Source: an uncultured bacterium (GTDB lineage: Bacteria > Pseudomonadota > Gammaproteobacteria > Burkholderiales > SG8-39). From it: a stretch of 64,000 nt of DNA. The stretch lies in NCBI GenBank assembly GCA_965233185.1, contig CBDDSA010000092.1, forward strand, positions 1,270 to 65,269. The letters run 5' to 3'. The notes under the pieces are model-generated. The model ran no database searches and had not been told where the DNA came from. It worked only from the letters and a program-made list of their open reading frames with translations. Shown one piece after another: positions 1 to 64,000 of this stretch. Position 1 is the stretch's first letter. Each line of letters opens with the position of its first letter. Both the position numbers and the translations under genes were made by a program.

Positions 1-2
1 CC

Positions 3-662
3 GGGGCGCTCGGCGTGTCGAATTTGATCTGCCTGCTCAACAACGGCCTGAAAGGCACACGCCCGACCCAGGCGAATAATCTGGGCCCGTTCTTCCGCGA
101 AGGCGCGCCGCAACTGCAGAATGGCGCCTCGCTGCTGCGTTCGCCAACTCCCGGTCCCAAACTGGCGTTCAGAGGCTACGTCAAGGACGTAGACGGTCAG
201 GCGGTGGAAGGCGCCCTGGTGGACGTGTGGCATTCGTCGCCCGTCGGCCTTTACGAGAACCAAGATCCGACGCAGGCGGAGATGAACCTGCGGGGCAAGT
301 TCACTACCGGCGCGGATGGCTCATTCAGCTTCACGACGGTTAAGCCGGCTGGCTACCCGGTGCCCATCGAGGGACCCAATGGAGCGCTGCTTAGCGCGCA
401 AAAGCGTCATCATATGCGGCCCGCGCATTTGCACTTCCTCGTCTACAAGACTGGCTATAAGACCATTGCCTCCCAGGTCTACGATCCGGAAGACCCGCAT
501 CTCGAGACCGACAGCCAGTTCGGCGTGACCCGGGCCCTGATCGGCGATTACCGCAAGCAGCCCGACTCGAGCTATGCGCTGGAATTCACCTTCGTGATCG
601 AGCCGGGCGATAGCTCGCGCCCGAGGGCACCGATCACCCACAAAGTCGCCGCGGCCGCCTAG
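3..662 (+). CDS. intradiol ring-cleavage dioxygenase (catechol/hydroxyquinol 1,2-dioxygenase family), 5' end outside the window
   Basis: The frame is open from base 3. The ORF 15..662 product has an intradiol core (GPFF..., HMRPAHLHF). It is paralogous to 54847..55758. Confidence 0.85.
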   Translation, partial: GALGVSNLICLLNNGLKGTRPTQANNLGPFFREGAPQLQNGASLLRSPTPGPKLAFRGYVKDVDGQAVEGALVDVWHSSPVGLYENQDPTQAEMNLRGKFTTGADGSFSFTTVKPAGYPVPIEGPNGALLSAQKRHHMRPAHLHFLVYKTGYKTIASQVYDPEDPHLETDSQFGVTRALIGDYRKQPDSSYALEFTFVIEPGDSSRPRAPITHKVAAAA

Positions 663-1966
663 TGCCGCGCCTGGTGCGCGTCGCGCTGGTGTCGCTGCGC
701 GACCTCGCGGCGACCGCGGGCCCGTTCCTCCTCGTCGCGCTGGGGCTGCTGATCGCCGCGTACTTCGTGCTCGACCCCGCGCCGCCGCGCCGCGTGGTGC
801 TCGCCACGGGGCCGGAAGGCACCGCTTATGCGGAGTTCGGTAAGCGCTACGCCGCCGAGCTCGCGCGCTACGGCATCGAGGTGGCGCTGCGCCCAAGCAT
901 GGGCGCGCGCGACAACCTGCGCCTGCTGCGCGAGGCGAAGGAGGAAGTGGACCTGGGCTTCGTGCAGGGCGGCGCGGGCGAGGAGGACGCCGCGCCGTCC
1001 ATCGAGCTGGTATCGCTGGGCAGCGTGAACTACGAGCCGGTGTGGATCTTCCGCCGCGGCCAGCCGCTCGAGCGCCTGGGCGACCTGCGCGGCCTGCGCG
1101 TCAACACCGGCGTGCGCGGCAGCGGCACGCCAGGCATCACGCGCCGGCTGCTGGAAGCGAACTTCGTCGAGCGCGACGAGCTCAAGCGCGAAAGCCTGGC
1201 GGAGACCCCGGCCGTCATGGCCTTGCTCGAAGGGCGGCTGGACGCGGCGGTGCTGGTCTCGCCGCCCGAGTCGCCGATGGTGCAGATGCTCCTGCAGACG
1301 CCGGGGCTGCACCTTTACGAGTACGCCCATGCCGAAGCCTACTCGCGGCGCTTTCCCTACCTGGTGCCGGTGGTGCTGCCGCGCGGCGTGGTCGACCTGT
1401 CGCGCGACGTGCCGCGCGAGGACATCACGCTCGTCGCCACCACCACCGCGCTGGTTTCGCGCGCCGACACGCATCCCGCGCTGATGCAGCTTTTCGTGCA
1501 GGCCGCCGCGCGCATCCACGGCGGGCCCGGGTGGATCGCGCGCGCCGGCGAGTTTCCCAATGCCCGGGCGGGCGAGCTGCCCCTCGCCAAGGAGGCGCAG
1601 CGCTACTACCAGAGCGGCGGCCCGCCGCTGCTGCAGCGCTACCTGCCGTTCTGGCTCGCCAACCTGGTGGACCGCATGTGGGTGGCGCTGTTCTCCATCG
1701 TCGCGGTGCTGATCCCGCTGTCGCGGCTGCTGCCGCCGCTCTACGAGTTTCGCGTGCGCTCGCGCATTTTCCGCTGGTACCGCAACCTGCGCCAGATCGA
1801 AAGCGACCTCGACGCCAGCCAAGCGAGCCGCGAGGAGCTGCTGGCCGCGCTCGAGCGGCTCGAGCGGCGCGCCTTTGCCGTCACCGTGCCCCTGTCCTAC
1901 GCCGACGAGCTCTACGCGCTGCGCCAGCACATCGGGCTCGTTCGCAGCCGCCTCGAGAAAAGCTAA
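662..1966 (+). CDS. TAXI-family TRAP-type solute-binding protein with C-terminal membrane/coiled-coil extension
   Basis: 434-aa ORF whose GTG start overlaps the upstream TAG. It has an N-terminal TM helix, a TAXI-like core (LATGPEGTAYAEFGKRYAAEL...DLGFVQGG) and C-terminal hydrophobic and charged helices. Confidence 0.7.
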   Translation: MPRLVRVALVSLRDLAATAGPFLLVALGLLIAAYFVLDPAPPRRVVLATGPEGTAYAEFGKRYAAELARYGIEVALRPSMGARDNLRLLREAKEEVDLGFVQGGAGEEDAAPSIELVSLGSVNYEPVWIFRRGQPLERLGDLRGLRVNTGVRGSGTPGITRRLLEANFVERDELKRESLAETPAVMALLEGRLDAAVLVSPPESPMVQMLLQTPGLHLYEYAHAEAYSRRFPYLVPVVLPRGVVDLSRDVPREDITLVATTTALVSRADTHPALMQLFVQAAARIHGGPGWIARAGEFPNARAGELPLAKEAQRYYQSGGPPLLQRYLPFWLANLVDRMWVALFSIVAVLIPLSRLLPPLYEFRVRSRIFRWYRNLRQIESDLDASQASREELLAALERLERRAFAVTVPLSYADELYALRQHIGLVRSRLEKS

Positions 1967-1975
1967 ACTAGATCG

Positions 1976-2284
1976 ATGGATTGGCAAGACGTGGGTGCGG
2001 TAGACGAGGTGACCGAGGACCTGCCGCTGTCGGCAACGGTGGGCGACAAGCGCATCGGGGTGTACCTCGTCAACGGCCGGTACTACGCGCTCGAGGATGT
2101 CTGCCCGCACGCCGAGGCGCTGCTGTCGGAGGGCTTCGTCGAAGGCGAGGAGATCGAGTGCCCGCTGCACGGCGCGCGCTTTCACATTCCGAGCGGCAAG
2201 TGCACCCGCGAGCCGGGCGGCCGGGACCTCGCCTGCTACAAGGCGAAGCGCGAAGGCAGCCGCATCCTGGTGCGGCTCGGGTAA
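1976..2284 (+). CDS. Rieske [2Fe-2S] ferredoxin component of an oxygenase system
   Basis: 102-aa ORF carrying the Rieske ligand motifs CPHAEALL...ECPLHGARF. Confidence 0.85.
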   Translation: MDWQDVGAVDEVTEDLPLSATVGDKRIGVYLVNGRYYALEDVCPHAEALLSEGFVEGEEIECPLHGARFHIPSGKCTREPGGRDLACYKAKREGSRILVRLG

Positions 2285-2553
2285 TGGATCACAACCCGTT
2301 CCTCGCCAGGCGCCTGGGCGCCGCACGCGGCGCCCTCGAGCAGCCGCAGAACCTCGAGTGGCAGACGCGCGCCGCACCGCCGACCGAGTTCGAGAACCGC
2401 CTGGGCGATGCGCTCGAGCGGGTGTTCGACGACGGCGCCGAAACGCCGGCGCAGGTGGTGGCGCGGCTCAACGCCATGGCGTTTCCCGATGCCGAGGGCC
2501 GGCCCTGGACCGAGGCGTCGTTCCGCGAGGCGATGGCGCGCCTGGGCGCATGA
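2284..2553 (+). CDS. small protein with recombinase-like helix-turn-helix tail, function unknown
   Basis: 89 codons in the frame of ORF 1981..2553. It overlaps the ferredoxin gene by TAATG and the oxygenase gene by ATGA. The tail (VVARLNAMAFPDAEGRPWTEASFREAMARLG) resembles a resolvase/recombinase HTH region. Confidence 0.5.
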   Translation: MDHNPFLARRLGAARGALEQPQNLEWQTRAAPPTEFENRLGDALERVFDDGAETPAQVVARLNAMAFPDAEGRPWTEASFREAMARLGA

Positions 2554-3554
2554 ACGCGGCGCAGCTTCTCGATACCGGCCTGCGCAACCTCTGGTATCCG
2601 GTGCTGCCGGCCTGGCGCCTGCACGAGGCGCCGCTCGGCATCACCCGGCTGGGGGAAAACCTGGTGCTGTGGCGCGACCCGCAGGGCGGCGTGCACGCGC
2701 TGGAAGACCGCTGCCCGCACCGCGGCGCGCGGCTCTCGCTCGGCTGGAACCTGGGCGAGCGCCTGGCGTGCTGGTACCACGGTGTGGAGGTCACCGGCGA
2801 GGGCGTGGTGGCCGCGGTCCCTGCCATCGAGAAAAGCCCCCTGGTGGGCAAATGCGCAGTCAGGCGCTATCCCGCGCGCGAGCTGCACGGCGCGGTCTTC
2901 GTCTACTTCGGCGACGCGCTGCATCCCGAGCCGCCGCCGCTCTCGCTCCCCGAGCAGCTCGGCTCGCCGGAGTGGTCGCATTTCCTGTGCACGGCCACCT
3001 GGGCATGCAACTACCGCTACGCCGTCGACAACGTGATGGACCCGATGCACGGCACTTACCTGCACGCGCAATCGCATTCGATGGCGCAGGGCGACCGGAC
3101 GGCCGAATTTCGCGTGCGCAATACCGACACCGGGCTGGTGTTCGAGAAGACCAGCCAGCAGGGCCTCAACTTCGACTGGGTGGAATGGGGCGAGTCGGGC
3201 GCGCACTGGATGCGCCTTTCCATTCCCTACCAGAAGAAGTTCGGGCCCGGCGGGCCGTTCTACATCGTCGGTTTCGCCACGCCGATCGACGCGCAGCGCA
3301 CCCAGGTGTTTTTCTGGCGCTGCCGCAAAGTCCAGGGCTGGCAGCGCGAGGTGTGGCGCTTCCTGTACCGCAACCGGCTCGAAGGCCTGCACTGGGCGGT
3401 GCTCGAGCAGGACCACGAGCTGCTCGAGAACATGGCGCCCGAGGCGCGCAGCCGCGAGTTCCTCTACCAGCACGACGTCGGCATGGCGCGCGTGCGCCGC
3501 ATGCTCGAGATGCAGGCGCGCGAGCAGGCGCGCGCCCTCGATGAATCTCGCTGA
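2550..3554 (+). CDS. Rieske non-heme iron oxygenase, alpha (catalytic) subunit
   Basis: 334 codons in the frame of ORF 2097..3554. Rieske motif CPHRGARLSLG...CWYHG. The catalytic domain contains NVMDPMHGTYLH. Confidence 0.85.
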   Translation: MNAAQLLDTGLRNLWYPVLPAWRLHEAPLGITRLGENLVLWRDPQGGVHALEDRCPHRGARLSLGWNLGERLACWYHGVEVTGEGVVAAVPAIEKSPLVGKCAVRRYPARELHGAVFVYFGDALHPEPPPLSLPEQLGSPEWSHFLCTATWACNYRYAVDNVMDPMHGTYLHAQSHSMAQGDRTAEFRVRNTDTGLVFEKTSQQGLNFDWVEWGESGAHWMRLSIPYQKKFGPGGPFYIVGFATPIDAQRTQVFFWRCRKVQGWQREVWRFLYRNRLEGLHWAVLEQDHELLENMAPEARSREFLYQHDVGMARVRRMLEMQAREQARALDESR

Positions 3555-4257
3555 GCGCCACATCCTGATCACCGGCGGCGCGCGCGGCCTGGGACGCGCC
3601 TTCGCCCAGGCCGCCGTGCGCGCCGGCGCCCGCGTCACCATCGCCGACATCCTCATGTCGGGGCCGGCCGTCGCCGACAGCATCGGCGCGCAGTTCATGC
3701 ACCTCGACCTCGCCTCGCCGGCTTCCATCGAAAGCGCCTTATCGGCGCTGCAGGCGCTCGACGGCCTGGTCAACAACGCGGCGATCACCGACTCGGGCGG
3801 CCGCTCGCTGGAGGAGCTGGACGTGGAGACCTGGGACCGCGTCATGGCGGTCAACGTGCGAGGCACCTGGCTCATGACCCGTGCCTGCCTGCCGCTGCTG
3901 CGCGCAAGCCGCGGCAAGGTGGTGAACGTGGCCTCGGACACGGTGCAGTGGGGCGCGCCCAGGCTGCTCGCCTATCTATCCAGCAAGGGCGCGGTCGTGG
4001 CGATGACGCGCGGCATGGCGCGCGAGCTGGGACCGCAGGGCATCACCGTGAACGCCCTCGCCCCCGGCCTGACCGAAGTGGAGGCCACCGCCTACGTGCC
4101 CGCGGAGCGCCACCGCCTGTACCGCGAAGGCCGCGCCATTCCGCGCTCCCAGCTGCCGCACGACGTGTGCGGCGCGCTGCTTTTCCTCCTGTCGGACGAC
4201 GCCGCCTTCATGACCGGCCAGGTGCTGCCGGTGAACGGCGGCTTCGTGATGAATTGA
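3541..4257 (+). CDS. SDR-family oxidoreductase
   Basis: 238-aa ORF with TGGARGLG cofactor motif, NNAAI and YLSSKGAV active-site region. Confidence 0.85.
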   Translation: MNLAERHILITGGARGLGRAFAQAAVRAGARVTIADILMSGPAVADSIGAQFMHLDLASPASIESALSALQALDGLVNNAAITDSGGRSLEELDVETWDRVMAVNVRGTWLMTRACLPLLRASRGKVVNVASDTVQWGAPRLLAYLSSKGAVVAMTRGMARELGPQGITVNALAPGLTEVEATAYVPAERHRLYREGRAIPRSQLPHDVCGALLFLLSDDAAFMTGQVLPVNGGFVMN

Positions 4258-5051
4258 GCGCGATCGAGGCACGCATCGCCGCGTTTGCGCCGCGGCGCAT
4301 CTCGGTGGACGGAAGGACGCTCGCCTATCGCGAGGCGGGCAAGGGCGCGCCCCTCGTGCTGCTGCACGGCATCGGCTCGTCATCCGCGTCGTGGCTCTTC
4401 CAGCTCGAATCCCTGTCGGCGCAGTACCGCGTGATCGCCTGGGACGCCCCAGGCTACGGCGACTCGGATGCCTTCTCCCTCGAGGCGCCGGCGCCCCCGG
4501 ATTACGCGCGCGCGCTGGCCGTCCTGCTGAGCGCGCTGCAGGCGACATCGTGCGTGCTGGTCGCGCAATCGCTGGGATGCCTGATCGCGGGGTCGTACGC
4601 GCGCAACTTCCCGCTGGAAAAAATGCTGCTCATCAGCCCGGCGGGCGGCTACGCCGGCGAGCGCGCCAGGATCGCCGATCGGCTGCGCCAGCTCGAGGCG
4701 CTCGGGCCCGAGGGCCTCGCCGAGCAGCGTGCCGCCGGCATGCTCTCGCCCAGCCCGCCCGCGGCGGCGCTGGAGCTGGTGCGCTGGAGCTACCGGCGCA
4801 TCCGCCCGGAAGGCTACCGCCAGGCCGCGCACTGCCTGGCGAGCGGCAACCTGCGCGCCGATGCGCCTTTCTTCAAGGGCCGCGTGCTGGTGGCCTGCGG
4901 CAGCGAGGACCGCGTGACGCCCGAGGCCGGCTGCCGGGAAATCGCCGCCGCGTTCGCGAACGCGGCCTACCGCAGCCTGCCCGGCCTGGGCCACGCCTCG
5001 CAGGCCGAGGATCCCGAGGCGGTAAACGCTATGATCCGGGGATTCGCATGA
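4254..5051 (+). CDS. alpha/beta-fold hydrolase (meta-cleavage-product hydrolase-like)
   Basis: Frame of ORF 3948..5051. The likely TTG start at 4254 overlaps the SDR stop. Contains LVLLHGIGSS, nucleophile elbow AQSLGC and a C-terminal GLGH. Confidence 0.75.
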   Translation: MSAIEARIAAFAPRRISVDGRTLAYREAGKGAPLVLLHGIGSSSASWLFQLESLSAQYRVIAWDAPGYGDSDAFSLEAPAPPDYARALAVLLSALQATSCVLVAQSLGCLIAGSYARNFPLEKMLLISPAGGYAGERARIADRLRQLEALGPEGLAEQRAAGMLSPSPPAAALELVRWSYRRIRPEGYRQAAHCLASGNLRADAPFFKGRVLVACGSEDRVTPEAGCREIAAAFANAAYRSLPGLGHASQAEDPEAVNAMIRGFA

Positions 5052-5776
5052 TCTCGCACCGCAGCTATCTCGCCCTTCTGGGCGCGCTGTTCGCCGCGCT
5101 GTGGATCGTGCTCGCCCTGGAGCCGCGCTACCGCGACGACTGGATGCTCGAGAACGTGCTGGTGGCGGTGCTGGTCATCGGCATCGCCGCCTCGCACCGC
5201 AGGTTCCTGCTCTCGCGCGTGTCCTACACCCTGCTGTTCCTGTTTCTGTGCCTGCACGAGGTGGGAGCGCATTACACCTACTCCGAGGTGCCCTACGACG
5301 CCTGGATCCGGGCGCTCACCGGCCATTCGCTGGACGAGGCCATGGGCTGGGAGCGCAACCATTTCGACCGCCTGGCGCACTTCTGCTACGGGCTGCTCAT
5401 GGCCTATCCGCTGCGCGAGTTCTTCCTGCGGGTGGCGGACGTGCGCGGCTTCTGGGGCTACTTCCTGCCGCTCGACTTCGCGCTGTCCACTTCCGCGCTG
5501 TACGAGCTGTTCGAGTGGGGCGCGGCGGAGCTCTTCGGCGGGGAGCTGGGCGCGGCCTACCTGGGCGCCCAGGGCGACGTGTGGGACGCGCACAAGGACA
5601 TGGCGCTCGCCGGCCTGGGCGCGCTCATCGCGATGCTCGCCACCGCGGCGCTGAACGCCTACCTGCAGCACGATTTCGCGCGCGAGCTGCAGGAGAGCCT
5701 GCGCGTCAAGGCGCGCACGCCGCTGGGCGAGGACGAGATCGAGCGGCTGCGCCGCACCAAGCGCCTGCTCGGCTAG
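5048..5776 (+). CDS. DUF2238/YjdF-like inner-membrane protein
   Basis: ATGA overlap with the hydrolase gene. Multi-TM protein with motifs GAHYTYSEVPYDAW, NHFDRLAHFCYG and GDVWDAHKDMALAGLGAL, as I recall for YjdF. Confidence 0.7.
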   Translation: MISHRSYLALLGALFAALWIVLALEPRYRDDWMLENVLVAVLVIGIAASHRRFLLSRVSYTLLFLFLCLHEVGAHYTYSEVPYDAWIRALTGHSLDEAMGWERNHFDRLAHFCYGLLMAYPLREFFLRVADVRGFWGYFLPLDFALSTSALYELFEWGAAELFGGELGAAYLGAQGDVWDAHKDMALAGLGALIAMLATAALNAYLQHDFARELQESLRVKARTPLGEDEIERLRRTKRLLG

Positions 5777-5800
5777 CGTGGCAATCGACGAGGTGACCCG

Positions 5801-6295
5801 ATGGACCATGGATTGACCCTGAAGCAGCTTATGGAGTCGCGCACCGCGCGGCACGCCACGCGGCGCTACGACTGGGACGCGCTCAAGTTCCAGGCCGACT
5901 TCGACCCGCGCTACCGCCGCGCGCAGATGCGCTACGTCGGCACCGGCGGCACCGGCGTGCAGGCCGACGCCGGCGTGGTGCCGGCCGAGCACTTCACCTT
6001 CTCCACCATGCTGCTGCCGGCGGGCGCCGAGGGCCCGCCGCACGTGCACGACGACGTGGAAGAGATTTTTTTCGTGATGCGCGGGAAAGTGAAGGTGACG
6101 TGCGAGAAGGACGGCGAGAAATGGGAGACCGTGCTGGGCGAGCGCGACCTGGTCTCCATCCCGCCGGGCGTGTATCGCGGCGAAATCAACATCGGCGAGG
6201 AGGACGCGCTGATGTGCGTGATGCTGGGCGCCGCGCGCCCGCATACCCCGACGTACCCGCCCGAGCACCCGCTCGCCAAGATCAAGCGTCCGTGA
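5801..6295 (+). CDS. cupin-domain protein
   Basis: 164-aa ORF with a cupin metal motif region (PPHVHDDVEEIFFVMRGKV). Confidence 0.65.
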   Translation: MDHGLTLKQLMESRTARHATRRYDWDALKFQADFDPRYRRAQMRYVGTGGTGVQADAGVVPAEHFTFSTMLLPAGAEGPPHVHDDVEEIFFVMRGKVKVTCEKDGEKWETVLGERDLVSIPPGVYRGEINIGEEDALMCVMLGAARPHTPTYPPEHPLAKIKRP

Positions 6296-7908
6296 GCACG
6301 GTAGGCGAAGCGGTGGTCGCCTGCCTGGAAAGGCTGCAGGTTTCCGCCGCCTTCGGCGTGGTGTCCATCCACAACATGCCGATCCTGGACGCCCTCCACC
6401 GCCGCGGCCGGCTGCGCTTCGTGCCGGCGCGCGGCGAAGCCGGCGCCCTCAGCATGGCCGACGCCTATGCGCGCGCCCGCGGCGGCCTGGGCGTGGCGAT
6501 CACCAGCACCGGCACCGCGGCGGGCAACGCCGCCGGCGGCCTGGTGGAGGCGCTCGCCGCGGGCACGCCGCTGCTGCACCTCACCGGCCAGATCGATTCG
6601 CCCTACCTCGACCGCGACCTGGGCTTCCTGCACGAGGCGCGCGACCAGCTCGGCATGCTGAAGGCGGTATCCAAGGCCGCCTTCCGCCTGCAGTCAGCCG
6701 AGGAAACTTACGAGGTGCTCGACAGGGCGGTCAAGGCGGCGCTCACGCCGCCCACCGGCCCGGTTTCGGTCGAAATACCGATCGACGTGCAGCAGGCGCA
6801 GGCGCCGCCGCCCACGGCCCCGGGTTTGGTGCCGGGGATCGCAACTCCATCCGTGGACGCGCTGGCGGAGCGGCTGAGCGGCGCGCGGCGGCCGCTGCTG
6901 TGGCTGGGCGGAGGCGCGCGGCACGCGGGCCAAGCCGTGCGCAAGCTGCTCGACCTGGGGTTTGCCGCCGTTACCAGCGTGCAGGGCCGCGGCGTGATGC
7001 CCGAGGACGATCCGCGCTGCCTGGGCGCCTTCGCCCTCGCCTGCGAAGACTTCCTGCAAAGCTGCGACGCGCTGCTCGTGGCCGGCTCGCGCCTGCGCAG
7101 CAACGAGACGCTCGCCTACCGCCTGAAGCTGCCGCGCCCGCTCTATCGCATCGACGCCGAGGCATCGCGCGCCGAGCATCCCTACCCCGCCGACCTGTTC
7201 CTCGCCGGCGAGGCGGGCGCGGCGCTGGAGGCGCTGGCGCAGCGCCTTTCCGGGCTGCGTGTCGACCCGGCGTTCGCCGGCGACGTGCGTGCGGCGCGCG
7301 CCGCCGCCGAGGCGCAGGCGCGCGCGGCGCTCGGCCCGTACGCAGCGCTGGTGGACGAGCTGCAGCGCCTTGCGGGACACGATTTCATCTGGGTGCGCGA
7401 CGTCACCCTATCCAACAGCATGTGGGGCAACCGCCTGCTGCGCCTGCGCGGCCCGCGCGATGGCGTGCACGCGGTCGGCGGCGGCATAGGACTGGGCTTG
7501 CCCATGGCCATCGGCGCATCGATAGGTTCCGGAAGAAAGACCGTCTGCCTCGCCGGCGACGGCGGCCTGCAGCTCAGCCTGGGCGAGCTCGCCACGCTGG
7601 TGCAGGAAAAGGCCGACGTGCTGCTTGTCCTCATGAACGACCGCGGCTATGGCGTGATCCGCAACGTCTGGGATGCGCAGTACGGCGGCCGGCGCGCCTA
7701 TACCGACCTGCACACGCCGGATTTTGCGCGGCTCGCCGGCGCCTTGGGCCTGGAGCATCGCCGCGTGCAGAAGGCCGGCGAGTTCGCCCCGGTGCTGCGG
7801 GAGGCGTTCGCGCGGCGCGGCCCGATCATGGTCGAGGTCGACATGCTCGCGGTCGGGCCCTATGCCGCCGCCTTTGCCGGCCCGCCGGTGCGAAAGGAAA
7901 CGGCATGA
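6292..7908 (+). CDS. thiamine-diphosphate-dependent enzyme (acetolactate synthase/benzoylformate decarboxylase superfamily)
   Basis: GTG start at 6292 overlaps the cupin stop (GTGA). N-terminal TPP-binding fold and a C-terminal GDGGLQ...NDRGYG TPP motif. Confidence 0.8.
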   Translation: MSTVGEAVVACLERLQVSAAFGVVSIHNMPILDALHRRGRLRFVPARGEAGALSMADAYARARGGLGVAITSTGTAAGNAAGGLVEALAAGTPLLHLTGQIDSPYLDRDLGFLHEARDQLGMLKAVSKAAFRLQSAEETYEVLDRAVKAALTPPTGPVSVEIPIDVQQAQAPPPTAPGLVPGIATPSVDALAERLSGARRPLLWLGGGARHAGQAVRKLLDLGFAAVTSVQGRGVMPEDDPRCLGAFALACEDFLQSCDALLVAGSRLRSNETLAYRLKLPRPLYRIDAEASRAEHPYPADLFLAGEAGAALEALAQRLSGLRVDPAFAGDVRAARAAAEAQARAALGPYAALVDELQRLAGHDFIWVRDVTLSNSMWGNRLLRLRGPRDGVHAVGGGIGLGLPMAIGASIGSGRKTVCLAGDGGLQLSLGELATLVQEKADVLLVLMNDRGYGVIRNVWDAQYGGRRAYTDLHTPDFARLAGALGLEHRRVQKAGEFAPVLREAFARRGPIMVEVDMLAVGPYAAAFAGPPVRKETA

Positions 7909-8798
7909 GCATCACCGGCATCGACGCCATCACCTACGGCGTCGAGGACCTCGAGCTGTGCCGCCGCTTTTTCGCCGATTGGGGCCTCAGGGAAACGGCC
8001 CCGGGCGAGTTCGAGACCCTCAACGGCTGCGAGGTGAAGCTGCGCCCCAAGGACGATCCGCGGCTGCCCCGGCCGATGGAGCCGGGCTCGACGCTGCGCG
8101 AGGTGGTCTGGGCCACCGACGGCCCGCCGCCCGCGCCGTGCACCGACCCCAACGGGCTTTCGCTCGCGTTCCGGAAAAGCCGCAAGCGCAGCCTCGAGGT
8201 CCAGGGCGTCCCCGCCAATGCCTGGGGGCGCAACGCGCGCATCGACCGGCCGAGCCCGGTGTACGAGCGCGCCGAGCCGGTGGAGGTGGGCCACCTGGTG
8301 CTGTTCACCGACCGCCTGGCGCAGATGGAGCGGTTCTACGTCGAGCAGCTCGGGTTTCTCGTGTCTGACCGCTATCCCGGCCGCGGCGTGTTCCTGCGCT
8401 GCACGCCCGAGGGCGGGCACCACGACCTTTTCGTGCTGCAGACACCAGCTTCGAAGCCCGGCGTCAATCACGTGGCTTTCGCGGTGCGCGACATCTATGA
8501 GGTGTTCGGCGGCGGCCTGCATGTCGGGCGCAAAGGCTGGACTACCGAGATCGGGCCCGGACGCCATCCGGTCTCCTCGGCCTTCTTCTGGTACGTGAAG
8601 TGTCCTGCCGGCGGCCTCGCCGAGTACTACGCGGACGAGGACTACGTGACCCCGGCATGGCAGCCGCGCGAGCTCACCCCCAGCCCGGCGAATTTCGCCG
8701 AGTGGGCCGTCACCGGCGGCATCGACGGCCATACCCGCCGGCAGGCAAGCGGCCCCGCGCCGGAAACCGGGACCGCCGGCCGGGCTGCACGCACGTAG
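7905..8798 (+). CDS. two-domain VOC-family protein (glyoxalase/extradiol dioxygenase fold)
   Basis: ATGA overlap with the TPP-enzyme gene. 297 codons in the frame of ORF 6900..8798. VOC-like segments include GGHHDLFVLQ and VNHVAFAV. Confidence 0.7.
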   Translation: MSITGIDAITYGVEDLELCRRFFADWGLRETAPGEFETLNGCEVKLRPKDDPRLPRPMEPGSTLREVVWATDGPPPAPCTDPNGLSLAFRKSRKRSLEVQGVPANAWGRNARIDRPSPVYERAEPVEVGHLVLFTDRLAQMERFYVEQLGFLVSDRYPGRGVFLRCTPEGGHHDLFVLQTPASKPGVNHVAFAVRDIYEVFGGGLHVGRKGWTTEIGPGRHPVSSAFFWYVKCPAGGLAEYYADEDYVTPAWQPRELTPSPANFAEWAVTGGIDGHTRRQASGPAPETGTAGRAART

Positions 8799-8818
8799 CT
8801 TGCTAGAGGGACCTCACC

Positions 8819-9154
8819 ATGAGACTCCTCACCCTTCTTGCCATCGCCACCGTCGCCGCAGGCGCCTACCATTTCCGCAGCCGCCACCGCGTACAGGTCG
8901 ACACGACCTCGAGCCTCGCCCGCCGCGTGCGCGCCGCGATCGAGGCCTCCGTGGCCAACCCGGGCGGGGTGGATGTGCGCGTGCACCGCGATACCGTGAC
9001 GCTGCGCGGCCGGGTGCGGCGCGAAGAGCGCGACTTCGTGCTGGCCGCAGCACTGGGGGCGCCCGGGGTGACCCAGGTGCGCAACTTCCTGGAAGTGGAC
9101 GAGCAGCCCGGCGAGCTCGGCACGATGCAAAGCGGGCTCGCCACCGGCGTCTAG
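8819..9154 (+). CDS. BON-domain protein
   Basis: 111-aa ORF with an N-terminal hydrophobic helix and a BON-like segment (VDVRVHRDTVTLRGRV...APGVTQVRNFLEV). Confidence 0.6.
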   Translation: MRLLTLLAIATVAAGAYHFRSRHRVQVDTTSSLARRVRAAIEASVANPGGVDVRVHRDTVTLRGRVRREERDFVLAAALGAPGVTQVRNFLEVDEQPGELGTMQSGLATGV

Positions 9155-9195
9155 CGCGCACGCGGCCCGCCCGGGGTCGGTGCTAGCATCCGCCC

Positions 9196-9981
9196 ATGGA
9201 CCTCACGGCGCAGCAGCTCGAGAAGTTCGAGCGCGACGGGTATCTCGTGTTTCCCGGGCTGTTCTCGCAGGCTGAAGTGGACGTGCTGCGGGCCGAGACA
9301 GCGCGCCTCGCGCAGGTCGAGGCCGAGACCGTGATCCGCGAGCGCACCGGCGGCGTGCGCTCCATCTTCCGGGTGCACGAGGCCGACGGCGCAACGCGCT
9401 CGGCGGCTTTTCGCGCGCTGGTGCGCTCTCCGCGCGTGCTGCGCCCCACCCTGCAGGCGCTGCGCACCGACGGCGTTTACGTGTACCACACCAAGATCAA
9501 CACCAAGCCGGCGATCGAGGGCACGGTGTGGATGTGGCACCAGGACTACGGCTCGTGGCAGCGCGACGGCTGCCCGCGGCCCGACATGGCGACCTTCGCC
9601 GTGATGATGACCGACTCGGTGGAGATGAACGGTGCGCTCTACGTGCTGCCCGGGAGCCACCGGCGGGGACGCATCGAGCCCTACTACGACGACAGCACCT
9701 CCTACAAGTTCTGGGCCATCCCGAAATCGCAGATGATCTCGATCCTGAGGGAATCGGAGAGCCCCGTTCCGATCGTCGGCCCGGCCGGGAGCGCGGTGCT
9801 TTTTCACTGCAACCTGCTGCACGCCTCGGGCCACAACCTTACGGCCGAGGACCGCTGGCACATTTACATCTCGTTCAACTGCTGCGCCAACGCGCCCCCC
9901 CTCGGGCCGGATGCGCGCCCGGACTGGGTCGTATCTCGCAACACGCAGCCGCTGCCGCTCGAGGCCGACGCCATGGTCTGA
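9196..9981 (+). CDS. phytanoyl-CoA dioxygenase (PhyH) family Fe(II)/2-oxoglutarate oxygenase, ectoine-hydroxylase-like
   Basis: 261-aa ORF containing WHQDYGSW (HxD) and LLHASGHN. Confidence 0.8.
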   Translation: MDLTAQQLEKFERDGYLVFPGLFSQAEVDVLRAETARLAQVEAETVIRERTGGVRSIFRVHEADGATRSAAFRALVRSPRVLRPTLQALRTDGVYVYHTKINTKPAIEGTVWMWHQDYGSWQRDGCPRPDMATFAVMMTDSVEMNGALYVLPGSHRRGRIEPYYDDSTSYKFWAIPKSQMISILRESESPVPIVGPAGSAVLFHCNLLHASGHNLTAEDRWHIYISFNCCANAPPLGPDARPDWVVSRNTQPLPLEADAMV

Positions 9982-10042
9982 CCGGACTATCCGCCTGGTC
10001 CGATACGACTCCATGTCACGGGCAGGTGCTAGCTTCGGCCGG

Positions 10043-10981
10043 ATGGAATCCCTGCTGCCTGCCTTGCGCGCCGCCTTCGAGGCGAGCGTGGTCATCAACG
10101 CCACTGTCCTCCTGGTGCTGCTCGCGGGCCTTGCCGTCGCGATCGCGCAGGCCTTTGCGCTGCGCCCGGTGCGCCACTGGGTGGACCAGGCGAGCCGCGG
10201 CTTCTCGATGAAGGACCCGCCGGCGCTCGTCGCGCCGGTGGCGCGCGTGCTCGCCGGCAAGGAGCGCGAGGGCTTCGTGCTGTCGCTCTCCGCGATGGGG
10301 GCGCTGCTCGACGGCGTGCGCCGGCGCCTGGACGAGCCGCGCCAGGTCGCCGGCCTGCTGCTGGCGGCGCTCGCGTTCCTCACGCTGATCGGCGCCTTCT
10401 GGAGCGCCGCGCAGATCGGCGCCGCCGCGCTGGTGGTGCTCGGCCTCGCCCAGCTCGGCGTGCGGCGCGCGCAGAACCGCGCCCTCGCCCAAGTAGAAGA
10501 CTTTCTCGCCCAGCGCGCCGAGCTGCCGAGCAGCCTGCTCGGCGGCGAGTCCGCGCTGCCCGCCTACCTGGAGGCGCTGCTCAAGCAGACCGCTGAAAGC
10601 CTGTCGGAGATCCAGCGCATGATGGTGCGCACCGAGGAGGAGCGCCGCGCCACGCAGGGCGCGCTCGCCTCGCTCACCGAGACGCTGGGCGCCGTGTCGG
10701 ACCAGCTGCGCGCGCAGCAGAAAGTCATCCTCACGCTGTCCAAGAACCACTACGACCTGCAGCCTGCGATCGCCGACCTCGCCACCCAGGTGGCCGGCGC
10801 GCTCGCCGGGAGCGAGGAAATGCGCAGCCACCTGCGCAACCTCGATCTGTCGGTAGCGCGGCTGGTCGACGAAGTCTCCGCGGCGCGCACGCAAACGCCC
10901 GATGCCATGCGCCAGGAGATCAAGGTGCTCGCGCAAACCCTGCGCAACGGCGCCCGAAACGGGGACAGACCCCATTTCTGA
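10043..10981 (+). CDS. membrane protein with long C-terminal coiled coil, function unknown
   Basis: Frame of ORF 9911..10981. The start is ambiguous between ATG 10013 and ATG 10043. Three predicted TM helices are followed by about 170 aa of heptad-like charged sequence. Confidence 0.5.
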   Translation: MESLLPALRAAFEASVVINATVLLVLLAGLAVAIAQAFALRPVRHWVDQASRGFSMKDPPALVAPVARVLAGKEREGFVLSLSAMGALLDGVRRRLDEPRQVAGLLLAALAFLTLIGAFWSAAQIGAAALVVLGLAQLGVRRAQNRALAQVEDFLAQRAELPSSLLGGESALPAYLEALLKQTAESLSEIQRMMVRTEEERRATQGALASLTETLGAVSDQLRAQQKVILTLSKNHYDLQPAIADLATQVAGALAGSEEMRSHLRNLDLSVARLVDEVSAARTQTPDAMRQEIKVLAQTLRNGARNGDRPHF

Positions 10982-11009
10982 GCGCTAGCTCCGCTCATCC
11001 GCGCACGGG

Positions 11010-11037
11010 TTGCATTTATTTTTTTCTATGCTATGGT
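11010..11037 (+). promoter_or_regulatory. putative sigma70-type promoter upstream of the rnk operon
   Basis: TTGCAT (11010-11015), a 16-nt T-rich spacer, then TATGGT (11032-11037), lying in an AT-rich island within GC-rich DNA. Confidence 0.4.
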
Positions 11038-11253
11038 CGGCCGCATGATGACGCACCGCTCAATTCTCTCCACCGGCCTTCTCCTGGCCGGCGCGGTCGC
11101 GCGCATCGTACGCATTCCGGGCACGCTGGCCTGTCCTGGCCAGGCCCGGTAACCGCCACCCGCACACGCCGCTAGCCGCGGCGCGCCGAGGGTGGCCGGA
11201 TACCGGGGCCTTTCCCTGAAAACTCTTTTCCTCTTTTCAAGGATGGATGCGCT

Positions 11254-11673
11254 ATGGCTTATGCCCAAGAACTGCTTCTCGTCTCGGCGCGCGACGCCGA
11301 AACGCTCGCCTCGGTGCTCGGCGAACGCGGACGCATGTCCGCGGACGCGGACGCCGCCAACGCCCTGGCCGACCTGCTGATGGAAGCGCAGCTCGTGCCC
11401 CACGAGCGGCTGCCGCAGGACCGCGTCGCCATGAATTCGCGCGTGACCTACGTGGAGGAGCCGGGCGGCGCGCGGCGCACCATCGTCCTGGTGCACCCGG
11501 CGCAGGCCGACGCCGCCGCCGGGCGCATTTCCGTGCTTTCACCGATCGGGCGCGCGCTCATCGGGCGGCAGCCCGGCGCCACCATCGACGCCGGCGGCCC
11601 GCTCGGCCGCAAGCTGCGCATCCGGGTGCTTTCGGCCGAGAGCGCGGCCGAGGAGGCGCCTCATGCATCCTGA
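11254..11673 (+). CDS. rnk: regulator of nucleoside diphosphate kinase (Rnk), GreA/GreB C-terminal-domain family
   Basis: 139-aa ORF. VAMNSRVTY and ISVLSPIGRALIG match the E. coli Rnk motifs VTMNSRV and LSVMAPVGAALLG as I recall them. Confidence 0.8.
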   Translation: MAYAQELLLVSARDAETLASVLGERGRMSADADAANALADLLMEAQLVPHERLPQDRVAMNSRVTYVEEPGGARRTIVLVHPAQADAAAGRISVLSPIGRALIGRQPGATIDAGGPLGRKLRIRVLSAESAAEEAPHAS

Positions 11674-12181
11674 CCTGCCGATCGAGCAGCTGGTGCGGCG
11701 CAAGGACACGCGCTTCCAGCTCGGCTTCGCCGCCGAGGCGCGCGAGCTGGTGCCCGAGCGGGACGAGTTCGTACTTTCCGGCTCCCGCCGCGGTCTGCAC
11801 GTGCTCGCCCGCAACGAGGACAGCCTTGCGACCCCGGTGGAAGTGCTGCGCGAAGTCTACGGGCCGAAGCTCGAGGTGCAGCCGCCGCACGTGCGCCTCA
11901 TCGAGGGCGTGCAGGTGCAGGAGCCGATCATGCACGTGCGCATCAGCCTGCAGACGCGCTTCCGCGAGGCGGCGAGGCAGGCGCTCGCCGCACGCAGCGC
12001 CACGCTGATGGAGGAGTACGCGCGCTCTTCGTATTGCGTGCTGCGCTACGAAGCGCCGCTCGCCGACCTGCTCGGCCTGCCGGCCGAGCTCGCCAAGCTC
12101 ACGCAGGGTGCTGCCAGGCACTGGATCGTGCTCAGCCACTATGCGCTGGTCACCCGGGATCCCGGCGGCACGGCCGCATGA
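11663..12181 (+). CDS. G-domain-less EF-G domain III + domain V-like protein (copy 1)
   Basis: 172-aa ORF that starts 11 nt before the rnk stop. The N-half resembles the end of EF-G domain III (...LEVQPPHVRLIEGV). The C-half resembles EF-G domain V (EPIMHVRI...EAPLADLLGL...LTQGAARH...SHYALV). Confidence 0.6.
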   Translation: MHPDLPIEQLVRRKDTRFQLGFAAEARELVPERDEFVLSGSRRGLHVLARNEDSLATPVEVLREVYGPKLEVQPPHVRLIEGVQVQEPIMHVRISLQTRFREAARQALAARSATLMEEYARSSYCVLRYEAPLADLLGLPAELAKLTQGAARHWIVLSHYALVTRDPGGTAA

Positions 12182-12208
12182 GCGGGCAAGGACTTGGAGA
12201 CGAGAATC

Positions 12209-12718
12209 ATGCAACTTGAGCTTCCACTGGAGCAGCTGGTGCGCCGCCACGGCGGCGCGTGCCAGCTCACCTTCGCCACCGAGGCCATGGACCGGGTTCC
12301 GCGGCGCGTCGAATACGCGCTCGCCCCCTCGCCGCTCGGCCTGCACCTGCTCGCGCGCGACGAGGATGCCCTGGAGGCGCCGCTCGGCGCGCTGCGCAAG
12401 AAGTACGGGCCCAGGCTGGACGTGGCGGCCCCGCGCGTACGGCTCATCGAAGGGGTGGGCACCGAGGAGCCGGTGATGCACGTCGAGATCTCGGTGGAGC
12501 GGCGTCACGAGGCAAAGGTGCGCCAGGCCATGGCGCGGCGCGGCGCCAGGCCGTGCGCGGATTTCGAGCGGCTGTTCTCGGTCATGCGCTACGAGGCGCG
12601 GCTGGCCGACCTGCTGGGCCTGCGCGAAGAGCTGGCGAGGCTGACCCGCGGCGCCGCGCGCCACTGGATGGCGCTCAGCCACTACGCGCATGTCGAACCC
12701 GCAAAGGAGACGAAATGA
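12209..12718 (+). CDS. G-domain-less EF-G domain III + domain V-like protein (copy 2)
   Basis: Paralogue of 11663..12181. ATG 12209 has GGAG upstream, and the ORF-track TTG at 12194 is an alternative start. Contains EPVMHVEISV...EARLADLLGL...LTRGAARHWMALSHYAHV. Confidence 0.6.
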   Translation: MQLELPLEQLVRRHGGACQLTFATEAMDRVPRRVEYALAPSPLGLHLLARDEDALEAPLGALRKKYGPRLDVAAPRVRLIEGVGTEEPVMHVEISVERRHEAKVRQAMARRGARPCADFERLFSVMRYEARLADLLGLREELARLTRGAARHWMALSHYAHVEPAKETK

Positions 12719-12879
12719 GTTATCGAGAAGCCAGAAGAGGCGCCGCCATCGCCGGGACGGTGCTGTTCGCGCTGCCGGTCGTGGAGCTGATCTATGGCCT
12801 GGCGGCGCCCGGCCCCACGCACTTCGTGGTCGGGGTGTTCGGTCTTGCGCTCGTCGGCCTCGCAGGCCGCTTGCGATGA
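12715..12879 (+). CDS. 54-aa two-helix hydrophobic peptide
   Basis: AAGGAGA Shine-Dalgarno at 12704-12710 and ATGA overlaps at both ends. Product: MSYREARRGAAIAGTVLFALPVVELIYGLAAPGPTHFVVGVFGLALVGLAGRLR. Confidence 0.55.
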   Translation: MSYREARRGAAIAGTVLFALPVVELIYGLAAPGPTHFVVGVFGLALVGLAGRLR

Positions 12880-13200
12880 CCGAGCGCCTGGTCCGTCGCA
12901 AGGACGTGCGCGGCCAGTTCCAATTCGCCAGCGTAGCGAAAGACATGCTCCCGGAGCGCGATGAGTACGTCCTTGCCAAGTCTCACCGGGGCTTGCATGT
13001 CCTTGCGCGCGACGAACCCAGCCTGGGCCTGCCGCTCGCAGTATTGCGCGCCGCATACGGCCCCATGCTCGATGTGCAGGAAGCGCGAGCGCGGCGAGCC
13101 GATCATGGACGTGCGCATCGGCCTGGAGTACGTGGGGGCGCAGATCGTGCTGAGCCGCTACGGTGGATGCATGCAGGAATCTGGACTGAAGCGCGAATAA
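12876..13200 (+). pseudogene. decayed third EF-G III/V-like paralogue (internal deletion, frameshift, 3' truncation)
   Basis: The N-part (MTERLVRRKDVRGQFQF...AYGPMLDVQEARAR) is colinear with copies 1 and 2. EPIMDVRIGLE continues in another frame and stops at 13200, about 80 codons early. Confidence 0.6.
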
Positions 13201-13218
13201 CTTTCGTTTTACTTCATC
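13181..13218 (+). promoter_or_regulatory. 38-bp AT-rich module shared with 19733..19770 (candidate LTTR operator/promoter)
   Basis: 32 of 38 positions are identical to 19733..19770, including the 13-mer TTTCGTTTTACTT. It ends 30 nt upstream of ATG 13249. Confidence 0.45.
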
Positions 13219-13248
13219 GAGCATCCGCCGGACCATTCCAGGGGCGCC

Positions 13249-14073
13249 ATGATCAACACTGCCCTTACCCGGATGTTCGGCTTGCGCTACCCGATAGCGC
13301 TCGCGCCCATGGGAAGCATCGCCGGCGGCCGGCTGGCGGCGGCGGTGTCCGAAGCCGGGGGGCTGGGCCTGGTGGGCGGCGGCTACGGCGATGCCGCGTG
13401 GCTGCGCACCGAGCTCGCGCTCGTGAAACAGCACACGCAGCGGCCCTGGGGCGTCGGGTTGATCACCTGGTCGGTCGATCGCAGCGCGGTCGAGGTTGCG
13501 CTCGGCTTCCGGCCGCACGCTTTTGTGCTGTCGTTCGGCGACCCGAGGCCGTATGCGGAGCTGATCAAGTCGGCCGGCTGCAAGCTCATCTGCCAGGTGC
13601 AGGACCTCGAGGGCGCGCGGCTGGCGCAGGCAGCCTCGGCTGACCTCATCGTGGCGCAGGGCACGGAGGCCGGCGGCCACGGCGGCGCGAGAGCCACGCT
13701 GCCGCTGGTGCCGGCGGTGGTGGATGCGGTGCAGCCCACGCCGGTGGTGGCTGCCGGCGGCATAGCCGACGGCCGCGGGCTCGCCGCCGCGCTGATGCTG
13801 GGCGCCTGCGGCGCGCTTGTCGGCACGCGCTTCTATGCCACGCCTGAATCGCTTGCCGACCCTGCGGCGAAGCGGCGCATCGTCGAGGCGCAGGACCACG
13901 CCACGGCGCGTACCCGCATGTTCGACGTGGTGCGCGGCCTGGGCTGGCCGGCCGCGTATACCGGACGGGCGCTGCGCAACCCGTTCATGCGCCGCTGGGA
14001 CGGCCGCGAGTCCGAGCTGGCGGCGGATCTGCAGCCGAACCTGTCCGCGTACCGAGAAATGAGCGCGCGATGA
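13249..14073 (+). CDS. nitronate monooxygenase (NMO, 2-nitropropane dioxygenase family)
   Basis: 274-aa ORF containing PIALAPMG, AQGTEAGGH and VVAAGGIADGRG. It looks shorter than I would expect for this family. Confidence 0.8.
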   Translation: MINTALTRMFGLRYPIALAPMGSIAGGRLAAAVSEAGGLGLVGGGYGDAAWLRTELALVKQHTQRPWGVGLITWSVDRSAVEVALGFRPHAFVLSFGDPRPYAELIKSAGCKLICQVQDLEGARLAQAASADLIVAQGTEAGGHGGARATLPLVPAVVDAVQPTPVVAAGGIADGRGLAAALMLGACGALVGTRFYATPESLADPAAKRRIVEAQDHATARTRMFDVVRGLGWPAAYTGRALRNPFMRRWDGRESELAADLQPNLSAYREMSAR

Positions 14074-14480
14074 GTCGCGAAGCATACGCACGGCTGCTCA
14101 ACCTGCTGCTGGAATGCGAGCGCGCCGGCGCCAAGCTGCTCGCCGCTTACTGCGACGAGCTGCCGCCGCGGTCAGACTCCTACGCCCGGCTCAGCATGAT
14201 CCAGCGCGACGAGGCGCGCAACTGCTCGATCCTGATCCACCTGCTGCTCGACGAAGGCTTCGAGCCGAGCACCGCGGTGGGCACGTTCTACGAACGCGGC
14301 CTCGCGCTACGCGGCTGGCGCGAGCGCCTCGATTTCCTCAACCGCGGGCAGCAATGGGTGGCCGAACGCATTGCCGCGGCGCTGCCGGGACTGTCGGAAT
14401 ACGCAGGCAGGCGGGCCTTGCAGGCTATGTACGACTCGCACCTCGAGAACATCCGCGTGTGCGAAGAGCAGCTTTGCTGA
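14070..14480 (+). CDS. ferritin-like four-helix-bundle protein (DUF6306-like)
   Basis: 136-aa ORF with an ATGA overlap with the NMO gene. Contains LLNLLLECERAGAKLL and MIQRDEARNC helices. Confidence 0.5.
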   Translation: MSREAYARLLNLLLECERAGAKLLAAYCDELPPRSDSYARLSMIQRDEARNCSILIHLLLDEGFEPSTAVGTFYERGLALRGWRERLDFLNRGQQWVAERIAAALPGLSEYAGRRALQAMYDSHLENIRVCEEQLC

Positions 14481-15324
14481 CATCGACCACCAGGCCCGGG
14501 TTGAACAGCGCATTCTCGTTCACGCCGTTCTTCGCGTAGCCGCGCGGGTTGCACACCACGCGCGTGCCATTCACGCGGTAGTCGAAGCTGTCGTGCGTAT
14601 GCCCGTGCACCCAGAGCTGGCAGCGGCTGCCCTCGAGCAGGTGCTCGGCATCGGAAACGAAGCACGCGTTCAGCAGCGAGCCGGCGAACCGCGGATGGAT
14701 GCTCCGCCGAGAGGGCGCATGGTGCGTGACCACCACGGTCGGCCCGGCGTGCGGCTCGGCGAGCTTGCGCTCGAGCCATGCGGCGTTCCGCGCAAATAGC
14801 GTGGCCGAATCCTCGGGCGTGAACGCCTCGATCCTGGCGAAGTCGCGAATCAAGCGCGAGGCTTCGCGCATCGCCTGCGCGCGCCCGGCGCCATCGCCGA
14901 GCAGCCGAAAGTCGCTCCACAGCGTGCTGCCCAGAAAGCGCACGCCGCCAAGGAGGAGCTCGTCGTTGTCGAGCACGTGCACCGGCGAGCCGGCGCACAG
15001 CCGCCTGAGCTCGCTCACGGTGCCGGCGAGGCTCCCGCCGTAGAACTCATGGTTGCCGGGAACATAGAGCACCGGCTTGCCGAAGCCCGCGGCCCAGGCG
15101 GCCGATGCCTCGGGGCGGGCAATGTCACCGGCCAGGATCACCGCATCGGCGTTCGCCGCCGGCACCTCGAGCCCCGCGACGCTCAGGTGCAGGTCCGACA
15201 GGATGTGCAGCCTTACGGCGCTTTCCTCATGCGCGCGGCGCCGGTGGGAATGGGTCCGCCGCGCGCGCTGCGCCGGCCGGACTTCACTTCCTCGTACCAG
15301 ATGTCGTGGTGCTCGCGCGCCCAC
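14425..15324 (-). CDS. metallophosphoesterase
   Basis: Motifs LHILSDLHL, ILAGDI and VPGNHEF...VTHH...HGHTH. The conserved domain begins at 15210, directly after the gamma-subunit stop. The nearest in-frame canonical start is GTG 15324. Confidence 0.7.
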   Translation of the reverse strand: MGARAPRHLVRGSEVRPAQRARRTHSHRRRAHEESAVRLHILSDLHLSVAGLEVPAANADAVILAGDIARPEASAAWAAGFGKPVLYVPGNHEFYGGSLAGTVSELRRLCAGSPVHVLDNDELLLGGVRFLGSTLWSDFRLLGDGAGRAQAMREASRLIRDFARIEAFTPEDSATLFARNAAWLERKLAEPHAGPTVVVTHHAPSRRSIHPRFAGSLLNACFVSDAEHLLEGSRCQLWVHGHTHDSFDYRVNGTRVVCNPRGYAKNGVNENALFNPGLVVDVSKAALRTRGCSRGASRT

Positions 15325-16289
15325 TCTTCGTCGGTCCAGCCGGTGCGCATGTTGCCGTAGGTGCCGGCGACGCCGATCGTGCCGAGATAGATATGCCCGA
15401 GCGATATGGCGATGTAGATCAGCGCGGCGATGGCATGCACCGCCCATGCGTCCTGCATCACGGCGCGCGTCTGGTCGAAGTTCGGGAACAAGAGCACGAC
15501 GCCCGACCAGCTCACCGCGATCGACAATCCCACCACCCCGACCCAGAACCATACCTTCTCGCCGCCGTTGAAGCGCCCGGAAGGCACGTGCTTGCCGCGC
15601 GCCATGTAGGCCCAGGCGTTGGCGAGCCAGCGCAGGTCGTAGGCGCGCGGGAAGTTGTCCTTGACGTACACCAGGATCATCGCCAGCACCGAGACCATGA
15701 ACAGCGGCGCGATGAAGTTGTGCAGGTTCTTGGCCGCGATGCTGAGCCAGGAAAACAGCGTATAGCCCATCACCGGCAGCAGCACATGCTTGCCGAACAG
15801 CATGATGAGGCCCGAGATGCCGAGCACGCAGAAGCTGATGGCGACCGTCCAGTGCACGATCATCTCGAGGGCCGTGAAGCGCCGCATGAGGCGGCCGCTG
15901 GGCGGATGCTTCAGCTTGAGCGAGCCTTTCCAGGCATAGAAGGCGAGGATGATGAGCGCCACGCCCACCACCAGCCAGCCGCCGTAGAAGGTCACCGGGC
16001 CGTTGCGGAACTGCCGCCAGGCTTCGCCGGCGGTGACGCTCACGTCCTGCCCGAGGAAGCGCGCCGGCGGCTGGATCAGCACCTCCATTTCGCGCCCCGG
16101 CAGGCTGGTGTAGTTCGGCGTGCCCCGCTGCACCTCGCGCCAGACCGGCGCATTGTTTCCCGGCTGCGTGACCTGGCGCTGCTGCTGCGCCTGCTCAGGA
16201 GTGGTGGGCGCGGCATTCTGCTGCGGCGCCTGCTGGGCCGCGGCCGCCCCGGCGAAGGCCAGCGCCAGCGCAACGAGGAACGTCTTCAT
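15213..16289 (-). CDS. formate dehydrogenase gamma (cytochrome b) subunit-like membrane protein with signal peptide and periplasmic extension
   Basis: 358-aa ORF with a signal peptide, four TM helices and conserved His residues (EMIVHWT, NLHNFIAP, AVHAIAALIY, LGHIYLG). Confidence 0.75.
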   Translation of the reverse strand: MKTFLVALALAFAGAAAAQQAPQQNAAPTTPEQAQQQRQVTQPGNNAPVWREVQRGTPNYTSLPGREMEVLIQPPARFLGQDVSVTAGEAWRQFRNGPVTFYGGWLVVGVALIILAFYAWKGSLKLKHPPSGRLMRRFTALEMIVHWTVAISFCVLGISGLIMLFGKHVLLPVMGYTLFSWLSIAAKNLHNFIAPLFMVSVLAMILVYVKDNFPRAYDLRWLANAWAYMARGKHVPSGRFNGGEKVWFWVGVVGLSIAVSWSGVVLLFPNFDQTRAVMQDAWAVHAIAALIYIAISLGHIYLGTIGVAGTYGNMRTGWTDEEWAREHHDIWYEEVKSGRRSARGGPIPTGAARMRKAP

Positions 16290-16576
16290 TGGTAGATTCG
16301 CCTGTATTCGTGCTGCGTGAGCTGGCGGCGCTTGATCTGCTCTTCCCAGCTGCCCTGGTCACCCTGCTTCCATTGCGTGCCGCCGAGCTGCGCCGCCAGC
16401 GGCGCGTTGTCCCAGGGCTTGGTGTCGGCCTTGCCCTGGTAGCGCTTCTCGGACTGGGGCTGCACCACCTGCTCGCGCTCGCCGCACGCCGCGAGCCCGA
16501 GGAGCGCCGCGCAAAGGAGGGACACCGCTATGCGGCCGTAGTGGTGTTGGCGACAGTCGTCCACGCGCTGCTCCAT
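16286..16576 (-). CDS. small lipoprotein of unknown function
   Basis: ATG 16576 (GTG 16525 is an alternative start). Lipobox LLGLAAC. ATGA overlap with the gamma-subunit start. Confidence 0.5.
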   Translation of the reverse strand: MEQRVDDCRQHHYGRIAVSLLCAALLGLAACGEREQVVQPQSEKRYQGKADTKPWDNAPLAAQLGGTQWKQGDQGSWEEQIKRRQLTQHEYRRIYQ

Positions 16577-16638
16577 GCAAAGCCCTGTGAACCCGGAGGC
16601 GCCCCGAAGTTCCTCGACTGCCGTCACGCAATTGCAGT

Positions 16639-16890
16639 TCAAGACTTGCCTGCGGCCGGCTGGGCGGGCTGCAGTGGTCCCGACCCCGCTCCAGGCCGGC
16701 CCGGCCCGTAGGCCGTGCCCCAGCCCCACACTTCGGAGCCCTTGCCGCGGCGCAGCACCCGCTCGCGGTAGATATCGGCGATCACGTCGCCGTCACCGCC
16801 CAGCAGCGCCTTGGTGGAGCACATCTCGGCGCACGCCGGCAGCTTGCCCTCGGCCAGGCGGTTGCGGCCGTATTTCTTGAACTCGGCGTC
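16639..16890 (-). pseudogene. 3' remnant of a 4Fe-4S (formate dehydrogenase beta-like) subunit gene
   Basis: The frame reads ...DAEFKKYGRNRLAEGKLPACAEMCSTKALLGGDGDVIADIYRERVLRRG..., which is the last Cys-cluster region only. There is no start codon and the N-terminal clusters are absent. Confidence 0.6.
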
Positions 16891-17876
16891 GCGGGCGGAC
16901 GCGGCGCGGGGATGGCGAGCTGATAGAAGTGCAGCGCCGCGAGCTTGGATGTGACCACATCGGGCGTACCGCGCGTATCGAAAGAGCCGGTCTTCGCCGA
17001 CACGGGAAATTGCTGCGCGTCAGCCAGGCGCGCGTCGAAGAAGGTGCCCGAGCCGTGCTGCTGCGTCACCGCGACATAGGCGTTCCAGTACGGCACCGAC
17101 CCCGAGCCGGTCCAGGTGTGCAGGTTCACCCCGGCCAGGCCAAAGGCGGGCGGAATCAGCGTGCCTGCCTGGCCTCCATCCGGCCGGAAAGCCTTGCCGT
17201 CCTTGTCCAGCCAGGCGTCGTAGCGGCCCGGGCCCCAGCTCGCCAGCACTTTCCTCACCGTCGCCTCGTCGACCCCCAGCGCATCGGTGAACGGCTTGAG
17301 GTTCGGCGCGAGCGAGACGATGACGCCGACATTCAGATCGCGGTTGGCCCAGCCGTCCAGGCGCTTGCCTATGCCGGGCGCGAACGAGTCGTCCACGTTC
17401 GAATGGCACAGGGCGCATTGGGTGCCCAAAGACTTGATCCGGCCTGCCTCGTCGAACCGTCCCGTCAGTCCCACCACGGCGTTGAGCCTGAGCAGGGCGA
17501 GCGTCGTCGCCGGGTCGTCGAGATCCACTTTGCCGGCGCGGATGCGTGCTTTCAGCTCGGCCGGAAGCGCCTCCGCATCCACCTTGAGGCCGACCGCCAG
17601 CGCGGTCTTCGGGCTGACTCCCGCACCGACGCCGCCGTTTTGCGCACCGGCGATGGCCTTGTGCAACTGCAAGGCATCGCCGAAAAAGGCTTCCGAGCCA
17701 TAGGTGTCGAAGCGGAAGATGTTTCTGCCCGCCTCGAGCAGCCGCTGCGCATGGCCGTTGATCTGCCGATCGTTTTTCGACAGCTCCTTCTTGTCCGTGG
17801 CGCCGACCACGCCCAGCATGGCAAGCACGACCAGTGATGCTGCGCCCGCACCCGCGGCGACCGCTCCAACTTTCAT
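16782..17876 (-). CDS. cytochrome c peroxidase-like periplasmic haem protein, apparently 3'-truncated
   Basis: AAGGGAGG Shine-Dalgarno before ATG 17876, a signal peptide and a single CALCH haem motif. Homology-like sequence ends near LHFYQLAIPAPRPP (about 16895). The remaining tail is the off-frame Fe-S remnant. Confidence 0.6.
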   Translation of the reverse strand: MKVGAVAAGAGAASLVVLAMLGVVGATDKKELSKNDRQINGHAQRLLEAGRNIFRFDTYGSEAFFGDALQLHKAIAGAQNGGVGAGVSPKTALAVGLKVDAEALPAELKARIRAGKVDLDDPATTLALLRLNAVVGLTGRFDEAGRIKSLGTQCALCHSNVDDSFAPGIGKRLDGWANRDLNVGVIVSLAPNLKPFTDALGVDEATVRKVLASWGPGRYDAWLDKDGKAFRPDGGQAGTLIPPAFGLAGVNLHTWTGSGSVPYWNAYVAVTQQHGSGTFFDARLADAQQFPVSAKTGSFDTRGTPDVVTSKLAALHFYQLAIPAPRPPATPSSRNTAATAWPRASCRRAPRCAPPRRCWAVTAT

Positions 17877-17890
17877 ATGAACCTCCCTTT

Positions 17891-18583
17891 CTAGTAACCG
17901 TAGAACTGTTCGCTGCGCACGTCGTGGTCGCCGACGCCTGCGCCGCGCAGAAGGGTCTTCATCGCGCCCACCATGCCGGGGGGACCGGCGAGGTAGTAAA
18001 GCGGCGCGGCTGCGTCGGCGACGAAGCACTTCACCGTCTGCGCATCGACGAAGCCGTCGGCGTCGGTCATCCTGGCCAGCAGGCGGAAGCTGCCGTTTTG
18101 CTGCGCCAGGCGCTGCAGCTCGGCGAGGAATGCCGCATCCTGCGGCCGGCGGTTGGAGTAGAGCAGGTACAAGGGCCGGGCGAGCCCGTCATGCGCGGCC
18201 TGCCGCAGCATGCTCAGGAAAGGCGTGATGCCGATGCCGCCGGCGATGAATACCGCGGCCCGGGAAGCCTCCTCGTGCAGCGTCATCAGGCCGCGCGGCC
18301 CCTTGAGCCGGATGCGGGAACCGGCGGGCAGCGCCTTCAGCGCGCGCTTGAACGCGCTGCCTTCGCGCATGCGCGTGGCGATGAGGAGCTCGCCCTCGCA
18401 AGGGGCGCCCGCCAGCGAGAAGATGCGCTGCGCGCTGTTCGGCTCGGGCGGCGGCTCGAGCAGGGAAAGGGTCACCGATTGCCCGGCCTTGAAGTCGAAG
18501 CCCGCCGGCCTGGACAGGTGGAACGCCAGGGTGCCCGCGGCGACCTCTTCGGCGCCCCGGACGAGGACCTCGTGCGAGGTCAA
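17891..18583 (-). CDS. FNR-family FAD/NAD(P)-binding oxidoreductase
   Basis: 230-aa ORF with RIFSLAG (FAD site) and FIAGGIGITPF (NAD(P) site). Confidence 0.8.
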   Translation of the reverse strand: MTSHEVLVRGAEEVAAGTLAFHLSRPAGFDFKAGQSVTLSLLEPPPEPNSAQRIFSLAGAPCEGELLIATRMREGSAFKRALKALPAGSRIRLKGPRGLMTLHEEASRAAVFIAGGIGITPFLSMLRQAAHDGLARPLYLLYSNRRPQDAAFLAELQRLAQQNGSFRLLARMTDADGFVDAQTVKCFVADAAAPLYYLAGPPGMVGAMKTLLRGAGVGDHDVRSEQFYGY

Positions 18584-18825
18584 AACGAGCGGATGCCGGG
18601 AAGCGCTTCCTTCAGCTCGTGGCGCTTTCCTTCTTCGTCATACCAGTAAAGCTTGCCGGGCTCCTCGCCGGCCGTGAGCTCATGGGAGCTGTCGCAGAAC
18701 GGCTGGTTCTCCGACAGCCCGCACTTGCACAGCCACTGCTCCTTGCCGTCGATATTGAAGGGGTGGGTTCGGTTGCGGTGCGCTTTACGATGCGTGCCAT
18801 GCCTGGCTCCTTGGAGGTTAGGCAT
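18580..18825 (-). CDS. CDGSH iron-sulfur domain protein (probable true start 18800, with a one-base frameshift)
   Basis: CKCGLSENQPFCDSSH motif. The ORF-track ATG 18825 lacks a Shine-Dalgarno and lies inside lysR. ATG 18800 has AAGGAG 6 nt upstream and reads MARIVKRTATEP, but it is out of frame at the G4 run 18760-18763. Confidence 0.7.
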   Translation of the reverse strand: MPNLQGARHGTHRKAHRNRTHPFNIDGKEQWLCKCGLSENQPFCDSSHELTAGEEPGKLYWYDEEGKRHELKEALPGIRSF

Positions 18826-19714
18826 TGGATGACGCGCGCCGCCGCCGCGTTCCGGAAGATGACTTCTTCACCGCGGCGGCCACGTGCCGCAGCCCGGCGA
18901 GCGCAGGCGTGATGATTTTCGGGTCCGCGCTTTCCGGATAGACCGCGTAGGCGGGAAACAGGAACTCGGGCGCGCCGCGGACGAGCTTCAGGCGGCCGCT
19001 GCGCAGGTGCGGCCCGACCGCCTGCGCGCGGAAGTAGCCCGAGCCCCCTGCCCGCAGGATGAACTGCAGCGCGAGCGGCCCCAGGTCGACGTAGGTGCCG
19101 GCATTGGAGAGCTGCGGATACGTGAGGTTGTGGTGCGCGGCGAAGTCCGGCCCCCAGTCGACGTAGACGTAGTCCTCGGGGTGCGGCGTGGCCGCCTTGC
19201 GCCGCGCGGTGGTCACCAGCACCAGCTTTTCCTTCATCAGCAGCTCGATCTTCAGGCCGGGACGGTATTGCGGCGCGTACATGACCGCGATGTCGATGAC
19301 GCCCTCGGCGACCTGGCTCATCAGCTCCTGCGGCAGGCGCACCTGCGCGCGCACCGCGAGCTGGGTGGCGCTGCGGCGCATCCACACCAGCCAGTCCAGC
19401 AGGAACGGATTCCACAGGCTGAGCTCGCCGCCGACCGACACCACGGCGCGCAGGCCGGGCGGCACCGCCACCTGGTGGCGCGCGCGCTCCCACATCTGCA
19501 CCAGCAGCGGCGCGTAGCGCATGAACTGCTCCCCCGCGGGGGTAAGCGAGGCGCCCGCCTTGTTGCGCACGAAGAGCTTCGCGCCCAGCAGCTCTTCGAG
19601 GGTCTGCACGCGCACGCTCACCGCCGTCTGCGTGACGTGCAGGCGCTCGGCCGCGCGCACGAAGTTGCCGCTGTGCACGATCTCGAGGAAGGTCCGCGCC
19701 AGTGCGATGTCCAT
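18818..19714 (-). CDS. LysR-family transcriptional regulator
   Basis: N-terminal HTH (MDIALARTFLEIVHSGNFVRAAERLHVTQTAVSVRVQTLE). ATG 19714 is preferred over the ORF-track TTG at 19720. Confidence 0.85.
   Translation of the reverse strand: MDIALARTFLEIVHSGNFVRAAERLHVTQTAVSVRVQTLEELLGAKLFVRNKAGASLTPAGEQFMRYAPLLVQMWERARHQVAVPPGLRAVVSVGGELSLWNPFLLDWLVWMRRSATQLAVRAQVRLPQELMSQVAEGVIDIAVMYAPQYRPGLKIELLMKEKLVLVTTARRKAATPHPEDYVYVDWGPDFAAHHNLTYPQLSNAGTYVDLGPLALQFILRAGGSGYFRAQAVGPHLRSGRLKLVRGAPEFLFPAYAVYPESADPKIITPALAGLRHVAAAVKKSSSGTRRRRASSNA
18824..18853 (-). promoter_or_regulatory. putative ECF-sigma promoter GGAAC-N17-CATCCAAT driving the CDGSH operon
   Basis: The minus strand reads cGGAACgcggcggcggcgcgcgtCATCCAATgc. 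The same motif occurs at 27035-27064 and 27744-27774. Confidence 0.55.
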
Positions 19715-19732
19715 TCCCAAGTATGCGCAAAG

Positions 19733-19770
19733 CTGGATTGAAAGGCCAATAAGTTTCGTTTTACTTGATC
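19733..19770 (+). promoter_or_regulatory. 38-bp AT-rich module shared with 13181..13218, containing an AAGT-N8-ACTT dyad
   Basis: Lies in the 80-bp divergent region between lysR (ATG 19714) and the DUF488 gene (ATG 19795). 32 of 38 positions match 13181..13218. Confidence 0.45.
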
Positions 19771-19794
19771 ATGAAACCGGCCGAACATGCCTGC

Positions 19795-20163
19795 ATGAGA
19801 CGCAGGCGCATCAGGCTGAAGCGGGTCTACGACAGGCCCAGCCCCGACGACGGGCTGCGCGTGCTGGTCGACCGCCTGTGGCCGCGCGGCCTCAGCCGCC
19901 GCTCGGCGTGCGCCGACCTGTGGCTGAGGGACGCCGCGCCGAGCGCCGCGCTGCGCCGCTGGTTCGGCCACGATCCGCGCCGCTGGAAAGCCTTCCGCCG
20001 CAAGTACCGCGCGGAGCTCGCGCGGCGGCCCGACATCCTGCGGCTGCTCGAAGACCTGCGGCGGCGCACGCCGCTCACCCTGCTCTTCGGCGCGCGCGAC
20101 CCGGCGCACAACAACGCCGTCGCATTGCTGGAGCTTTTGGACAAGCCAGGAGATAGACCATGA
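19795..20163 (+). CDS. DUF488-family protein (YeaO-like)
   Basis: Frame of ORF 19765..20163. Contains RIRLKRVYDRPSPDDGLRVLVDRLWPRGLS. The start at ATG 19795 is inferred from family N-termini. Confidence 0.7.
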   Translation: MRRRRIRLKRVYDRPSPDDGLRVLVDRLWPRGLSRRSACADLWLRDAAPSAALRRWFGHDPRRWKAFRRKYRAELARRPDILRLLEDLRRRTPLTLLFGARDPAHNNAVALLELLDKPGDRP

Positions 20164-20858
20164 AAGCCAAGGACATCATGACCACGCCGGTCATCAGCGT
20201 GACGCCCGACACCACGGTGAGCGAGATCGCCGTCTTGCTGTTCGAGCGGCGCATCAGCGCCGTGCCGGTGGTCAAGGACGGCCGCCTGGTCGGCATCGTG
20301 AGCGAAGCCGACCTGCTGCATCGCCACGAGCTGGGCACCGATTGCATCGCGCAGTCGGGCTCGTGGTGGCTGCGCCTGTTCAGCGCCGACCGCTCCATCG
20401 AGGAATACATCAAGTCGCACGCGCGCCGGGCGCGCGACATCATGACGCGCGAGGTGGCGACGGTCGCGCCCGAGACGCCGGTGACCGAGGTCGCCACCGT
20501 GCTCGAGCGCCGCGGGGTCAAGCGCGTTCCGGTCGTGGAGGCCGGGCGGCTGGCCGGCATTGTCAGCCGGGCAAACCTGGTGCAGGCGCTGGCCCGCACG
20601 CCGCAACCCGCGGTCCGTGCAACGCGCCCCAGCGACGAGGCGATCCGCGCCCAGCTGCTGGCGGAGCTCGAGCGCCAGCCGTGGTGGCGGCGCGGGATGT
20701 CGAGCGTCTATGTCAGCGAGGGCGTGGTCATGTTCTCGGGCGCCATCGGCGAGGAGGAAGAGCGTCACGCGGCGCGGGTTGCCGCCGAGAACATCGCCGG
20801 CGTGCGGCGGATCGAACACAGCCGCCACATGTACCGCGACATGCCCTCGATGGTATGA
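20160..20858 (+). CDS. CBS-pair plus BON domain protein
   Basis: 232-aa ORF with two CBS repeats (IMTTPVISV..., IMTREVATV...) and a C-terminal BON-like segment. Confidence 0.75.
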   Translation: MKAKDIMTTPVISVTPDTTVSEIAVLLFERRISAVPVVKDGRLVGIVSEADLLHRHELGTDCIAQSGSWWLRLFSADRSIEEYIKSHARRARDIMTREVATVAPETPVTEVATVLERRGVKRVPVVEAGRLAGIVSRANLVQALARTPQPAVRATRPSDEAIRAQLLAELERQPWWRRGMSSVYVSEGVVMFSGAIGEEEERHAARVAAENIAGVRRIEHSRHMYRDMPSMV

Positions 20859-21343
20859 ATCCCGAGGCCTTCGCGCGGCTCATGCGGCGCCACAACCGGA
20901 CGCTGTTCCGCACCGCGCGCGCCATCCTGCGCGACGGCGCCGCGGCGGAGGACGCGCTGCAGGAAGCGTGGCTGCGCGCCTACCATGCGATCGATACGTT
21001 TCGCGGCGAGGCAAAGCTCGGTACCTGGCTGGTGCGCATCGTCGTCAACGAGGCGCTGGCACGCCGCCGGAAGGACCAGCGCCATGTCCCGGTCGTGCAG
21101 GAAACCGAGCAAGCCATCCTCAAGCAGGACGAGCCCGAAGGCCTGGCGCAGCGCAGCGAGCTGCGGCGCCGGCTGGAAGCGAAGATTCGCCTCCTGCCGG
21201 ATCCCTTCCGTGCGGTGTTCATGCTGCGCGCAGTGGAAGAGCTTTCGGTCCACGAGACCGCGGCCGCATTGCATATCCCTGAGTCGACGGTCCGAACCCG
21301 GTTTTTCCGCGCGCGCAGAGAGCTGCGCGCGCGGCTCTCCTGA
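20855..21343 (+). CDS. ECF-type RNA polymerase sigma-70 factor (short paralogue)
   Basis: ATGA overlap with the CBS gene. 162 codons. Sigma2 region DALQEAWLRAYHAIDTFRGEAKLGTWLVRIVVNEA and sigma4 region LSVHETAAALHIPESTVRTRFFRARREL. Confidence 0.85.
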   Translation: MNPEAFARLMRRHNRTLFRTARAILRDGAAAEDALQEAWLRAYHAIDTFRGEAKLGTWLVRIVVNEALARRRKDQRHVPVVQETEQAILKQDEPEGLAQRSELRRRLEAKIRLLPDPFRAVFMLRAVEELSVHETAAALHIPESTVRTRFFRARRELRARLS

Positions 21344-21354
21344 GAAAGCCTCCC

Positions 21355-21525
21355 ATGCCTTACTTCCTCGCCGCCATCCTTTCCCTGACGATGCTCACCG
21401 CTTGCAGTGAAAAACCGCCGCGGCTCGATCCCGAAAAGGTGCAGGCCTACAACGTAGAAAACGGGCCTGGCCGCCTTGTGGAGCGCACGCTGAACCAAGG
21501 CGAGTCGGAGCGGATAAGCCATTGA
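21355..21525 (+). CDS. 56-aa putative lipoprotein
   Basis: Not in the ORF track because it is under 60 aa. Product MPYFLAAILSLTMLTACSEKPP... has lipobox LTAC. The Shine-Dalgarno is weak. Confidence 0.35.
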   Translation: MPYFLAAILSLTMLTACSEKPPRLDPEKVQAYNVENGPGRLVERTLNQGESERISH

Positions 21526-21571
21526 TGCCCTGAAGGGGAGCGCAACTTGCTGGTAGCGGGGCTCTGGAAGC

Positions 21572-22090
21572 ATGCCCCCGACCGTCTGGACCCTCGGCCA
21601 TTCCACGCGCCCCATGGATGGCTTCCTCGACCTGCTCGCCGGCTACCGGCTGGAGGCGCTCGCCGATGTCCGGCGCTTCCCCGGCTCGCGGCGCCAGCCG
21701 CAGTTCGCCCAGGCGGCGCTGCGGGAATCGCTTGCCGGGCGCGGCATCGCGTATCGCTGGCTGCCGGCGCTGGGCGGCCGGCGCCGGCCGCGCCCGGATT
21801 CCCCGAACAGCGCCTGGCGAAACGCCTCGTTTCGCGGCTACGCCGATCACATCGGCACGGCTGAATTTTCCGGCGGACTGGACGAGCTGCTTGCACTCGC
21901 GGAGCAGCAGCGCACCGTGCTGACGTGCGCGGAAGCCGTGTGGTGGCGCTGCCACCGCGCGCTCATCGCGGATGTGCTTTGCGTCCGCGGGATCGAAGTG
22001 CTGCACATCCTCGACGCACGGCATTGCACCGTGCATCCCTACACCTCGGCTGCAAAGATCGTCGAAGGCCGGCTCAGCTATGCGCGATAG
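21572..22090 (+). CDS. DUF488-family protein
   Basis: 172-aa ORF containing VWTLGHSTRP, LADVRRFPGSRR and CAEAVWWRCHR. Confidence 0.75.
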   Translation: MPPTVWTLGHSTRPMDGFLDLLAGYRLEALADVRRFPGSRRQPQFAQAALRESLAGRGIAYRWLPALGGRRRPRPDSPNSAWRNASFRGYADHIGTAEFSGGLDELLALAEQQRTVLTCAEAVWWRCHRALIADVLCVRGIEVLHILDARHCTVHPYTSAAKIVEGRLSYAR

Positions 22091-23226
22091 GCGGCAGCGC
22101 ACCCGGCTGCTCGACTACCTGCTGGATCAGCCCATGCCGCTGGCCGGCACGCTGGCCGTCCTGGTCGCGGTGCTCGAAGCGGCGGTCGACTGGACGACCT
22201 GGGTGGAGCTCGACGTATCCGCGGTCTACGGCATCCCGCTGGTGCTCGCCGCCGTGGCGCGTAACCGGCGCCTCGTCTGGATCCTGACCGCCTGCCTGGT
22301 ATTCATGACCTTTGCGGCTTATGCCGCGCAAATCGGCCCGGATGTGTTTTCCGTGGACGAGCCGTACTTCGTCAACCGCGTAATGTCCGCCGCCGCGCTG
22401 ACCCTTAGCGCCGGCCTGTGCCATGTGTGGATCGTGGCCGCCAACCGGCTTGCTGCGCAACGACGCTCGCTCATCGAGCAGAACCAGGAGCTCGACCGCC
22501 TGCGCCGCGCCGCCGAGGAGGCGAGCGGCCGCAAGACGCAGCTGCTGGCGTCGGTGTCGCACGATATTCGCACGCCCCTGACCACCATCGATCTGATCGC
22601 GGATCTCGTCCCTGCATAGCGCCGGCGACCCGGCGCTCGCCGCGAAAGTGCCGGAGCTGGTGCAGCGACTGCGGCGCAACACGAGCTCGCTTGCCGACCT
22701 GGTTTCGGCGCTCGTGGACATCTCTTCCCTGGACGCCGGCCGCATCGGCGTTCGCAGCGGCGAATTTTCTCTGAATGAATTGCTGGTGGAGGAACGCGAG
22801 CGCCTCATGCCGCTTGCCCAGGCAAAGGGACTGCGGCTCACCACGAAGGCGCCCGACCCGCCGGTGCGGCTGCTGACCGACCGGGTGAAGCTCACCCGGG
22901 TCCTGAGCAATCTGGTCGGCAACGCGATCAAGTTCACGGCGCGCGGAGGAGTGAGCGTGAGCGCCACCGTAACGGCCGAGCGCTCGCTCCTGATACAGGT
23001 AAGCGACACCGGCGTCGGCATGGCCGGCGAGAGCTTGGAGCGGATCTTCGACGAGTACGGAAAGCTCGGCAGCTCCCAGCGCGACGCCAGCACAGGCTGG
23101 GGGTTGGGTCTCGCCATCTCGCGCCGCCTGGTCGGCGTCATGGGCGGCAGCATCACGGTCGAGAGCGAGCCGGGGCGCGGGACCGTCTTCAGCGTGCATC
23201 TGCCCGCGGCTTGCGTGGTGAAGTGA
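22080..23226 (+). pseudogene. membrane histidine kinase, interrupted by a single-base frameshift
   Basis: The N-part (TM helices, coiled coil and H-box SVSHDIRTPL) stops at 22619. The DHp/HATPase part (NLVGNAIKFT, DTGVGM, GWGLGLAISR) continues in the +1 frame. Removing one C from the CCC run at 22610-22612 restores the frame. Confidence 0.75.
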
Positions 23227-23247
23227 GCCGCCCGTCTCGGGACGGCG

Positions 23248-24318
23248 CTAGCCGCCGCTGCGGGCGGACAGCTCGTGCACGATTACGCCTTCCATACGAT
23301 CGACCGGCGCCTGCCAGGGCGCGCGCTCGAGCATGCGCCGCGTATCCGCCAGGCCCGCCTCGCATCGAAAGCGAATGCCTGCGGCACTGAAGTCGAGGTC
23401 CTTCCAGTAGTCCTCGCCCTCGAGCGCCGGCGCGAGCAGGCGCACCACGTGCATCGTGGTGCCGCAGCCCCACGAGGCGAGCTCGCGGCACTTCGGCGCA
23501 TTTCGTTTCTCGGGGGGAAGCTGCTTTGCGAGCTCGCGGATCACATGCCGCAGGCGGTGGATCTGCTTCTGGCGCGCGATGTGGCTGTCGTCGCGGCTGG
23601 CATAGCGGATATCCTTCTCGCGCGCCAGGACCTGCCAGATGGATTCGGGCTCGTGGCCGGTAGGCTGCCACACGTTCACGCCGAAAATCACCGAATCGCG
23701 TCGCGGATTGTCGTCGAGCACCGTCTCCAGCGGCGTGTTCGAGTAAAGGCCCCCGTCCCAGAACGCTTCGCCGTCGACCCGGATCGCCGGAAAGCCGGGA
23801 GGCAAAGCCGCCGAGGCCATTACCTCGTCAAGGCCGAGGGCCGCCTTGCGGCTGTCGAAGTAGCGCATTTCGCCGCTCTTGACGCTTACCGCGCCGACCG
23901 TCAGACGCGGATGCGCCGCGTGCAGAACCGCCAGGTCCACGAGCGAGCCGAGCGTCTCGCGCAGCGGCTCGGTGCGGTAATAGGAGGCAACATCCACGCC
24001 GACCTTCGCCTGGATGCCTCCCCAGGCCGGAAGGCGGGGCGAGAAGAATCCCGTAATGCCGTACATCAGGGTGGAGAGGTTGGCGAAGGGTTTCTCCTGC
24101 TCGAAGCGTCGCCAGAGCTCGCGCAGCCGCGGCAGCCGATCTGCCGCCGTGTTGCCGGCGATCACTGCCGCGTTGAGCGCGCCGGTCGAGGTGCCGATCA
24201 CCCAGGCGGGCTCGATGCCCGCCTCGTGAAGCGCCTGATACACCCCGAGCTGATACGCCCCGAGCGCGCCTCCCCCCTGAAGCACCAGGACCACCTGACC
24301 TGGAAGCGCGGCACTCAC
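23248..24318 (-). CDS. patatin-like phospholipase
   Basis: GTG 24318 overlaps the bdhA stop (GTGA). Contains LQGGGALGAY oxyanion motif, GTSTGA nucleophile and DGG. Confidence 0.85.
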   Translation of the reverse strand: MSAALPGQVVLVLQGGGALGAYQLGVYQALHEAGIEPAWVIGTSTGALNAAVIAGNTAADRLPRLRELWRRFEQEKPFANLSTLMYGITGFFSPRLPAWGGIQAKVGVDVASYYRTEPLRETLGSLVDLAVLHAAHPRLTVGAVSVKSGEMRYFDSRKAALGLDEVMASAALPPGFPAIRVDGEAFWDGGLYSNTPLETVLDDNPRRDSVIFGVNVWQPTGHEPESIWQVLAREKDIRYASRDDSHIARQKQIHRLRHVIRELAKQLPPEKRNAPKCRELASWGCGTTMHVVRLLAPALEGEDYWKDLDFSAAGIRFRCEAGLADTRRMLERAPWQAPVDRMEGVIVHELSARSGG

Positions 24319-25094
24319 TGCGCCGTCCAGCCGCCATCGATGGGCAGCACCGCGCCGGTGATCGACGCCGCGTGCGCCGTGCAAAGGTAGGCCGTAAGAG
24401 CTGCGATTTCCTCTACGCCGACGAACTTCTTGGTCGGTTGCGCCGCGAGCAGCACGTCGCGCTTCACCGCCTCCTCGCACAGGCCGCGCGCCTTGGCGGT
24501 GTCGGGGATCTGCTTCTCCACCAGCGGCGTAAGCACGTAGCCCGGGCACAGTGCATTGACGGTGATGGCGTGCTCCGCGACCTCCAGGGCAACGGTCTTG
24601 GTGAAGCCTGCGATGCCGTGCTTGGCGGCGACATACGCCGACTTGTACGGGCTCGCCACCAGCGCATGCGCCGACGCAATATTGACGACCCGGCCCCAGC
24701 CCCTCGACTTCATCGCTGGCAGCGCGGCGCGCACTGTATGGAATGACGAGGACAGGTTGATCGCGATGATGGCGTCCCACTTGTCGGGCGGGAACTCATC
24801 GACCGGCGCAACATGTTGAATGCCGGCGTTGTTGACGAGCACATCGACCGCGCCGAACTGCGCGATGGCCTGCTTCACCATGGCCGCAATCTCGGCGGGC
24901 CGGGTCATGTCGGCGGGGTCGTAGCTCACGCTTACCCGATAGACAGATCTGAGCTCGCTCGAGATGCGCTCGATTTCGCCCGCGTCTCCGAAGCCGTTCA
25001 GCACGATGTTGGCGCCTTCGGCCGCCAGGCGCGTCGCGATAGCGAGCCCGATGCCTGACGTGGAGCCGGTCACCAGCGCCGTTTTGCCTTTCAT
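24315..25094 (-). CDS. bdhA: 3-hydroxybutyrate dehydrogenase (SDR)
   Basis: 259 aa. GSTSGIGLAIA, NNAGIQHVAPV, YVAAKHGIAGFTK and the ending IDGGWTAQ closely match BdhA as I recall it. Confidence 0.85.
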   Translation of the reverse strand: MKGKTALVTGSTSGIGLAIATRLAAEGANIVLNGFGDAGEIERISSELRSVYRVSVSYDPADMTRPAEIAAMVKQAIAQFGAVDVLVNNAGIQHVAPVDEFPPDKWDAIIAINLSSSFHTVRAALPAMKSRGWGRVVNIASAHALVASPYKSAYVAAKHGIAGFTKTVALEVAEHAITVNALCPGYVLTPLVEKQIPDTAKARGLCEEAVKRDVLLAAQPTKKFVGVEEIAALTAYLCTAHAASITGAVLPIDGGWTAQ

Positions 25095-25540
25095 CGGCGC
25101 TTCGCTTCCGGCGGCGTATCGACCGCGACGCCGAGCTCGTACACCAGCTTGCCGCCGAGCCAGCCGGAAATGACGAGCAGGCCTATGCCAAGGGCCGACA
25201 GCCAGATGAGGCCGCCCGGGCCTTCGGCGGCATCCATGCGCAGCCAGAAGTTGACGACGTAGAGCGCCACTACCGTCAGGTTGATCGCCATGTGCACGAG
25301 CGCCGTCCTTTTCGGTCCCGGCGGCAGGGATAGCAGGTCGATCAGCCCGGGCACGGCGGCCAGTAGTGCGCCGACTATGCCGCCCCCCATGGTATAGAGC
25401 GCCACCGTGGTCCACGCCGGGTTGGTGCTGCCGCCGGCATGGATCAGATCGCAGACCAGCGAGAAGATCCACAAACCGATCGGGATGGGGACGAGCATGG
25501 GATGCATCGGATGCCCGGCGATGCTGGCTGGCGTGCGCAT
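25091..25540 (-). CDS. DUF2231-family membrane protein
   Basis: 149-aa ORF with HPMLVPIPIGLW and four TM helices. ATGA overlap with bdhA. Confidence 0.7.
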   Translation of the reverse strand: MRTPASIAGHPMHPMLVPIPIGLWIFSLVCDLIHAGGSTNPAWTTVALYTMGGGIVGALLAAVPGLIDLLSLPPGPKRTALVHMAINLTVVALYVVNFWLRMDAAEGPGGLIWLSALGIGLLVISGWLGGKLVYELGVAVDTPPEAKRR

Positions 25541-25681
25541 TCATGCCTCCTTCGGGGTGATTGGCCGGCGGGATATTGCGCTGCTCATGTGACGCACGCT
25601 AGCGCGTCGCACAGCTATTCGATGAGACCCGCCCTCCGCGCGTTCCGGGAACGCCCGAAGCGCCGCGGTCATCCACTTCGT

Positions 25682-26971
25682 ATGGACCTCGCGGACCCGC
25701 CGAGTCAGGAAATGCAGCTACGCGACCAGGTCCGCCAGCTCATGCTGCGCAATGTCAAGAACGGCTATTCCAGCCTGCTGGGCCAGGACTACTGCTATGT
25801 CGCGCCGGCGCTGAAGCCCTACCCGTTCCAGTGGTTCTGGGACACCTGCTTTCACGTCGTGATCCTGGCGCGGCTGGGCGAACATGACCTCGCCAAGCGC
25901 AATCTGCGCAGCCTCTTTGCCATGCAAGCCGACAACGGCTTCGTCGGGCACATGATTTTCTGGAACCAGGTGCTGCCGAAGCGCCGCACCGACATCATGC
26001 AGGCGCGCCCAAGCTGGCAGTCGCTGCGCCCTCACATGAGCGCGCTGATACAGCCACCTTTCGCCGCTCAGGCGCTGCATGCCTTGTACGAAGCGTGCGG
26101 CGATCGGGTCTATCTCGGCGAAATGTACGCCCGAGTCCGGCGCCACCATGAATGGCTGGCGAAGAACCGCGACTTCGACGGCGACGGGCTCATGACGATC
26201 ATCAGCCCCTTCGAGTCCGGCATGGACTGGAAGGCGTCCTATGACCCGGCGCTTGGCTACGCAAGGCGCACAACGCCGCGGCGCTTGTTGTATGGCTCGA
26301 AGCTTTACTGGAAGGCGGGGGGCGTCGACCTCGGCAATTTCCTGCTGGGCTACGACCTGCAGCGCATCAAGGCGCGCGGCAGGTTCCGGGTGAAGGACGC
26401 GGGCTTCAACGCAATTTACGCCGTCGACCTGCATTGCATGGAGAAGCTCGCAGTACTCGCCGGCGATGACCCCGAGATATTCGCCGAAAGGCGCCGCCGG
26501 CTCGTAAAAAGCATGGTGGAGCTGATGTACGACGCCGGGTCCGCGGCGTTCTACGACGTGCAGGAGCCGGGCTCAAAGCAAATCCGCGTGCTGACGCCGA
26601 CCATCTTCTATCCGCTCGCCATCGAAGAGCTGGACCGCGACCTCGCGAAGCGGGTAGTCGATGCACATTTCGATAGCAAAAGCGAATTTGCGGCGCTGCT
26701 GCCCATGCCTTCGGTCGCGATGCGCGAGCCGGCGTTCTTCCCCGGCGAAACGCCGTTCATCTGGCGCGGACCGACATGGGCGCCCGCCAACTGGTTCCTT
26801 TACCACGCCCTGAAGAAGCGGGGCTTCGACGGGAACGCCGAGCGGCTGCGCGGCTCGTTAAGCGCCCTGGTCGAAAAGAGCGGCTTCCGCGAATACTACG
26901 ACCCGTCCAGCGGCGAGGGGCACGGCGCGCGCGAGTTCACTTGGTCGGGTCTCCTCGTGGACATGCGCTGA
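25682..26971 (+). CDS. (alpha/alpha)6-barrel glycoside hydrolase, MGH1/GH63-like
   Basis: Frame of ORF 25439..26971. The start is ambiguous between 25622 and 25682. Contains QWFWDTCFH and a C-terminal EYYDP.SGEG...FTWSG. Confidence 0.6.
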   Translation: MDLADPPSQEMQLRDQVRQLMLRNVKNGYSSLLGQDYCYVAPALKPYPFQWFWDTCFHVVILARLGEHDLAKRNLRSLFAMQADNGFVGHMIFWNQVLPKRRTDIMQARPSWQSLRPHMSALIQPPFAAQALHALYEACGDRVYLGEMYARVRRHHEWLAKNRDFDGDGLMTIISPFESGMDWKASYDPALGYARRTTPRRLLYGSKLYWKAGGVDLGNFLLGYDLQRIKARGRFRVKDAGFNAIYAVDLHCMEKLAVLAGDDPEIFAERRRRLVKSMVELMYDAGSAAFYDVQEPGSKQIRVLTPTIFYPLAIEELDRDLAKRVVDAHFDSKSEFAALLPMPSVAMREPAFFPGETPFIWRGPTWAPANWFLYHALKKRGFDGNAERLRGSLSALVEKSGFREYYDPSSGEGHGAREFTWSGLLVDMR

Positions 26972-27034
26972 AGCCAGCTCAGGCGGCTTGCTGGATGCGC
27001 ACGCCCATGGCCGCGTTTCAAGGCGCAAACCGCC

Positions 27035-27064
27035 GGAACGGGAACGGCAAAGCGCGCATCCAAT
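27035..27064 (+). promoter_or_regulatory. putative autoregulatory ECF promoter GGAAC-N17-CATCCAAT
   Basis: cGGAACgggaacggcaaagcgcgCATCCAATgg. The -10 element overlaps ATG 27063, so the predicted transcription start falls near ATG 27069 (possibly leaderless). Confidence 0.55.
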
Positions 27065-27752
27065 GGCCATGAAAACCGCCATTCGCGAGGAAGCCGCCGA
27101 GCGGCTGACCGACACGGAGCTCATCCACCGGACCCAGGCGGGCGACATGCGGGCCCTGGAGGCCCTGATGCGCCGCCATAACCGCACGCTTTACCGGACG
27201 GCGCGAGCCATCCTGCGGGACGACGCCGAGGCCGAGGATGTCGTCCAGGAAGCCTATCTCAAGGCCTACAAGGCGCTCGGATCGTTCCGCGCCGAGTCCA
27301 AGCTGTCCACCTGGCTGGTGCGCATCGCCGCCAACAAGGCGCTCATGCGCCGCCGCAAGAACGCCCGCACCGCGGCCGTGGTGCCGATGGATGCGGCTGC
27401 CGCGGGCGCGCAATGGGAAGAACCTATGTCCGACGAAGCCGGTCCCGAACGCAATGCCCTCGGCGGCGAAATGCGCGAGCTGCTGGAAAAGCGCATCGAT
27501 GCCCTGCCCGATGGCTACCGCGCGGTGTTCGTGCTGCGCGCGCTGGAAGAGCTCACCGTGGAGGAAACGGCCGCGGCGCTGGACATTCCGGAGGCGACGG
27601 TGCGCACGCGCTACTTTCGCGCGCGCGGCCTGCTGCGCGAATCGCTGGCACGCGACATCGACCGCAGCCTCGAGGATGCCTTCGCCTTCGCCGGCGCGCG
27701 CTGCGATCGCATCGTCACCAACGTGCTCGAGAGGATCAAGGCGGGAACGTAA
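27063..27752 (+). CDS. ECF-type sigma-70 factor with a roughly 55-aa C-terminal extension
   Basis: The sigma2 and sigma4 regions are paralogous to 20855..21343. The extra tail is ESLARDIDRSLEDAFAFAGARCDRIVTNVLERIKAGT. The start may be ATG 27069. Confidence 0.85.
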   Translation: MAMKTAIREEAAERLTDTELIHRTQAGDMRALEALMRRHNRTLYRTARAILRDDAEAEDVVQEAYLKAYKALGSFRAESKLSTWLVRIAANKALMRRRKNARTAAVVPMDAAAAGAQWEEPMSDEAGPERNALGGEMRELLEKRIDALPDGYRAVFVLRALEELTVEETAAALDIPEATVRTRYFRARGLLRESLARDIDRSLEDAFAFAGARCDRIVTNVLERIKAGT

Positions 27753-27774
27753 GCGGGTCGCTCGTGCATCCAAT
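27744..27774 (+). promoter_or_regulatory. putative ECF promoter GGAAC-N18-CATCCAAT for the ferritin-like/cytochrome c operon
   Basis: gGGAACgtaagcgggtcgctcgtgCATCCAATgt. The -35 element overlaps the sigma stop codon. AAGGAA Shine-Dalgarno at 27795-27800. Confidence 0.55.
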
Positions 27775-27805
27775 GTGTGCGTCAACAACCACACAAGGAA
27801 ATGAC

Positions 27806-28375
27806 ATGAGCTTCTTCGCGTTCTCTTCCCCGCTCGTCGCACGGCGCGCGTTCCTCGGCAAATCCGGCCTTGTGCTTTCCGGCACCGCCATCGCGCTGCT
27901 CGCCGGGCGCGACGTCCTGGCGGCAAAGGCAGGCGGGTCCACCGCGGCCGACGCCAACATCCTGAACACCGCGCTCGCCGCCGAGCTCGAGGCGGTGGCG
28001 GCCTACCAGGTGGGCGCCGAAAGCGGCCTGCTGGAAAAACCGGTGCTCGCGCTCGCCGGCCAGTTCCAGGGCCACCACAAGGAGCACGCCGACGTGCTGG
28101 CGAAGACCATCCGCCAGCTCGGCGGCAAGCCGGTCGACGCGAAGAAGAAGTACGACTTCCCGACCAGCGCACTGAAGGACCAGGCCGATGTGCTGCGCTT
28201 CGCCGCGAGCCTGGAGAAAGGCGCCGTCAGCGCCTATCTGGGCGCGGTGCCGCTGTTCCGCAGCCGCGAGCTGTCCAAGGCGGCCGCCAGCATCCTGGGC
28301 GACGAGGCCATGCACTGGGCGGTGCTGCGCAACGCGCTGGGCGAAAATCCGGTTCCTTCGGCGTTCGTCTCGTAA
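27806..28375 (+). CDS. Tat-exported ferritin-like domain protein
   Basis: Frame of ORF 27413..28375. Twin-arginine signal ARRAFLGKSG. Ferritin-like helices (LNTALAAELEAVAAYQ, HHKEHADVL, LEKGAVSAYLG, GDEAMHWAVL). Confidence 0.7.
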   Translation: MSFFAFSSPLVARRAFLGKSGLVLSGTAIALLAGRDVLAAKAGGSTAADANILNTALAAELEAVAAYQVGAESGLLEKPVLALAGQFQGHHKEHADVLAKTIRQLGGKPVDAKKKYDFPTSALKDQADVLRFAASLEKGAVSAYLGAVPLFRSRELSKAAASILGDEAMHWAVLRNALGENPVPSAFVS

Positions 28376-28716
28376 TGCTCGAAGGTGCAGTCCTGGTCGC
28401 TGCACTGGCGCTTGGCGATGCCAAGGCGGGCGAGGACGTGTACTCGCGCTGCCTTGGCTGCCATTCCCTGGAGTACAACCGCACCGGCCCGAAGCATTGC
28501 GGCGTCCTCGGGCGGCGCGCCGGCAGCGTGCCCGGCTACGAGTACTCGCCCGCGATGAAGCGCTCGGGCATCGTGTGGAGCGAAAAGGCGCTGGAGCGCT
28601 TCCTCGCCGACCCGGGCAAGACCGTGCCCGGCACCACCATGACCTACGCAGGCGTTTCCGATCCGGCGGACCGGTCGCACCTCATTGCATACCTGAAAAA
28701 ACAACGCTGCGAATGA
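28375..28716 (+). CDS. class I c-type cytochrome
   Basis: 113-aa ORF with a signal-like N-terminus, CLGCH haem motif and a distal Met region (GTTMTYAG). Confidence 0.8.
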   Translation: MLEGAVLVAALALGDAKAGEDVYSRCLGCHSLEYNRTGPKHCGVLGRRAGSVPGYEYSPAMKRSGIVWSEKALERFLADPGKTVPGTTMTYAGVSDPADRSHLIAYLKKQRCE

Positions 28717-28719
28717 GAA

Positions 28720-28740
28720 AAATGGGGTCCGTCCCCATTT
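28720..28740. terminator. bidirectional hairpin between convergent genes
   Basis: AAATGGGG-tccgt-CCCCATTT, with A/T tracts on both sides, between the stops at 28716 (+) and 28748 (-). Confidence 0.6.
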
Positions 28741-28747
28741 AGGAGGG

Positions 28748-29608
28748 TCAGGCGGGCAGCGTGACGCAGGCGTCCTCGTACTTGCCCTCGCCCATCGTGC
28801 CGGGCTCGAAGATCTCGCGCTCGCGGATCCACTTGAAGGAGTCCTCGAACACTTCCTTGGTGTAGGGCTCGAACACGATGCGCTCGCCCGGCCCCCAGCG
28901 GCGCGTATCGATCTGCGTCAGGAAGCGCTGCGGGAACTCGTTGCGGTAGTGCCTGGTGTAGAGCTCGGGCCGCAGGTCGATGTCGCGCTGCGCGAGGCGC
29001 AGGGCGGCGAAGTATTTCTTCAGGTCCGAGGGCGAAGGTTCGCCGGTGATCATGGTGGCCATCATGAAAGTGGTGTCGATGACCTTGCGGAAGCCGAGCT
29101 GCTCGAGGAAGTAGTACGGCCCGGAGAACAGCGACGCGGCCGGGACCTCCCGGTCGATGAGCTTCTCCAGGCGCGAGAACAGGATGCCGTCGGCGAACGA
29201 CAGCTTGATTTCGTTCAACGGCAGGTACTGCTCGAGCGCCTGGATGGTCGAATAGTGGCTGCCCGACTGGTAGCCCACCGAGATGGGCACGCCGCGCAAG
29301 TCCTCCGGCGTGCGGATGGGCGATTCGGGCGGCACGAACACTCCGGCGGGCGACACCGAGTAGCAATCGGCGTAGAGCTTGCCGTGTCCCGCAGAGGCGG
29401 CCACGTTGACCGTCCAGTGGCAGGCGCAACTCACGTTGGTGTCGCGCCCTTTCTCGATGTTCTGGTAGGCGCCTACCTTGTCGGGCGTCCTGTGGTTCTC
29501 GAACACGCCGCGGAACTCGTAGTCCAGCCCCTGCGCCTTGAAGTAGCCCTTTTCCTCGGCGACCCACTCGTGCAGGCGGAAATGCGGGGTGATGGCGAAC
29601 TTAGGCAT
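28748..29608 (-). CDS. cytoplasmic NMT1/THI5-like (periplasmic-binding-protein fold) protein
   Basis: 286-aa ORF with no signal peptide. Paralogous to 50764..51642 (shared CAC.W and PISVG..GSH motifs). Overlaps the upstream oxygenase gene by 8 nt. Confidence 0.6.
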   Translation of the reverse strand: MPKFAITPHFRLHEWVAEEKGYFKAQGLDYEFRGVFENHRTPDKVGAYQNIEKGRDTNVSCACHWTVNVAASAGHGKLYADCYSVSPAGVFVPPESPIRTPEDLRGVPISVGYQSGSHYSTIQALEQYLPLNEIKLSFADGILFSRLEKLIDREVPAASLFSGPYYFLEQLGFRKVIDTTFMMATMITGEPSPSDLKKYFAALRLAQRDIDLRPELYTRHYRNEFPQRFLTQIDTRRWGPGERIVFEPYTKEVFEDSFKWIREREIFEPGTMGEGKYEDACVTLPA

Positions 29609-30659
29609 GGGCAGTCTCCTGGATGAGGGGTTGGGCTTTTTCTGCAGCGATCATCTTGCCGAGCGTGCGGCGGAAATGCGCGAGCGGCGCGTCGGACACG
29701 ATGCCGTGCATCTTGAAATCGGGGTCGGCGTCGAGCATCTCCTGCTGGCCCTCGATGATGAACTTGTCTTCCAGGAACCCCTCGACCATGCTGTCGTAGA
29801 GCGACAGCGCGACCGTGGGATCGTCCAGGTCGTAGTCATGCAGGTAGTTCCAGAAGAAGTGCGTGGAGCCGCGAGTCTCGGGCGTGAAGAACTGGCAGTT
29901 GCGGTATTCCTTGGCGCCTTCGCGGATTCCCGCGGGGGTGAAAAGCGACTCGAGGAAGAATATGCCCGGGATGTGCATGCGGCCGATGTTGCGCCGGTCG
30001 ACTTTCGGCAGGTCCTTCACCACCTTCTTGTGGAACGGCGGGCAGTCGGCATTCATGTGCCAGCGCTCCACGCGGAAGCCGTCCTCCAGGCGCTCCACCG
30101 CCACCGGCTTGGTCTTGTAGGCGTAATCTTCGGAGCCGCCGAGGGTCTTGGTATGCACGAAGGCAAGGTGCGCGAAGTCGCTCAGGTTGTCGACGATGAG
30201 CAGGTAGTTCGCCTGGTAGTGCATGTAGCCCTGCTTGCCGCGCCAGGCGGGATTGGCGAGATACGGGATGTCGATGATCTTCGCGGGATCGGCCCTGGCC
30301 GGGTCGCCCATCCAGATCCAGACGAGCGTCTGGCGCTCGACGACCGGGTAGCTTCTCACCCCCAGTCCCTTCGGGATGTTGTCCTGCCCGGGGATCTGGA
30401 TGCACTTGCCCCCCGGCTCGAACTTCAGGCCGTGGTACATGCAACGGATGTCGTCGCCTTCCCGGCGGCCGTTCGAAAGCTTGGCGCCGCGATGACAGCA
30501 GCGGTTGTCGAGCGCCACCACGCGGCCGCTGTCGCCCCGGTACAGCAGCACCGGCTTCTCCATGATGGTGCGCGCGAGGAGCTTGCCGCCGGCGAGCTCG
30601 GCATCCCACGCTGCCGCGTACCAGCAGTTCATCAGAAAGCCGTCGGTTTCGGGGCCCAC
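29601..30659 (-). CDS. Rieske oxygenase alpha subunit, VanA/phthalate-family-like
   Basis: 352-aa ORF with Rieske motif CCHRGAKLSNG...CMYHG and a catalytic domain containing DNLSDFAHLAFVH. Confidence 0.85.
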   Translation of the reverse strand: MGPETDGFLMNCWYAAAWDAELAGGKLLARTIMEKPVLLYRGDSGRVVALDNRCCHRGAKLSNGRREGDDIRCMYHGLKFEPGGKCIQIPGQDNIPKGLGVRSYPVVERQTLVWIWMGDPARADPAKIIDIPYLANPAWRGKQGYMHYQANYLLIVDNLSDFAHLAFVHTKTLGGSEDYAYKTKPVAVERLEDGFRVERWHMNADCPPFHKKVVKDLPKVDRRNIGRMHIPGIFFLESLFTPAGIREGAKEYRNCQFFTPETRGSTHFFWNYLHDYDLDDPTVALSLYDSMVEGFLEDKFIIEGQQEMLDADPDFKMHGIVSDAPLAHFRRTLGKMIAAEKAQPLIQETAHA

Positions 30660-30720
30660 AGCGGTTCTCCTATTTCAGGCTCCGAGTGTACGACCCTGAT
30701 CGCGCGAGATAAATTGCGCC

Positions 30721-30741
30721 TTCTGGATACATTGTCCAGAA
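30721..30741. promoter_or_regulatory. 21-bp palindrome, candidate LTTR operator
   Basis: TTCTGGA-tacattg-TCCAGAA, located 10 nt upstream of lysR ATG 30751 in the 91-bp divergent region shared with the oxygenase operon. Confidence 0.5.
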
Positions 30742-30750
30742 TACCGAACA

Positions 30751-31644
30751 ATGGACTGGAACGACGTCGACGCCTTCTGCTGCGTGATCGAGCACGGCGG
30801 CTTCACCGCAGCAGCTAAAGCGCTGGCGCGCCCCAAATCCAGCATCAGCGCCTCGGTCTCGCGGCTCGAGGCGCAGCTCGGCGCGCAGTTGCTGCAGCGC
30901 ACGACGCGCCGCATCCGCGCCACCGAGGCCGGCGAGTCGCTCTACCAGGATGCCGCGCCGATGTTCCTGCGCCTGCGCGAGGTGCGCTCGAATGCCGCCG
31001 CCCGCGGCAACGCGGTCGCCGGCACCCTGCGCATCGCGGCGCCGTATGAATTCGGCGCCCATCACCTGGGAGCCGTCGCCTGCGCCATGCTCGCGCGCTA
31101 CCCGGACCTGCGCATCGACATCGACGTCGAGCACGGCCGGATCGATCCGCTGGACCGCAGCTACGACATCGTGTTTTCGTATTACGACGCCGACCGCCCC
31201 GACAGCGGGAGCGTGGCGCGCCACGTCTTCGCGCTGAAGCGCGGCATATTTGCTTCGCCGGCGTTGCTGCAGCGCTATCCGAGGATCAAGGCCCCGGCCG
31301 ACCTCGGCGAAGTGCCCGCTATCGCCTCGCCGGTCGACGCCGAGTGGTCGTTTACGGACGCAAGCGGCGACGACGTGTCCGTCCCCATCCGTGCTCGCAT
31401 GCGCAGCCCGAACGCCGATGTGCGCCGGCGCGCGACCCTCGATGGACTGGGCGTCTCGCGCATCGTCCTCACGTTCTGCGAAGAGCACGTGCGCGCCGGG
31501 CGCCTCCAGCCCCTGCTCGCCGACTACACCTGCGCGCCGCTGCGCATCTACGCGCTGCTCCCCGGCCGCCGCCTCGTGCCGCCCAAGGTGCGATTGTTCC
31601 TTAACGCCTTGAGCACGAAATCGGGGTCAGAGCCCGAACTCTGA
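30751..31644 (+). CDS. LysR-family transcriptional regulator
   Basis: 297-aa ORF with HTH FCCVIEHGGFTAAAKALARPKSSISASVSRLE. The last 8 codons and the stop lie inside a REP-like arm. Confidence 0.85.
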   Translation: MDWNDVDAFCCVIEHGGFTAAAKALARPKSSISASVSRLEAQLGAQLLQRTTRRIRATEAGESLYQDAAPMFLRLREVRSNAAARGNAVAGTLRIAAPYEFGAHHLGAVACAMLARYPDLRIDIDVEHGRIDPLDRSYDIVFSYYDADRPDSGSVARHVFALKRGIFASPALLQRYPRIKAPADLGEVPAIASPVDAEWSFTDASGDDVSVPIRARMRSPNADVRRRATLDGLGVSRIVLTFCEEHVRAGRLQPLLADYTCAPLRIYALLPGRRLVPPKVRLFLNALSTKSGSEPEL

Positions 31645-31647
31645 CCT
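31621..31647. repeat. REP-like element, degenerate copy (one full arm plus a truncated second arm)
   Basis: tCGGGGTCAGAGCCCGaaCTCTGACC. The core is identical to the copies at 34932, 44097 and 51647. Confidence 0.7.
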
Positions 31648-31750
31648 CGGGCGTGCCGCGATCCGCGCGGCGGCGCCCTTGGCGGATCGCAAAAACCACC
31701 CCGCGTTTCACCGGAAGCCCCGAACTCGCCGGTTAAGATAGTCCCCCTCC

Positions 31751-33064
31751 ATGGAAAGAGCCCCGCCCGCAGCGCACGTCGAGGCGCTGCTGCCCGTCAC
31801 GCTGCAGCCCGGCAACATTCTCTATGCGCCCGGTGTGCGCGCGGGCAGGTGGGTGTTCGCCACCGGCCACAAAGGCACCGCGGATTTCGGCGGCAGCATG
31901 GCGCCCGAGGTGCTCGAAGCGTCGGCGCCGCGCCACGGCGCCCCGAAACACAAGAAGGAAGCGCAGCGCATCTTCGCCAACTTCGCGAAGGTGCTCGAAG
32001 CCGGCGGCACTGACCGCAGCCGAGTGGTGCGCGTCGATCAGTACTACACCGGCGCGCGCGTCGTCGATCCTTACCATGAAGTACGGCGCGAGTTCTTCGG
32101 TGGCCACGTCCCGCCCAGCACATCTAATTTGCACCAGAAGTTTCTCCTTGCCGGCCAGGACATGGAAGTGCAGCTCGTCGCCGCGGTTCCCGCCAAAGGC
32201 TTCGAGCCGGTGCAGCACCGCCCGGCCAACCTGCCGGTGCACGCCACCTCCGGATACAGCCCGGTGCTGACATGCGGCGACTATGTCTTTGTCGCCGGCC
32301 AGACTTCGGAAGCGCTGAAAACGGAAGAAGGCCCGCTCGACCCGCAGGCGCGCATGCCGGTGGGGCACTTGTGGAAGGGCACGCCCATCAAGCTGGAGAC
32401 CGAGTTCGTCATCCAGCGCAAGCTGAAGCCCGCCCTGGAGAGCGTCGGCAACACGCTCGACGAAGTCGTGAAGGCGCAGGTATACCTGCGCGACATCGAG
32501 GACATCCCGGCATTCAACGAGGCGTGGGCCAAGCACTTCCCGCAAGCGCCGCCCGCCACCACGATCATCACCACGTCGACGCCCGGCTTCATCTGCGAAG
32601 CCGGGCGCATCGAGATCAACACGATCAGCGTGCGCCGCGGCGGCGCGACGGCCAAGCAAGTCGTGGATGCCGGCGTTCCCATGCCCTACGCCGGCCAGGT
32701 CCAGGCCATCCGCGCCGGCGACCTGCTCTTCATCTCGGGGCTGATGGCGGTGGACGGGCGCGGCGCGCTCGCCGCCGAGGCGCGCATTGATGCGCAGCGC
32801 CCTTACTTCGGCGATGCCGCGCAGCTGCAGACCGATTACATGCTGGGACAAGCCGAGCGCATCTGCCGCAAAGCCGGCACCTCGCTCGCCAACGTGGTGC
32901 GCTTGCAGCAGTTCCATACCAGCCTTGCCGGGTTCAACGGCGCCTGGCAGGCCTGGCAGCGGCGCCTGCCGGGACAGCACCTGCCGTTTTCGGCGATCGA
33001 AGTGCCGGGGCTCGGCGTGCCGGAGGCGGTTGTCATGCTCGACCTGTGGATCTATATCCCGTGA
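31751..33064 (+). CDS. tandem-domain RidA/YjgF/L-PSP family protein
   Basis: 437-aa ORF with repeated RidA-like modules (for example VVRVDQYY, VVKAQVYLRDI, VVRLQQFH). Confidence 0.65.
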   Translation: MERAPPAAHVEALLPVTLQPGNILYAPGVRAGRWVFATGHKGTADFGGSMAPEVLEASAPRHGAPKHKKEAQRIFANFAKVLEAGGTDRSRVVRVDQYYTGARVVDPYHEVRREFFGGHVPPSTSNLHQKFLLAGQDMEVQLVAAVPAKGFEPVQHRPANLPVHATSGYSPVLTCGDYVFVAGQTSEALKTEEGPLDPQARMPVGHLWKGTPIKLETEFVIQRKLKPALESVGNTLDEVVKAQVYLRDIEDIPAFNEAWAKHFPQAPPATTIITTSTPGFICEAGRIEINTISVRRGGATAKQVVDAGVPMPYAGQVQAIRAGDLLFISGLMAVDGRGALAAEARIDAQRPYFGDAAQLQTDYMLGQAERICRKAGTSLANVVRLQQFHTSLAGFNGAWQAWQRRLPGQHLPFSAIEVPGLGVPEAVVMLDLWIYIP

Positions 33065-33074
33065 GGAAAGAATC

Positions 33075-34028
33075 ATGAAAGAGCTGCTTTGTCTCCTGCT
33101 GGCGTCGCTTCTGCCGCTCGCGGCGCAGTCGCAGGAGTTTCCGCCGCAGCAGGTGCGCATCGTCGTGCCCTTCACCGCCGGCGGCGGCACGGACGTGATC
33201 ACGCGCCTCGTGGCGCAGCACCTTTCCGACATGTGGAAGGTCGCCGTGATCATCGACAACCGCGTCGGCGCCGGTGGCGTCATCGGCTCCAAGTGGGTGG
33301 CGGAGCAGGCGCCCGACGGCCGCACCTTCCTCGCCGTGGCGAGCGCCTTCGGCGTGCGCCTTGCAATCGACCGCAGCGTGCCATACGACGTGGCGAAGGA
33401 CTTTTCCGGCGTCGGCCAGATGGCGCGCTCGCCCAGCTTCCTAGTGGTCTCGCCCTCGCACGGCTTCAAGTCCCTGCAGGATCTGGTGGCGTACGCGAAG
33501 AAGCAGCCCCAGGGCATCCACTACGCCTCGGCCGGCGTGGGAAGCACGGCCCACATGCATGCGGCCGCGGTCGCCCACCTCGCCGGCCTCAAGGCCGAGC
33601 ACGTGCCACACCGAGGCACGCCGGAAGCGGTGAACGACGCGATGGTGGCGCGCGTGCTGTACGCCTTCGCGCCCGGCCCCAATGCCATCCCGCTCACCAA
33701 AGCGGGGAAGCTACAGATCCTCGCCACCACGTCCGAGACGGGCTCGGCGTTCATGCCCGGCGTGCCGAGCCTGGAGCAGGCCGGCGTGCCCTACGAGGGC
33801 GACGACTGGTTCGGCGTGTTCGCGCCCGCCGTCACCCCGATGGCGATCCGCGAGCGGTTCGCCCAGGACATGGCGCGCGTGCTGGAAATGCCCGCGGTGC
33901 GCGAGCGGCTCGGCACGCTCGGCGCCACGCCGGCCTTCATGGGGCCGCAGCAGTGGGAAAAGTTCTCGCGCGACTACGTGGCACGCATGCGCAAGCTCGG
34001 CGACGACATCGGCATCAAGCCGCAATGA
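33075..34028 (+). CDS. Bug-family (TctC-like) tripartite tricarboxylate transporter substrate-binding protein
   Basis: GAGGAAAG Shine-Dalgarno and a signal peptide. Contains IVVPFTAGGGTDVITR, NRVGAGG and GVGSTAHM. Confidence 0.85.
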   Translation: MKELLCLLLASLLPLAAQSQEFPPQQVRIVVPFTAGGGTDVITRLVAQHLSDMWKVAVIIDNRVGAGGVIGSKWVAEQAPDGRTFLAVASAFGVRLAIDRSVPYDVAKDFSGVGQMARSPSFLVVSPSHGFKSLQDLVAYAKKQPQGIHYASAGVGSTAHMHAAAVAHLAGLKAEHVPHRGTPEAVNDAMVARVLYAFAPGPNAIPLTKAGKLQILATTSETGSAFMPGVPSLEQAGVPYEGDDWFGVFAPAVTPMAIRERFAQDMARVLEMPAVRERLGTLGATPAFMGPQQWEKFSRDYVARMRKLGDDIGIKPQ

Positions 34029-34510
34029 CCTCCGGCACCGTCGAGCAGCGTCTGCGGCAGATGGGCTACGAGCTGCCGCCGCCATTCACCTTTCCGAAGA
34101 ACAACCGCACCGGCTGCACCCAGGCGGGCAATGTGCTTTTCCTGTCGGGACACGGGCTGAGCCTGCCGCAGCTGCCGCAGGTACGCCAGGCCGGCAAGTT
34201 CGGCGTCGACATCAGCGTCGAGGAAGGCTACGCCACCGCGCGTGCCGTCGCGCTCACGATGCTTGCCACGATCAAAGCGCATTGCGGCGAGCTCGACCGC
34301 GTGAAGCGCGTGCTGCGCCTGTTCGGCATGTGCAACTGCACGCCCGAGTTCGCCCAGCAGCCGCAGGTCATCGACGGCGCATCGGATCTCTTCTTCGAGC
34401 TGTTCGGGCCGCAGGCCGGCCAGCATGCCCGCTCGGCGGTCGGCCATGTCGCCCTGCCGCGCGGCATCGCGGTGGAGATCAACGGCGAGTTCGAACTGCA
34501 GCCCGATTAA
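34025..34510 (+). CDS. RidA-family protein
   Basis: ATGA overlap with the Bug gene. 161 codons in the frame of ORF 33089..34510, ending ARSAVGHVALPRGIAVEINGEFEL. Confidence 0.7.
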   Translation: MTSGTVEQRLRQMGYELPPPFTFPKNNRTGCTQAGNVLFLSGHGLSLPQLPQVRQAGKFGVDISVEEGYATARAVALTMLATIKAHCGELDRVKRVLRLFGMCNCTPEFAQQPQVIDGASDLFFELFGPQAGQHARSAVGHVALPRGIAVEINGEFELQPD

Positions 34511-34915
34511 GGTTGCTTCTCCAGCCGCTCCACGGCGGCAAGCTCGTTTACCCAGCCTTGGCGCCGAGCGGCTCCAGATCTGCAGCTGCGGCCGAAGCTC
34601 CGAGCGCTGGCGCGCCGTGCCGACCCGGATGTAGAACACGCCCGTATGGCCGGGGGGGCCGGAGGAATAGATGGGCGTGCCGCACTCCGGGCAGAAGGTC
34701 TGCAGCCGCGGATTGCCGCTTTCGGCGGTTTTCGTATAAGCCTTCAACTGCCCGCGCAGCAGGCGGAAGTTTTCCTTCGCCGCCGGCACTGCGGTACGGA
34801 ATGCCGAGCCCGAGAGCGTCTGGCAGTCGGTGCAGTGGCACACGGTGACCGTAAGCGGATCAATCTCCGCCTCGTAGCGGATGGCGCCGCAATGGCAGCC
34901 GCCGTCGATCCTCAT
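34507..34915 (-). CDS. GFA (glutathione-dependent formaldehyde-activating, CENP-V-like) family protein, C-terminus out of frame
   Basis: MRIDGGCHCGAIRYE...CHCTDCQ...CPECGTP. After ...QIWSRSA, the family-like tail WVNELAAVERLEKQP-stop (TAA 34509-34507) is in another frame. As sequenced, the ORF runs on to 33974. Confidence 0.65.
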
Positions 34916-34931
34916 CTCGCCTCCCTTCAGG

Positions 34932-34979
34932 GAATTCGGGCTCTGACCCCGATTTCGAATTCGGGGTCAGAGCCCGATT
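34932..34979. repeat. REP-like nested palindrome (arms in swapped order)
   Basis: gaattCGGGCTCTGACCCCGatttcgaattCGGGGTCAGAGCCCGatt, between GFA start 34915 and GH15 stop 34980. Confidence 0.8.
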
Positions 34980-36776
34980 CTAGGCGGCCTTGTGCTCGGC
35001 GCGCTGCTCGGCGGGCTTGGCGGCCCCGGTGAGGTTGAGCGCGGTATTGACGAGGGCGATATGGGAGAAGGCCTGGGGGAAGTTGCCCAGGAAGCGCTGC
35101 GCCGACGGGTCGTACTCCTCGGAAAGCAGGCCGACGTCGTTGGCGAGGCCCAGCAACCGCTCGAAAAGGGCGCGCGCTTCGGGCCAGCGTCCCTGCAGGC
35201 ACAGGTTGTCGGCGAGCCAGAAGCTGCACGCGAGGAACACCCCTTCGCCCGCCGGCAGGCCGTCGACCGACTCGTGGGTCAGGTAGCGATGCACCAGGCC
35301 GTCGACGGTGAGCTCGCGCTGGATGGCTTCCACGGTGCGCATCATCCGCGGGTCGTCGGCCGGCAGGAAGCCGACCAGCGGGATGAGGAGGAGGCTCGCG
35401 TCGAGCTCCTCCGAGCCATAGCTTTGCACGAAGCAGCCGCGCTTTTCGCTGTAGCCGCGCACGCATACGTCGTCGCGGATGCGCTCGCGCAAGGCGCGCC
35501 AGCGCTCCACCGGTCCTTCGAGCCCTTCGTTCTCCACCATCTTCACCGCCCGGTCGAACGCCACCCAGCACATGACCTTGGAGTGCGTGAAGTGGCGCGG
35601 TGGACCGCGCACCTCCCAGATTCCCTCGTCGGGCTGGATCCAGGCGTGCTCCAGGTAGCCCAGCATGGCGCGCTGCATGTCCCAGGCGGCGTCGTGCCGC
35701 GCGAGCCCCGCCTTGCACGCCTGGTAGAGCGCGTCGAGCACTTCGCCGAAGACATCGAGCTGCAGCTGCCCCGCGGCGGCGTTCCCGCAGCGCACGGGCT
35801 GCGAGCCTTCGTAGCCGGGTAGCCAGTCGAGCTCCCATTCCGACAGGCGCCGCTCGCCCGCGACCCCGTACATGATCTGGATCTGCTGCGGGCTGCCGGC
35901 GACCGCGCGCACCAGCCATTCGCGCCAGGCCTTCGCCTCCTCCAGGTAGCCCGCATCCATGAAAGACAGCAGCGTGAGCGTCGCGTCGCGCAGCCAGCAG
36001 TAGCGGTAATCCCAGTTGCGCACTCCCCCGATCTTTTCCGGCAGCGACATGGTGGGCGCGGCGACGATGCCGCCGGTCGGGGCGTAGGTCAGCGCCTTCA
36101 GGGTGATGAGGGAGCGGCGCACCGGCGCGCCCCAGGCCGCGCAATCGGCGCAGCGGCGGATCCAGTCGCGCCAGAAGCGCTCGGTCTCCGCCAGCGCGCC
36201 CTGCGGGTCCGGCTCCAGGGCCATTTCGAGGTGCGACGGCCCGTATGAGAGGACGAACGCCAGCACCTCGCCCTCATCGACTTCAAAGCTCGCGCAGGTG
36301 GCGCGATTGCGGTTCTCCAGCCTTACCGGCGAGCGCAGCAGCACCATGTCGGGCCCGACGATGGCGCGCAGGCCCAGGCCGTCGGGCGCATAGGTGACCC
36401 ACGGCACCGCCGCGCCGTAGTCGAAGCGCAGCACGCCCTCCATTTCCATCGCCACGCGGCCGCGGCGGCCGACCACCATGCGCACGAGGTCAGAATGCCA
36501 GCCGCGCACCGGCATGAAGTCGATCAGCGTTACCGCACCCTCGGCGGTTTCGAACTGCGTCTCGAGGATCAGCGTGTCCGGGCGATACGCGCGGCGGACC
36601 TGGAAGGCACTGCGCGGCGCGATCTTCCAGCGCCCGTGCTGCGGCCCGCCCAGCAGCGCGGCGAAGCACGCCGGCGAATCGAAGCGCGGCCAGCACAGCC
36701 AGTCGATGGAGCCGTCGCAGCCCACCAGCGCAGCCGTCTGGCAGTCGCCGATCAGGGCGTAGTCTTCAATCTTCAA
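34980..36776 (-). CDS. glycoside hydrolase family 15 (glucoamylase/trehalase-like)
   Basis: 598-aa ORF. MKIEDYALIGDCQTAALVG.DGSIDWLCWPRFDSPACFAALLG is a typical GH15 N-terminus. Also contains NWDYRYCWLRDA. Confidence 0.85.
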   Translation of the reverse strand: MKIEDYALIGDCQTAALVGCDGSIDWLCWPRFDSPACFAALLGGPQHGRWKIAPRSAFQVRRAYRPDTLILETQFETAEGAVTLIDFMPVRGWHSDLVRMVVGRRGRVAMEMEGVLRFDYGAAVPWVTYAPDGLGLRAIVGPDMVLLRSPVRLENRNRATCASFEVDEGEVLAFVLSYGPSHLEMALEPDPQGALAETERFWRDWIRRCADCAAWGAPVRRSLITLKALTYAPTGGIVAAPTMSLPEKIGGVRNWDYRYCWLRDATLTLLSFMDAGYLEEAKAWREWLVRAVAGSPQQIQIMYGVAGERRLSEWELDWLPGYEGSQPVRCGNAAAGQLQLDVFGEVLDALYQACKAGLARHDAAWDMQRAMLGYLEHAWIQPDEGIWEVRGPPRHFTHSKVMCWVAFDRAVKMVENEGLEGPVERWRALRERIRDDVCVRGYSEKRGCFVQSYGSEELDASLLLIPLVGFLPADDPRMMRTVEAIQRELTVDGLVHRYLTHESVDGLPAGEGVFLACSFWLADNLCLQGRWPEARALFERLLGLANDVGLLSEEYDPSAQRFLGNFPQAFSHIALVNTALNLTGAAKPAEQRAEHKAA

Positions 36777-37799
36777 AGACCAGCACCGTTTTCACGTCGC
36801 CGTCGCGGCGCGCATAAGCCTCCTGGAAGCGATGCAACGGCACCCGTCTCGAGAGGATGCGCTCGAGCCATCCGCAATCGGCGCGCGCCAGCGCCTCGGC
36901 GGCCGCCTCGTAGTGGCGGCGGTTCGCGTTGACGCTGCCGAATACCACACGGTTGTCCATGACGAGCGACTCGTTCAGCGCCGCTACGTCGATGGAGGCC
37001 ACATGCTGCCGGCCGCCCAGCCCGGTCAGGCAGACGATGCCGCCCGGCGCACTTGCCTTTACCGCCTGCGCGATGACGGCCGGCGCGCCGGTGCACTCGA
37101 TCACGATGTCGAACGGCGCCGGGGGAAATTGCACGTGGTAGCTCGCGCCGAGCGCGCGCGCGAGCTCCGGCTTCGGTCCCGCGCGGTTTCGGTCGTAGAT
37201 GCATACCTCCAGCGCGCGCTGCGAGCCGAGCAGCGCGGCCATCAGGCCGACCGGCCCGGCGCCGGTGACCAGCAGCCGGCGCGGCGCCCAGCGCGCGCGC
37301 CTGCCGATGCGCTCGATATGCTCCCACGCCTTCGCGAGCACGCTGGCAGGCTCGAGCAGTACGGCCGCCATGCCCAGGCTCGGCGCCACCTTGACCAGGA
37401 ACCGCGGCTCGCTGCGAAAGCGCTGCGCGGCAAAGCCGTCCAGCTGCTTGATGCCGCGCTCCGTGTACTGCCCGTTGTGGCACATGTCCCATTCGCCCAT
37501 CGCGCAGCTCGCGCAGGGCACCGGGTCGGGATGCCGCACGATGCCCACGACGGAATCGCCGACCGCCAGGCCGCTGCCCGCCGGCGCTTCGGCCACGCGC
37601 CCGAGCGATTCGTGCCCGAGCACGAGGCGCTGCCTGCCTGGCGGGGCCTCGCCGTACTCGCCATCGATGAGCTCGCGGTCGGTCCGCACACGCCGACGGC
37701 CAGCGTGCGCACCAGGACCGATCCTTGCCCGGCTGGCTCGCCGAGCGCCTCGAGGCGCAGCGAACCGGGCTGACCGGGAAGGAGGGTCACCGCCTGCAT
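36766..37799 (-). pseudogene. zinc-dependent glucose 1-dehydrogenase-like (MDR family), single-base frameshift
   Basis: The N-part (MQAVTLLPGQPGSLRLE...LVRTLAVGVCG) is in one frame. The remainder (TDRELIDGEYG...LVLGHESLGRV...) is in another. One base appears to be missing at 37683-37686. Confidence 0.7.
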
Positions 37800-37849
37800 A
37801 TAGAAAAGACCGGGCGCCGCCCGGGTTAGTTCTGTGCTGCAATCGGCGC

Positions 37850-39235
37850 ATGGACTACGCCTTCGGGGCCGCGGTGCTGGTGGCGGCCGGTTTTGCCGCG
37901 GGTCACGCGGTGGTCTACAAGCGCGACCCGCGCTCGGCGGCGCTGTGGCTGCTCGCCATTCTGCTGCTGCCGGCCGTCGGGCCGGTGCTCTACGCCCTGC
38001 TGGGGGTAAATCGCGTGAAGCGGCGCGCCCTGCGCATGCGCCGTTACCGGCAACGCGCCCGCACCGCGCTCGAGTCGAACGAGAAGCCGCAGGGCATCGA
38101 GCTCACCGGCCTTGCGCGGCTGGTGGGCGAAGTGACGCGCCGGCCGCTTCTTCCCGGCAACGCGATCGATGCGCTGGTGGACGGCGCCGAGGCCTATCCC
38201 GCGATGCTGGAGGCGATCGAGGGCGCGCGCGCCTCGATCGCGCTTTCCTCGTACATCTTCCACGGCGACGGCATCGGCAAGCGCTTCGTCGAGGCCCTGA
38301 CGCGCGCGGCGCGCCGCGACGTGGCGGTGCGCGTGCTGATCGACGACGTGAGCTACCGCTTCTCCTGGTCCTCCGCGGCGAAGAAGCTGCGCCGCGCCGG
38401 CGTGGCGGTGGGCATCTTCAACCCGCCGCTCATCCCGGCCCGGCTGCATGCCATCCACCTGCGCAACCACCGCAAGATCCTGGTGGTCGACGGCAGCACC
38501 GGCTTCACCGGCGGCCTGAACATCGACCGGCGCTACTGGGGCGAGGGCGCCTCGCGCGACCTGCATTTCCGCCTGCGCGGGCCGGTCGTGGCGCAGCTCA
38601 TGGAGGCGTTCGCCGAGGACTGGCATTTCACCGCCGACGAGGCGCTGCAGGGCGACCTGTGGTTTCCGAAAATCTTCGCGCACGGCCACTCGCTCGCGCG
38701 CGGCATCGAGGCGGGCCCCGACGAGAGCTTCGAGCGCCTGCGGTGGGCAATCCTCGGCGGCCTGAACGCCGCACGGCGCTCGGTGCGCGTGTGCACGCCC
38801 TACTTCGTGCCCGACGCCGGGCTGATTTCCGAGCTGAACGCCGCGGCGCTGCGCGGGGTCGAGGTGGACATCCTGCTGCCGGAGCGAAACGACCTGCCGC
38901 ATGTGAACTGGGCCGCCACGCACCAGCTGTGGCAAGTGCTCGAGCGGGGCTGCCGCATCTGGAAGCGGCCCGGCCCCTTCGACCACTCCAAGCTCATGCT
39001 GGTGGACGCCGAGTGGTCGCTGTTCGGCTCGGTGAACTGGGACGCGCGCAGCCTGCGGCTGAACTTCGAGTTCAATGTCGAGGCGTACTGCCGCGACCTC
39101 GGCGGCCGCCTCGAGCGCCTGTTCCTCGCCCGCCGCGACGAGTCGCGCCCGGTGAGCGTGGCCGACGTCGACGCGCGCCCCCTGCCGGTCAAGCTGCGCG
39201 ACGGCGTCGCGCGCCTCTTTGCTCCCTTGCTGTAA
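37850..39235 (+). CDS. cardiolipin synthase (phospholipase D family, two HKD motifs)
   Basis: Frame of ORF 37199..39235. Two N-terminal TM helices and two HKD motifs (HRKILVVDG and HSKLMLVDA). Confidence 0.85.
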   Translation: MDYAFGAAVLVAAGFAAGHAVVYKRDPRSAALWLLAILLLPAVGPVLYALLGVNRVKRRALRMRRYRQRARTALESNEKPQGIELTGLARLVGEVTRRPLLPGNAIDALVDGAEAYPAMLEAIEGARASIALSSYIFHGDGIGKRFVEALTRAARRDVAVRVLIDDVSYRFSWSSAAKKLRRAGVAVGIFNPPLIPARLHAIHLRNHRKILVVDGSTGFTGGLNIDRRYWGEGASRDLHFRLRGPVVAQLMEAFAEDWHFTADEALQGDLWFPKIFAHGHSLARGIEAGPDESFERLRWAILGGLNAARRSVRVCTPYFVPDAGLISELNAAALRGVEVDILLPERNDLPHVNWAATHQLWQVLERGCRIWKRPGPFDHSKLMLVDAEWSLFGSVNWDARSLRLNFEFNVEAYCRDLGGRLERLFLARRDESRPVSVADVDARPLPVKLRDGVARLFAPLL

Positions 39236-39241
39236 CCCGAT

Positions 39242-40897
<1,656 letters not shown>

Positions 40898-40921
40898 GGC
40901 GTTCCAGAACTCGAATCGTCA

Positions 40922-41434
40922 ATGATACGAAAAATTGCCCTGGCAGCCGCGGTTCTGTGCTCGGTGCCCGCGCAGGCCGCCGACGGAATTGCGCTGGAGC
41001 TCGGCCGCGGCGACGAGCGCTCCGAGCTCGTGCGCGGCGCCCTGCAGTGGAAGTGGGACAAGAAGTGGCTCGCCGATACCGGCTGGGAGCTCGGCGGCTA
41101 CTGGGAGGCCTCGCTCGGCGCCTGGACCACCCACAAGACGCTGATCGATTTCGGCTTCACGCCGGTGTTCCGCCTGCAGCGCCAGGACGGGGCCGGGCCG
41201 TATCTCGAGGCGGCCATCGGCTTTCACCTGCTGTCGGACCTGTCGATCACGCGCACGCGCGCGTTCGGCTCGTACTTCCAGTTCGGCGACCACATCGGCG
41301 CCGGCTGGCGCTTCGGCCCGCGCGGCCGCTACGACCTAGGGCTGCGCGCGCAGCACCTGTCCAACGGCGGCATCAAGGAGCCCAACCCGGGCATCAACTT
41401 CGTCCTGCTGCGCCTCGCGTATCACTTCCAGTGA
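40922..41434 (+). CDS. acyloxyacyl hydrolase / lipid A deacylase PagL-like outer-membrane protein
   Basis: Signal peptide ...PAQA, a beta-barrel pattern, the catalytic-like motif HLSNGG and an ending LAYHFQ. Confidence 0.7.
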   Translation: MIRKIALAAAVLCSVPAQAADGIALELGRGDERSELVRGALQWKWDKKWLADTGWELGGYWEASLGAWTTHKTLIDFGFTPVFRLQRQDGAGPYLEAAIGFHLLSDLSITRTRAFGSYFQFGDHIGAGWRFGPRGRYDLGLRAQHLSNGGIKEPNPGINFVLLRLAYHFQ

Positions 41435-42715
41435 GGTCCGCGGGCATGCGAACCGCGAGCAGCTTGTCGATGCGCTTGCCGTCCATGTCGACCACCTCGA
41501 AGCGCCACCCCTGGCATTCGACGCGGTCGCCGGTCTGGGGCAACCGCCCGAGCAGCAGCATCACCAGGCCGCTCAGCGTGTGGTAGCGGTCCTCGTCGGG
41601 CAGGGCGGCCAGGCCGAGGCGGTCCTTGAGCTCCGGCGTCGGGATCAGCCCGTCGAGCAGCCAGCTGCCGTCGTCGCGGCGCACGGCCCATTGGTCTTCG
41701 GCGTTGCGCGGCGCGAACTCCCCGGTGATGGCCTCGAGCATGGCGCGCAGCGTCACGATGCCCAGCACCTCGCCGTACTCATCCACCACGAACATGAGCT
41801 GCACGCCCGAGGTGCGGAAGTTCTGCAGCAGCTCCATGCCGGTGAGGTTCTCGGGCACGAACACCGGGGGCTGCAGGTCGGCCGCCAGGTCGGGCGAGGC
41901 CTCGCCGGCAAGCGTCTTCATCAGCAGGCGGCGCGCGCTGATAACCCCCAGGATGTTCGCCGGGCCGTTGCGCACGACCGGAAAGCGGCTGTGGCCGGAC
42001 TGCACGATGCGCTCGCGGTTCTGCGCCCAGGGGAGCTCGACATCCAGGTACACCACCTCGCTGCGCGGCACCATCAGCGAGCCGATCTGCCGGTCGTCGA
42101 GGCGGAATACGTTGCGCACCATCTGGTGCTCTTCCAGCTCGATCACGCCGGCATGCGAGCCTTCCGCGAGCAGCGCGTGGATTTCCTCCTCGGTCACCGG
42201 GCGCGCCGGCACGTCCTTCGCGCCGAGCAGCGTGAGGATGAGCGTGGTGGACCCCGACAGCAGCCGGACCAGCGGCTTCGAGGCGAGTGCGAGCCATTCC
42301 ATCGGCCGCGCCACGAGCCGCGCCACCGCTTCCGGGTTGAGCTGCCCCAGGCGCTTGGGCACCAGCTCGCCGATCACGATGGTGAAATAGGTGATGAGCG
42401 CCACCACGCTGCCCGTGGCGAGTAGCCGGCCGCGGTCGCGCCCATGCCCTGCTCGCGCAGCCACGCGGCCAGGGGCGGCGCGAACGCGGATTCGCCCACC
42501 ACGCCGTTCAGCACGCCGATGAGCGTGATGCCGATCTGCACCGTGGAGAGGAAGCGTGTCGGCTCCTGCCCCAGGCGCACGGCGGCGGCCGCGCCGCGGT
42601 CGCCTGCGTCGGTGCGCCGCTGCAGGTTGGCCTTGCGCGTGGTGACCAGCGCGATCTCCGACATGGCGAACGCGCCGTTCAGCAGGATGAGGGCGAGCAG
42701 GATGCCGACTTCCAT
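41394..42715 (-). pseudogene. HlyC/CorC (CNNM) family transporter, single-base frameshift
   Basis: ORF 42374..42715 carries the DUF21 N-part. ORF 41394..42464 carries the rest of DUF21 (ITYFTIVIGELVPKR), the CBS pair and the CorC_HlyC domain. The frames change near 42425-42445. Confidence 0.75.
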
Positions 42716-42740
42716 GGAGGCTCCCGCTAGGCGCCGCGGC

Positions 42741-44030
42741 TCAGGCGGTGGCTTCTTCGGTGGTGTCGTCGACCCCGAGGGTGCGCCAGTCGGTGGTCTT
42801 AGGCACGACGCCTTCGAAGGAGGCGAGCTTCACGTGCGCAATGTGCGGCTCGGTGGTGCCGATGGCCGGACCGCCTTCTTTGAACCGCCGCGCCGCGTTC
42901 ACCATCATGCGGCGAAACTGCACCACCGCGACGTCGCTCGAGCCGGGATGGTCCCGGCTGCGGTCGACGATCGGTCCCATCGATTCCCACATCGCCATGT
43001 CCTGCGTGGGGATGCCCCTGATGCCGGTGAAGTCGCCGCGCTTCATTGCAGCGCGGTCCTGGAGGTAGCGGTTGGCCGCATTCCTTTTCTTCCTGAAGTC
43101 CGCATCGAGGTCCACGCCGGGCGTGGCGGCGCAGAACTCGCGCCACGCCTCCTGCGAGATGCCCTGGTCGGGGTCGGGATGCCAGGCGATCCAGTAGAAC
43201 ATGGTGTTCACGTCGTCCAGCGGCACCAGCATCTGCGCGAGGCGGTACTGGTCGTTCGGCGGGATGAGCACGGTGAACGGCGCGATGAACAGCGTGGTGC
43301 GCACGTACTGGTTCGCCTCGGGATTCAGGATCGGCTTGCGCAGCGCGGCGTAGCGAAAGCCGTAGCTGGTGGCCTGGAACTGCAGGCGCGGCGCCTTGTC
43401 GTTGGACGGCCGCGGCCAGACCTTGCCCTCGGCCTTGGCCCGGTCCACCTGCGCCGCCGGCATCTCGCTCGAATGCAGGCTGGAGCTGTGCGCCGAGTCG
43501 ATGGAGCCCTCGAGCACCTGCGCCCAGTTGCACGCGGCGTGCATCTTGACGATGCTGGTGCGCGCGTTCGGGGTCGGCGCCCACGCCGGCGGCTCGAACG
43601 CTCGCAGCTCGCTCGCCGGGCCCATCCAGATCCACACCAAGCCGCCCGCCTCGCGCGCCGGGTAGGCCTTGTGCTTCACCGCTTTTTTCAGCGCGCTGCC
43701 GTCGGGCTCCGAGGCCATGTCCACCACGTTGCCCTCCACGTCGAACTTCCAGCCGTGGTACAGGCAGCGCAGGCCGCATTCCTCGTTGCGCCCGAACGAC
43801 AGCGACGCGTTGCGGTGCGGGCAGAATTCGCCCAGCACGCCCAGGCGTCCCTGGCTGTCGCGAAACACGACCAGGTCCTCGCCCAGCAGGCGCGCGCGCA
43901 CCGGCGCGCCGTCGCGCTCGGCCACCTCCTCGATCATGCACACCGGCAGCCAGTGGCGGCGCATGAGCTGCCCCATCGCCGCCTCGCCTTCCACCCGGCA
44001 CAGCAGCTCGTTTTGCTCTAGGGTGAGCAT
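42741..44030 (-). CDS. phthalate 4,5-dioxygenase oxygenase subunit-like Rieske oxygenase
   Basis: 429-aa ORF. The N-terminus MLTLEQNELLCRVEGEAAMGQLMRRHW matches OphA2/Pht3-type enzymes as I recall them. Contains CPHRNASL...CLYHGW. Confidence 0.8.
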   Translation of the reverse strand: MLTLEQNELLCRVEGEAAMGQLMRRHWLPVCMIEEVAERDGAPVRARLLGEDLVVFRDSQGRLGVLGEFCPHRNASLSFGRNEECGLRCLYHGWKFDVEGNVVDMASEPDGSALKKAVKHKAYPAREAGGLVWIWMGPASELRAFEPPAWAPTPNARTSIVKMHAACNWAQVLEGSIDSAHSSSLHSSEMPAAQVDRAKAEGKVWPRPSNDKAPRLQFQATSYGFRYAALRKPILNPEANQYVRTTLFIAPFTVLIPPNDQYRLAQMLVPLDDVNTMFYWIAWHPDPDQGISQEAWREFCAATPGVDLDADFRKKRNAANRYLQDRAAMKRGDFTGIRGIPTQDMAMWESMGPIVDRSRDHPGSSDVAVVQFRRMMVNAARRFKEGGPAIGTTEPHIAHVKLASFEGVVPKTTDWRTLGVDDTTEEATA

Positions 44031-44046
44031 GGCTCAGGTCCCATAT

Positions 44047-44066
44047 ATACTTAGCCTCCTAAGTAT
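44047..44066. promoter_or_regulatory. 20-bp palindrome, candidate MarR operator in the divergent phthalate promoter region
   Basis: ATACTTAG-cctc-CTAAGTAT in an AT-rich stretch between starts 44030 (-) and 44151 (+). Confidence 0.45.
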
Positions 44067-44096
44067 TTCCATGATAGCAAAACCGCATCGCCAAAT

Positions 44097-44144
44097 AAAT
44101 CGGGGTCAGAGCCCGATATGCCATTCGGGCTCTGACCCCGATTT
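44097..44144. repeat. REP-like nested palindrome
   Basis: aaatCGGGGTCAGAGCCCGatatgccattCGGGCTCTGACCCCGattt (19-bp arms), ending 7 nt before ATG 44151. Confidence 0.8.
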
Positions 44145-44150
44145 CGCCGC

Positions 44151-45293
44151 ATGAGGCGGCTGCGCCTGGGCATTGCCGGGCTGGGCCGCGCCTTTTCGCT
44201 CATGGTGCCCGCCTTTACGCTCGATCCGCGCGTGCAGATCGTCGCCGGGGCCGACCCGCGCCCCGAGGCACGGAGCAAGTTCGAGGCCCAGTTCGGGGCG
44301 AAAGCGTTTGATTCCGTTGAAAAGCTGGCGGTGCAGCCGGGGCTCGACGTGGTGTACGTCGCAACGCCGCACCAGTTCCACGCCGCGCACGCGAGCCTCG
44401 CCGCTTCTTCCGGCAAGCATGTGCTGGTGGAAAAGCCGATGGCACTGTCGCTCGAGGAATGCCGGGGGATGATTGCTGCAGCGCGGGAAAACCGCGTGCA
44501 GCTTATCGTGGGGCACAGCCACAGCTTCGACGCACCGATCCTGCAGGCGCGCCGGCTCGTCGAGAGCGGGCGCTTCGGCCGCGTGCGCATGGTGAGCGCC
44601 CTCAACTACACCGACTTTCTCTACCGCCCGCGGCGGCCCGAGGAGCTGGATACCGCGCGCGGCGGCGGCGTGGTGTTCAACCAGGCGGCGCACCAAGTGG
44701 ACATCGTACGCCTGCTCGCCGGCAGCGCGGTGGTGTTGGTGCACGCGCTGACCGGCGCCTGGGATGCGAGCCGGCCGACCGAGGGCGCCTATTCGTGCCA
44801 GCTGCGCTTCGAGGACGGGGGCTTCGCCACGCTGGTCTACAGCGGCTACGCGCACTTCGACTCCGATGTATTCGCCGGCGGAATCGGCGAGATGGGCGAC
44901 GCGAAGAAGTATGCGGCGTCGTACGGCGCTGCCCGCCGTTCCCTCCTTGGAGACGAGTTGGACATCAAGAACCAGCGCAACTACGGCGGCCCGGCTTTCA
45001 ATGCACCGCAGAAGCAGCAGGCGCACCAGCACTTCGGCGAGGTGATCGTGTCGTGCGAGCGCGCCGACCTGCGGCCGCTGCCGACGGGGGTCATGGTGTA
45101 CGGCGACCTCGAGCAGCGCCTGGAAGCGCTGCCCGCGCCGCAGGTGCCGCGCATCGAGGTGATCGACGAGCTCTACGCGGCGGTGGTCGAGGGACGCGCG
45201 CCGCGGCACGATGGCGCGTGGGCCATGGGCACGCTGCAGGTGTGCCTGGCGCTGCTGCGCTCGGCGCGCGAGCAGCGCGCCGTGGCGCCATGA
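44151..45293 (+). CDS. Gfo/Idh/MocA-family oxidoreductase (4,5-dihydro-4,5-dihydroxyphthalate dehydrogenase-like)
   Basis: 380-aa ORF with an N-terminal Rossmann fold (LGIAGLGRA) and EKPMAL. Sits between the phthalate dioxygenase-like and decarboxylase-like genes. Confidence 0.75.
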   Translation: MRRLRLGIAGLGRAFSLMVPAFTLDPRVQIVAGADPRPEARSKFEAQFGAKAFDSVEKLAVQPGLDVVYVATPHQFHAAHASLAASSGKHVLVEKPMALSLEECRGMIAAARENRVQLIVGHSHSFDAPILQARRLVESGRFGRVRMVSALNYTDFLYRPRRPEELDTARGGGVVFNQAAHQVDIVRLLAGSAVVLVHALTGAWDASRPTEGAYSCQLRFEDGGFATLVYSGYAHFDSDVFAGGIGEMGDAKKYAASYGAARRSLLGDELDIKNQRNYGGPAFNAPQKQQAHQHFGEVIVSCERADLRPLPTGVMVYGDLEQRLEALPAPQVPRIEVIDELYAAVVEGRAPRHDGAWAMGTLQVCLALLRSAREQRAVAP

Positions 45294-45715
45294 ACGAGCG
45301 TCCGGCGCACCTCATCCGCGAGGCGGCGCGCGCCCTGGTGCGCGCGCTCACCGCGAAGCTCGCCGGGCACGGCGTATCGTTCGGCCACTGGGCGTTCCTG
45401 CGCATCCTGTGGGAGCGCGACGGCCTCACGCAGCGCGAGCTCTCCGAGATGGCCGGGGTGATGGAGCCCACCACCTTCGCCGCGCTCAAGGCGATGGAAG
45501 AGCTGGGCTACATCGAGCGGCGGCAGGCGCCCAAGAACCGCAAGAACGTCTACGTCTTCCTCACGCCGCAGGGCCGCGCGCTGAAGAAGAAGCTGGTTCC
45601 TTTGGCCGAAGATGTGAACAAAGTCGCAACGCGCGGGGTAAATGCGGCCGACCTCGCTACCACCGGCCGAGTGCTACTCGCTATGCTCGATAACCTGGGA
45701 CGCTCCGGAAAATGA
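45290..45715 (+). CDS. MarR-family transcriptional regulator
   Basis: ATGA overlaps at both ends. 141 aa with a winged-helix region (LTQRELSEMAGVMEPTTFAALKAMEELGYIERR). Confidence 0.85.
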   Translation: MNERPAHLIREAARALVRALTAKLAGHGVSFGHWAFLRILWERDGLTQRELSEMAGVMEPTTFAALKAMEELGYIERRQAPKNRKNVYVFLTPQGRALKKKLVPLAEDVNKVATRGVNAADLATTGRVLLAMLDNLGRSGK

Positions 45716-46704
45716 ACCGCTTACGCCTTGCCTTCGCCTGCTGGGACTACGACCGGATGCGCGCCCTTGCCGACGGCACGGTGCGTCCGGACGGCATCGA
45801 CCTCGTGTACCTCGCCCAGCCGGTGGAGGAGACGTTCTTCCGCATGCTGCGCTATCGCGAGTTCGACGCCTGCGAGATGTCGCTTTCCTCGTACGTCGCG
45901 TCGCTCGCGCGCGACGACCCGGCGTTCATCGCGATTCCCGCATTTCCGTCGCGCTTTTTCCGCCACTCGTGCATCTTCGTATCCGCGAAAAGCGGCATCC
46001 GCAAGCCCGAGGAGCTGAAGGGCCGGCGCGTCGGCGTGCCGGAGTACCAGATGACCGCGCCGGTGTGGATCCGCGGCATCCTGTCCGACGAGCACGGCGT
46101 GAAGGCGAGCGAGATGGAGCATTTCTCGGGCGGCGAGGAAGAGCCCGGGCGCGACGAGAAGCTCAAGCTCAGCCTGCCCGCGGAGATCCGGCTGCGCCCC
46201 ATCGGTCCGGCCCAGACCCTGTCGCGCATGCTGGCCGACGGCGAGCTCGACGCGCTGGTCACTGCGCGGGCGCCCTCGACGTTCTACGGCGAGCCGCAGA
46301 ACGTGCAGCGCCTGTTTCCCGACTACGTCGAGCGGGAAAAGGAGTACTACCGGCGCACCCGGATCTTTCCGATCATGCATACCGTGGTGCTGCGGCGAGA
46401 GCTCTACGAAAAGCACCCCTGGGTCGCGCAGTCGCTGTACAAGGCGTGCCTCGCCTCGAAGGCCAAGGCCTACGCAATGTACAACCAGACCGCGGCCATG
46501 CCTTGCATGCTGCCGTGGACCGTGGCGCACGTCGAGGAGGCGCGCCGCGAGATGGGCGAGGACTGGTGGTCCTACGGCCTCGAGCCCAACCGCCAGGTGC
46601 TCGAGACCTTCCTGCGCTACCACCACGAGCAGGGCCTGTCCAAGCGGCGCTTCGCGCCCGAGGAGCTGTTCGCGAGAGAAACCCTGGAAAGCTACAAGGT
46701 CTGA
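45712..46704 (+). CDS. 4,5-dihydroxyphthalate decarboxylase-like protein
   Basis: 330-aa ORF. VEETFFRMLRYREFDACEMSLSSY and IPAFPSRFFRHSCIFV match the Pht5/OphC-type family as I recall it. Confidence 0.7.
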   Translation: MNRLRLAFACWDYDRMRALADGTVRPDGIDLVYLAQPVEETFFRMLRYREFDACEMSLSSYVASLARDDPAFIAIPAFPSRFFRHSCIFVSAKSGIRKPEELKGRRVGVPEYQMTAPVWIRGILSDEHGVKASEMEHFSGGEEEPGRDEKLKLSLPAEIRLRPIGPAQTLSRMLADGELDALVTARAPSTFYGEPQNVQRLFPDYVEREKEYYRRTRIFPIMHTVVLRRELYEKHPWVAQSLYKACLASKAKAYAMYNQTAAMPCMLPWTVAHVEEARREMGEDWWSYGLEPNRQVLETFLRYHHEQGLSKRRFAPEELFARETLESYKV

Positions 46705-46733
46705 GCGCCCTATCGGACACCATCACCGGCCTC

Positions 46734-47393
46734 ATGTCGCGCAACCCGGCGGAGATCGCGCGCGTGCTGGACAAGGCGAAAGCGGACGAAGTGCCGGTTA
46801 CGGTGTATTTTCCGGGACTCACCTTCGAGTCCCGGCTGCTGCTGGTGGATGTGAAGAACGGCCGCATCGTGCTCGGCCGCAGCGCCCGCGCCGCCGCGGA
46901 CGAAGCGGTGCTGTCGCGCCCGCGCTGCGCTTTCCACTGCGACATGGCGGGCTGGCATATCGAGTTCGTCGCCGCCGCGCCGCGCGCGCTGACGTACAAG
47001 GGGCGCAAGCTGATCGAATGCCGCTTCCCCGAGATCCTGGCGAGCAACCCACGCCGGCAGCACGAGCGGGCTGCGGCGCGCCCGCCGCTCGCGCTGCGCG
47101 TGGAGGCCGATGCCGGCGGCATCATGCCGTTCGAGGCGCGCATCGTCGATCTCGCGCCGGGCGGCATCGGCTTTCTCATCTACGCCGAGAACATCACGCT
47201 GGAGCCGGGCACCGTGCTGCGCGGCTGCCGCATCCAGCTCCCGGGCGGCCCCGCCGCGAGGGCCGACCTGGAAGTGCGCTACTCGGCCTCGGTCACGCTG
47301 CCCAATGGCCGCCGCGCCATGCGCTCGGGCTGCCGCTTCGTCGGGCCCGAGCCGCGCGTGGTGGAGTTCGTGCGCCGCTACTTGAAGGTCTAG
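46734..47393 (+). CDS. PilZ-domain protein (YcgR-like c-di-GMP receptor)
   Basis: 219 codons in the frame of ORF 45642..47393. RxxxR-like RRQHERAAAR and DLAPGGIGF (D.S..G-type) motifs. Confidence 0.65.
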   Translation: MSRNPAEIARVLDKAKADEVPVTVYFPGLTFESRLLLVDVKNGRIVLGRSARAAADEAVLSRPRCAFHCDMAGWHIEFVAAAPRALTYKGRKLIECRFPEILASNPRRQHERAAARPPLALRVEADAGGIMPFEARIVDLAPGGIGFLIYAENITLEPGTVLRGCRIQLPGGPAARADLEVRYSASVTLPNGRRAMRSGCRFVGPEPRVVEFVRRYLKV

Positions 47394-47399
47394 GGCTAG

Positions 47400-48497
47400 C
47401 TAGCGCGGCTCCAGGCGCGCGAGCACGCCGGTATCGTCGGTCAGCAGGTAGAGCAAGCCGTCGGGCGCCGCGCGCACGTCGCGAATGCGGCCGAGGGCGT
47501 TCTGCAGCAGCCGCTCCTCCTTCACGACTTTCTCGCCGTCGAGCTGCAGGCGCACCAGCGTTCGCTCGCGCAGCGCACCGACGAACAGGCTGTCTCTCCA
47601 GCGCGGGAAGCGCTTGCCGGTGTAGAAGGCCATGCCCGAAGGCGCGATGGAAGGCACCCAGTAATGCAGCGGCTGCTGCATGCCGGCCTTGGCGACGCCT
47701 TCGCCGATTTTCGTGCCCAACCCGTAGTTCACGCCGTAGGTGATCACCGGCCAGCCGTAATTCGCGCCGGCGCGCATGACGTTCACCTCGTCGCCGCCCT
47801 GCGGCCCGTGCTCGTGGGTCCACACGAGGCCGGACTGCGGATGCAGCGCCGCGCCCTGCATGTTGCGGTTGCCCAGGGTGAACTTCTCCGGCTTCCAGCC
47901 TGCCTTGCCCGCGAACGGATTGTCGTGCGGCACGCGGCCGTCGTCGTGCAGGCGGATGAGCGAGCCCGCATGGTCGTCGGGGCGCTGCGCGCGCGCCATC
48001 TCGCCGCGGTCGCCGAGCGTGAGGTAAACGAAGCCGGCGCGATCGAACACGATGCGCCCGCCGAAGTGCGCGCCGCGGCTGCCCTTGGGGCTTTGCCGGA
48101 ACACGACTTCCACCTCCTCGAGGCGCCCTGCCTTCAGCTTCCCGCGCGCGAGCTCGGTTCCGAACCCGTCCGGCCCGCGGGCCGCGTACGCGAGGTAAAC
48201 CAGGCGATTAGCGGAAAAATCGGGATGCAAGGCGACGTCATGCAGCCCGCCCTGCCCGTGGACCGCAACCGGCGGCAGCCCCGCCACCGGCTGCGGCTGC
48301 AGCCGCCCCTGCTCGACCACGCGCAGCCGGCCCGCCTTCTCGGCAATCAGCATGCGCCCGTCGGGCAGGAAGGCCATCGACCAGGGCTGCTCGAGGCCTT
48401 CGAGCACGCGCACCAGGCGAAAGTCGTGCAGCTCGGAGCCGAAGGGCTGCGCCCAGGCCGGCGCAACCGCGAGCAGAAAAACGACGATGGCGCGCAT
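47400..48497 (-). CDS. PQQ-dependent soluble sugar dehydrogenase (YliI/Asd-like beta-propeller)
   Basis: 365-aa ORF with a signal peptide. Contains GGLHDVALHPDF, HFGGRIVF, HEHGPQGGDE and NYGWP. Confidence 0.85.
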   Translation of the reverse strand: MRAIVVFLLAVAPAWAQPFGSELHDFRLVRVLEGLEQPWSMAFLPDGRMLIAEKAGRLRVVEQGRLQPQPVAGLPPVAVHGQGGLHDVALHPDFSANRLVYLAYAARGPDGFGTELARGKLKAGRLEEVEVVFRQSPKGSRGAHFGGRIVFDRAGFVYLTLGDRGEMARAQRPDDHAGSLIRLHDDGRVPHDNPFAGKAGWKPEKFTLGNRNMQGAALHPQSGLVWTHEHGPQGGDEVNVMRAGANYGWPVITYGVNYGLGTKIGEGVAKAGMQQPLHYWVPSIAPSGMAFYTGKRFPRWRDSLFVGALRERTLVRLQLDGEKVVKEERLLQNALGRIRDVRAAPDGLLYLLTDDTGVLARLEPR

Positions 48498-48519
48498 GCG
48501 GCGATTCTATAATCGCCGC
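48498..48519. promoter_or_regulatory. 22-bp hairpin/palindrome that fills a 25-bp divergent intergenic region and contains TATAAT
   Basis: GCGGCGATT-ctat-AATCGCCGC, between ATG 48497 (-) and ATG 48523 (+). Confidence 0.35.
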
Positions 48520-48522
48520 AGA

Positions 48523-48992
48523 ATGAAAAAAGCCTGGGTGCTGCTGGCGCTGCTTTCCGGCTGCGCCTCGCTGGACAAGAACGAATGCCGGCACCGCCGA
48601 CTGGTACGCCATCGGGCTGGAGGATGGCGCGCGGCGGCCGCACCGTGGAGCGGCTGGGCGACCACCGCCGCGCCTGCGCCGAGCACGGCGTCGCCCCGCA
48701 CACCGAGCGCTACCTCGCCGGGCGCAGCGAGGGCCTCAAGTCCTTCTGCACCTACGAGCGCAGCACTGCCCGCAGGAGATGCCGGCGGGCTTCATGGCGG
48801 GCTACCAGCGCGGGCGCGAGCTGCACGAGCTCAACCGGCGCCTGGAGGAGACGCGCCGCGAGATCGCGCGCAGCAAGGCCGCGCTCACTGCCGGCCTGCC
48901 CGGCCCGCGCGCGGGCGCTGGAGCTCGAGCGCCTGGAAGCCGCCACGCGCGAGGCCGAGCAGCTCGAAGCGCAGCTCAGGAGCCTGCAATGA
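48523..48992 (+). pseudogene. DUF2799-family lipoprotein gene with about four frameshifts
   Basis: MKKAWVLLALLSGCASLDKNEC, TADWYAIGLEDGAR, TVERLGDHRRACAEHGVAP...FCTYE, CPQEMPAGFMAGYQRGRELHE... and ...LELERLEAATREAEQLEAQLRSLQ lie in alternating frames. Confidence 0.6.
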
Positions 48993-49476
48993 CCCAGAGA
49001 AAGATCGAGTGCTCGCGCGCGTCGACGCGCACGTCGACTTTCTTCTGCGGCTTCCAGTCCCCCATGCCATGCCAGTGCGACACGATGCGCGTGCCGGGCC
49101 TCAGGGCGCGCAGCCGCTCGCGCAGCGCGAGGTTGTAGTCCGGCGACAGGAACAGCATCACCACGCTCGCCTTGCCCAGGTCGGTCTTGAAGAGGTCTTC
49201 GTTGCGGAACTCGATGCGCTCGGCGACGCCGGCCTTGCGCGCGTTCTCGCGCGCCTCGGTGATGCGCTGCGGGTCGACATCGACGCAGGCCGCGCGCGCG
49301 CCGAGCTGCGCGGCGGCAATCACGATGCGTCCGTCGCCGCAGCCCAGGTCGTAGACCACGTCGCCCGCCTTCACCGCGGCGAGGTCGTGCATCGCCTGCA
49401 CCACCGGCATGGGCGTGGGCTCGAAGCGCACGCGGTACTGGGCGAGGGCGAGGCCCCAATAGAGCGCGAGGAGCAT
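48976..49476 (-). CDS. class I SAM-dependent methyltransferase
   Basis: VYDLGCGDGRIVIAAA SAM motif. The start is ambiguous (ATG 49476, 49563 or 49605). 49476 avoids overlap with the divergent MipA gene. Confidence 0.65.
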   Translation of the reverse strand: MLLALYWGLALAQYRVRFEPTPMPVVQAMHDLAAVKAGDVVYDLGCGDGRIVIAAAQLGARAACVDVDPQRITEARENARKAGVAERIEFRNEDLFKTDLGKASVVMLFLSPDYNLALRERLRALRPGTRIVSHWHGMGDWKPQKKVDVRVDAREHSIFLWVIAGS

Positions 49477-49531
49477 CAGCGTGAGAAGTCCAGGGGTGGA
49501 AATCGCAAGCGCATCCCTGCAGAATCGCGAG

Positions 49532-50230
49532 GTGAAAGCCTGCCTGCCCGCATTCGGCCTCATTGTCGGTCTCATTCTATCCCCCGGCGCCCAGGCGCAG
49601 GACACGCTGCTCGGCGCAGGCGTGCGCTCGCGGCCGGACTACGACGGCGCGCGGGAGCAGCAGACCGATGCCGTGCCGGTGATCCGCTACTACGGGCGGC
49701 CCTGGTTTGCGCGCACCACGCAGGGGATCCTGGAAGGCGGCGTGCGCAGCGAGCTCGACCGGGACTTCTGGGCCGGCGCGCAGCTCGCCTACGAGCCCGA
49801 GTTCGACCCGGCCGGCGAAGGCGCCGGCCTGTCGGCGGGGCTGCACCTGGAGTGGGGCCGCCAGCTCGGCCGCGTGCCGCTCACCTTCCTGCTGCGCGGG
49901 CGCCAGCACCTGGACGGCGACCTCGGCGGCCAGGCGGACCTGCGCGTCACCGCCGGCATCTTCGCGCGCGGCGGCCTGCTCGCCGGCGCCTTCGGCCAGG
50001 CCACCTGGGGCACCGAAAGCGCGGTCGCCTCGCGCTACGGCGCGCGCGACTCGGGGCTGCTGCACGTGAGCTTCGGCCTGCTCGCCTCGTACGACCTCGG
50101 CCCGCGCTGGGTGCTCGTGGGGGGCATCGAGCTGCGCCAGCTGTACGACGCCGCCAAGGAAAGCGCCCTCGCCCGGGAGACCTCCAATTACTACGCCACC
50201 GCGGGGCTCGCGTACCGGTTTCCCCGGTAG
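49532..50230 (+). CDS. MipA/OmpV-family outer-membrane protein
   Basis: GTG 49532 gives the signal peptide VKACLPAFGLIVGLILSPGAQA. Contains GAGVRSRPDY.G and ends YYATAGLAYRF. Confidence 0.7.
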   Translation: MKACLPAFGLIVGLILSPGAQAQDTLLGAGVRSRPDYDGAREQQTDAVPVIRYYGRPWFARTTQGILEGGVRSELDRDFWAGAQLAYEPEFDPAGEGAGLSAGLHLEWGRQLGRVPLTFLLRGRQHLDGDLGGQADLRVTAGIFARGGLLAGAFGQATWGTESAVASRYGARDSGLLHVSFGLLASYDLGPRWVLVGGIELRQLYDAAKESALARETSNYYATAGLAYRFPR

Positions 50231-50321
50231 CCTTGTCGCAGTTCCCCTGAAGCCCACTATGCGAACCCGCGGCGGGCAAACGCGCGCCTATATTCGTCCC
50301 CTTCCTTGGAAGGAGAGCACT

Positions 50322-50714
50322 ATGCAAAACCAGCAAAACCAGTTTCTCGACATCTACCGCACCGGGCTGAAAACCACCGCCGACATGATGACCGCCTCCC
50401 TGGAAGGCGCGCAGCAGCTGCAGCGCCAGCAGCTCGAGGCGCTGCACAGCGTTTTCGACGAGCAAGTGAAGTCGGTGCGCGAGCTGGCCGAAGCGAAAAG
50501 CGTGGACGAGTGGGTCGCGGTGCAGACGCGCTTCACCGGCTCCCAGCTCGAGCGGGCGATGGATTTCTGGGCGCAGATGTGGCGCGCCGTCGGCGATAAC
50601 CGCATGGCGATCACGCCGGTCTCGGCCTCCACCTCCGTGGCGAGCGCCATGCGGGAGGTGGCCCAGCAGTCCCAGCAGGAGACGCGCAAGCACCAGGAGC
50701 GCAAGACCGCCTGA
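50322..50714 (+). CDS. phasin-family protein
   Basis: GGAAGGAG Shine-Dalgarno. 130 aa. FLDIYRTGLKTTADMMTASLEGAQQLQRQQLEAL is paralogous to 57208..57606. Confidence 0.7.
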   Translation: MQNQQNQFLDIYRTGLKTTADMMTASLEGAQQLQRQQLEALHSVFDEQVKSVRELAEAKSVDEWVAVQTRFTGSQLERAMDFWAQMWRAVGDNRMAITPVSASTSVASAMREVAQQSQQETRKHQERKTA

Positions 50715-50763
50715 GCGCACACGGCGTATAGTTTCTGCGGTCGCTGAGGATCGAGGAGGAGCT

Positions 50764-51642
50764 ATGCGCACAGTCAGGGTCGCGCCCAAGGGCATGGGGA
50801 TCCACGAGTTCGTGGCCCAGCAGGAGGGCTGTTTCGCCGAAGAAGGTATCGAGGTCGAGTTCGACTGGAAGACCTTTCGCGGCACGCAATCGGGCTGGAA
50901 AGGCGCCCGCTACCTGGAGCGGCCGCAGGACAAGCCGTACACCGAGGCCGGGGACACGAGCCTCATCCAGTGCGCCTGCGTCTGGGGGAGCATCTCCAAT
51001 GCCAGCGCCGGAATGGGGCGCTTCGTGCCGGACTGCTACGGCGTGTCGCCCTGGGCAATTTTCGTGCGCCCCGACTCGAGCATCCGCAAGCCCGAAGACC
51101 TGGCGGATGTGCCGATCTCGGTCGGCATGCGCGCCGGCAGCCACTTCAACGTGCCCTACCGGCTCGAGAAATTCATGCCGCTGGCGCGCATCAAGACCGT
51201 CAACACCGGCGGCTTCGGCGCGCGGCTGAAGGCGCTGCTGGACAAGGAAGTGGAAGCCGCCAGCCTGCTGCCGCCGCAGATCGACATGGCCGAGCAACTC
51301 GGCCTGCGCAAGGTGATCGAAGACAGCTTCCACACCCTGTGGTGGGTGCCGGAGACGGCGAGCCGCGAGGATCTGCGCGCCTACCTGCGGGGCCTCGAGC
51401 GCGCCGAAAAAGCGCTCGACCGGGATCTGGACAAGTACCTGCACCTGTGGAAGATCGCAATCCCGGCGGAATTCGAGAACCTGCATGCGTGGGACTTCAG
51501 CCGCTTCTCGCGCGGAGAGCGCTTCGTCTACCGCGAGCTGCCGCGCAGCGAGTTCGACGAGGTGCTGCAGCAGGTGAAGCGCTGGGGCCTGGACGACTTC
51601 CTCAAGGAACGCAGCTTCGACAAGCTCACCTTCAGGGCCTGA
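50764..51642 (+). CDS. cytoplasmic NMT1/THI5-like (binding-protein fold) protein
   Basis: 292-aa ORF with no signal peptide. Paralogue of 28748..29608. Confidence 0.6.
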   Translation: MRTVRVAPKGMGIHEFVAQQEGCFAEEGIEVEFDWKTFRGTQSGWKGARYLERPQDKPYTEAGDTSLIQCACVWGSISNASAGMGRFVPDCYGVSPWAIFVRPDSSIRKPEDLADVPISVGMRAGSHFNVPYRLEKFMPLARIKTVNTGGFGARLKALLDKEVEAASLLPPQIDMAEQLGLRKVIEDSFHTLWWVPETASREDLRAYLRGLERAEKALDRDLDKYLHLWKIAIPAEFENLHAWDFSRFSRGERFVYRELPRSEFDEVLQQVKRWGLDDFLKERSFDKLTFRA

Positions 51643-51646
51643 ACCT

Positions 51647-51692
51647 AATCGGGGTCAGAGCCCGAATTCGAATTCGGGCTCTGACCCCGATT
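51647..51692. repeat. REP-like element, perfect 46-bp palindrome
   Basis: aatCGGGGTCAGAGCCCGaattcgaattCGGGCTCTGACCCCGatt, between convergent stops 51642 (+) and 51697 (-). Confidence 0.85.
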
Positions 51693-51696
51693 GTTT

Positions 51697-52443
51697 TCAG
51701 GGGCCGAAGTACCAGCCGCCGTTGACGTCGAGGGTCGCACCCGAGACGTAAGCCCCTGCGTCCGAGCACAGAATGGCGACCACCCCTGCGATGTCCTCGG
51801 GTTTTCCTGCCCTTCGAAGCGGAAGCGAGTCTAGGAATGCCTGCGTCACATTGCCCCAGCCCGATTCCTCGATGCGAGGCGTTTTGATGAAGCCCGGGGC
51901 AATGGCGTTGACTGTGACGTTATGCGGCCCCAGCTCGAGCGCCAGGGTCTTGGTGAGCCCGAGGATGCCGCCCTTGGCGGCGGCGTAGTGCACCCCGACG
52001 CGGTCGCTGCCGCGGCGGGCGGCGATCGAGGCGAAATTGACGATGCGCCCGAAGCGGCGCGCCTTCATGCCGGGGGCAAACTCGCGGCACGCGAGGAAAG
52101 CGGTGGTGAGGTTTGCCGCGATCACGCGGCTCCACTGCTTCTCGTCCAGGTCCTCCAGCCGCAGCGACGCCTGCGGCAGCGCCGGCAGCGTGTCCTCGCG
52201 CGTCGGCGCCACCGGTCCGCCGGCGACGTTCACCAGGAAATCGATCGCTCCGACCCGGCCTGCCAGCCTTTCGACATCGTCGGCGTCGGTGAGGTCCGCC
52301 ACCAGCACGCCGTGCGCATCGTGGATGTCGGCGCCGAAAGCCTCGACACCCTCGCGCCGCAGGCGCCCAAGCACCGCTTGGCCGATGCCGCTCGCCGCGC
52401 CGGTCACGAGCGCCCGCTTTCCCCGCAGCGATCGCAGCCCCAT
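51697..52443 (-). CDS. SDR-family oxidoreductase (FabG-like)
   Basis: 248-aa ORF containing TGAASGIG and YAAAKGGILGLTK. Confidence 0.85.
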   Translation of the reverse strand: MGLRSLRGKRALVTGAASGIGQAVLGRLRREGVEAFGADIHDAHGVLVADLTDADDVERLAGRVGAIDFLVNVAGGPVAPTREDTLPALPQASLRLEDLDEKQWSRVIAANLTTAFLACREFAPGMKARRFGRIVNFASIAARRGSDRVGVHYAAAKGGILGLTKTLALELGPHNVTVNAIAPGFIKTPRIEESGWGNVTQAFLDSLPLRRAGKPEDIAGVVAILCSDAGAYVSGATLDVNGGWYFGP

Positions 52444-52469
52444 GGGGCTGCGATGTTAAAGGCAAACGC

Positions 52470-52988
52470 CTAGAAGCGCGTGGTCAGCCCGAGGAAGGCG
52501 CGAATCCCCTTGGTCTTTGCATCAGTGTCGGTGTTGAACAAGCGCAGCGCCGCATCGATTGAGGTGTTCTGCGTAAAGAACATCGATACGCCGCCACCGA
52601 ACTCCCAGCTAAGATCGGTGCCATCATCTAGCCCGGTATCGATGTGCGTGAAGCCGATGCCGCCGTCGACGAAAGGCACCAAGGCCTGAGGGCGCAGGTC
52701 GCCGAAATAGTATTTCGCTCCCACCAGGAAGGTGGTGCTCGCGGAGTCGATACCGCTTCCCTCGAAGCTCGAACGCGCCACCGACGCAGTGGCGAGGGCG
52801 CGAGGCGAAACGAAGTAGCCGTAGCGCAGGTTGAGGTTCAACGATTCCGCCTTTTCGGGCTCATCGACGTCGTCCCATGAGCCGAACAGGGAAGCCTCGT
52901 GGCGCCAGCTGTGCGTCTGCTGCGCGACGGCGCTGGCGGCAGTGCCCGCCAGTGTTGCCGCTAGAACGATTGCCAATGCGTGTTTCAT
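52470..52988 (-). CDS. small outer-membrane beta-barrel protein
   Basis: 172-aa ORF with a signal peptide ...SAVA, an alternating beta pattern and a C-terminal F. Confidence 0.65.
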   Translation of the reverse strand: MKHALAIVLAATLAGTAASAVAQQTHSWRHEASLFGSWDDVDEPEKAESLNLNLRYGYFVSPRALATASVARSSFEGSGIDSASTTFLVGAKYYFGDLRPQALVPFVDGGIGFTHIDTGLDDGTDLSWEFGGGVSMFFTQNTSIDAALRLFNTDTDAKTKGIRAFLGLTTRF

Positions 52989-53108
52989 GTGCGATCTCCG
53001 GAAGAAATGCGGGGAAAGCGCACATGCTAGAGATGCGCCCGCGTGCCGTTGTAGTGCAGCCCTGATTAGGTTGTCGGGAAGCGCTGCGACAAATCGTCGG
53101 CGGAAGCG

Positions 53109-53906
53109 CTACGCAGAGTACGACGCACCGTTGACGTCCACCGTCACCCCGGTCATGTAGGCGGCGTCCTCGGTGCACAAGGCGACGATCAGGGCCGCAG
53201 TTTCGGCCACCGTGCCCACGCGGCCCATCGGGATCTGGGCCAGGGGGCCTTCAGGGCCTTTGCCCTTCCCGGAAACTTCCATCACCTTGCGCAGCCGGCC
53301 GCTGGCGATGACCCCCGGCGCGACGCAATTCACCCTGACGCCGAACTCTCCGAGCTCCAGCGCGAGCTGGCGCGTCATGGCCATGATCCCGGCCTTGGCC
53401 ACGGCATAAGGGCCGCTGGAGCCTTCGGCGCCGGGCGGGATGCCCTTGCGCGCGGCGACCGAGGCGATGTTGACGATGGCCCCGCCGCGCTTTTTCAGGT
53501 GCGGCGCGGCCGCGCGGCAGCAGTAGAAGGCGCTGTCCAGGTTGGCGCCGAGGATGGTGCGCCAGTCGCCAAGCCCGCAGTTGGTCAGCCCGAGGAATCC
53601 ACGGCGCGGCGGCGCTCTCAGGTCTTGCTCGGTGATGCCCCAGCTGCCCCCGACGCAGTTAACGAGGATGTCGATGCGGGCATAAGCGTCAACGACCCGG
53701 CCGACCATCGCCTCCACCGAAGCCGGGTCGGCGACATCGGTCTTGACGCAGAGCCCCTGATAGGCCGCGAAGCCCTCGACGAAGAGATCGGCCACCGCCA
53801 CCTCGCAGCCCTCCTCGATCAGCCCCCCGGCCACCGCGAAGCCGATGCTGTCCGGCTTGGCCGCGCCGGTGACAATGGCGACCCGCTTCACTTCAGATGG
53901 CGACAT
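53109..53906 (-). CDS. SDR-family oxidoreductase
   Basis: 265-aa ORF containing TGAAKPDSIG and YAVAKAGIMAMTR. Confidence 0.8.
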   Translation of the reverse strand: MSPSEVKRVAIVTGAAKPDSIGFAVAGGLIEEGCEVAVADLFVEGFAAYQGLCVKTDVADPASVEAMVGRVVDAYARIDILVNCVGGSWGITEQDLRAPPRRGFLGLTNCGLGDWRTILGANLDSAFYCCRAAAPHLKKRGGAIVNIASVAARKGIPPGAEGSSGPYAVAKAGIMAMTRQLALELGEFGVRVNCVAPGVIASGRLRKVMEVSGKGKGPEGPLAQIPMGRVGTVAETAALIVALCTEDAAYMTGVTVDVNGASYSA

Positions 53907-53909
53907 GCT

Positions 53910-54794
53910 TCACTTCACGATCCGGTTGCGCAGCATGCCGATGCCTTCCACCTCCAGCTCCACCACGTCGCCCGGCTGCAGGAAGCGCATCTGCTCCAGG
54001 CCGCAGCCGTTGCCCACCGTGCCCGAGCCGAAGAACTCCCCCGGGTGCAGCGTCTCGGAGCGCGACGCATGGGCGATGCAATCCTCGAACTTCCAGTGCA
54101 TGTCGCGCGAGTTGCCGCGACCCCACTCCTCGCCGTTCACACGCACCTTCATTTCAAGGTTGTAGGGATCTTTCAGCTCGTCGGTCGTCACCAGACAGGG
54201 TCCCAGGACGTTGGAGTTGTCGAAGTCCTTGCCCTTGCCCGGACCGAGCTGCCCGGCCATCTCCCGGGTCTGCTCGTCGCGCGCGGAAAAGTCGTTGAAG
54301 ATGCTGTAGCCGAAGATGTGCTCGCGCGCCCGCGCCTTCGGAATGTCCTTGCCGGGTTTGCCGATCCAGCAGCCGAACTCCAGCTCGAAGTCCATGCGCT
54401 CGCTGAACGCCGGCCACGGCACCTCGGCGCCGGTGCCGCAGACGTTGAAGCGGTTGGGGTGGTAGAAGATCGGCCGCTCGTACCAGACCTTCGGCACGCG
54501 CGCCTCCGTGCCGCGCAGCCGCGCCACCGCTTCGAAGGCCTGGACCAGGTGCTTTTCGAAGCACAGGAAGTCGCGCATCTGCGGCGGCTGGGGAATCGGC
54601 GCGAGAAGCGTCACCTGCTCCAGAGGATAGCTTGCGGCGCGCCGCTTGAGCGCTTCGGCGGCCCGGTCCAGGCCGTCCTGGCCGGCCTGCACGATGGAAA
54701 GCACACTGGCGATCTGCAGGTCGACGACCGCGCCCCCGGCGAGGGCGCCGGCCGAGGGGGGACGCGTCCCAATCTGAAACGTGACGAGTTTCAT
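53910..54794 (-). CDS. fumarylacetoacetate hydrolase (FAH) family protein
   Basis: 294 codons in the frame of ORF 53910..55319. Contains DFELEFG, FNDFSARD and GKGKDFD. Confidence 0.85.
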   Translation of the reverse strand: MKLVTFQIGTRPPSAGALAGGAVVDLQIASVLSIVQAGQDGLDRAAEALKRRAASYPLEQVTLLAPIPQPPQMRDFLCFEKHLVQAFEAVARLRGTEARVPKVWYERPIFYHPNRFNVCGTGAEVPWPAFSERMDFELEFGCWIGKPGKDIPKARAREHIFGYSIFNDFSARDEQTREMAGQLGPGKGKDFDNSNVLGPCLVTTDELKDPYNLEMKVRVNGEEWGRGNSRDMHWKFEDCIAHASRSETLHPGEFFGSGTVGNGCGLEQMRFLQPGDVVELEVEGIGMLRNRIVK

Positions 54795-54846
54795 GGCCGT
54801 TTTGATAATACACTTGGGCTCATTTTCCGAGGCGGAGGAGGCAGCC

Positions 54847-55758
54847 ATGCGCCAGTTCAATGAAGACACGCTCACCGATGCAGTCATCGCGCGCCTGAAG
54901 GACGCCCAGAACCCGCGCTTGCGGCAGATCGTCACCAGCCTGGTCAAGCACGTGCACGCGTTCGCGCGGGAAGTTGAGCTTACCGAGGAGGAGTGGTTCG
55001 AGGGCATCAAGTTCCTCACCGCCACCGGCCAGAAGTGCGACGACAAGCGGCAGGAATTCATCCTGCTGTCCGACGTGCTCGGCCTGTCGATGATGGTGGT
55101 CGCGCTCAACCACAAGACCGCACCCGGGGCGACCGAGGCAACGGTGCTGGGACCCTTTTTCGCCCACGGCGCGCCGGAGTTCGAGTTCGGCGCCGACCTG
55201 CGCGAAGGCGCCAGCCTCAAGGGCGAGGACACCTGGGTCACCGGCCGCATCCTGTCGACCGACGGCAAGCCCGTCGCCAACGCCACGCTGGACATCTGGC
55301 AGGCCAAGGCCGACGGCATCTACGACGTGCAGGAGCCGGACTCGGAGTTCGAGCTGCGCGGGCGTGTCAAGGCAAATGCCAGGGGAGAGTACGCCTTCAA
55401 GACCTACAAGCCGAAGTTCTACGGCGTGCCGACCGACGGGCCGGTGGGCGAGCTGCTGCGCGCGATGGGCCGCCACCCGATGCGCCCGGCGCACATGCAC
55501 GCGATCGTCTCGGCGCCGGGCTACCAGCAGGTCATCACCCACGTGTTCGTGGAAGGCGACCCGTACCTCGACTCCGACGCGGTGTTCGCGGTCAAGGACT
55601 CGCTGGTCGGCAAGTACGTGAAGGTGGACTCGCCGGAAGAGGCGAAGAAGCTCGGCATGCCGAGCCCCTTCCTCAAGCTCGAGTGGGACTTCCACCTCGC
55701 GCCGGAATCCGGCGTGAAAGCGCGCAAAACCGTCGCGCCCAGCGACGCGGTCGCATGA
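54847..55758 (+). CDS. intradiol dioxygenase (hydroxyquinol/catechol 1,2-dioxygenase family)
   Basis: GGAGGAGG Shine-Dalgarno. 303 aa with an N-terminal helical dimerisation domain, GPFF and HPMRPAHMH. Confidence 0.85.
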   Translation: MRQFNEDTLTDAVIARLKDAQNPRLRQIVTSLVKHVHAFAREVELTEEEWFEGIKFLTATGQKCDDKRQEFILLSDVLGLSMMVVALNHKTAPGATEATVLGPFFAHGAPEFEFGADLREGASLKGEDTWVTGRILSTDGKPVANATLDIWQAKADGIYDVQEPDSEFELRGRVKANARGEYAFKTYKPKFYGVPTDGPVGELLRAMGRHPMRPAHMHAIVSAPGYQQVITHVFVEGDPYLDSDAVFAVKDSLVGKYVKVDSPEEAKKLGMPSPFLKLEWDFHLAPESGVKARKTVAPSDAVA

Positions 55759-56339
55759 TCTGGCGGGTGCGGCGCGTCCTGACCGGGCACGACGCCGCCG
55801 GCCGGTCCACCTTCATCGCCGACGGGCTCGCCGCGAACGTGAAGGAGATGGCGTCCATGCCCGGGCTCGCCCTCACCGACCTTTGGGAGACCGGCGCGGC
55901 GCCGGCCAGCAATGCCGGCGACAAGGACGCCGCCGAGCGGCCGGTGCGCCTGGAGCCGCCGAAAAACGGCACCCTCCTGCGCATCGTGGAGTTCCCGCCC
56001 GACTCGGCGTGGCGCCAGGGCGCCGACGCCCGGGAGGCGTTCAAGTCGATCGGCGCCGGCCACGCCAAGGACCGCGCCTCCAGCGACCCGATGATGCACA
56101 AGACCAGCACGGTCGACTACATCATCGTGCTGAAGGGCGAGATCTACGCCATCATGGAAACCGGCGAGAAGCTGCTCAAGGCCGGCGACATCCTGGTGCA
56201 GCGCGGCACCAACCATTCGTGGAGCGTGCGCGGCAACGAGCCTTGCATCGTGGCGGCGATTCTCGTCAGCGCCAAGCCCGTCGGCGCTCCGAAAAAGACC
56301 TCACGTCCGGCAAAGAAAGCGAAGAAGAAAAAGCGATGA
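55755..56339 (+). CDS. cupin-domain protein with lysine-rich tail
   Basis: ATGA overlaps at both ends. 194 aa. MHKTSTVDYIIVLKGE...GTNHSW, with a KKAKKKKR tail. Confidence 0.6.
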   Translation: MIWRVRRVLTGHDAAGRSTFIADGLAANVKEMASMPGLALTDLWETGAAPASNAGDKDAAERPVRLEPPKNGTLLRIVEFPPDSAWRQGADAREAFKSIGAGHAKDRASSDPMMHKTSTVDYIIVLKGEIYAIMETGEKLLKAGDILVQRGTNHSWSVRGNEPCIVAAILVSAKPVGAPKKTSRPAKKAKKKKR

Positions 56340-57211
56340 CGCGGGTCGGCGTCATCGGGCTGGGCATCATGGGCTCGGCGATGTCCGCGAACCTGGTCAG
56401 GGCCCGCTTCGACGTGTGCGGCTACGACGTGCTGCCGGCGCGGCGCGCGGCATTGCGCAAGGCGCGCGGCACGGCCTGCGACTCGGCGGCGGAAGTCGCG
56501 GCGCGCGCCGGCATCGTCATCACCTCTTTGCCGAGCGCGCAGGCGCTGCACGACGTGGCACGCGAGATCGAGACGCCGTGCATCATCGTCGAGACCAGCA
56601 CGCTGCCCATCGAGGAGAAGCTCCTCGCCCGCGAAGCGCTGGCCAAGAAGAAAATCGTGCTGCTCGATTGCCCGCTTTCCGGCACCGGGGCGCAGGCGAA
56701 AACCAAGGACCTGTCGGTCTACGGCAGCGGCGACCGGAAATCGTTCGAAAAGACGCGGCCGGTGCTCGAAGGCTTCTCCCGGGCGCACTACTACCTGGGC
56801 GAATTCGGCAACGGCAGCAAGATGAAATTCGTCGCCAACCTGCTGGTGGCGATCCACAACGTCGCCGCCGCCGAGGCCTTCGTGCTCGGCATGAAGGCCG
56901 GGCTCGACCCCGAAACCCTGTACAAGGTCGCCGGGGACGGCGCCGGCACCTCGCGCATGTTCCAGGTGCGTGGCCCCCAGATGGTGGCGGGCCGCTACGA
57001 CGAAGCGACCATGAAGGTCGAGGTGTGGCAGAAGGACATGAAGATCATCGGCGAGTACGCCACGCGCCTGGGCGTGCCCACCGCGCTGTTCAACGCCTCG
57101 GCCGCGGTCTACACCGCCGCCATGGCGCAGGGCTTCGAGAAGCAGGACACCGCCTCGGTGTGCGCCGTGCTCGAGGCGATGGCCCGCGTGAAGCGCCCGC
57201 GCCGGCGCTAG
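56336..57211 (+). CDS. NAD(P)-dependent oxidoreductase, 3-hydroxyisobutyrate dehydrogenase family
   Basis: 291 aa containing VGVIGLGIMGSAM and GSKMKFVANL. Confidence 0.85.
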   Translation: MTRVGVIGLGIMGSAMSANLVRARFDVCGYDVLPARRAALRKARGTACDSAAEVAARAGIVITSLPSAQALHDVAREIETPCIIVETSTLPIEEKLLAREALAKKKIVLLDCPLSGTGAQAKTKDLSVYGSGDRKSFEKTRPVLEGFSRAHYYLGEFGNGSKMKFVANLLVAIHNVAAAEAFVLGMKAGLDPETLYKVAGDGAGTSRMFQVRGPQMVAGRYDEATMKVEVWQKDMKIIGEYATRLGVPTALFNASAAVYTAAMAQGFEKQDTASVCAVLEAMARVKRPRRR

Positions 57212-57606
57212 GCGCTCCGGCGGCGGGCCTGGCCGACCGCTGCTCTCAGCTGCGAAGCCGCCAGCTCGGCCGGATCCTCGGTGTTGTCCTCGGCGTTGTC
57301 CTCGGTGTCGTCATCGGTGTTGTCCTCCGTGTTGTCCGCGGCGCTCGCATAGGCTTCGCGCACCACCGCCTGAGACCCGTCCAGCTGCTCCTGCATGCGG
57401 TCGATCATGGATTTCTGCGCGTCACCGGCGACGCGCCACAGCCCGGTCCAGAACTCGGTTACGCGCCCGAGCTGGCCGCCCACCATGTCGAGCTGTTGCT
57501 GCTGCAGGCGCTCGGTGTTTTCCAGCGAAGCCTTCATGAGGTCCGTCGCCGAGCGGATGCCGGCGCGGTAAATGTCGAAAAACGGGCTCTGCACGTCATC
57601 TCCCAA
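57208..57606 (-). CDS. phasin-family protein with repetitive acidic tail
   Basis: 132-aa ORF. FFDIYRAGIRSATDLMKASLENTERLQQQQLDM. The tail DNTEDNTDDDTEDNAEDNTED is encoded by a 12-nt tandem repeat. Confidence 0.65.
   Translation of the reverse strand: MGDDVQSPFFDIYRAGIRSATDLMKASLENTERLQQQQLDMVGGQLGRVTEFWTGLWRVAGDAQKSMIDRMQEQLDGSQAVVREAYASAADNTEDNTDDDTEDNAEDNTEDPAELAASQLRAAVGQARRRSA
57275..57334. repeat. five copies of a 12-nt tandem repeat (TCCTCGGTGTTG consensus) inside the phasin gene
   Basis: tcctcggtgttg tcctcggcgttg tcctcggtgtcg tcatcggtgttg tcctccgtgttg. Confidence 0.8.
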
Positions 57607-57753
57607 GGGTGAATGGAACCAGCGGAGCGCGAGTCTAGCCCGCGAGCGGCGGCTGCCCTATCACCGTTAACGTCTGCTTGGTATCACTCAAGTGGCGACG
57701 CGCGCCGGGCATGGGGTTTGCTGGTGCGGGGAATCGACTACCACGGAGCCACC

Positions 57754-58215
57754 ATGCCCAAAGCCAAAAGCAAGCCGCTCAGCGCCATCGCGCTGCTCAA
57801 GGAAGACCACGCATACGTGAAGAAGGCCTTCCGCCACTTCGAGAAGATGGACCACGAGGACCATGAAGCGATGCAGGCGCTGGTAAGCCAGGTGTGCAGC
57901 GCGCTCAAGGTGCATACCCGGGTGGAGGAAGAGCTGTTCTATCCCGCGGTGCGCAAGAAGATCGAGGACGAGGACCTCATGAACGAAGCCGAGGTCGAGC
58001 ACGACTCGGCCAGGATCCTCATCCGCCAGCTGGAGAAGATGAAGCCGAGCGATCCGAAGTACCCGGCCACCTTCACCGTGCTGGGCGAGTACGTGATGCA
58101 CCATGTGAAGGAGGAGGAAACCGAGATGTTTCCCAAGGCGCGCCGGCGCAAGGTCAACGTCAAGGCGCTGGGCGACAAGCTGATGGCGCGCAAAATCCAG
58201 CTCGTAAGGATTTAG
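57754..58215 (+). CDS. hemerythrin-domain protein
   Basis: 153 codons in the frame of ORF 57613..58215. Contains LLKEDHAYVKKAF, EEELFYPA, EHDSA and MHHVKEEE. Confidence 0.75.
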   Translation: MPKAKSKPLSAIALLKEDHAYVKKAFRHFEKMDHEDHEAMQALVSQVCSALKVHTRVEEELFYPAVRKKIEDEDLMNEAEVEHDSARILIRQLEKMKPSDPKYPATFTVLGEYVMHHVKEEETEMFPKARRRKVNVKALGDKLMARKIQLVRI

Positions 58216-58235
58216 AATGGCGGCAAGGAGGCTGC

Positions 58236-58922
58236 ATGGACGACTGGCGCAACGACGACTGGAAAAACATCCGCACCTGGACCCGGGACCAGATGATGAA
58301 GCGCGTGGCGCGCTTCCGGAAGCTGAAGGGCTCCGACGGCGGGCTGCCCGACAGCCCGCTGCCGGAATGCCGGCGCAAGCTGTATGCGGTCATCGGCTTC
58401 CAGCCTCCCTTGTCCGATTCCGCCTCGGTCACGTCTCCCGTGGGGGGCGACGCCTCCGCCATGCCCGCGATCTCGATTTCCGAGGGCTTCAACCTGGGCT
58501 ATTGCAAGGCGAAGCCCGGCAAGGGGCCGCTGATGCACAACCACGACACCAACGAGACCTTCATCCCCATGACCGGCCGCTGGCGCTGCGAATGGAACGA
58601 GGGCGAGGCGCTGGAATGGGTGGACCTCGCCCCCTATGACGTGATTTCGTTCCCGCCCGGGGTGGCGCGCCGCTTCATGAACGTTACCTACGACGAGCCG
58701 GGCAAGGAGCACCTGCTCATGTTCGTGATCGGCGGCAACCAGCCGCTCGCCGAGTTCACGCCGCTCGCGATGCAGCGCTGCGAAGCGTACGCCACAGCAC
58801 AAGCGCCACGAACGCCGTCGCGAGCAGCAGCGTCGCGCCCGCCACGCCGCGCCACAGCGGCGAAGGGTGGTCCTGCGCGTAGCGCGCGGCGGCGTAAGCC
58901 AGAGCGTCGAGCGGGAAGGTAA
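58236..58922 (+). CDS. cupin-domain protein (C-terminal tail runs antisense into the next gene)
   Basis: AAGGAGG Shine-Dalgarno at 58225-58231. Contains PLMHNHDTNETFIP. The last roughly 55 codons overlap the convergent TDT gene and are Arg/Ala/Pro-rich. Confidence 0.6.
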   Translation: MDDWRNDDWKNIRTWTRDQMMKRVARFRKLKGSDGGLPDSPLPECRRKLYAVIGFQPPLSDSASVTSPVGGDASAMPAISISEGFNLGYCKAKPGKGPLMHNHDTNETFIPMTGRWRCEWNEGEALEWVDLAPYDVISFPPGVARRFMNVTYDEPGKEHLLMFVIGGNQPLAEFTPLAMQRCEAYATAQAPRTPSRAAASRPPRRATAAKGGPARSARRRKPERRAGR

Positions 58923-59694
58923 ACGCCCACCAGGGCGCCCCGAACGGCCAGCGCAGCAGCCGGCGCGAGTACACCAGCAGCGCCGCGGCGAGCAGCAGCG
59001 CGAAGAAGAACAGGTTCTCGAGGATGGGCGTCGCCGCGTACAGCGCCATGCCGTTGGCGTACACCAGCGAAGGCGGCACCAGCAGGATGAACCAGCTCGG
59101 GCGCAGCGGCTCGGGCAGCGGCACGCCCAGCACCGCGCGGTAGAACAGCAGCGCCATCATGATCGGCGAGGCGACCGCCGAGACGCCGAACATGAAGCGC
59201 GCGGCCTCCACGTTGCCCAGCGCGATCCCCGGGCCGGGGAACACGATGCCGCCGACCATGATGATCAGCCAGCCGGCGTTCACCTGCGCGAGCTCGATGC
59301 CCCCCGACAGCCAGCGGTAGAGGGCCCAGACCTGGAACGACAGCAGCAGGGCAGCGGCGCTCCACCACAGGACCTGGCCCGCGAAAGGCAGGTAGGGGGC
59401 GATGCCGCCGGCCACCAGCGCCATGCCCACCGGCAGGGCGCCGCAGAAGCCCAGCTGCGCGGGATTGAGGAATTCCTGCCCGACCGCGCCCGGAAAGCGG
59501 ACCAGCTTGAGGACGTAAAGCGGAACCAGGATGAGGAACGCGATCAGGCCGAGGGCGACCCACAGCTCGGTGAAATAGGCCGGTGCCCGGAACACGCCCG
59601 GCAGCACGGTGGCGGTGGCGCGCGCGGTGAGGCCCAGGCCGGCGAGGCCCATCACCGCGCCGTACATGCCGACCGGCAGCTCCTCGAGCCTCAA
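58756..59694 (-). CDS. TDT-family (TehA/Mae1/SLAC1-like) anion transporter
   Basis: 312-aa ORF with about ten TM helices. Confidence 0.75.
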   Translation of the reverse strand: MRLEELPVGMYGAVMGLAGLGLTARATATVLPGVFRAPAYFTELWVALGLIAFLILVPLYVLKLVRFPGAVGQEFLNPAQLGFCGALPVGMALVAGGIAPYLPFAGQVLWWSAAALLLSFQVWALYRWLSGGIELAQVNAGWLIIMVGGIVFPGPGIALGNVEAARFMFGVSAVASPIMMALLFYRAVLGVPLPEPLRPSWFILLVPPSLVYANGMALYAATPILENLFFFALLLAAALLVYSRRLLRWPFGAPWWAFTFPLDALAYAAARYAQDHPSPLWRGVAGATLLLATAFVALVLWRTLRSAASRAA

Positions 59695-60425
59695 GCCGTG
59701 GTGCCGAGGTAGTAGTTCTTGACCAGCTCGTTCTGCTCCAGCTCCCGCACGCCGCCCTCGAAGACGATCTCGCCGTGCACGATGATGTAGCCGCGATCGG
59801 CGATGCGGATCGCCTGGTGGAAGTTCTGCTCCGCCATCAGCACCGTGAGGCCGTACTGCTCCTTCAGCTCCTTCACCTTGGTGATGGTGTGCGACACCAG
59901 GATGGGCGCGAGGCCCACGGAAGGCTCGTCCACCAGCAGCAGCCGGGGCGAGGACATCAGCGCGCGCGCGATCGCCAGCATCTGCTGCTGGCCGCCCGAC
60001 ATCGAGCCGGCGAGCTGGCGGCGGCGCTCGGCCAGCACCGGGAAGGCTTCGTAGCAGAAGTCCCGGTTCTTCTGGATGTGGGCGCGCGCGTCCTTGCGGA
60101 AGGCGCCCAGCAGCAGGTTCTCCTCGACGGTCAGCTTGGGGAACAGGCGCCTGCCCTCCGGCACCATCGCCACGCCGAGGTTGACGATCTGCTCGGTGGA
60201 GAGCCGAGTGAGGTCATGACTCCGACCCTCAAGGCTCAGGACAACGGAACCCGCCGTGGGCCGCACCATGCCCATGACGCACTTCATGAGGGTGCTCTTG
60301 CCGTTACCGTTGGTTCCGAGCAGGGCAACCGTGGTTCCTGCCTTCACGTCGATGGAGACGCCATGCAGCGCCCGCACCGCCCCGTAGCCCGCGCTGACGT
60401 CGCGAATCTGCAGCTCAAGCGCCAA
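59691..60425 (-). CDS. branched-chain amino acid (HAAT) ABC transporter ATP-binding protein, LivF-like
   Basis: 244-aa ORF containing GTNGNGKST, LSGGQQQMLAIARAL and LLLVDEPS. Confidence 0.85.
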   Translation of the reverse strand: MALELQIRDVSAGYGAVRALHGVSIDVKAGTTVALLGTNGNGKSTLMKCVMGMVRPTAGSVVLSLEGRSHDLTRLSTEQIVNLGVAMVPEGRRLFPKLTVEENLLLGAFRKDARAHIQKNRDFCYEAFPVLAERRRQLAGSMSGGQQQMLAIARALMSSPRLLLVDEPSVGLAPILVSHTITKVKELKEQYGLTVLMAEQNFHQAIRIADRGYIIVHGEIVFEGGVRELEQNELVKNYYLGTTA

Positions 60426-61131
60426 GGTAGGCCCTTTGCACGTCCGGGTTGGCGACGATCGAGGCCGGCGTGCCCTCGCAGATGATCCTGCCCGCGTCCA
60501 GGCAGACGACGCGCTGCGAGAAGCGCATCACCGCCTGCATGATGTGCTCGATCATGATCACCGTGATGCCGCTCGCGTTGAGGTCGAACAGGATCTTCAG
60601 CACCTCGTCCACCTCGCTGCCCGAGAGGCCGGCCATGGCCTCGTCCGAGATCAGCAGGCGCGGCCGGGCCGCCATGGCGCGCGCCAGCTCCAGCTTGCGC
60701 AGCTCCACCTGGGAGAGCTGGTTCGCCTGGGCGTGCGCCTTGGCTGCGAGCCCGATGCGCTCGAGGATCTGCATTGCCTGCTTCTCGCCCTCCGATTGCT
60801 TGAGGTGCACCACGTACTCGTAGGGCACCAGCAGGTTTTCCAGCACCGTCATGCTGTGGAAGGGGCGCGGCAGCTGGAAGCTGCGCGCGATGCCGCGCCG
60901 GGTGCGCTTGTAGGCCGGCAGGCCCGAGATCTCCACGTCCTCGAAGCGGATGGAGCCGCCGTCGTTGCGCAGCGCGCTCGAGATGCAGTTGATCAGGGTG
61001 GTCTTGCCCGAGCCGTTGGGGCCGATCAGGCCGAAGCGCTCCCCCGGCGCGATGTCGATGCTCACGTCCGAGAGCGCCGTGAACCCGCCGAAGTGCTTCG
61101 AGATGCCTTTTACCTGAAGAAGCGCGTCCAT
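60415..61131 (-). CDS. HAAT ABC transporter ATP-binding protein, LivG-like
   Basis: 238 codons in the frame of ORF 60415..61824. Contains GPNGSGKTT and a degenerate signature LSQVELRKLELARAM. Confidence 0.8.
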   Translation of the reverse strand: MDALLQVKGISKHFGGFTALSDVSIDIAPGERFGLIGPNGSGKTTLINCISSALRNDGGSIRFEDVEISGLPAYKRTRRGIARSFQLPRPFHSMTVLENLLVPYEYVVHLKQSEGEKQAMQILERIGLAAKAHAQANQLSQVELRKLELARAMAARPRLLISDEAMAGLSGSEVDEVLKILFDLNASGITVIMIEHIMQAVMRFSQRVVCLDAGRIICEGTPASIVANPDVQRAYLGA

Positions 61132-62042
61132 TTCCTGACCAGTCCGATGACCCCGTCCGGGGCGAGCACGACGAACAGCACCAGCAGCACGCCCACCACC
61201 AGCACGTTGATCTCGTTGGAGATCGTGACGGTGACGATCTGCTGCACCGACGCCAGCAGCAGCGCGCCTATCACCGGGCCGATCCAGTGCCCGGTGCCGC
61301 CGATCATCGGCATGGCGAGCGCCGACACCGAATAGGCGAGGTTGAAGCTCGACACCGGCTCGATGAACGACAGGTACATCGGCATCGGCGCGCCGGCCGC
61401 GCCCATCAGCACGCCCGATATGGTGCACGCGAACAGCTTCAGCTTCAGCGTCGGCACGCCGGAGGCCTCGGCCGCCTCCTCCGAGTCGCGGATGGCGCGC
61501 AGGCCCCGTCCGATCCACGAGGTCTGCACGTAGCGCGCAACCGACACTGCCGCCACGGCGAGCAGCGCCATGACCGCGAACAGCATGCGTGTGTAGGTGT
61601 CGAACGGGGCGATCACCTCGGGCCGCAGGAGCTGCAGCCCGGTGGCGCCGCCGACATAGCGCCAGTTGATCATGAGCGTCTCGCAGATGAAGATCACCGC
61701 CACGGTGGCGATGGCGAAGAAGATGCCGCGCAGGCGCAGGGTGAGCAGCCCCACGCCGAAGCCGAGCAGCCCGCTCACCAGCGCGCCCCCCGCGATCTGC
61801 ACGGCAAGGGGCGCCCCCAGCCACTTGAATAGCACCACCGCGGTGTAGGCGCCGATGCCGAAAAATGCGGCGGTGCCGAAGTTCACGTAGCCGGCGTAGC
61901 CGCCCAGGATGTTCCAGGCGGTGGCGAGCACCACGAACTGCAGCACCACGAAGGCGGCGTAGAAGAAATACTCGTTGATGCCCGAGAGCGCCGCGCCGAA
62001 AGCAGCGGGCGCTACGACGGCCGCGCCGATCCAGTATTTCAT
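61110..62042 (-). CDS. HAAT ABC transporter permease, LivM-like
   Basis: 310-aa polytopic ORF. Confidence 0.8.
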   Translation of the reverse strand: MKYWIGAAVVAPAAFGAALSGINEYFFYAAFVVLQFVVLATAWNILGGYAGYVNFGTAAFFGIGAYTAVVLFKWLGAPLAVQIAGGALVSGLLGFGVGLLTLRLRGIFFAIATVAVIFICETLMINWRYVGGATGLQLLRPEVIAPFDTYTRMLFAVMALLAVAAVSVARYVQTSWIGRGLRAIRDSEEAAEASGVPTLKLKLFACTISGVLMGAAGAPMPMYLSFIEPVSSFNLAYSVSALAMPMIGGTGHWIGPVIGALLLASVQQIVTVTISNEINVLVVGVLLVLFVVLAPDGVIGLVRKWTRFFR

Positions 62043-62049
62043 CGGAGGC

Positions 62050-62925
62050 TCATCTGCCGAACAATCCCTGGGGCCGGATGCCCAAAACCACCAGCAGCAG
62101 GCCGAAGGCCACCGCGGGGGCCCACGAGGCGCCCAGCATCATGAGCACGATGGATTCGGCGATGCCCAGGATCAGCCCCGCCGCGAGGGTGCCCGTCATG
62201 CTGCCCAGGCCGGCAAGCACCACCACGCAGAAGGTGCGGCCGATGTACAGCCGGTCCAGCGCCGGCTCCACCGGACCGACGATGATCAGCATCGCTCCGG
62301 CGAGCGCGCTGACGCCGGTGGCGATGCCGAAGGCCCATTGCTTGATGCGCACCGGGTTGGCGCCCATCAGGCGCAGCGCCGGCTCGTCCTGGGCCACCGC
62401 CTTGATGGCGCGCCCGGTGTAGGTTTTTGACAGATACAGGCTGAGCGAGAAGGTGAGGACCAGGGCAACCCCGAAAGCCACCAGCATGCGATACGGGATG
62501 CGGTAGTCGCCCAGCTCCAGGCTCGAGCCGATGTAGGCGGCCTCCGCCATGCGCTGGTCGACACCGAAGGTAAGGATCAGGCCCACTTCGATGATGAAGG
62601 CGAGGCCGAAGAAAAACGCCAGGCCGCGCACCGCCGCGTCGCTGCCGCGCTTCTCGAAGGTCTCGTAGTAGAAGCGATAGATGAGCACGCCCAGCACGAA
62701 GAACACCGGCATCAGCACCACGCCGGCGACGATGGGATCCAGCCCGTAGCTCGCCACGACGAAAGTGCAATAGGAGCCGAGCACCATGACCGCCGGGTGC
62801 GCCACGTGCGGCACGTCGAGCAGGCCGAACGATACCGACAGCCCGATGCTCACCGCGGCATAGAAGCAGCCGAGCAGCACGCCGAACAGCAGCGCCTCGA
62901 ACAGCAGGTCGAGCGAAAAAATCAT
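62050..62925 (-). CDS. HAAT ABC transporter permease, LivH-like
   Basis: 291-aa polytopic ORF. Confidence 0.8.
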   Translation of the reverse strand: MIFSLDLLFEALLFGVLLGCFYAAVSIGLSVSFGLLDVPHVAHPAVMVLGSYCTFVVASYGLDPIVAGVVLMPVFFVLGVLIYRFYYETFEKRGSDAAVRGLAFFFGLAFIIEVGLILTFGVDQRMAEAAYIGSSLELGDYRIPYRMLVAFGVALVLTFSLSLYLSKTYTGRAIKAVAQDEPALRLMGANPVRIKQWAFGIATGVSALAGAMLIIVGPVEPALDRLYIGRTFCVVVLAGLGSMTGTLAAGLILGIAESIVLMMLGASWAPAVAFGLLLVVLGIRPQGLFGR

Positions 62926-62993
62926 GCGGCCGTATCAAAGAAACGGCGCGGCATCGCCGCGCCGTCGGATCCGTTACACCGGAAAGACTGCCC

Positions 62994-64000
62994 CTATTTC
63001 GCCTTGCGCGCCTTCTCGAACGGCGCGATCACGTCGCCGGTCTTGTACTCGTCCGGATAGATGACCACCTGCTTGCCCGGCTTGCGAAACTGCTCCATGT
63101 CCTTGTCCACCACGCCGCGGAACTGCGCCTGGATGACCCGCGGATTGGCCCATTCGCCGGTCTTGTCGTAGCGGATCGGCCCGACCACGGTCTTCATCTC
63201 GTTCGAGCGCAGGTACTGCGCTAGCTGCTTGTGGTCGAGGCTCTTGGTGGCGTTCACCGCCTGCTCGAGCATCTGGCCGATGGCGTAGTTGAACGGCGTG
63301 ATGTAGTAGCCCAGCGGGTCGACTTTGGCCTCCACCGCGCGCTTGTTGTAGCGCTCGAGGTAGTCCTCGATGCCGGGATACTTCACGCCCGGGACGTAGG
63401 TGTTGTAGTTGGTGATGCCGTTGAGCAGGCTGCCCAGGTTCTGCATGATCGGCGTGAACTGCAGGCCCACCATGCCGCCGCCGAAGATCTTTACCGAGGA
63501 GCCGACGCCGATCTCGTTCACCGCGCGCACGATGGCCACCGAGTCGTTCGGGTAGGACATGCAGAACACCATGTCCGGGCGCGCGGCGCGGATCGAGCGG
63601 ATGAGCGAGGAAAAGTCGGTGGTGGTCGGCGGGTAGTTCTGGTCGTAGACCGACTTGATGTTGCCCTTCTTCGCCAGCACGCGCGCGCCGTTGGCCAGGT
63701 TCTGCGCGAACTCCTGGTCCGCGGCGAGGAAGGCGATGCTCTTCGCGCCGTGCTTCTGTCCGGCGCGGATGAAGCCGTCGGACCAGCTCGAGGCGTCGTT
63801 CCAGGGCGCGTTGTTGAACCACATGTCGTGCTCGACCTTGTGGTTCACCTGGAACGAGAAGTTGCCCATGAGCAGCAGCCCGCGCTGCTTCACCATCGGC
63901 ATGAGCGGCGCGGTGGGCACCGTGCCGTAGGGCGCGATGAGCAGATCCACCTTGTCGACGTCGAGCAGCTTGGTGTAGATGCCCGGCACGTTGGCCGGAT
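62994..64000 (-). CDS. ABC transporter substrate-binding protein (LivJ/K-type), 5' end outside the window
   Basis: The frame of ORF 62994..63989 stays open to the window edge. Type I binding-protein sequence (IYTKLLDVDKVDLLIAPYGT...). Confidence 0.75.
   Translation of the reverse strand, partial: PANVPGIYTKLLDVDKVDLLIAPYGTVPTAPLMPMVKQRGLLLMGNFSFQVNHKVEHDMWFNNAPWNDASSWSDGFIRAGQKHGAKSIAFLAADQEFAQNLANGARVLAKKGNIKSVYDQNYPPTTTDFSSLIRSIRAARPDMVFCMSYPNDSVAIVRAVNEIGVGSSVKIFGGGMVGLQFTPIMQNLGSLLNGITNYNTYVPGVKYPGIEDYLERYNKRAVEAKVDPLGYYITPFNYAIGQMLEQAVNATKSLDHKQLAQYLRSNEMKTVVGPIRYDKTGEWANPRVIQAQFRGVVDKDMEQFRKPGKQVVIYPDEYKTGDVIAPFEKARKAK

Follow-up and report, generated by a model that had tools for sequence, protein, structure and literature searches.

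On the minus strand of this DNA, the end of a gene for a LysR-type regulator coincides with letters that look like a promoter of the next gene, whose product belongs to the CDGSH family. Does this element serve the regulator gene, or the genes that follow, and which sigma factor would read it? We address the question in the window, that is, the whole 64-kb stretch of DNA that was analysed, and in related loci of other genomes.

The element and the sigma factors that may read it

The minus-strand letters across the element are cGGAACGCGGCGGCGGCGCGCGTCATCCAATGcc, the leading c being position 18854. They hold a site of the form GGAAC-N17-CATCCAATG at 18853-18823 (-), 22 nt 5' of AAGGAG-ATG(18800). 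The -35 element, GGAAC (18849..18853), lies within Gly-Thr codons of lysR, and the -10 element, CATCCAATG (18823..18831, of which CATCCAAT takes up 18831-18824), comes 17 nt further on. The usual geometry of ECF promoters would place the transcription start 6-10 nt 3' of the -10 element, at 18815..18819 (-). The Shine-Dalgarno sequence AAGGAG of the CDGSH gene occupies 18807..18812 (-), and relatives keep an AGGAG-like block at the same position. The regulator gene, lysR (18818..19714, -), has the Pfam domains HTH_1 and LysR_substrate, followed by a non-conserved 12-codon tail (GTRRRRASSNA) encoded by the element itself. The overlap with the last lysR codons is as the earlier note described it: the motif occupies codons 289-299, and the stop TAA, 18820-18818, falls 3 nt beyond the -10 element.

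The published cross-species consensus for sigma factors of group ECF29 is GGGAAC at -35 and GCATCCAA at -10 (Rhodius et al. 2013, quoted by Lang et al. 2018; PMC6180224); the group name ECF29 does not appear in the Rhodius 2013 main text. Our element reads cGGAAC-N17-CATCCAATG, which fits both boxes, with a spacing of ECF type. The S. meliloti sites, at rpoE8 and SMb20593, have the form GGGAAC-N15-GCATCCAA (PMC6180224): the -35 GG(G)AAC and the -10 (G)CATCCAA(T) are common to both species, but the distance from GGAAC to CATCC is 16 nt there and 17 nt here, and a further difference is that this copy sits within the 3' end of a LysR-type gene.

The window contains 4 matches to the pattern GGAAC-N15-19-CATCCA, where 0.08 would be expected, and none of 100 shuffled sequences reaches that number. 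With a weight matrix built only from sites of other genomes, the element scores 31.1 bits, at once the maximum of the matrix and the top score of the window; four other sites score 23-29 bits, and nothing in the 64 kb falls between 14 and 23 bits, while shuffled sequence yields 0.3 sites of at least 14 bits with the same matrix. The window holds five ECF29-type sites, where about 0.1 would be expected by chance. The earlier note had counted the element as a third copy; the additional sites form a back-to-back pair with the core GTTCCGGGAAC at 25616..25678, whose minus-strand copy (25646-25616) faces DUF2231-SDR genes, from 25540 downward, and whose plus-strand copy (25648-25678) faces a gene for a GH63-like hydrolase, 25682-26971.

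The remaining two sites lie on the plus strand at a sigma locus. The first, at 27035..27065, has a -10 element that ends 4 nt before ATG 27069 of the sigma gene, which suggests autoregulation; the second, at 27744..27775, overlaps the sigma stop and precedes the genes for a Ferritin_2 protein (27806-28375) and a cytochrome c (28375-28716). A 17-nt spacer had been ascribed to both: it is found in the first, but the second has 18 nt. S. meliloti likewise has one copy upstream of its sigma gene and another abutting the sigma stop before the next gene; the neighbours there are SMb20593 and amicyanin, instead of Ferritin_2 and cytochrome c.

ECF29 is a widespread group of proteobacterial sigma factors. 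Its defining feature is a C-terminal extension of about 30 residues that carries a conserved RC[E/D] motif (PMC7826278), and this hallmark is present in the 227-aa protein encoded at 27069..27752 (+), here called sigA: a tail (DAFAFAGARCDRIV) of about 30 aa carries an RCD motif (..DAFAFAGARCDRIVTNVLERIKAGT), and Cys212 is the sole cysteine. Only sigma-70 regions 2 and 4 are found in sigA (Pfam Sigma70_r2, 7e-19; Sigma70_r4_2, 4e-15), which reaches 298 bits against the NCBIfam equivalog NF008888 (cut-off 204). Of 32 other full-length sigma genes that lie behind the promoter motif, 31 encode the RC[E/D] motif too, the exception, at locus L165, reading ADCVR. By eye, no anti-sigma gene is seen beside sigA, whose neighbours encode the GH63-like hydrolase, the Ferritin_2 protein, with a TAT signal, and the cytochrome c, though an unrecognised anti-sigma may still be present; S. 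meliloti also lacks an anti-sigma gene for its ECF29 factor. A second ECF29-like sigma factor, sigB (20855..21343, +; 162 aa), has neither tail nor cysteine, and is encoded by the last gene of a DUF488-CBS/BON-sigB unit divergent from lysR.

As the earlier note had claimed, there is a minus-strand ECF-type element with a 17-nt spacer at the 3' end of lysR, and motif, statistics and published consensus agree on this. Judging from sequence, the site at 18853-18823 (-), with its GGAAC, 17-nt spacer and CATCCAATG, is quite probably an ECF29-class promoter of the CDGSH unit. RNA polymerase carrying the sigma factor from 27069-27752, 8 kb away, would start transcription at about 18815-18819, and the tail-less paralogue sigB (20855-21343) may use the promoter too. 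The transcript would begin with a leader of about 15-20 nt that contains AAGGAG, followed by the coding sequences of the CDGSH [2Fe-2S] protein and of a translationally coupled FNR-like reductase, and in this genome it would extend over a dihaem cytochrome gene, 14 nt further on. Initiation, its position, the acting sigma paralogue and the inducing signal are what we infer here.

The genes downstream

The CDGSH gene (18580..18800, -) satisfies its family model, zf-CDGSH (PF09360), with 36.9 bits, above its cut-off of 29.5, and has the Cys-Cys-Cys-His ligand motif CKCGLSENQPFCDSSH. Homology confirms the earlier proposal that it starts at ATG 18800, after AAGGAG, yet this start is out of frame with the domain: compared with L001, L006 and the protein P0122, one nucleotide is deleted within or beside the C-run 18763-18760. 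The frame from the conserved start is thus not intact, and meets a stop at 18612; the domain resumes in the frame of the ORF 18580-18825. Once the frame is repaired, a 73-aa protein aligns over its full length with its counterparts in L001 and L006 and with P0122. We rejected ATG 18825, the start of the 81-aa ORF that has been called on the source contig (P0121): it lies within the -10 element and gives an N-terminus unlike that of relatives, the 73-aa members of the cluster beginning MARIVKRT...

Searches against PDB sequences match the protein to 3tbn, 3tbm and 3tbo. Like the type 4 bacterial CDGSH proteins (RsCISD, PDB 3TBN; PMC3174974), it is a single domain of about 70 aa with 3Cys-1His ligands; the motif here is CDSSH instead of CDGSH. 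The solved proteins of this type are described without regulatory context, whereas the gene here is coupled to that of an FNR-like flavin reductase.

The gene of this putative reductase (17891..18583, -; 230 aa) starts with TTG at 18583, and its first letters, TTGA, form the announced 4-nt overlap with the CDGSH stop. Its product matches Pfam NAD_binding_1 (1e-14), and residues 28-228, comprising both lobes, align to the reductase modules of MmoC, Hmp and BenC (NCBIfam, partial matches); the Pfam model FAD_binding_6 gives no match.

A secreted dihaem cytochrome c is encoded next, from ATG 17876 (16893..17876, -), behind the Shine-Dalgarno sequence that had already been noted, AAGGGAGG at 17889-17882. 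Its first haem site is CALCH. The gene is truncated at the 3' end: similarity to L001 stops at about 16893, and the last 115 aa or so, including the second CxxCH, are missing relative to homologues of 444-458 aa. It is fused to a C-terminal fragment of an FdhB-like 4Fe-4S protein (16639..16892, -; translation ..LPACAEMCSTKALLGGDGDV..), with a switch of frame in the GC3 plot. Position 16782, the end coordinate given earlier, is the stop of this chimeric ORF. Nor does the label "cytochrome-c-peroxidase-like" hold beyond a sub-threshold resemblance: full-length homologues score 14-17 bits against CCP_MauG (PF03150; threshold 25.6) and 11-14 bits against DHOR (PF06537; threshold 22), in both cases in the C-terminal domain only, a part absent from the copy in the window. 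Sequence and profile searches of the PDB gave nothing significant (profile E = 0.12-1.2), and an AlphaFold2 model from 37 close homologues had a mean pLDDT of 32 and no usable fold.

The three genes are arranged as an operon: they share one strand, the TTGA overlap joins the first two, a 14-nt gap with a Shine-Dalgarno sequence separates the last two, and no minus-strand terminator was found in the lysR-CDGSH-FNR-dihaem region. Since two of the three are damaged, one by a frameshift and one by truncation, the unit may be decaying in this genome, or the assembly may be in error. We discarded an assembly-wide frameshift problem, the remaining L001 genes matching the window in single tblastn segments.

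Conservation in relatives, and what else the element could be

The earlier note had looked to conservation upstream of CDGSH orthologues, and the motif is indeed conserved there: in 10 of 14 evaluable orthologous loci, a matrix gives 18.8-28.5 bits to a site that lies 17-24 nt before the ATG of CDGSH. The matrix was independent of the scanned loci, and the 95th percentile of random 300-nt windows is 8.0 bits. In an alignment of 12 loci, the only invariant columns belong to the -35 element, GGAAC included, to the conserved -10 element and to the start codon. An ATG that follows CATCCA is conserved too, and the spacer is rich in GC. Locus L017 has a divergent -10 element, CGTCGTATG; L010 has no site, and in L009 and L015 CDGSH has no site to itself. 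The CDGSH gene of L009, which lacks the FNR-like partner, comes fourth in the sigma unit, and the CDGSH-FNR pair of L015 lies behind the sigma gene in a single co-directional cluster. These loci come from uncultured Burkholderiales, other Betaproteobacteria and one Acidiferrobacteraceae genome, so that the conservation partly reflects relatedness.

The neighbourhood is kept as well. The FNR-like gene adjoins CDGSH in 13 of 15 non-redundant related loci (L009 and L010 do not have it downstream of CDGSH), and L001, L016, L017 and L019 have sigma-Ferritin_2-cytochrome c, CDGSH-FNR and the dihaem gene within 10 kb, in shuffled order. The dihaem gene of relatives is often separate, with its own ECF29 site (L006, L011). 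An exact-motif scan of metagenome contigs gave 126 sites. ECF29 sigma genes follow 39 of them, CDGSH genes (43-70% identity) follow 5 and the dihaem gene follows 5-6, while Ferritin_2 and DUF2231 genes have one site each. The "ferritin" tblastn query was one base out of frame, the correct gene being 27806-28375, and its matches stand for DNA-level homology only.

The most serious competitor to an active ECF29 promoter, an unlikely one in our view, is that the CDGSH unit is transcribed mainly as the tail of lysR, or from an undetected housekeeping promoter, the ECF-like motif being a silent relic. After all, lysR overlaps the motif with no terminator in between, which makes the read-through proposed earlier possible, and the downstream genes are damaged here. 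Moreover, a 126-fold overexpression of the S. meliloti ECF29 factor RpoE8 activated no target, despite a perfect site upstream of SMb20593 (PMC6180224); a match to the motif alone is thus no proof of activity, and the sigma factor probably needs a further activation step. Against a relic, the site has the maximal matrix score and keeps its distance to CDGSH in lineages where no gene reads through: the site is kept whether the upstream context is this LysR gene, an unrelated one or no overlapping gene, and in many relatives a LysR gene is missing from that position. Genes of the LysR type tend to be expressed weakly, and no sigma-70-like promoter was found around the element.

A role as operator of a DNA-binding regulator, or as a cis-acting element of the leader RNA, is very improbable: the two blocks, held 17 nt apart and lacking dyad symmetry, equal a published sigma consensus and stand directly upstream of 39 sigma genes, Rfam has no family match around the element, and the RNA fold is not unusual (z-score -0.4). 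Nothing specific speaks for such a role, the conserved ATG and the GC-rich spacer being unexplained details.

Less probable still is a motif conserved for the LysR tail that it encodes. It is in frame in lysR, and the regulator genes of the window and L001, on the one hand, and of L006, on the other, share one reading frame across it, giving Gly-Thr...Ser-Asn. But the L006 regulator is only 28% identical to that of the window, an orthologue in L016 (75% identity), unlinked to CDGSH, has no tail, and the motif is intergenic in at least seven loci (L007, L008, L011, L012, L014, L016, L018). The tail also lies outside the LysR_substrate domain, and uses codons ending in A or T (GGA, TCA, AAT) in a gene of 93% GC3. 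On these comparisons the coding explanation appears already largely refuted. The promoter is part of the CDGSH unit, not of lysR, whose frame in this lineage merely continues through it; such an overlap of an alternative-sigma promoter with the end of the upstream gene is an ordinary arrangement.

Finally, a chance match, for which one could only say that a GC-rich spacer is unremarkable at 68% genome GC, is refuted by the 4 copies against 0.08 expected, the maximal score and the conservation in orthologous loci.

Proposed ECF29 control and its possible targets

The idea of a shared redox, iron-sulfur and haem regulon holds up, since copies of the motif stand ahead of the sigma gene, of the Ferritin_2/cytochrome c pair and, in relatives, of the dihaem gene. 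The oxidative- or iron-stress signal attached to it is one possible reading only, because the motif is also found upstream of genes for DUF4142, GTP cyclohydrolase, GH15/GH63-type hydrolases, DUF2231 and SDR proteins. A CDGSH-FNR-dihaem target has not been reported for the ECF29 group.

Two other systems offer a comparison. The EcfG (ECF15) promoters of the general stress response in Alphaproteobacteria have the form GGAAC-N16-17-CGTT. They resemble the element in the -35 GGAAC, in spacer length and in a similarly mixed regulon of small stress-type proteins, but differ in the -10, CGTT instead of CATCCAAT, and in the sigma group; no PhyR/NepR partner-switch genes are seen near the sigma genes here, where the sigma factor instead has an on-board C-terminal tail. 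In CorE and CorE2 (ECF238/ECF44), a short Cys-containing C-terminal extension has been proposed to regulate the sigma factor directly (PMC8999054). These proteins and ECF29 both combine the lack of an anti-sigma with a short extension carrying a conserved cysteine, but CorE/CorE2 have a Cys-rich domain and a CXC linker, against the single invariant Cys of RC[D/E]. Bradyrhizobium EcfQ, which we had considered as a studied ECF29 member, belongs to ECF33.

It is possible, if doubtful, that these elements fit together: ECF29 sigma factors would be self-contained sensors acting through the invariant cysteine of the RC[D/E] tail, and would control a conserved regulon of which the lysR-embedded promoter is one arm. 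That regulon might comprise the sigma gene itself, a periplasmic four-helix-bundle protein (Ferritin_2/DUF4439 or DUF4142) with a c-type cytochrome, CDGSH with the FNR-like reductase, the secreted dihaem cytochrome, GTP cyclohydrolase I (FolE or FolE2) and DUF2231-SDR. Equally tentatively, these promoters would receive another input, under LysR control, from the tail-less sigB in its DUF488-CBS/BON-sigB unit, which diverges from lysR.

According to the 2021 reclassification, no ECF29 member had been experimentally addressed. The locus and its relatives supply candidate targets, namely CDGSH-FNR, the dihaem cytochrome, Ferritin_2/DUF4142, cytochrome c and GTP cyclohydrolase, and the single tail cysteine is a candidate sensory residue of these sigma factors. 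The main value of the promoter is to give a first clue to the genes under ECF29 control: with this target set and the tail cysteine, both the function of ECF29 sigma factors and the way in which they are switched on become approachable.

A probable promoter at the end of lysR

P_cdgsh, the ECF29-type promoter ahead of the CDGSH gene (18853-18823, minus strand), is contained in the minus-strand sequence cGGAACGCGGCGGCGGCGCGCGTCATCCAATGcc (18854-18822). It lies inside the 3' end of lysR, as the earlier note had proposed: the motif occupies the last 12 codons of this LysR-type gene (ORF 18818-19720, minus strand, probable start 19714; Pfam HTH_1 and LysR_substrate). The pattern GGAAC-N15-19-CATCCA is matched four times in the 64-kb window, where chance would give 0.08, and none of 100 shuffles reaches four; a fifth, weaker copy, CATCGAAT, is found at 25646-25616 (minus strand). 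What had been counted as a third copy is thus one of five, and the 17-nt spacing ascribed to the copies holds for P_cdgsh but not for the copy at 27744, whose spacer is 18 nt. With a weight matrix trained on 15 sites, all from genomes other than that of the window, P_cdgsh scores 31.1 bits, the matrix maximum and the top score in the window; the remaining four sites score 23-29 bits, none falls between 14 and 23, and shuffled sequence yields 0.3 sites that reach 14 bits.

The genes behind the five sites are a sigma factor; Ferritin_2 and cytochrome c; CDGSH-FNR-dihaem, that is, a [2Fe-2S] protein, an FNR-like flavin reductase and a secreted dihaem cytochrome c; DUF2231-SDR; and a GH63-like (glucosylglycerate-hydrolase-like) gene. 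Two promoters stand back to back at 25616-25678, their -35 boxes together forming GTTCCGGGAAC, and face DUF2231-SDR one way and the GH63-like hydrolase the other. The metagenome locus L089 has an equal divergent layout (9379-9409 minus, 9412-9442 plus), with DUF4142 and a sigma factor.

P_cdgsh is followed on the same strand by the Shine-Dalgarno sequence AAGGAG (18812-18807) and ATG 18800, by an FNR-like gene whose TTG start at 18583 overlaps the CDGSH stop in TTGA, and by the box AAGGGAGG ahead of the haem gene's ATG 17876, all as first described. P_cdgsh is most likely an ECF29-dependent promoter: transcription would begin near 18815-18819 and would cover CDGSH-FNR and, in the window, the dihaem gene as well, as part of an autoregulated ECF29 regulon.

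Candidate sigma factors

The first sigma factor of the window, sigA (27069-27752, plus strand), has regions 2 and 4 only according to Pfam, has a full-length match to the NCBIfam equivalog NF008888 (298 bits, cut-off 204) and ends in ..DAFAFAGARCDRIVTNVLERIKAGT. Its one cysteine, Cys212 (codon 27702-27704), is the invariant C of the RC[D/E] tail. Group ECF29 is described as having a short extension of about 30 amino acids with a conserved RCE/D motif and no anti-sigma factor, and no member had been experimentally addressed (Casas-Pastor et al. 2021, PMC7826278); judged by its sequence, sigA agrees exactly with this description. The cross-species ECF29 consensus is -35 GGGAAC and -10 GCATCCAA, as quoted by Lang et al. 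2018 (PMC6180224), who list two sites in S. meliloti, GGGAACATTTCCGGAGATAGGGCATCCAATA and GGGAACGTTTCGAGCCGCGAAGCATCCAAAG. The motif of the window is the same as this consensus, plus one spacer base.

A Cys-free ECF29 paralogue, the tail-less sigB (20855-21343, plus strand), stands last in a DUF488-CBS/BON-sigma unit divergent from lysR. In regions 2 and 4 its helices closely resemble those of sigA, so that either sigma could read the ECF29-type promoters. The 80-nt lysR/DUF488 intergenic region holds a conserved AT-rich block, TCAAGTAAAACGAAACTTATT.G.CTTT.AATCCA, a candidate LysR operator, and a cascade from LysR through sigB to the ECF29 promoters is suggested. In sigA's own promoter (27057-27071) the -10 ends 4 nt short of ATG 27069, as in the relative's locus L001, which suggests a leaderless mRNA. 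L001 also carries a third ECF29-like sigma of the relatives (11372-12319, minus strand; 315 aa), which adjoins the dihaem gene and whose C-terminus carries a GreA_GreB domain (Pfam), and an ECF29-type site (12529-12555, plus strand) that precedes an aconitase gene by 116 nt.

Overexpression of RpoE8, the ECF29 sigma of S. meliloti, activated nothing (PMC6180224), which makes it probable that sigmas of this group require an activation step. Since the sole cysteine of sigA is the invariant one of the tail, it is an attractive hypothesis that this tail senses redox state or a ligand.

The motif ahead of CDGSH genes

Close homologues of the dihaem protein number in the thousands in soil metagenomes. 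Contigs carrying them (L001-L006) have the same neighbourhood as the window, with GGAAC-N17-CATCCAATG upstream of a 73-aa CDGSH gene. When one genome per species was scanned with a CDGSH alignment, 13 orthologous loci came out, at 64-77% identity; every one belongs to uncultured Burkholderiales, other Betaproteobacteria or Acidiferrobacteraceae. The earlier note had proposed conservation of the motif ahead of CDGSH orthologues as a check: a matrix trained solely on the sites of the window and the published pair from S. meliloti locates, at 10 of 14 evaluable loci, a site scoring 18.8-28.5 bits that precedes the CDGSH ATG by 17-24 nt (random 300-nt windows of the same loci: 95th percentile 8.0 bits). 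A contig end cuts the site of L013, which keeps its -10, and L017 has a variant -10, CGTCGTATG; CDGSH is the fourth gene of a sigma-Ferritin_2-cytochrome c unit in L009, and lies downstream of the sigma in a co-directional cluster in L015. Of these remaining loci, L010 alone is both unlinked and without a site. When 12 loci are aligned, columns without variation fall only in the two promoter elements (-35 and -10) and in the start codon; an AGGAG block lies in between.

An NMT1-like gene adjoins the cytochrome c gene in the window (28748-29608, minus strand), and is the nearest gene ahead of the CDGSH promoter in L011, L012, L014 and L018; gene order indicates that the same gene set is reshuffled between lineages.

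An exact search of metagenome contigs for GGAACG-N16-CATCCAATG gave at least 126 sites in at least 120 loci, sorted by the first gene downstream. Among the matches listed, 39 precede ECF29-like sigma genes, the RC[D/E] tail being present in 31 of 32 full-length proteins (L165 has ADCVR); 5 precede CDGSH genes (43-70% identity) and 5-6 dihaem genes. The link between motif and CDGSH thus recurs well outside the lineage of the window. Also among the matches listed are one Ferritin_2 gene, one DUF2231 gene, three genes of secreted helical proteins without Pfam family, and 25 sites in low-GC contigs; the latter, and a set within coding regions, look like chance matches.

Read-through from lysR into the CDGSH unit is possible, because no terminator separates the two, but it is unnecessary in most relatives. 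The site is intergenic in L007, L008, L011, L012, L014, L016 and L018, behind varying upstream genes; in L006 a LysR-type gene just 28% identical to that of the window also spans the motif. Conservation through protein-coding constraint is poorly supported, in view of these seven intergenic sites and of L016, where a true LysR orthologue (75% identity), apart from CDGSH, ends in ..GLRHVAKLQQKGSRSRR without the GT-RRRR-ASSNA tail. The window's tail is outside the Pfam substrate-binding domain, and its codons end in A or T (GGA, TCA, AAT), whereas third positions in the gene are 93% GC, which argues that the promoter constrains the protein tail and not the reverse. On this comparison, we assign P_cdgsh to the CDGSH unit rather than to lysR. 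Reading the site as an operator or as an RNA element is poorly supported, the region having no Rfam match and a fold z-score of -0.4, and so is a chance match, with 0.08 expected, four found, and P_cdgsh at the matrix maximum.

Downstream genes and the extent of the regulon

Both genes flanking the FNR-like reductase, CDGSH and haem, are damaged in the window; its other genes are intact. The frame of ATG 18800, taken as the CDGSH start, stops at 18612 as assembled, and a different frame, whose sole ATG, 18825, falls inside the -10, encodes the CDGSH domain (Pfam 36.9 bits). One base added at the C-run 18763-18760 gives a 73-aa protein, MARIVKRTATEPTPFNIDGKEQW..., which supports this start: its alignments to the proteins of L001 and L006 and to its intact cluster mate P0122, MARIVKRTATGPIPFNIDGKEQW..., run from one end to the other.

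The haem gene matches homologues of 444-458 aa until about residue 340; from about 16893, at the junction 16893-16900, come an FdhB-like 4Fe-4S C-terminus and then an FdhC-like cytochrome b. The intervening genes of L001 (patatin, TetR, the 315-aa sigma, aconitase, DUF3305, FdhA) are absent from the whole window; in all, some 9-10 kb that relatives have, with the 315-aa sigma, aconitase, DUF3305 and FdhA, is missing. The NCBI source contig has the identical 364-aa chimeric product. The junction is either a deletion or a metagenome-assembly mis-join; frameshift and fusion alike are either real or assembly errors.

The haem fragment of the window matches no family in Pfam or NCBIfam. In full-length homologues, the C-terminal cytochrome c domain scores below threshold against CCP_MauG (14-17 bits, cut-off 25.6) and DHOR (11-14 bits, cut-off 22), and PDB profile matches to dihaem peroxidase and hydrazine synthase gamma have E = 0.12-1.2. 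The former label "peroxidase-like" is, on such scores, a lead and not a result.

A regulon of redox, iron-sulfur and haem proteins had been proposed. Such genes do stand behind the motif, but among the matches listed so do nine of secreted DUF4142 type (L087, L088, L089, L095, L098, L161, L167, L182, L197; one Pfam-scanned, the rest recognised by a common N-terminal sequence), two FolE and two FolE2-like GTP cyclohydrolases (L103, L131, L139, L205) and one GH15 trehalase-like enzyme (L134), which indicates that the ECF29 regulon reaches beyond redox and haem proteins. Both the promoter class and its consensus have been published before, and the sigma group is known, if uncharacterised; new are CDGSH-FNR-dihaem as a target and the broader comparative regulon, a gene set that fits redox or metal stress and also includes compatible-solute-type hydrolases and GTP cyclohydrolases.

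Follow-up and report, generated by a model that had tools for sequence, protein, structure and literature searches.

On the minus strand of a 64,000-nt stretch of DNA from an uncultured bacterium of the Burkholderiales (the window, i.e. the whole stretch that was analysed), an ORF with one haem site runs into sequence which, in another frame, resembles the end of a formate dehydrogenase gene, and the question is how the two came to lie together: through a deletion in the cells, through an error of assembly, or through no event at all, the haem protein being naturally short. A sequence-only reading of this DNA had proposed that a deletion or a chimera took the haem gene's 3' end and, from a formate dehydrogenase operon, the alpha gene and the greater part of the beta gene, and the gene order of three related contigs (L001, L006 and L010, described below) agrees with this proposal. 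The features of the locus are collected in Table 1. We regard a recent and real deletion of ~6–9 kb, joining codon 328 of the haem gene to approximately codon 133 of the beta gene, as the probable explanation.

Table 1. Features around the join, in positions of the window
Feature	Position	Strand	Basis
Zf-CDGSH gene	18580-18825	-	Usual haem-gene neighbour, co-directional
NAD_binding_1/FNR-like gene	17891-18583	-	Usual haem-gene neighbour, co-directional
Truncated di-haem cytochrome c family gene, 5' remnant, codons 1-328 of ~450 aa	16893..17876	-	Homologue alignment
Junction of the probable deletion	16892..16893	.	Three-way alignments with the relatives' haem and beta genes; GC3 phase
Read-through tail of the haem ORF, out of frame, 36 non-homologous codons (ATPSSRNTAATAWPRASCRRAPRCAPPRRCWAVTAT) and stop	16782..16892	-	Translation
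FDH3-type formate dehydrogenase beta (4Fe-4S), 3' remnant, ~residues 133-211	16639..16892	-	NF038355 and tblastn
Small lipoprotein gene, intact, 96 aa, lipobox LAAC	16286..16576	-	Conserved between beta and gamma in FDH3-type operons
Formate dehydrogenase gamma (cytochrome b) gene, intact, 358 aa	15213..16289	-	TIGR01583, Pfam Ni_hydr_CYTB

The haem ORF reads from 17876 to 16782 on the minus strand (364 aa), its start lying 6 nt after a GGGAGG ribosome-binding site, and contains a single haem site, CALCH, at residues 154–158, as had been noticed from the letters alone. The family is large, with at least 8000 homologues, and every scored candidate was significant; the length was 430–470 aa in the best 119 of these at least 8000 proteins (the window's own protein excluded). 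At the DNA level, the haem remnant is 82–84% identical to the haem genes of the related loci L001 to L007, and this identity stops exactly at 16893. In the protein alignment, identity is kept to ...LAIPAPRPP, i.e. to residue 328 of the haem ORF (base 16893), beyond which the ORF has 36 unrelated Arg/Ala/Pro-rich codons, whereas the homologues run for ~115 residues more and include a second CxxCH ~25 residues past the break as well as a conserved C-terminus. The relatives have two CxxCH sites (CALCH/CAFCH plus CATCH/CAACH) and the window copy has one; at the DNA level, their intact 3' end continues past the position of 16893 as ...AAGG(G/A)CAGCTTCGAC.... Both the change from protein-like to Arg/Ala/Pro-rich sequence, which had been placed at about 16895 with the stop at 16782, and the existence of longer homologues with a second haem site, which had been stated along with it, are thereby borne out. 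Nor do the orthologues naturally end here with one haem site, an outcome that the sequence-only reading had named as one that would speak against it: residue 440 or beyond (of 458) was reached in 81 of 87 related haem loci, of the remaining six, four run into a contig end, and none of the 87 stops at the junction.

The haem protein had been described as cytochrome-c-peroxidase-like, of which only a distant resemblance stands, and this resemblance lies in the deleted domain. No curated family model matched the 328 N-terminal residues that are retained, and the window protein gave no match to PF03150 or TIGR03791. Full-length relatives scored 34.6 bits against the MauG model TIGR03791 (E 1e-8; cut-off 443.85), 17.0 bits against Pfam CCP_MauG (PF03150; E 0.0095; cut-off 25.6) and, also below threshold, E 0.021 against DHOR. 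All these sub-threshold MauG/CCP-like matches fall in the C-terminal domain, the part deleted here. The best match of the family in a sequence profile search of the PDB was hydrazine synthase gamma (E 0.12), the rest being worse, and an AlphaFold2 model of one relative (P0002) had a mean pLDDT of 34.7, unusable for a fold search. Full-length relatives are like the di-haem cytochrome c peroxidases and MauG in having two CxxCH sites, of which the window protein has one, and in the terminal motif ...HDG..TL....L..E...L.EYLKSL of their C-terminal domain; they are unlike them in that the family scores far below the cut-offs and has an N-terminal domain of ~345 aa that belongs to no family, and in the window copy the MauG-like domain is entirely gone. 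The family can best be regarded as di-haem cytochromes c, as yet uncharacterised, of which the second domain is distantly similar to MauG/CCP. Its members were found in Burkholderiales, Acidobacteriota and Alphaproteobacteria.

A zf-CDGSH gene and a gene for an NAD_binding_1 (FNR-like) reductase often adjoin the di-haem gene (L001–L005, L009, L013, L014, L016, L020, L024, L026–L028 and others), and the frequency of this adjacency suggests a conserved redox trio. In the window, the same two genes stand in the same order as in L001–L004, L009, L013 and L014, and the spacer between the FNR-like gene and the start of the haem gene (17877–17890) is 14 nt. The corresponding interval of L001–L004 also contains patatin and TetR genes (L001 8210–10000), and that of L009, L013 and L014 a patatin gene; since the gene boundaries are clean, this difference looks like ordinary variation in gene content.

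One base off the haem frame, the DNA from 16893 to 16639 encodes RDAEFKKYGRNRLAEGKLPACAEMCSTKALLGGDGDVIADIYRERVLRRG... and translates as RDAEFKKYGRNRLAEGKLPACAEMCSTKALLGGDGDVIADIYRERVLRRGKGSEVWGWGTAYGPG...KS*. The native stop of a beta gene is kept, and the only start codon is an internal ATG at 16824. The sequence-only reading had taken this frame, ending at 16639, for the last Cys-cluster segment and tail of a 4Fe-4S beta subunit, and the NCBIfam model FDH3_beta (NF038355) agrees, with a match to model positions 131–180 of 180 (E 9e-20, 71.4 bits). The curated cut-off of this equivalog model is 240 bits, which the intact beta of L006 exceeds (342.7 bits) and the remnant, being far from full length, does not reach. 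When the L006 beta (211 aa) was searched against the window by tblastn, residues 133–211 were matched with 82% identity (E 7e-40), so that the lack of similarity to beta subunits, another outcome that had been named in advance as damaging, was not observed. At the DNA level the identity to the beta genes of L006 and L089 is 91–92% (91.7% in one) from 16892 on. The L006 beta has four Cys clusters (CIECNGCVTAC, CMHCSDAPCMAVCP, CIGCGYCFYACP and CTFC...CAEMC), of which only ...PACAEMC is left in the window, where ~37% of beta survives. By these comparisons, the Fe-S frame descends from a beta gene.

We also considered whether the frame could be a natural small C-terminal beta-like protein, as the 70–145-aa proteins in the databases might suggest, and rejected this. 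P0121 is a fragment cut by a contig end, P0142 is a frameshifted gene on a noisy contig on which the alpha gene is also in pieces, and the other short matches lie mostly on contigs of just 1–3 kb. Nearly all beta-like database matches are fragments of this length. Many metagenome contigs start or end within beta, including L001, L089, L090, L091 and those of most beta-like database matches; the FDH3 beta gene is a recurrent break point of metagenome contigs. Its DNA is 91–92% identical between genomes of which the gamma genes are just 67–73% identical. In L088 (2665–6270), a JGI contig of 136 kb, the formate dehydrogenase alpha is in four pieces and beta is fragmented, which is typical of uncorrected long-read frameshifts and not biology.

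The two homologies abut almost to the base. Haem-derived sequence goes as far as base 16893, which closes codon 328, and beta-derived sequence takes over at 16892, with an uncertainty of ~2 nt: in blastn comparisons the haem homology ends at 16893 against L002, L005, L006 and L007, the beta homology begins at 16892 against L006 and L089, and the three-way alignments agree. With codon 328 complete at 16893 and the beta frame displaced by one base, the two fused genes do not share a reading frame. The GC3 periodicity changes from the haem to the beta frame exactly at 16892, and in the tail of the haem ORF the high GC is in phase 1 instead of at the third codon positions of the haem frame; this switch of phase indicates that the tail is beta-derived DNA read in the wrong frame. 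Taken together, these results bear on the reading by which nothing was deleted, the haem protein being short and single-haem by nature and the Fe-S-like frame a chance similarity or a small independent gene. That the ORF stays open to 16782 is the one observation in its favour, and we find this reading scarcely credible against a family in which no homologue ends at this point, a beta similarity of the strength given above, a coding phase that switches at the junction, and short beta-like proteins that, where checked, are products of contig ends or frameshifts or, for most of the others, lie on very short contigs.

In the relatives, the sequences at the two breakpoints have at most a base or two in common, i.e. 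no clear microhomology. A 9-nt BLAST extension of the L090 beta past the junction, which had hinted at microhomology, was rejected as a gapped GC-rich chance match. No repeat, insertion sequence, tRNA gene, Rfam family or tandem repeat was found near the join, and a search for promoter and terminator motifs there gave nothing relevant.

The ancestral arrangement can be read from L001, L006 and L010, related Burkholderiales contigs in which an intact haem gene lies upstream of the position of the beta breakpoint and on the same strand as the FDH3 operon: 1) In L001, a farmland scaffold whose LysR is 95% identical to that of the window, the order CBS/BON, DUF488, LysR, zf-CDGSH, NAD_binding_1, patatin, TetR and haem gene (458 aa) is followed by a sigma-70/GreA-like gene (opposite strand), aconitase, DUF3305, a 66-aa peptide, the molybdopterin alpha (980 aa) and beta, which sits at the contig end. 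2) In L006, downstream of the haem gene come a PAS histidine kinase, small ORFs, DUF3305, DUF3306, a TAT-target peptide (TIGR02811), alpha, beta, an 80-aa gene and gamma. 3) L010 is arranged as L006, in a more compact form. The comparison with relatives, by which the missing length was to be obtained, gave distances between the homologous breakpoints of ~8.9 kb (L001), ~8.0 kb (L006) and ~6.1 kb (L010). Collinearity of the window with L001 extends from the haem gene to ~28.6 kb, and that with L090 and L091 from the beta remnant leftwards; the genes of both flanks lie within one 20-kb region in L006.

Of the deleted content first proposed, alpha, most of beta and the haem 3' end stand, and the list has to be widened: in the relatives, the interval also holds genes other than those of formate dehydrogenase, namely one or more regulators (sigma-70/GreA-like or PAS histidine kinase), an aconitase where the order is of the L001 type, DUF3305 (alone or next to DUF3306) and the TAT-target peptide, before alpha and the 5' part of beta. 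When every interval gene was searched by tblastn against the 64-kb window, no intact beta, aconitase, DUF3305/3306 or TAT-target gene was found, and the alpha subunits of L001 and L006 detected no alpha, so that the earlier statement that the window has neither an alpha nor an intact beta holds for the 64 kb. The sigma-like gene of the interval found only paralogues, elsewhere in the window. Absence of the interval genes, together with the order in the relatives, points to a single simple collinear deletion, the polarity of which is unambiguous since both truncated genes are full length everywhere else. Several sigma-70 region 2/4 paralogues and a stand-alone gene with a GreA_GreB domain are present in the window (20867–21307, 27105–27665 and 11176–11673); some of the paralogues are fused to a GreA/GreB C-terminal domain in relatives, and one gene of this sort is in the interval of L001 and L006 that is deleted here.

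Downstream of the remnant, the coupling of the lipoprotein and gamma genes by an ATGA overlap was confirmed. The lipoprotein, which matched no family model significantly, shares 54–58% identity with its positional counterpart of 80 aa in L006 and L010, and its lipobox, read directly from the sequence (MEQRVDDCRQHHYGRIAVSLLCAALLGLAAC), conforms to [LVI][ASTVI][GAS]C. The gamma subunit passes the equivalog model TIGR01583 (159.1 bits; cut-off 115.85) and, in its cytochrome b561-type domain, matches Pfam Ni_hydr_CYTB (PF01292) with E 1.5e-17; in the window it is now without catalytic partners. Its N-terminus (15900–16289) consists of a signal peptide and an extension of ~130 residues, the match to TIGR01583 starting only at residue 136. 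Between the beta stop and the lipoprotein ATG, the window and L091 have a 62-nt spacer (16577–16641), and L006 and L089 an ATGA overlap of the two genes; the ancestral ...TCATGA corresponds to ...TCTTGA in the window.

The genes fdh3A, fdh3B and fdh3C of Methylorubrum extorquens form a named three-gene set (PMC12445348), and the remains at this locus can be set against FDH3, a formate dehydrogenase of the periplasmic/membrane type (fdh3ABC, NF038355, TIGR01583, TIGR02811), part by part. They are alike in that the beta remnant corresponds to the C-terminal 50 positions of the FDH3_beta model, that gamma passes its model, and that the intact operon of the relatives has the order TAT-target peptide, alpha, beta, lipoprotein and gamma. 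They are unlike in that beta is reduced to ~37% with no start codon of its own and that alpha and the TAT-target peptide are absent, and the 64-kb window does not hold the alpha, beta and gamma set of a three-subunit FDH3-type enzyme. What remains in the window cannot be a formate dehydrogenase.

Whether the deletion happened in cells has to be weighed against an artefact of assembly or library preparation, by which the organism would have an intact haem gene and FDH3 operon and two points 6–9 kb apart would have been mis-joined, either in a chimeric library fragment or by graph simplification at low coverage. Certainty is limited by the origin of the DNA: the source is apparently a metagenome-assembled contig, and the nearest relatives are all soil Burkholderiales MAGs. 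The junction was seen in no other contig searched; a degenerate 37-nt junction pattern had no match in JGI metagenome contigs and one in the window itself, and a lineage-specific degenerate pattern for near-identical strains with an intact haem gene had none. In addition, the exceptional conservation of beta relative to gamma and the many contigs that end inside it suggest that the assembly graph is tangled there, and the remnants look fully functional. Against these points, the breakpoints of the relatives have no common sequence that a de Bruijn assembler could cross, and the lack of a repeat common to both points, by which a graph assembler might mis-join them, favours a real deletion. K-mers spanning a junction must be present in the reads for a k-mer assembler to produce it. 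The join is also direct and collinear, not inverted, and both flanks come from the same kind of genome, with the same GC content and tetranucleotide composition on either side in a test of low power; a chimera of two organisms was rejected on the same low-power comparison. No broken genes were found elsewhere in the window as tested, where nine overlapping ORFs (in four groups) and the metallophosphoesterase ORF, examined as candidate frameshifts, turned out to be separate genes with spurious upstream extensions. On balance, an artefact is possible but less likely, and the deletion is probably present in the cells rather than in the assembly alone.

The remnants also bear on the time of the event. 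The window is 94.8% identical at the DNA level to L091 (GCA_036259215.1). In the beta remnant there are 10 differences between the two, of which 9 are synonymous (dN/dS 0.036); dN/dS is 0.10 for gamma and 0.19 for the lipoprotein. Values of 0.04–0.19 and the lack of frameshifts indicate that the remnants evolved as working genes until very recently, and a deletion without decay would be recent, possibly strain-level. The lack of decay fits such a deletion and an artefact equally.

With a recent real deletion as the preferred explanation, the following course may be proposed. The ancestor would have been a soil bacterium of the Burkholderiales with the di-haem gene a few kb upstream of, and in the same orientation as, an FDH3-type operon that probably had the order DUF3305, TAT-target peptide, molybdopterin alpha, Fe-S beta, small lipoprotein and cytochrome b gamma. 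One deletion of ~6–9 kb by illegitimate recombination, with little or no microhomology, would then have joined haem codon 328 to about beta codon 133, one base out of frame; this mechanism is suggested by the sequence of the join. The haem gene would have been left to encode a truncated one-haem protein with a 36-residue nonsense tail, having lost its MauG/CCP-like second haem domain, and the lipoprotein and gamma genes would persist as intact relics, probably transcribed by read-through from the promoter of the CDGSH, FNR-like and haem genes. Transcription into the scar now probably starts from a promoter of the zf-CDGSH and FNR-like genes, if these are co-transcribed with it as their arrangement suggests, and such read-through into the lipoprotein and gamma genes is plausible because they lie directly downstream on the same strand with no convincing terminator between. 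Gene-inactivating deletions by illegitimate recombination have the same form: one collinear stretch is removed, the breakpoints fall within two genes, the fusion is out of frame, the join is free of mobile elements and repeats, and the genes downstream are orphaned; the present case differs from typical ones in being known from a metagenome-derived contig alone.

The arrangement left behind could be taken for something new. If the deletion is real, the lipoprotein and gamma might have been co-opted, together with the CDGSH protein, the FNR-like reductase and the one-haem protein, into a module for electron transfer at the membrane that would be new: both gamma and the lipoprotein are intact, their dN/dS is low, and all the genes are co-directional with short spacers. 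The dN/dS values, though, cover the whole divergence from L091 and are as low in the non-functional beta remnant, the haem ORF ends in a nonsense tail, and the arrangement is absent from the other genomes compared, so that co-option seems very unlikely. Since the dead beta remnant is equally conserved, the low dN/dS reflects recency rather than selection after the deletion, and the intactness of gamma and the lipoprotein is not evidence of a new function. It is more doubtful still that the deletion was kept because these two genes form a re-wired quinone-linked electron-transfer module independent of formate dehydrogenase. What happened at this locus is either a gene-inactivating deletion of the ordinary kind or a mis-join, with no novel biology or new system.

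If the deletion is real, FDH3 is lost from the strain, since there is no alpha and ~37% of beta is left without a start codon; the strain then has neither an FDH3-type formate dehydrogenase nor the di-haem protein, and the haem ORF and the beta fragment are to be annotated as pseudogenes. In the case of an artefact, the contig has to be split or repaired, since formate oxidation would be wrongly scored as absent when metabolism is inferred from the bin. The significance beyond the genome itself is small.

Further differences from relatives were seen on the downstream side. A metallophosphoesterase gene (14425–15228, minus strand) lies just downstream of gamma and has no canonical start near its conserved N-terminus (..VRLHILSDLHLS) in the window or in L091; in L090 the gene starts at a GTG that lies 14 nt within the end of gamma. 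Against window positions 14839–14972, L091 shows a gap of 135 bp. Compared with L090, which is 87% identical, the window is without a GreA_GreB-like gene (L090 2546–2883; window 14476–14480) and without genes for an acyl/acetyl-CoA synthetase and an Fe-superoxide dismutase (L090 3295–5985; window 14027–14065), which in L090 stand between DUF6306 and NMO. The stretch that contains the main deletion thus looks gene-poor relative to its relatives.

Follow-up and report, generated by a model that had tools for sequence, protein, structure and literature searches.

By sequence, the product of the sigma factor gene at 27069-27752 is a typical member of ECF29, a group already catalogued in the ECF classification (Staron 2009, Casas-Pastor 2021), in the window we analysed (a 64,000-nucleotide stretch of contig CBDDSA010000092.1 from an uncultured bacterium of the Burkholderiales). 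Overall, we consider it probable that this is an autoregulated ECF29 sigma factor with a local regulon and an activity gated by its own tail. It would activate its own transcription and that of the regulon, and it would be held in check post-translationally by its C-terminal tail and not by an anti-sigma factor, probably with its one invariant cysteine as a thiol or cofactor switch. The regulon is predicted to supply redox-cofactor proteins to either side of the membrane, which would point to redox, oxidative or desiccation-type stress rather than to iron storage. The first-pass annotation of this DNA called the module redox-responsive, which was too strong; what stands is a suggestion drawn from the target-gene content and the one invariant cysteine. 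Neither the sigma factor nor its motif is new, as both repeat predictions of classification papers. What we add, by sequence comparison, is a predicted five-site regulon in the window, the gene set that recurs in 84 related loci, and counts for the conservation of the motif and of the tail's R-C dipeptide.

ECF29 sigma factors are described as carrying a tail of ~30 aa with a conserved RC[E/D] and as lacking an anti-sigma factor (PMC7826278), and their promoter consensus is given as GGGAAC at -35 and GCATCCAA at -10 (PMC6180224); a description of ECF29 was not found in the text of Rhodius 2013. Pfam detected Sigma70_r2 (residues 35-103) and Sigma70_r4_2 (residues 139-188) in the window sigma, with region 3 absent, so that only regions 2 and 4 are present. 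These are followed by a tail of the published kind, which includes R213-C214-D215, and a motif matching the published promoter consensus precedes the gene itself at 27035-27064. The protein scored 298.3 bits against the NCBIfam model NF008888 (PRK11922; cut-off 204), matching profile positions 3-228 of 231 and thus as a whole protein. Its homology to Sinorhizobium meliloti RpoE8, a member assigned in the literature, is likewise full-length and covers the tail (BLASTP, 44% identity over 217 aa, E = 2e-51). The genes around the sigma gene encode a glycosidase, a Ferritin_2 protein, a cytochrome c, an NMT1-like protein and a Rieske oxygenase; no recognisable anti-sigma gene adjoins it, though a soluble inhibitor of a new type might escape recognition, and no anti-sigma-like gene recurred across the 84 related sigma neighbourhoods, a set screened by tblastn. 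The earlier reading, in which an ECF sigma factor bears a C-terminal extension and lacks a neighbouring anti-sigma gene, thus agrees with the published description of ECF29 (PMC7826278, PMC6180224). Foldseek against the PDB and a PDB sequence search returned only ordinary ECF sigma factors as solved structures near it.

Other group assignments were considered and rejected. An ECF238/CorE-like factor requires a Cys-rich extension, and the tail has one Cys; an ECF41-like factor would carry a SnoaL-like domain of ~100 aa, and Pfam found none in a protein whose tail is 33 aa long. EcfQ of Bradyrhizobium japonicum, a ROS-inducible sigma without an anti-sigma factor, falls in ECF33, and the EcfQ data are therefore not transferable to the window sigma.

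The tail had been put at roughly 55 aa; alignment and Pfam limits shorten it to ~33 aa (residues 197-229 from ATG 27063). The Cys noted there is C214, and it is the only one. Pfam finds no domain in the tail. Residues F207, F209, G211, R213, C214, R216, V218 and V221 are almost invariant, the motif F.F.G.RC[DEN]R is present in 81 of the 84 related loci, and the R-C dipeptide is kept in all 84, which include both alpha- and betaproteobacteria. To our knowledge, one cysteine alone cannot form a metal site. An AlphaFold2 model built from a 96-sequence alignment had good domains and a low pTM of 0.42, with the tail modelled as a helix that extends the last region-4 helix (pLDDT 62-81). Because this helix is straight and extended and the pTM is 0.42, the model is uninformative on tail docking.

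The predicted promoter has the family consensus CGGGAACGC-N14-(g/t)(t/g)CATC[C/T/G]AATG. GGAAC-N15-20-CATCCA matched the window four times against 0.08 expected. CATCCAAT alone also matched four times against 0.89 expected, an expectation in line with the earlier estimate of about one chance copy per window on both strands. A weight matrix trained solely on other genomes (about 56-58 sites, all N17) found exactly five sites, scoring 21.6-31.8 bits, and nothing else in the window at 12 bits or more; the maximum in 20 Markov-simulated windows was 17.9 bits. All five predicted promoters are oriented toward a downstream gene. The first-pass annotation had described two copies, one before the sigma gene and one before a ferritin-like/cytochrome c operon. 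Both can be read directly in the sequence where it placed them, at 27035-27064 overlapping ATG 27063 and at 27744-27774 overlapping the sigma stop codon, and both match the ECF29 consensus, but it overlooked those at 25648-25675 (+), 25646-25619 (-) and 18853-18826 (-). With at least three further predicted promoters 1.4 to 9 kb away, the module is not the self-contained one that had been proposed.

Table 1. Predicted features of the ECF29 sigma locus and of its candidate targets in the window.
Feature	Position	Strand	Details
Homologue of ~455-aa dihaem c-type cytochrome	16782..17876	-	CALCH present; sequence comparison
FNR-like flavin/NAD(P)H reductase, 230 aa	17891..18583	-	Pfam NAD_binding_1; NCBIfam partial reductase-component matches
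CDGSH iron-sulfur protein gene	18580..18800	-	73 aa if intact; frameshifted
Predicted ECF29-type promoter, GGAAC-N17-CATCCAAT	18824..18853	-	29.6 bits; before CDGSH operon
ECF29-like paralogue without tail, 162 aa	20855..21343	+	NF008888 profile positions 29-196
DUF2231 membrane protein, 149 aa	25091..25540	-	PF09990, 123 bits; Shine-Dalgarno GGAGG, leader ~78 nt
Predicted ECF29-type promoter, GGAAC-N17-CATCGAAT	25619..25646	-	26.6 bits; faces DUF2231 gene
Predicted ECF29-type promoter, GGAAC-N17-CATCCA, then CT instead of AT	25648..25675	+	21.6 bits; before glycosidase
MGH1-like (GH63-type) glycoside hydrolase, 429 aa	25682..26971	+	PF22422, 240 bits
Degenerate divergent motif, GAAAC-N17-CATCCA(gcaa)	26992..27019	-	Pattern match, below 12 bits
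Predicted ECF29-type sigma promoter	27035..27064	+	24.2 bits (weight matrix); -35 GGAAC 27035-27039, 17-nt spacer, -10 CATCCAAT 27057-27064
ECF29 sigma factor	27069..27752	+	227 aa from ATG 27069, 229 aa from ATG 27063; residues from 27063: region 2 ~35-103, region 4 ~139-193, tail 197-229
C-terminal extension, ~33 aa	27651..27749	+	Motif FAFAGARCDRIV; alignment
R213-C214-D215 codons	27699-27707	+	Tail of sigma
Predicted ECF29-type promoter of ferritin-like/cytochrome c operon, N18	27744..27774	+	31.8 bits, best in window; GGAAC 27744-27748, 18 nt, CATCCAAT 27767-27774
Ferritin_2/DUF4439-type four-helix-bundle protein, 189 aa	27806..28375	+	Tat signal (RRAFLG); PF13668, 124 bits
Small class I c-type cytochrome, 113 aa	28375..28716	+	CLGCH; Pfam Cytochrom_C
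Hairpin terminator	28720..28740		Between cytochrome c gene and convergent downstream gene

The motif is conserved, lying upstream of sigma in 69 of the 84 related loci and always with N17. Further copies in related loci stand before ferritin-like genes (7 loci), CDGSH genes (6 loci: L007, L019, L030, L041, L053 and L083), and DUF4142, folE, reductase and dihaem genes. No sigma-70-like promoter was detected in 25000-28900, and there were no Rfam matches in 17500-29500. Two relaxed-pattern matches, at 7897-7924 (+) and 27019-26992 (-), were rejected as functional sites at less than 12 bits. Judged by sequence comparison, the second is probably what is left of a divergent promoter that relatives have for GTP cyclohydrolase I; L085 and L086 have GAAAC-N17-CATCCAAT at the equivalent position, ahead of folE.

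The sigma stop codon (TAA, 27750-27752) sits within the spacer of the ferritin-operon promoter. The annotation's AAGGAA Shine-Dalgarno, Tat-signal ferritin-like gene and CLGCH cytochrome c gene were all found downstream (sequence, Pfam), with AAGGAA upstream of ATG 27806 and the cytochrome c start codon overlapping the ferritin-like stop codon by 1 nt. The same N18 promoter stands before the ferritin-like gene in L008, L009, L013 and L085, and in L085 it is still present with a kinase gene between sigma and the ferritin-like gene. The ferritin-like gene adjoins sigma in 38 of the 84 related loci and is followed by the cytochrome c gene in 27; the cytochrome partially matches cytochrome c-550 CycA (NCBIfam).

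Ferritin-like, cytochrome c, CDGSH, reductase, dihaem cytochrome and DUF2231 genes recur beside sigma among the 84 loci, so that all predicted window targets except the glycosidase travel with sigma in related genomes. The same gene cluster is found on plasmid 3 of Variovorax RA8; contigs of relatives 93% and 83% identical (those carrying P0004 and P0023) were compared by gene tables. The CDGSH gene appears broken, with 1 nt lost from the run CCCACCCC near 18760, and intact full-length homologues are present in 15 of the 84 loci. The reductase gene adjoins sigma in 13 loci and the dihaem cytochrome gene in 14. Homology to the dihaem cytochrome stops near 16863, and the second CxxCH region is thus missing, so that two of the window's target genes look damaged, one by frameshift and one by shortening. 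The DUF2231 gene is beside sigma in 9 of the 84 loci and also on the contig carrying P0004. Its predicted promoter is back to back with that of the glycosidase, and the two -35 elements therefore form the palindrome CGTTCCGGGAACG. The glycosidase ATG at 25682 lies 7 nt after CATCCA, the geometry seen at the sigma gene, and its product partially matches glucosylglycerate hydrolase (NCBIfam); the AAT of the -10 element is missing from its promoter site, to which nothing corresponds in other loci, and an MGH1-like glycosidase was absent beside sigma in all 84 tblastn-screened loci. An alternative glycosidase start exists at ATG 25712.

The window also holds a sigma paralogue, which scored 202.7 bits against NF008888, just under the cut-off. 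Alignment agrees with the earlier observation that it has no tail and shows that its first ~27 residues are missing as well. Its gene shows translational coupling with a CBS/BON gene (20160-20858), and downstream of it lies a 56-aa lipoprotein ORF (21355-21525). All three are in the same arrangement on the contig carrying P0004, and L085 has the paralogue together with the 56-aa ORF.

Consensus matches are no proof of function, and as a matter of general caution we considered whether the motif might recur by chance or serve an unrelated DNA-binding protein. We regard this as most improbable: none of 100 shuffles reached the observed count of four, the motif is identical to an independently published consensus (PMC6180224), and it has a fixed N17 spacer, a strand that agrees with the downstream gene and an equal position in 69 of the 84 loci. 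Where the sigma mRNA and its translation begin is a separate matter. ATG 27063-27065 overlaps the first CATCCAAT, and the following ATG is at 27069; the sigma alignment shows conservation of L20, G27 and D28, which precede the next Met, and this places the translation start at one of the two ATGs. With CATC at -12 to -9 (a -10-to-start distance that is itself inferred), +1 would fall on A27069, and the mRNA would start at or beside that ATG and be leaderless. It is improbable, in our judgement, that the mRNA instead has a leader and is translated from ATG 27063 on transcripts that come from further upstream, such as glycosidase read-through transcripts, even though no terminator was detected between 26971 and 27035, the gene callers picked ATG 27063 (P0001, 229 aa) and the ECF29 -10-to-transcription-start distance is inferred only. 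Neither ATG is preceded by a Shine-Dalgarno sequence, and the closest relatives repeat the spacing of 7-12 nt between CATCCA and an ATG: L085 and L086, with a sigma of 82% identity, carry the very same CATCCAATGGCCATGAAA, and an ATG at +7 is also found in L008 and L012. Moreover, the AATG inside the motif is kept even where the ORF begins 15-40 nt further on and it cannot be a start codon, which makes it part of the promoter. Distant ECF29 loci have sigma leaders of 15-40 nt with a Shine-Dalgarno sequence, and leaderlessness would thus be specific to the window sigma's clade. The leaderless mRNA proposed earlier for ATG 27069 is therefore backed by the geometry and by the closest relatives, and is unsupported beyond them.

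The tail and the regulon also admit other readings. It is possible, if doubtful, that the tail is not a sensor but a structural element or a contact to promoter or RNA polymerase, in which case control would come from transcription alone (positive feedback together with a further regulator) or from an anti-sigma factor encoded elsewhere. AlphaFold2 shows a mere continuation of the last region-4 helix, and varied sensory genes adjoin sigma in relatives: a HisKA kinase gene in L085, a PAS protein gene near it on the contig carrying P0023, and PAS, hemerythrin and MarR genes near it in Variovorax RA8. A conserved tail-less paralogue exists, which indicates that the core fold is able to stand without the tail. 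Against this, R-C is kept without exception in the 84 loci, in alpha- as in betaproteobacteria, which exceeds what helix packing needs, and the 84 neighbourhoods hold no recurrent anti-sigma-like gene. In addition, 126-fold overexpression of RpoE8 in S. meliloti induced no target, a perfect-consensus promoter included (PMC6180224), from which we argue that producing the sigma protein is insufficient for activity. This negative result also fits an unlinked inhibitor or a missing co-factor. That the module senses or manages iron, with the ferritin-like protein serving as ferroxidase or iron store and the sigma acting as an ECF factor of the iron-starvation type, seems to us quite improbable. Pfam does place the protein in a clan with ferritins, the CDGSH and haem proteins of the regulon require iron, and OrbS, described as a sigma factor with an on-board iron sensor (PMC9023288), is a precedent. 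However, the protein scores 19.3 bits against PF00210 (Ferritin; cut-off 24.5), compared with 124 bits for Ferritin_2, and the closest solved structure is that of a dinuclear-metal metabolite phosphatase (8kce, E = 2e-8). It is predicted to be Tat-exported and hence periplasmic, and in S. meliloti and Burkholderia RPE67 its place is taken by DUF4142 and cupredoxin genes. The related neighbourhoods examined contain no siderophore, TonB or Fur-related genes, and the tail, with its single Cys, does not resemble a Cys-rich sensor. The label "iron-responsive" in the first-pass annotation had no basis other than the name "ferritin-like", and we have dropped it.

The closest known system is RpoE8 (SMb20592), which likewise consists of regions 2 and 4 plus a ~30-aa tail with F-x-F-x-G-x-R-C-[D/E]-R (FPFAGKRCER in RpoE8) and has no linked anti-sigma factor. 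In both, GGGAAC and GCATCCAA stand before sigma and again directly past its stop codon (a second perfect motif 1 nt past the rpoE8 stop; PMC6180224), followed by genes for a periplasmic four-helix-bundle protein and a small soluble electron carrier. These are DUF4142 and cupredoxin in S. meliloti, whereas the window has the Tat-exported Ferritin_2 protein and cytochrome c. The GGAAC-CATCCA spacer is 16 nt in S. meliloti and 17 nt in the window (18 at the ferritin-like promoter), rpoE8 has a leader with GGAG where the window sigma start is leaderless-like, and the window has four further promoters and the tail-less paralogue. In ECF238 (CorE/CorE2 of Myxococcus xanthus, SigZ of Bacillus subtilis), too, a short Cys-containing extension replaces the anti-sigma factor (PMC7826278), but those tails are Cys-rich and metal-binding, while the window tail has one Cys in a different motif and its sigma falls in a different phylogenetic group. 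ECF41/ECF42/ECF56-type factors share the principle that a C-terminal extension, with no anti-sigma factor involved, modulates the sigma core; their extensions are SnoaL-like or TPR domains of 100-200 aa, in contrast to 33 aa with no Pfam domain. OrbS of Burkholderia cenocepacia, an iron-starvation factor, is a proteobacterial sigma factor described as sensing its own signal (PMC9023288); it belongs to another ECF group and has a siderophore regulon, which is absent here.

Going beyond tail gating as such, we speculate, as an unlikely extension, that ECF29 sigma factors are one-component sensors in which an R-C thiol or cofactor-ligand switch would free an autoinhibited sigma to induce a two-compartment electron-transfer defence. 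The periplasmic arm would comprise a dinuclear-metal four-helix-bundle protein and a small electron carrier, and the cytoplasmic arm the CDGSH protein and a flavin reductase. The tail-less paralogue, in its CBS/BON stress operon, might then serve as a sensor-independent bypass on the same promoters.

ECF29 is a widespread proteobacterial group without an established signal, mechanism or regulon, and the sole experimental attempt on it, in S. meliloti, found zero targets (PMC6180224). The window and its 84 relatives offer a candidate regulon and a precise extended promoter consensus for ECF29, together with an invariant motif as a target for mutagenesis and, as a comparator, a paralogue that naturally lacks the tail.

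The main sigma factor of the window contains Pfam regions 2 and 4 and no others, and it matched the NCBIfam equivalog NF008888/PRK11922 over its full length, tail included, with 298 bits (cut-off 204). RpoE8, the ECF29 member from the S. meliloti megaplasmid pSymB, and the window sigma are 44% identical over 217 residues that cover the tail (tail segments DAFPFAGKRCERL vs. DAFAFAGARCDRIV). Direct reading of the DNA reproduced exactly both promoter motifs reported in the first-pass annotation, at 27035–27064 and 27744–27774: GGAAC (27035–27039), N17 and CATCCAAT (27057–27064), and GGAAC (27744–27748), N18 and CATCCAAT (27767–27774), both on the + strand, with the sigma stop TAA (27750–27752) inside the second spacer. 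The published classification (PMC7826278) gives ECF29 members a C-terminal extension of about 30 aa with a conserved RC[E/D] motif and no anti-sigma factor. A cross-species ECF29 consensus of GGGAAC at -35 and GCATCCAA at -10 has been published (Lang et al. 2018, PMC6180224). In that study, the motif upstream of S. meliloti rpoE8 has a mapped transcription start behind it, the next gene is preceded by a second, perfect copy 1 nt past the rpoE8 stop codon, and 126-fold overexpression of RpoE8 induced zero targets. S. meliloti RpoE8 thus likewise has a motif before its own gene and a copy just after its own stop codon. Given the NF008888 match, the likeness to RpoE8 and this published precedent for the two-promoter layout, the window sigma is, by sequence, a member of the already catalogued group ECF29; the earlier interpretation was largely right, but what it described was already known.

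The window holds four copies of GGAAC-N15–20-CATCCA where 0.08 would be expected, and no shuffle out of 100 reached that number. For CATCCAAT itself, 0.89 occurrences were expected, in agreement with the earlier estimate of about one by chance, and four were seen. For comparison, we used 80 related sigma loci from a one-genome-per-species scan (sigmas 54–71% identical; mostly Burkholderiales metagenome-assembled genomes) and four plasmid loci from a tblastn search. Conservation upstream of orthologous sigma genes, which had been proposed as a test, was borne out: 69 of the 84 loci carry the motif no more than 260 nt upstream of the sigma. All 58 strict-pattern sites have a 17-nt spacer, and the derived consensus is CGGGAACGC-N14-(g/t)(t/g)CATC[C/T/G]AATG. 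Elsewhere in the related loci it stands before ferritin-like genes (7 loci), before CDGSH genes (6 loci), and before DUF4142, GTP cyclohydrolase I, reductase and dihaem genes. At the ferritin-like promoter the spacer is N18, vs. N17 at all 58 sigma-upstream sites, and this is kept in loci L008 (1922–1950), L009 (6646–6674), L013 (5877–5849) and L085 (3292–3320); the ferritin-like leader AATGTGTGCGT...CCACACAAGGAAA is conserved also in L085. The N18 promoter may be deliberately weaker or differently tuned.

A weight matrix trained on 56 distinct sigma-upstream sites, all from outside the window, found exactly five sites in the 64 kb, and everything else scored below 12 bits; the top score in 20 simulated windows was 17.9 bits. 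No sigma-70-like promoter was detectable in window positions 25000–28900.

Predicted ECF29-type promoters and associated genes in the window
Feature	Coordinates	Strand	Spacer	Score (bits)	Comment
Ferritin-like + cytochrome c promoter	27744–27772	+	N18	31.8	
CDGSH operon promoter	18853–18826	-	N17	29.6	
DUF2231 membrane protein promoter	25646–25619	-	N17	26.6	
Sigma promoter	27035–27062	+	N17	24.2	
MGH1-like glycosidase promoter	25648–25675	+	N17	21.6	
Cytochrome c gene (CLGCH)	28375–28716				next after ferritin-like gene
CDGSH iron-sulfur protein gene		-			first of three genes behind 18853 site
FNR-like flavin reductase	18583–17891	-			operon behind 18853 site
Homologue of ~455-aa dihaem c-type cytochrome	17876–16782	-			operon behind 18853 site
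DUF2231 membrane protein	25540–25091	-			behind 25646 site
MGH1-like glycoside hydrolase	25682–26971	+			behind 25648 site
CBS/BON gene	20160–20858				first of three-gene unit, overlapped by paralogue start
162-aa ECF29-like sigma (paralogue)	20855–21343				start overlaps preceding stop
56-aa lipoprotein ORF	21355–21525				lipobox LTAC

The sites at 25646 and 25648 stand back to back (25634–25652), their -35 elements forming the palindrome CGTTCCGGGAACG. A degenerate divergent motif, GAAAC-N17-CATCCA then GCAA, lies at 26992–27019 (-), 16 nt upstream of the sigma -35. The close relatives L085 and L086 have, at the equivalent place, a divergent motif that is intact and is predicted to drive GTP cyclohydrolase I; because the window has the glycosidase gene on that side instead, its degenerate copy looks like a promoter relic.

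The ATG at 27063 shares bases with the first CATCCAAT; a further ATG follows at 27069. The motif retains its AATG (A 97%, A 97%, T 91%, G 68%) also in loci whose ORF starts 15–40 nt further downstream, which argues that AATG is part of the promoter and makes ATG 27063 an improbable start codon. Residues L20, G27 and D28, numbered from ATG 27063 and preceding the next Met, are conserved among relatives, so translation must start at 27063 or 27069. ECF promoters have a CGTC-type -10 core at -12 to -9; if CATC equals this core, +1 would be A27069. The leaderless sigma mRNA that had been proposed is supported by a geometry common to the closest relatives: CATCCAATGGCCATGAAA is identical in the window, L085 and L086 (sigma 82% identical), and the ATG lies 7 nt past the -10 hexamer in L008 and L012, 8 nt in L009 and L030, 10 nt in L015 and L031, and 12 nt in L007 and L083. 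In contrast, distant ECF29 genes, rpoE8 among them, have leaders with a Shine-Dalgarno sequence; thus, the predicted leaderlessness is a trait of the window sigma's clade.

The context described for the second motif also held, with the overlap of the sigma stop followed by AAGGAA, a Tat-signal ferritin-like gene (ATG 27806; twin-arginine signal RRAFLG) and the cytochrome c gene. The ferritin-like protein, which is predicted to be exported by the Tat pathway, matched Pfam Ferritin_2 with 124 bits; against PF00210 it reached 19.3 bits and missed the cut-off of 24.5. Among solved structures, its nearest relative is a tardigrade dinuclear-metal metabolite phosphatase of a desiccation-related family. 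The protein is not an iron-storage ferritin, and the suggested iron-responsive module has no support in these data. The counterparts in S. meliloti and Burkholderia sp. RPE67 encode DUF4142, another periplasmic four-helix-bundle protein, and a cupredoxin, and the recurring logic is predicted to be the pairing of a metal-binding bundle in the periplasm with a small electron carrier. A single hairpin, AAATGGGG-loop-CCCCATTT (28720–28740), bordered by A- and T-runs between the convergent cytochrome c and NMT1-like genes, could terminate transcription in both directions.

When window proteins were searched against the 84 loci by tblastn, homologues beside the sigma were found for the ferritin-like protein (38), cytochrome c (27), CDGSH protein (15), dihaem cytochrome (14), reductase (13) and DUF2231 protein (9). 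Variovorax sp. RA8 plasmid 3 has the gene order reductase, sigma, ferritin-like, cytochrome c. None of the 84 loci has a counterpart of the glycosidase, and AAT is missing from the -10 element of its site, which makes this gene the least secure target. The bundle-plus-carrier logic, the CDGSH protein, flavin reductase and dihaem cytochrome, and GTP cyclohydrolase I in relatives point to a redox or oxidative-stress output.

The window CDGSH gene is out of frame at 18750–18770 (-): MARIVKRTATEPTP and FNIDGKEQWLCKCG...CDSSH fall in different frames, a pattern that a 1-nt deletion in the run CCCACCCC would produce. In 15 loci the homologue is an intact 73-aa protein. The break marks a pseudogene or else stems from an error in sequencing or assembly. 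The dihaem cytochrome gene looks truncated: homologues have ~455 aa and two CxxCH motifs, and the window copy loses homology past about residue 350 (near 16863; region 16782–16900, -), leaving it without the second haem site. Just downstream of the CDGSH operon, 15213–16289 (-) encodes a formate-dehydrogenase-gamma-like cytochrome b561 with a long N-terminal extension; Variovorax RA8 plasmid 3 (L001, 14–1147) has one of the same type no more than 3 kb from the sigma, adjacent to PAS, hemerythrin and MarR genes. Three close relatives have GH15/TREH_N (trehalase- or glucoamylase-like) genes near the ECF29 module: L085 (10539–12127) and the contigs carrying the homologous sigmas P0004 and P0023. 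Together with the GH63-type MGH1-like hydrolase behind an ECF29-type promoter in the window, they hint at a link to compatible-solute turnover.

The C-terminal tail measures 33 aa, not the ~55 aa first reported. Of the 84 loci, 81 have F-x-F-x-G-x-R-C-[D/E/N]-R and all have R-C; C214 is the sole conserved cysteine of the sigma. In an AlphaFold2 model (mean pLDDT 76; pTM 0.42, so that inter-domain packing is not reliable), the tail extends the last region-4 helix with pLDDT 62–81; PDB structure and sequence searches returned tail-less ECF sigma factors only. As first noted, no anti-sigma gene is adjacent, nor is there a recurrent anti-sigma-like neighbour across the 84 loci. This absence, the R-C invariance and the inactivity of a perfect promoter upon overproduction in S. 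meliloti are suggestive, but not proof, of a sensor residing in the tail, a reading we hold tentatively.

Alignment confirmed that the 162-aa paralogue has no tail, and its first helix is absent as well. It matches NF008888 positions 29–196 (202.7 bits), keeps the region-4 recognition helix TVRTRFFRAR, and has a region-2 segment very close to that of the main sigma. The weight-matrix scan found no ECF29-type promoter before it in the window. Its whole three-gene unit is present in the contig carrying P0004 (sigma 93% identical), and L085 has the 162-aa sigma and 56-aa ORF, indicating a maintained gene, which may act on the same promoters free of tail-dependent control. The unit is bordered by two DUF488 genes (19765–20163 and 21572–22090), of which one belongs to the "inactive N3" subclade and the other is ordinary; a DUF488 gene also adjoins the sigma region on a Methylocystis plasmid (L002).

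What is new for ECF29 is a predicted local regulon of five promoters, with an extended consensus and a clade-specific leaderless geometry, together with a conserved paralogue that lacks the tail and an N18 spacer that the nearest relatives share at the ferritin-like promoter.
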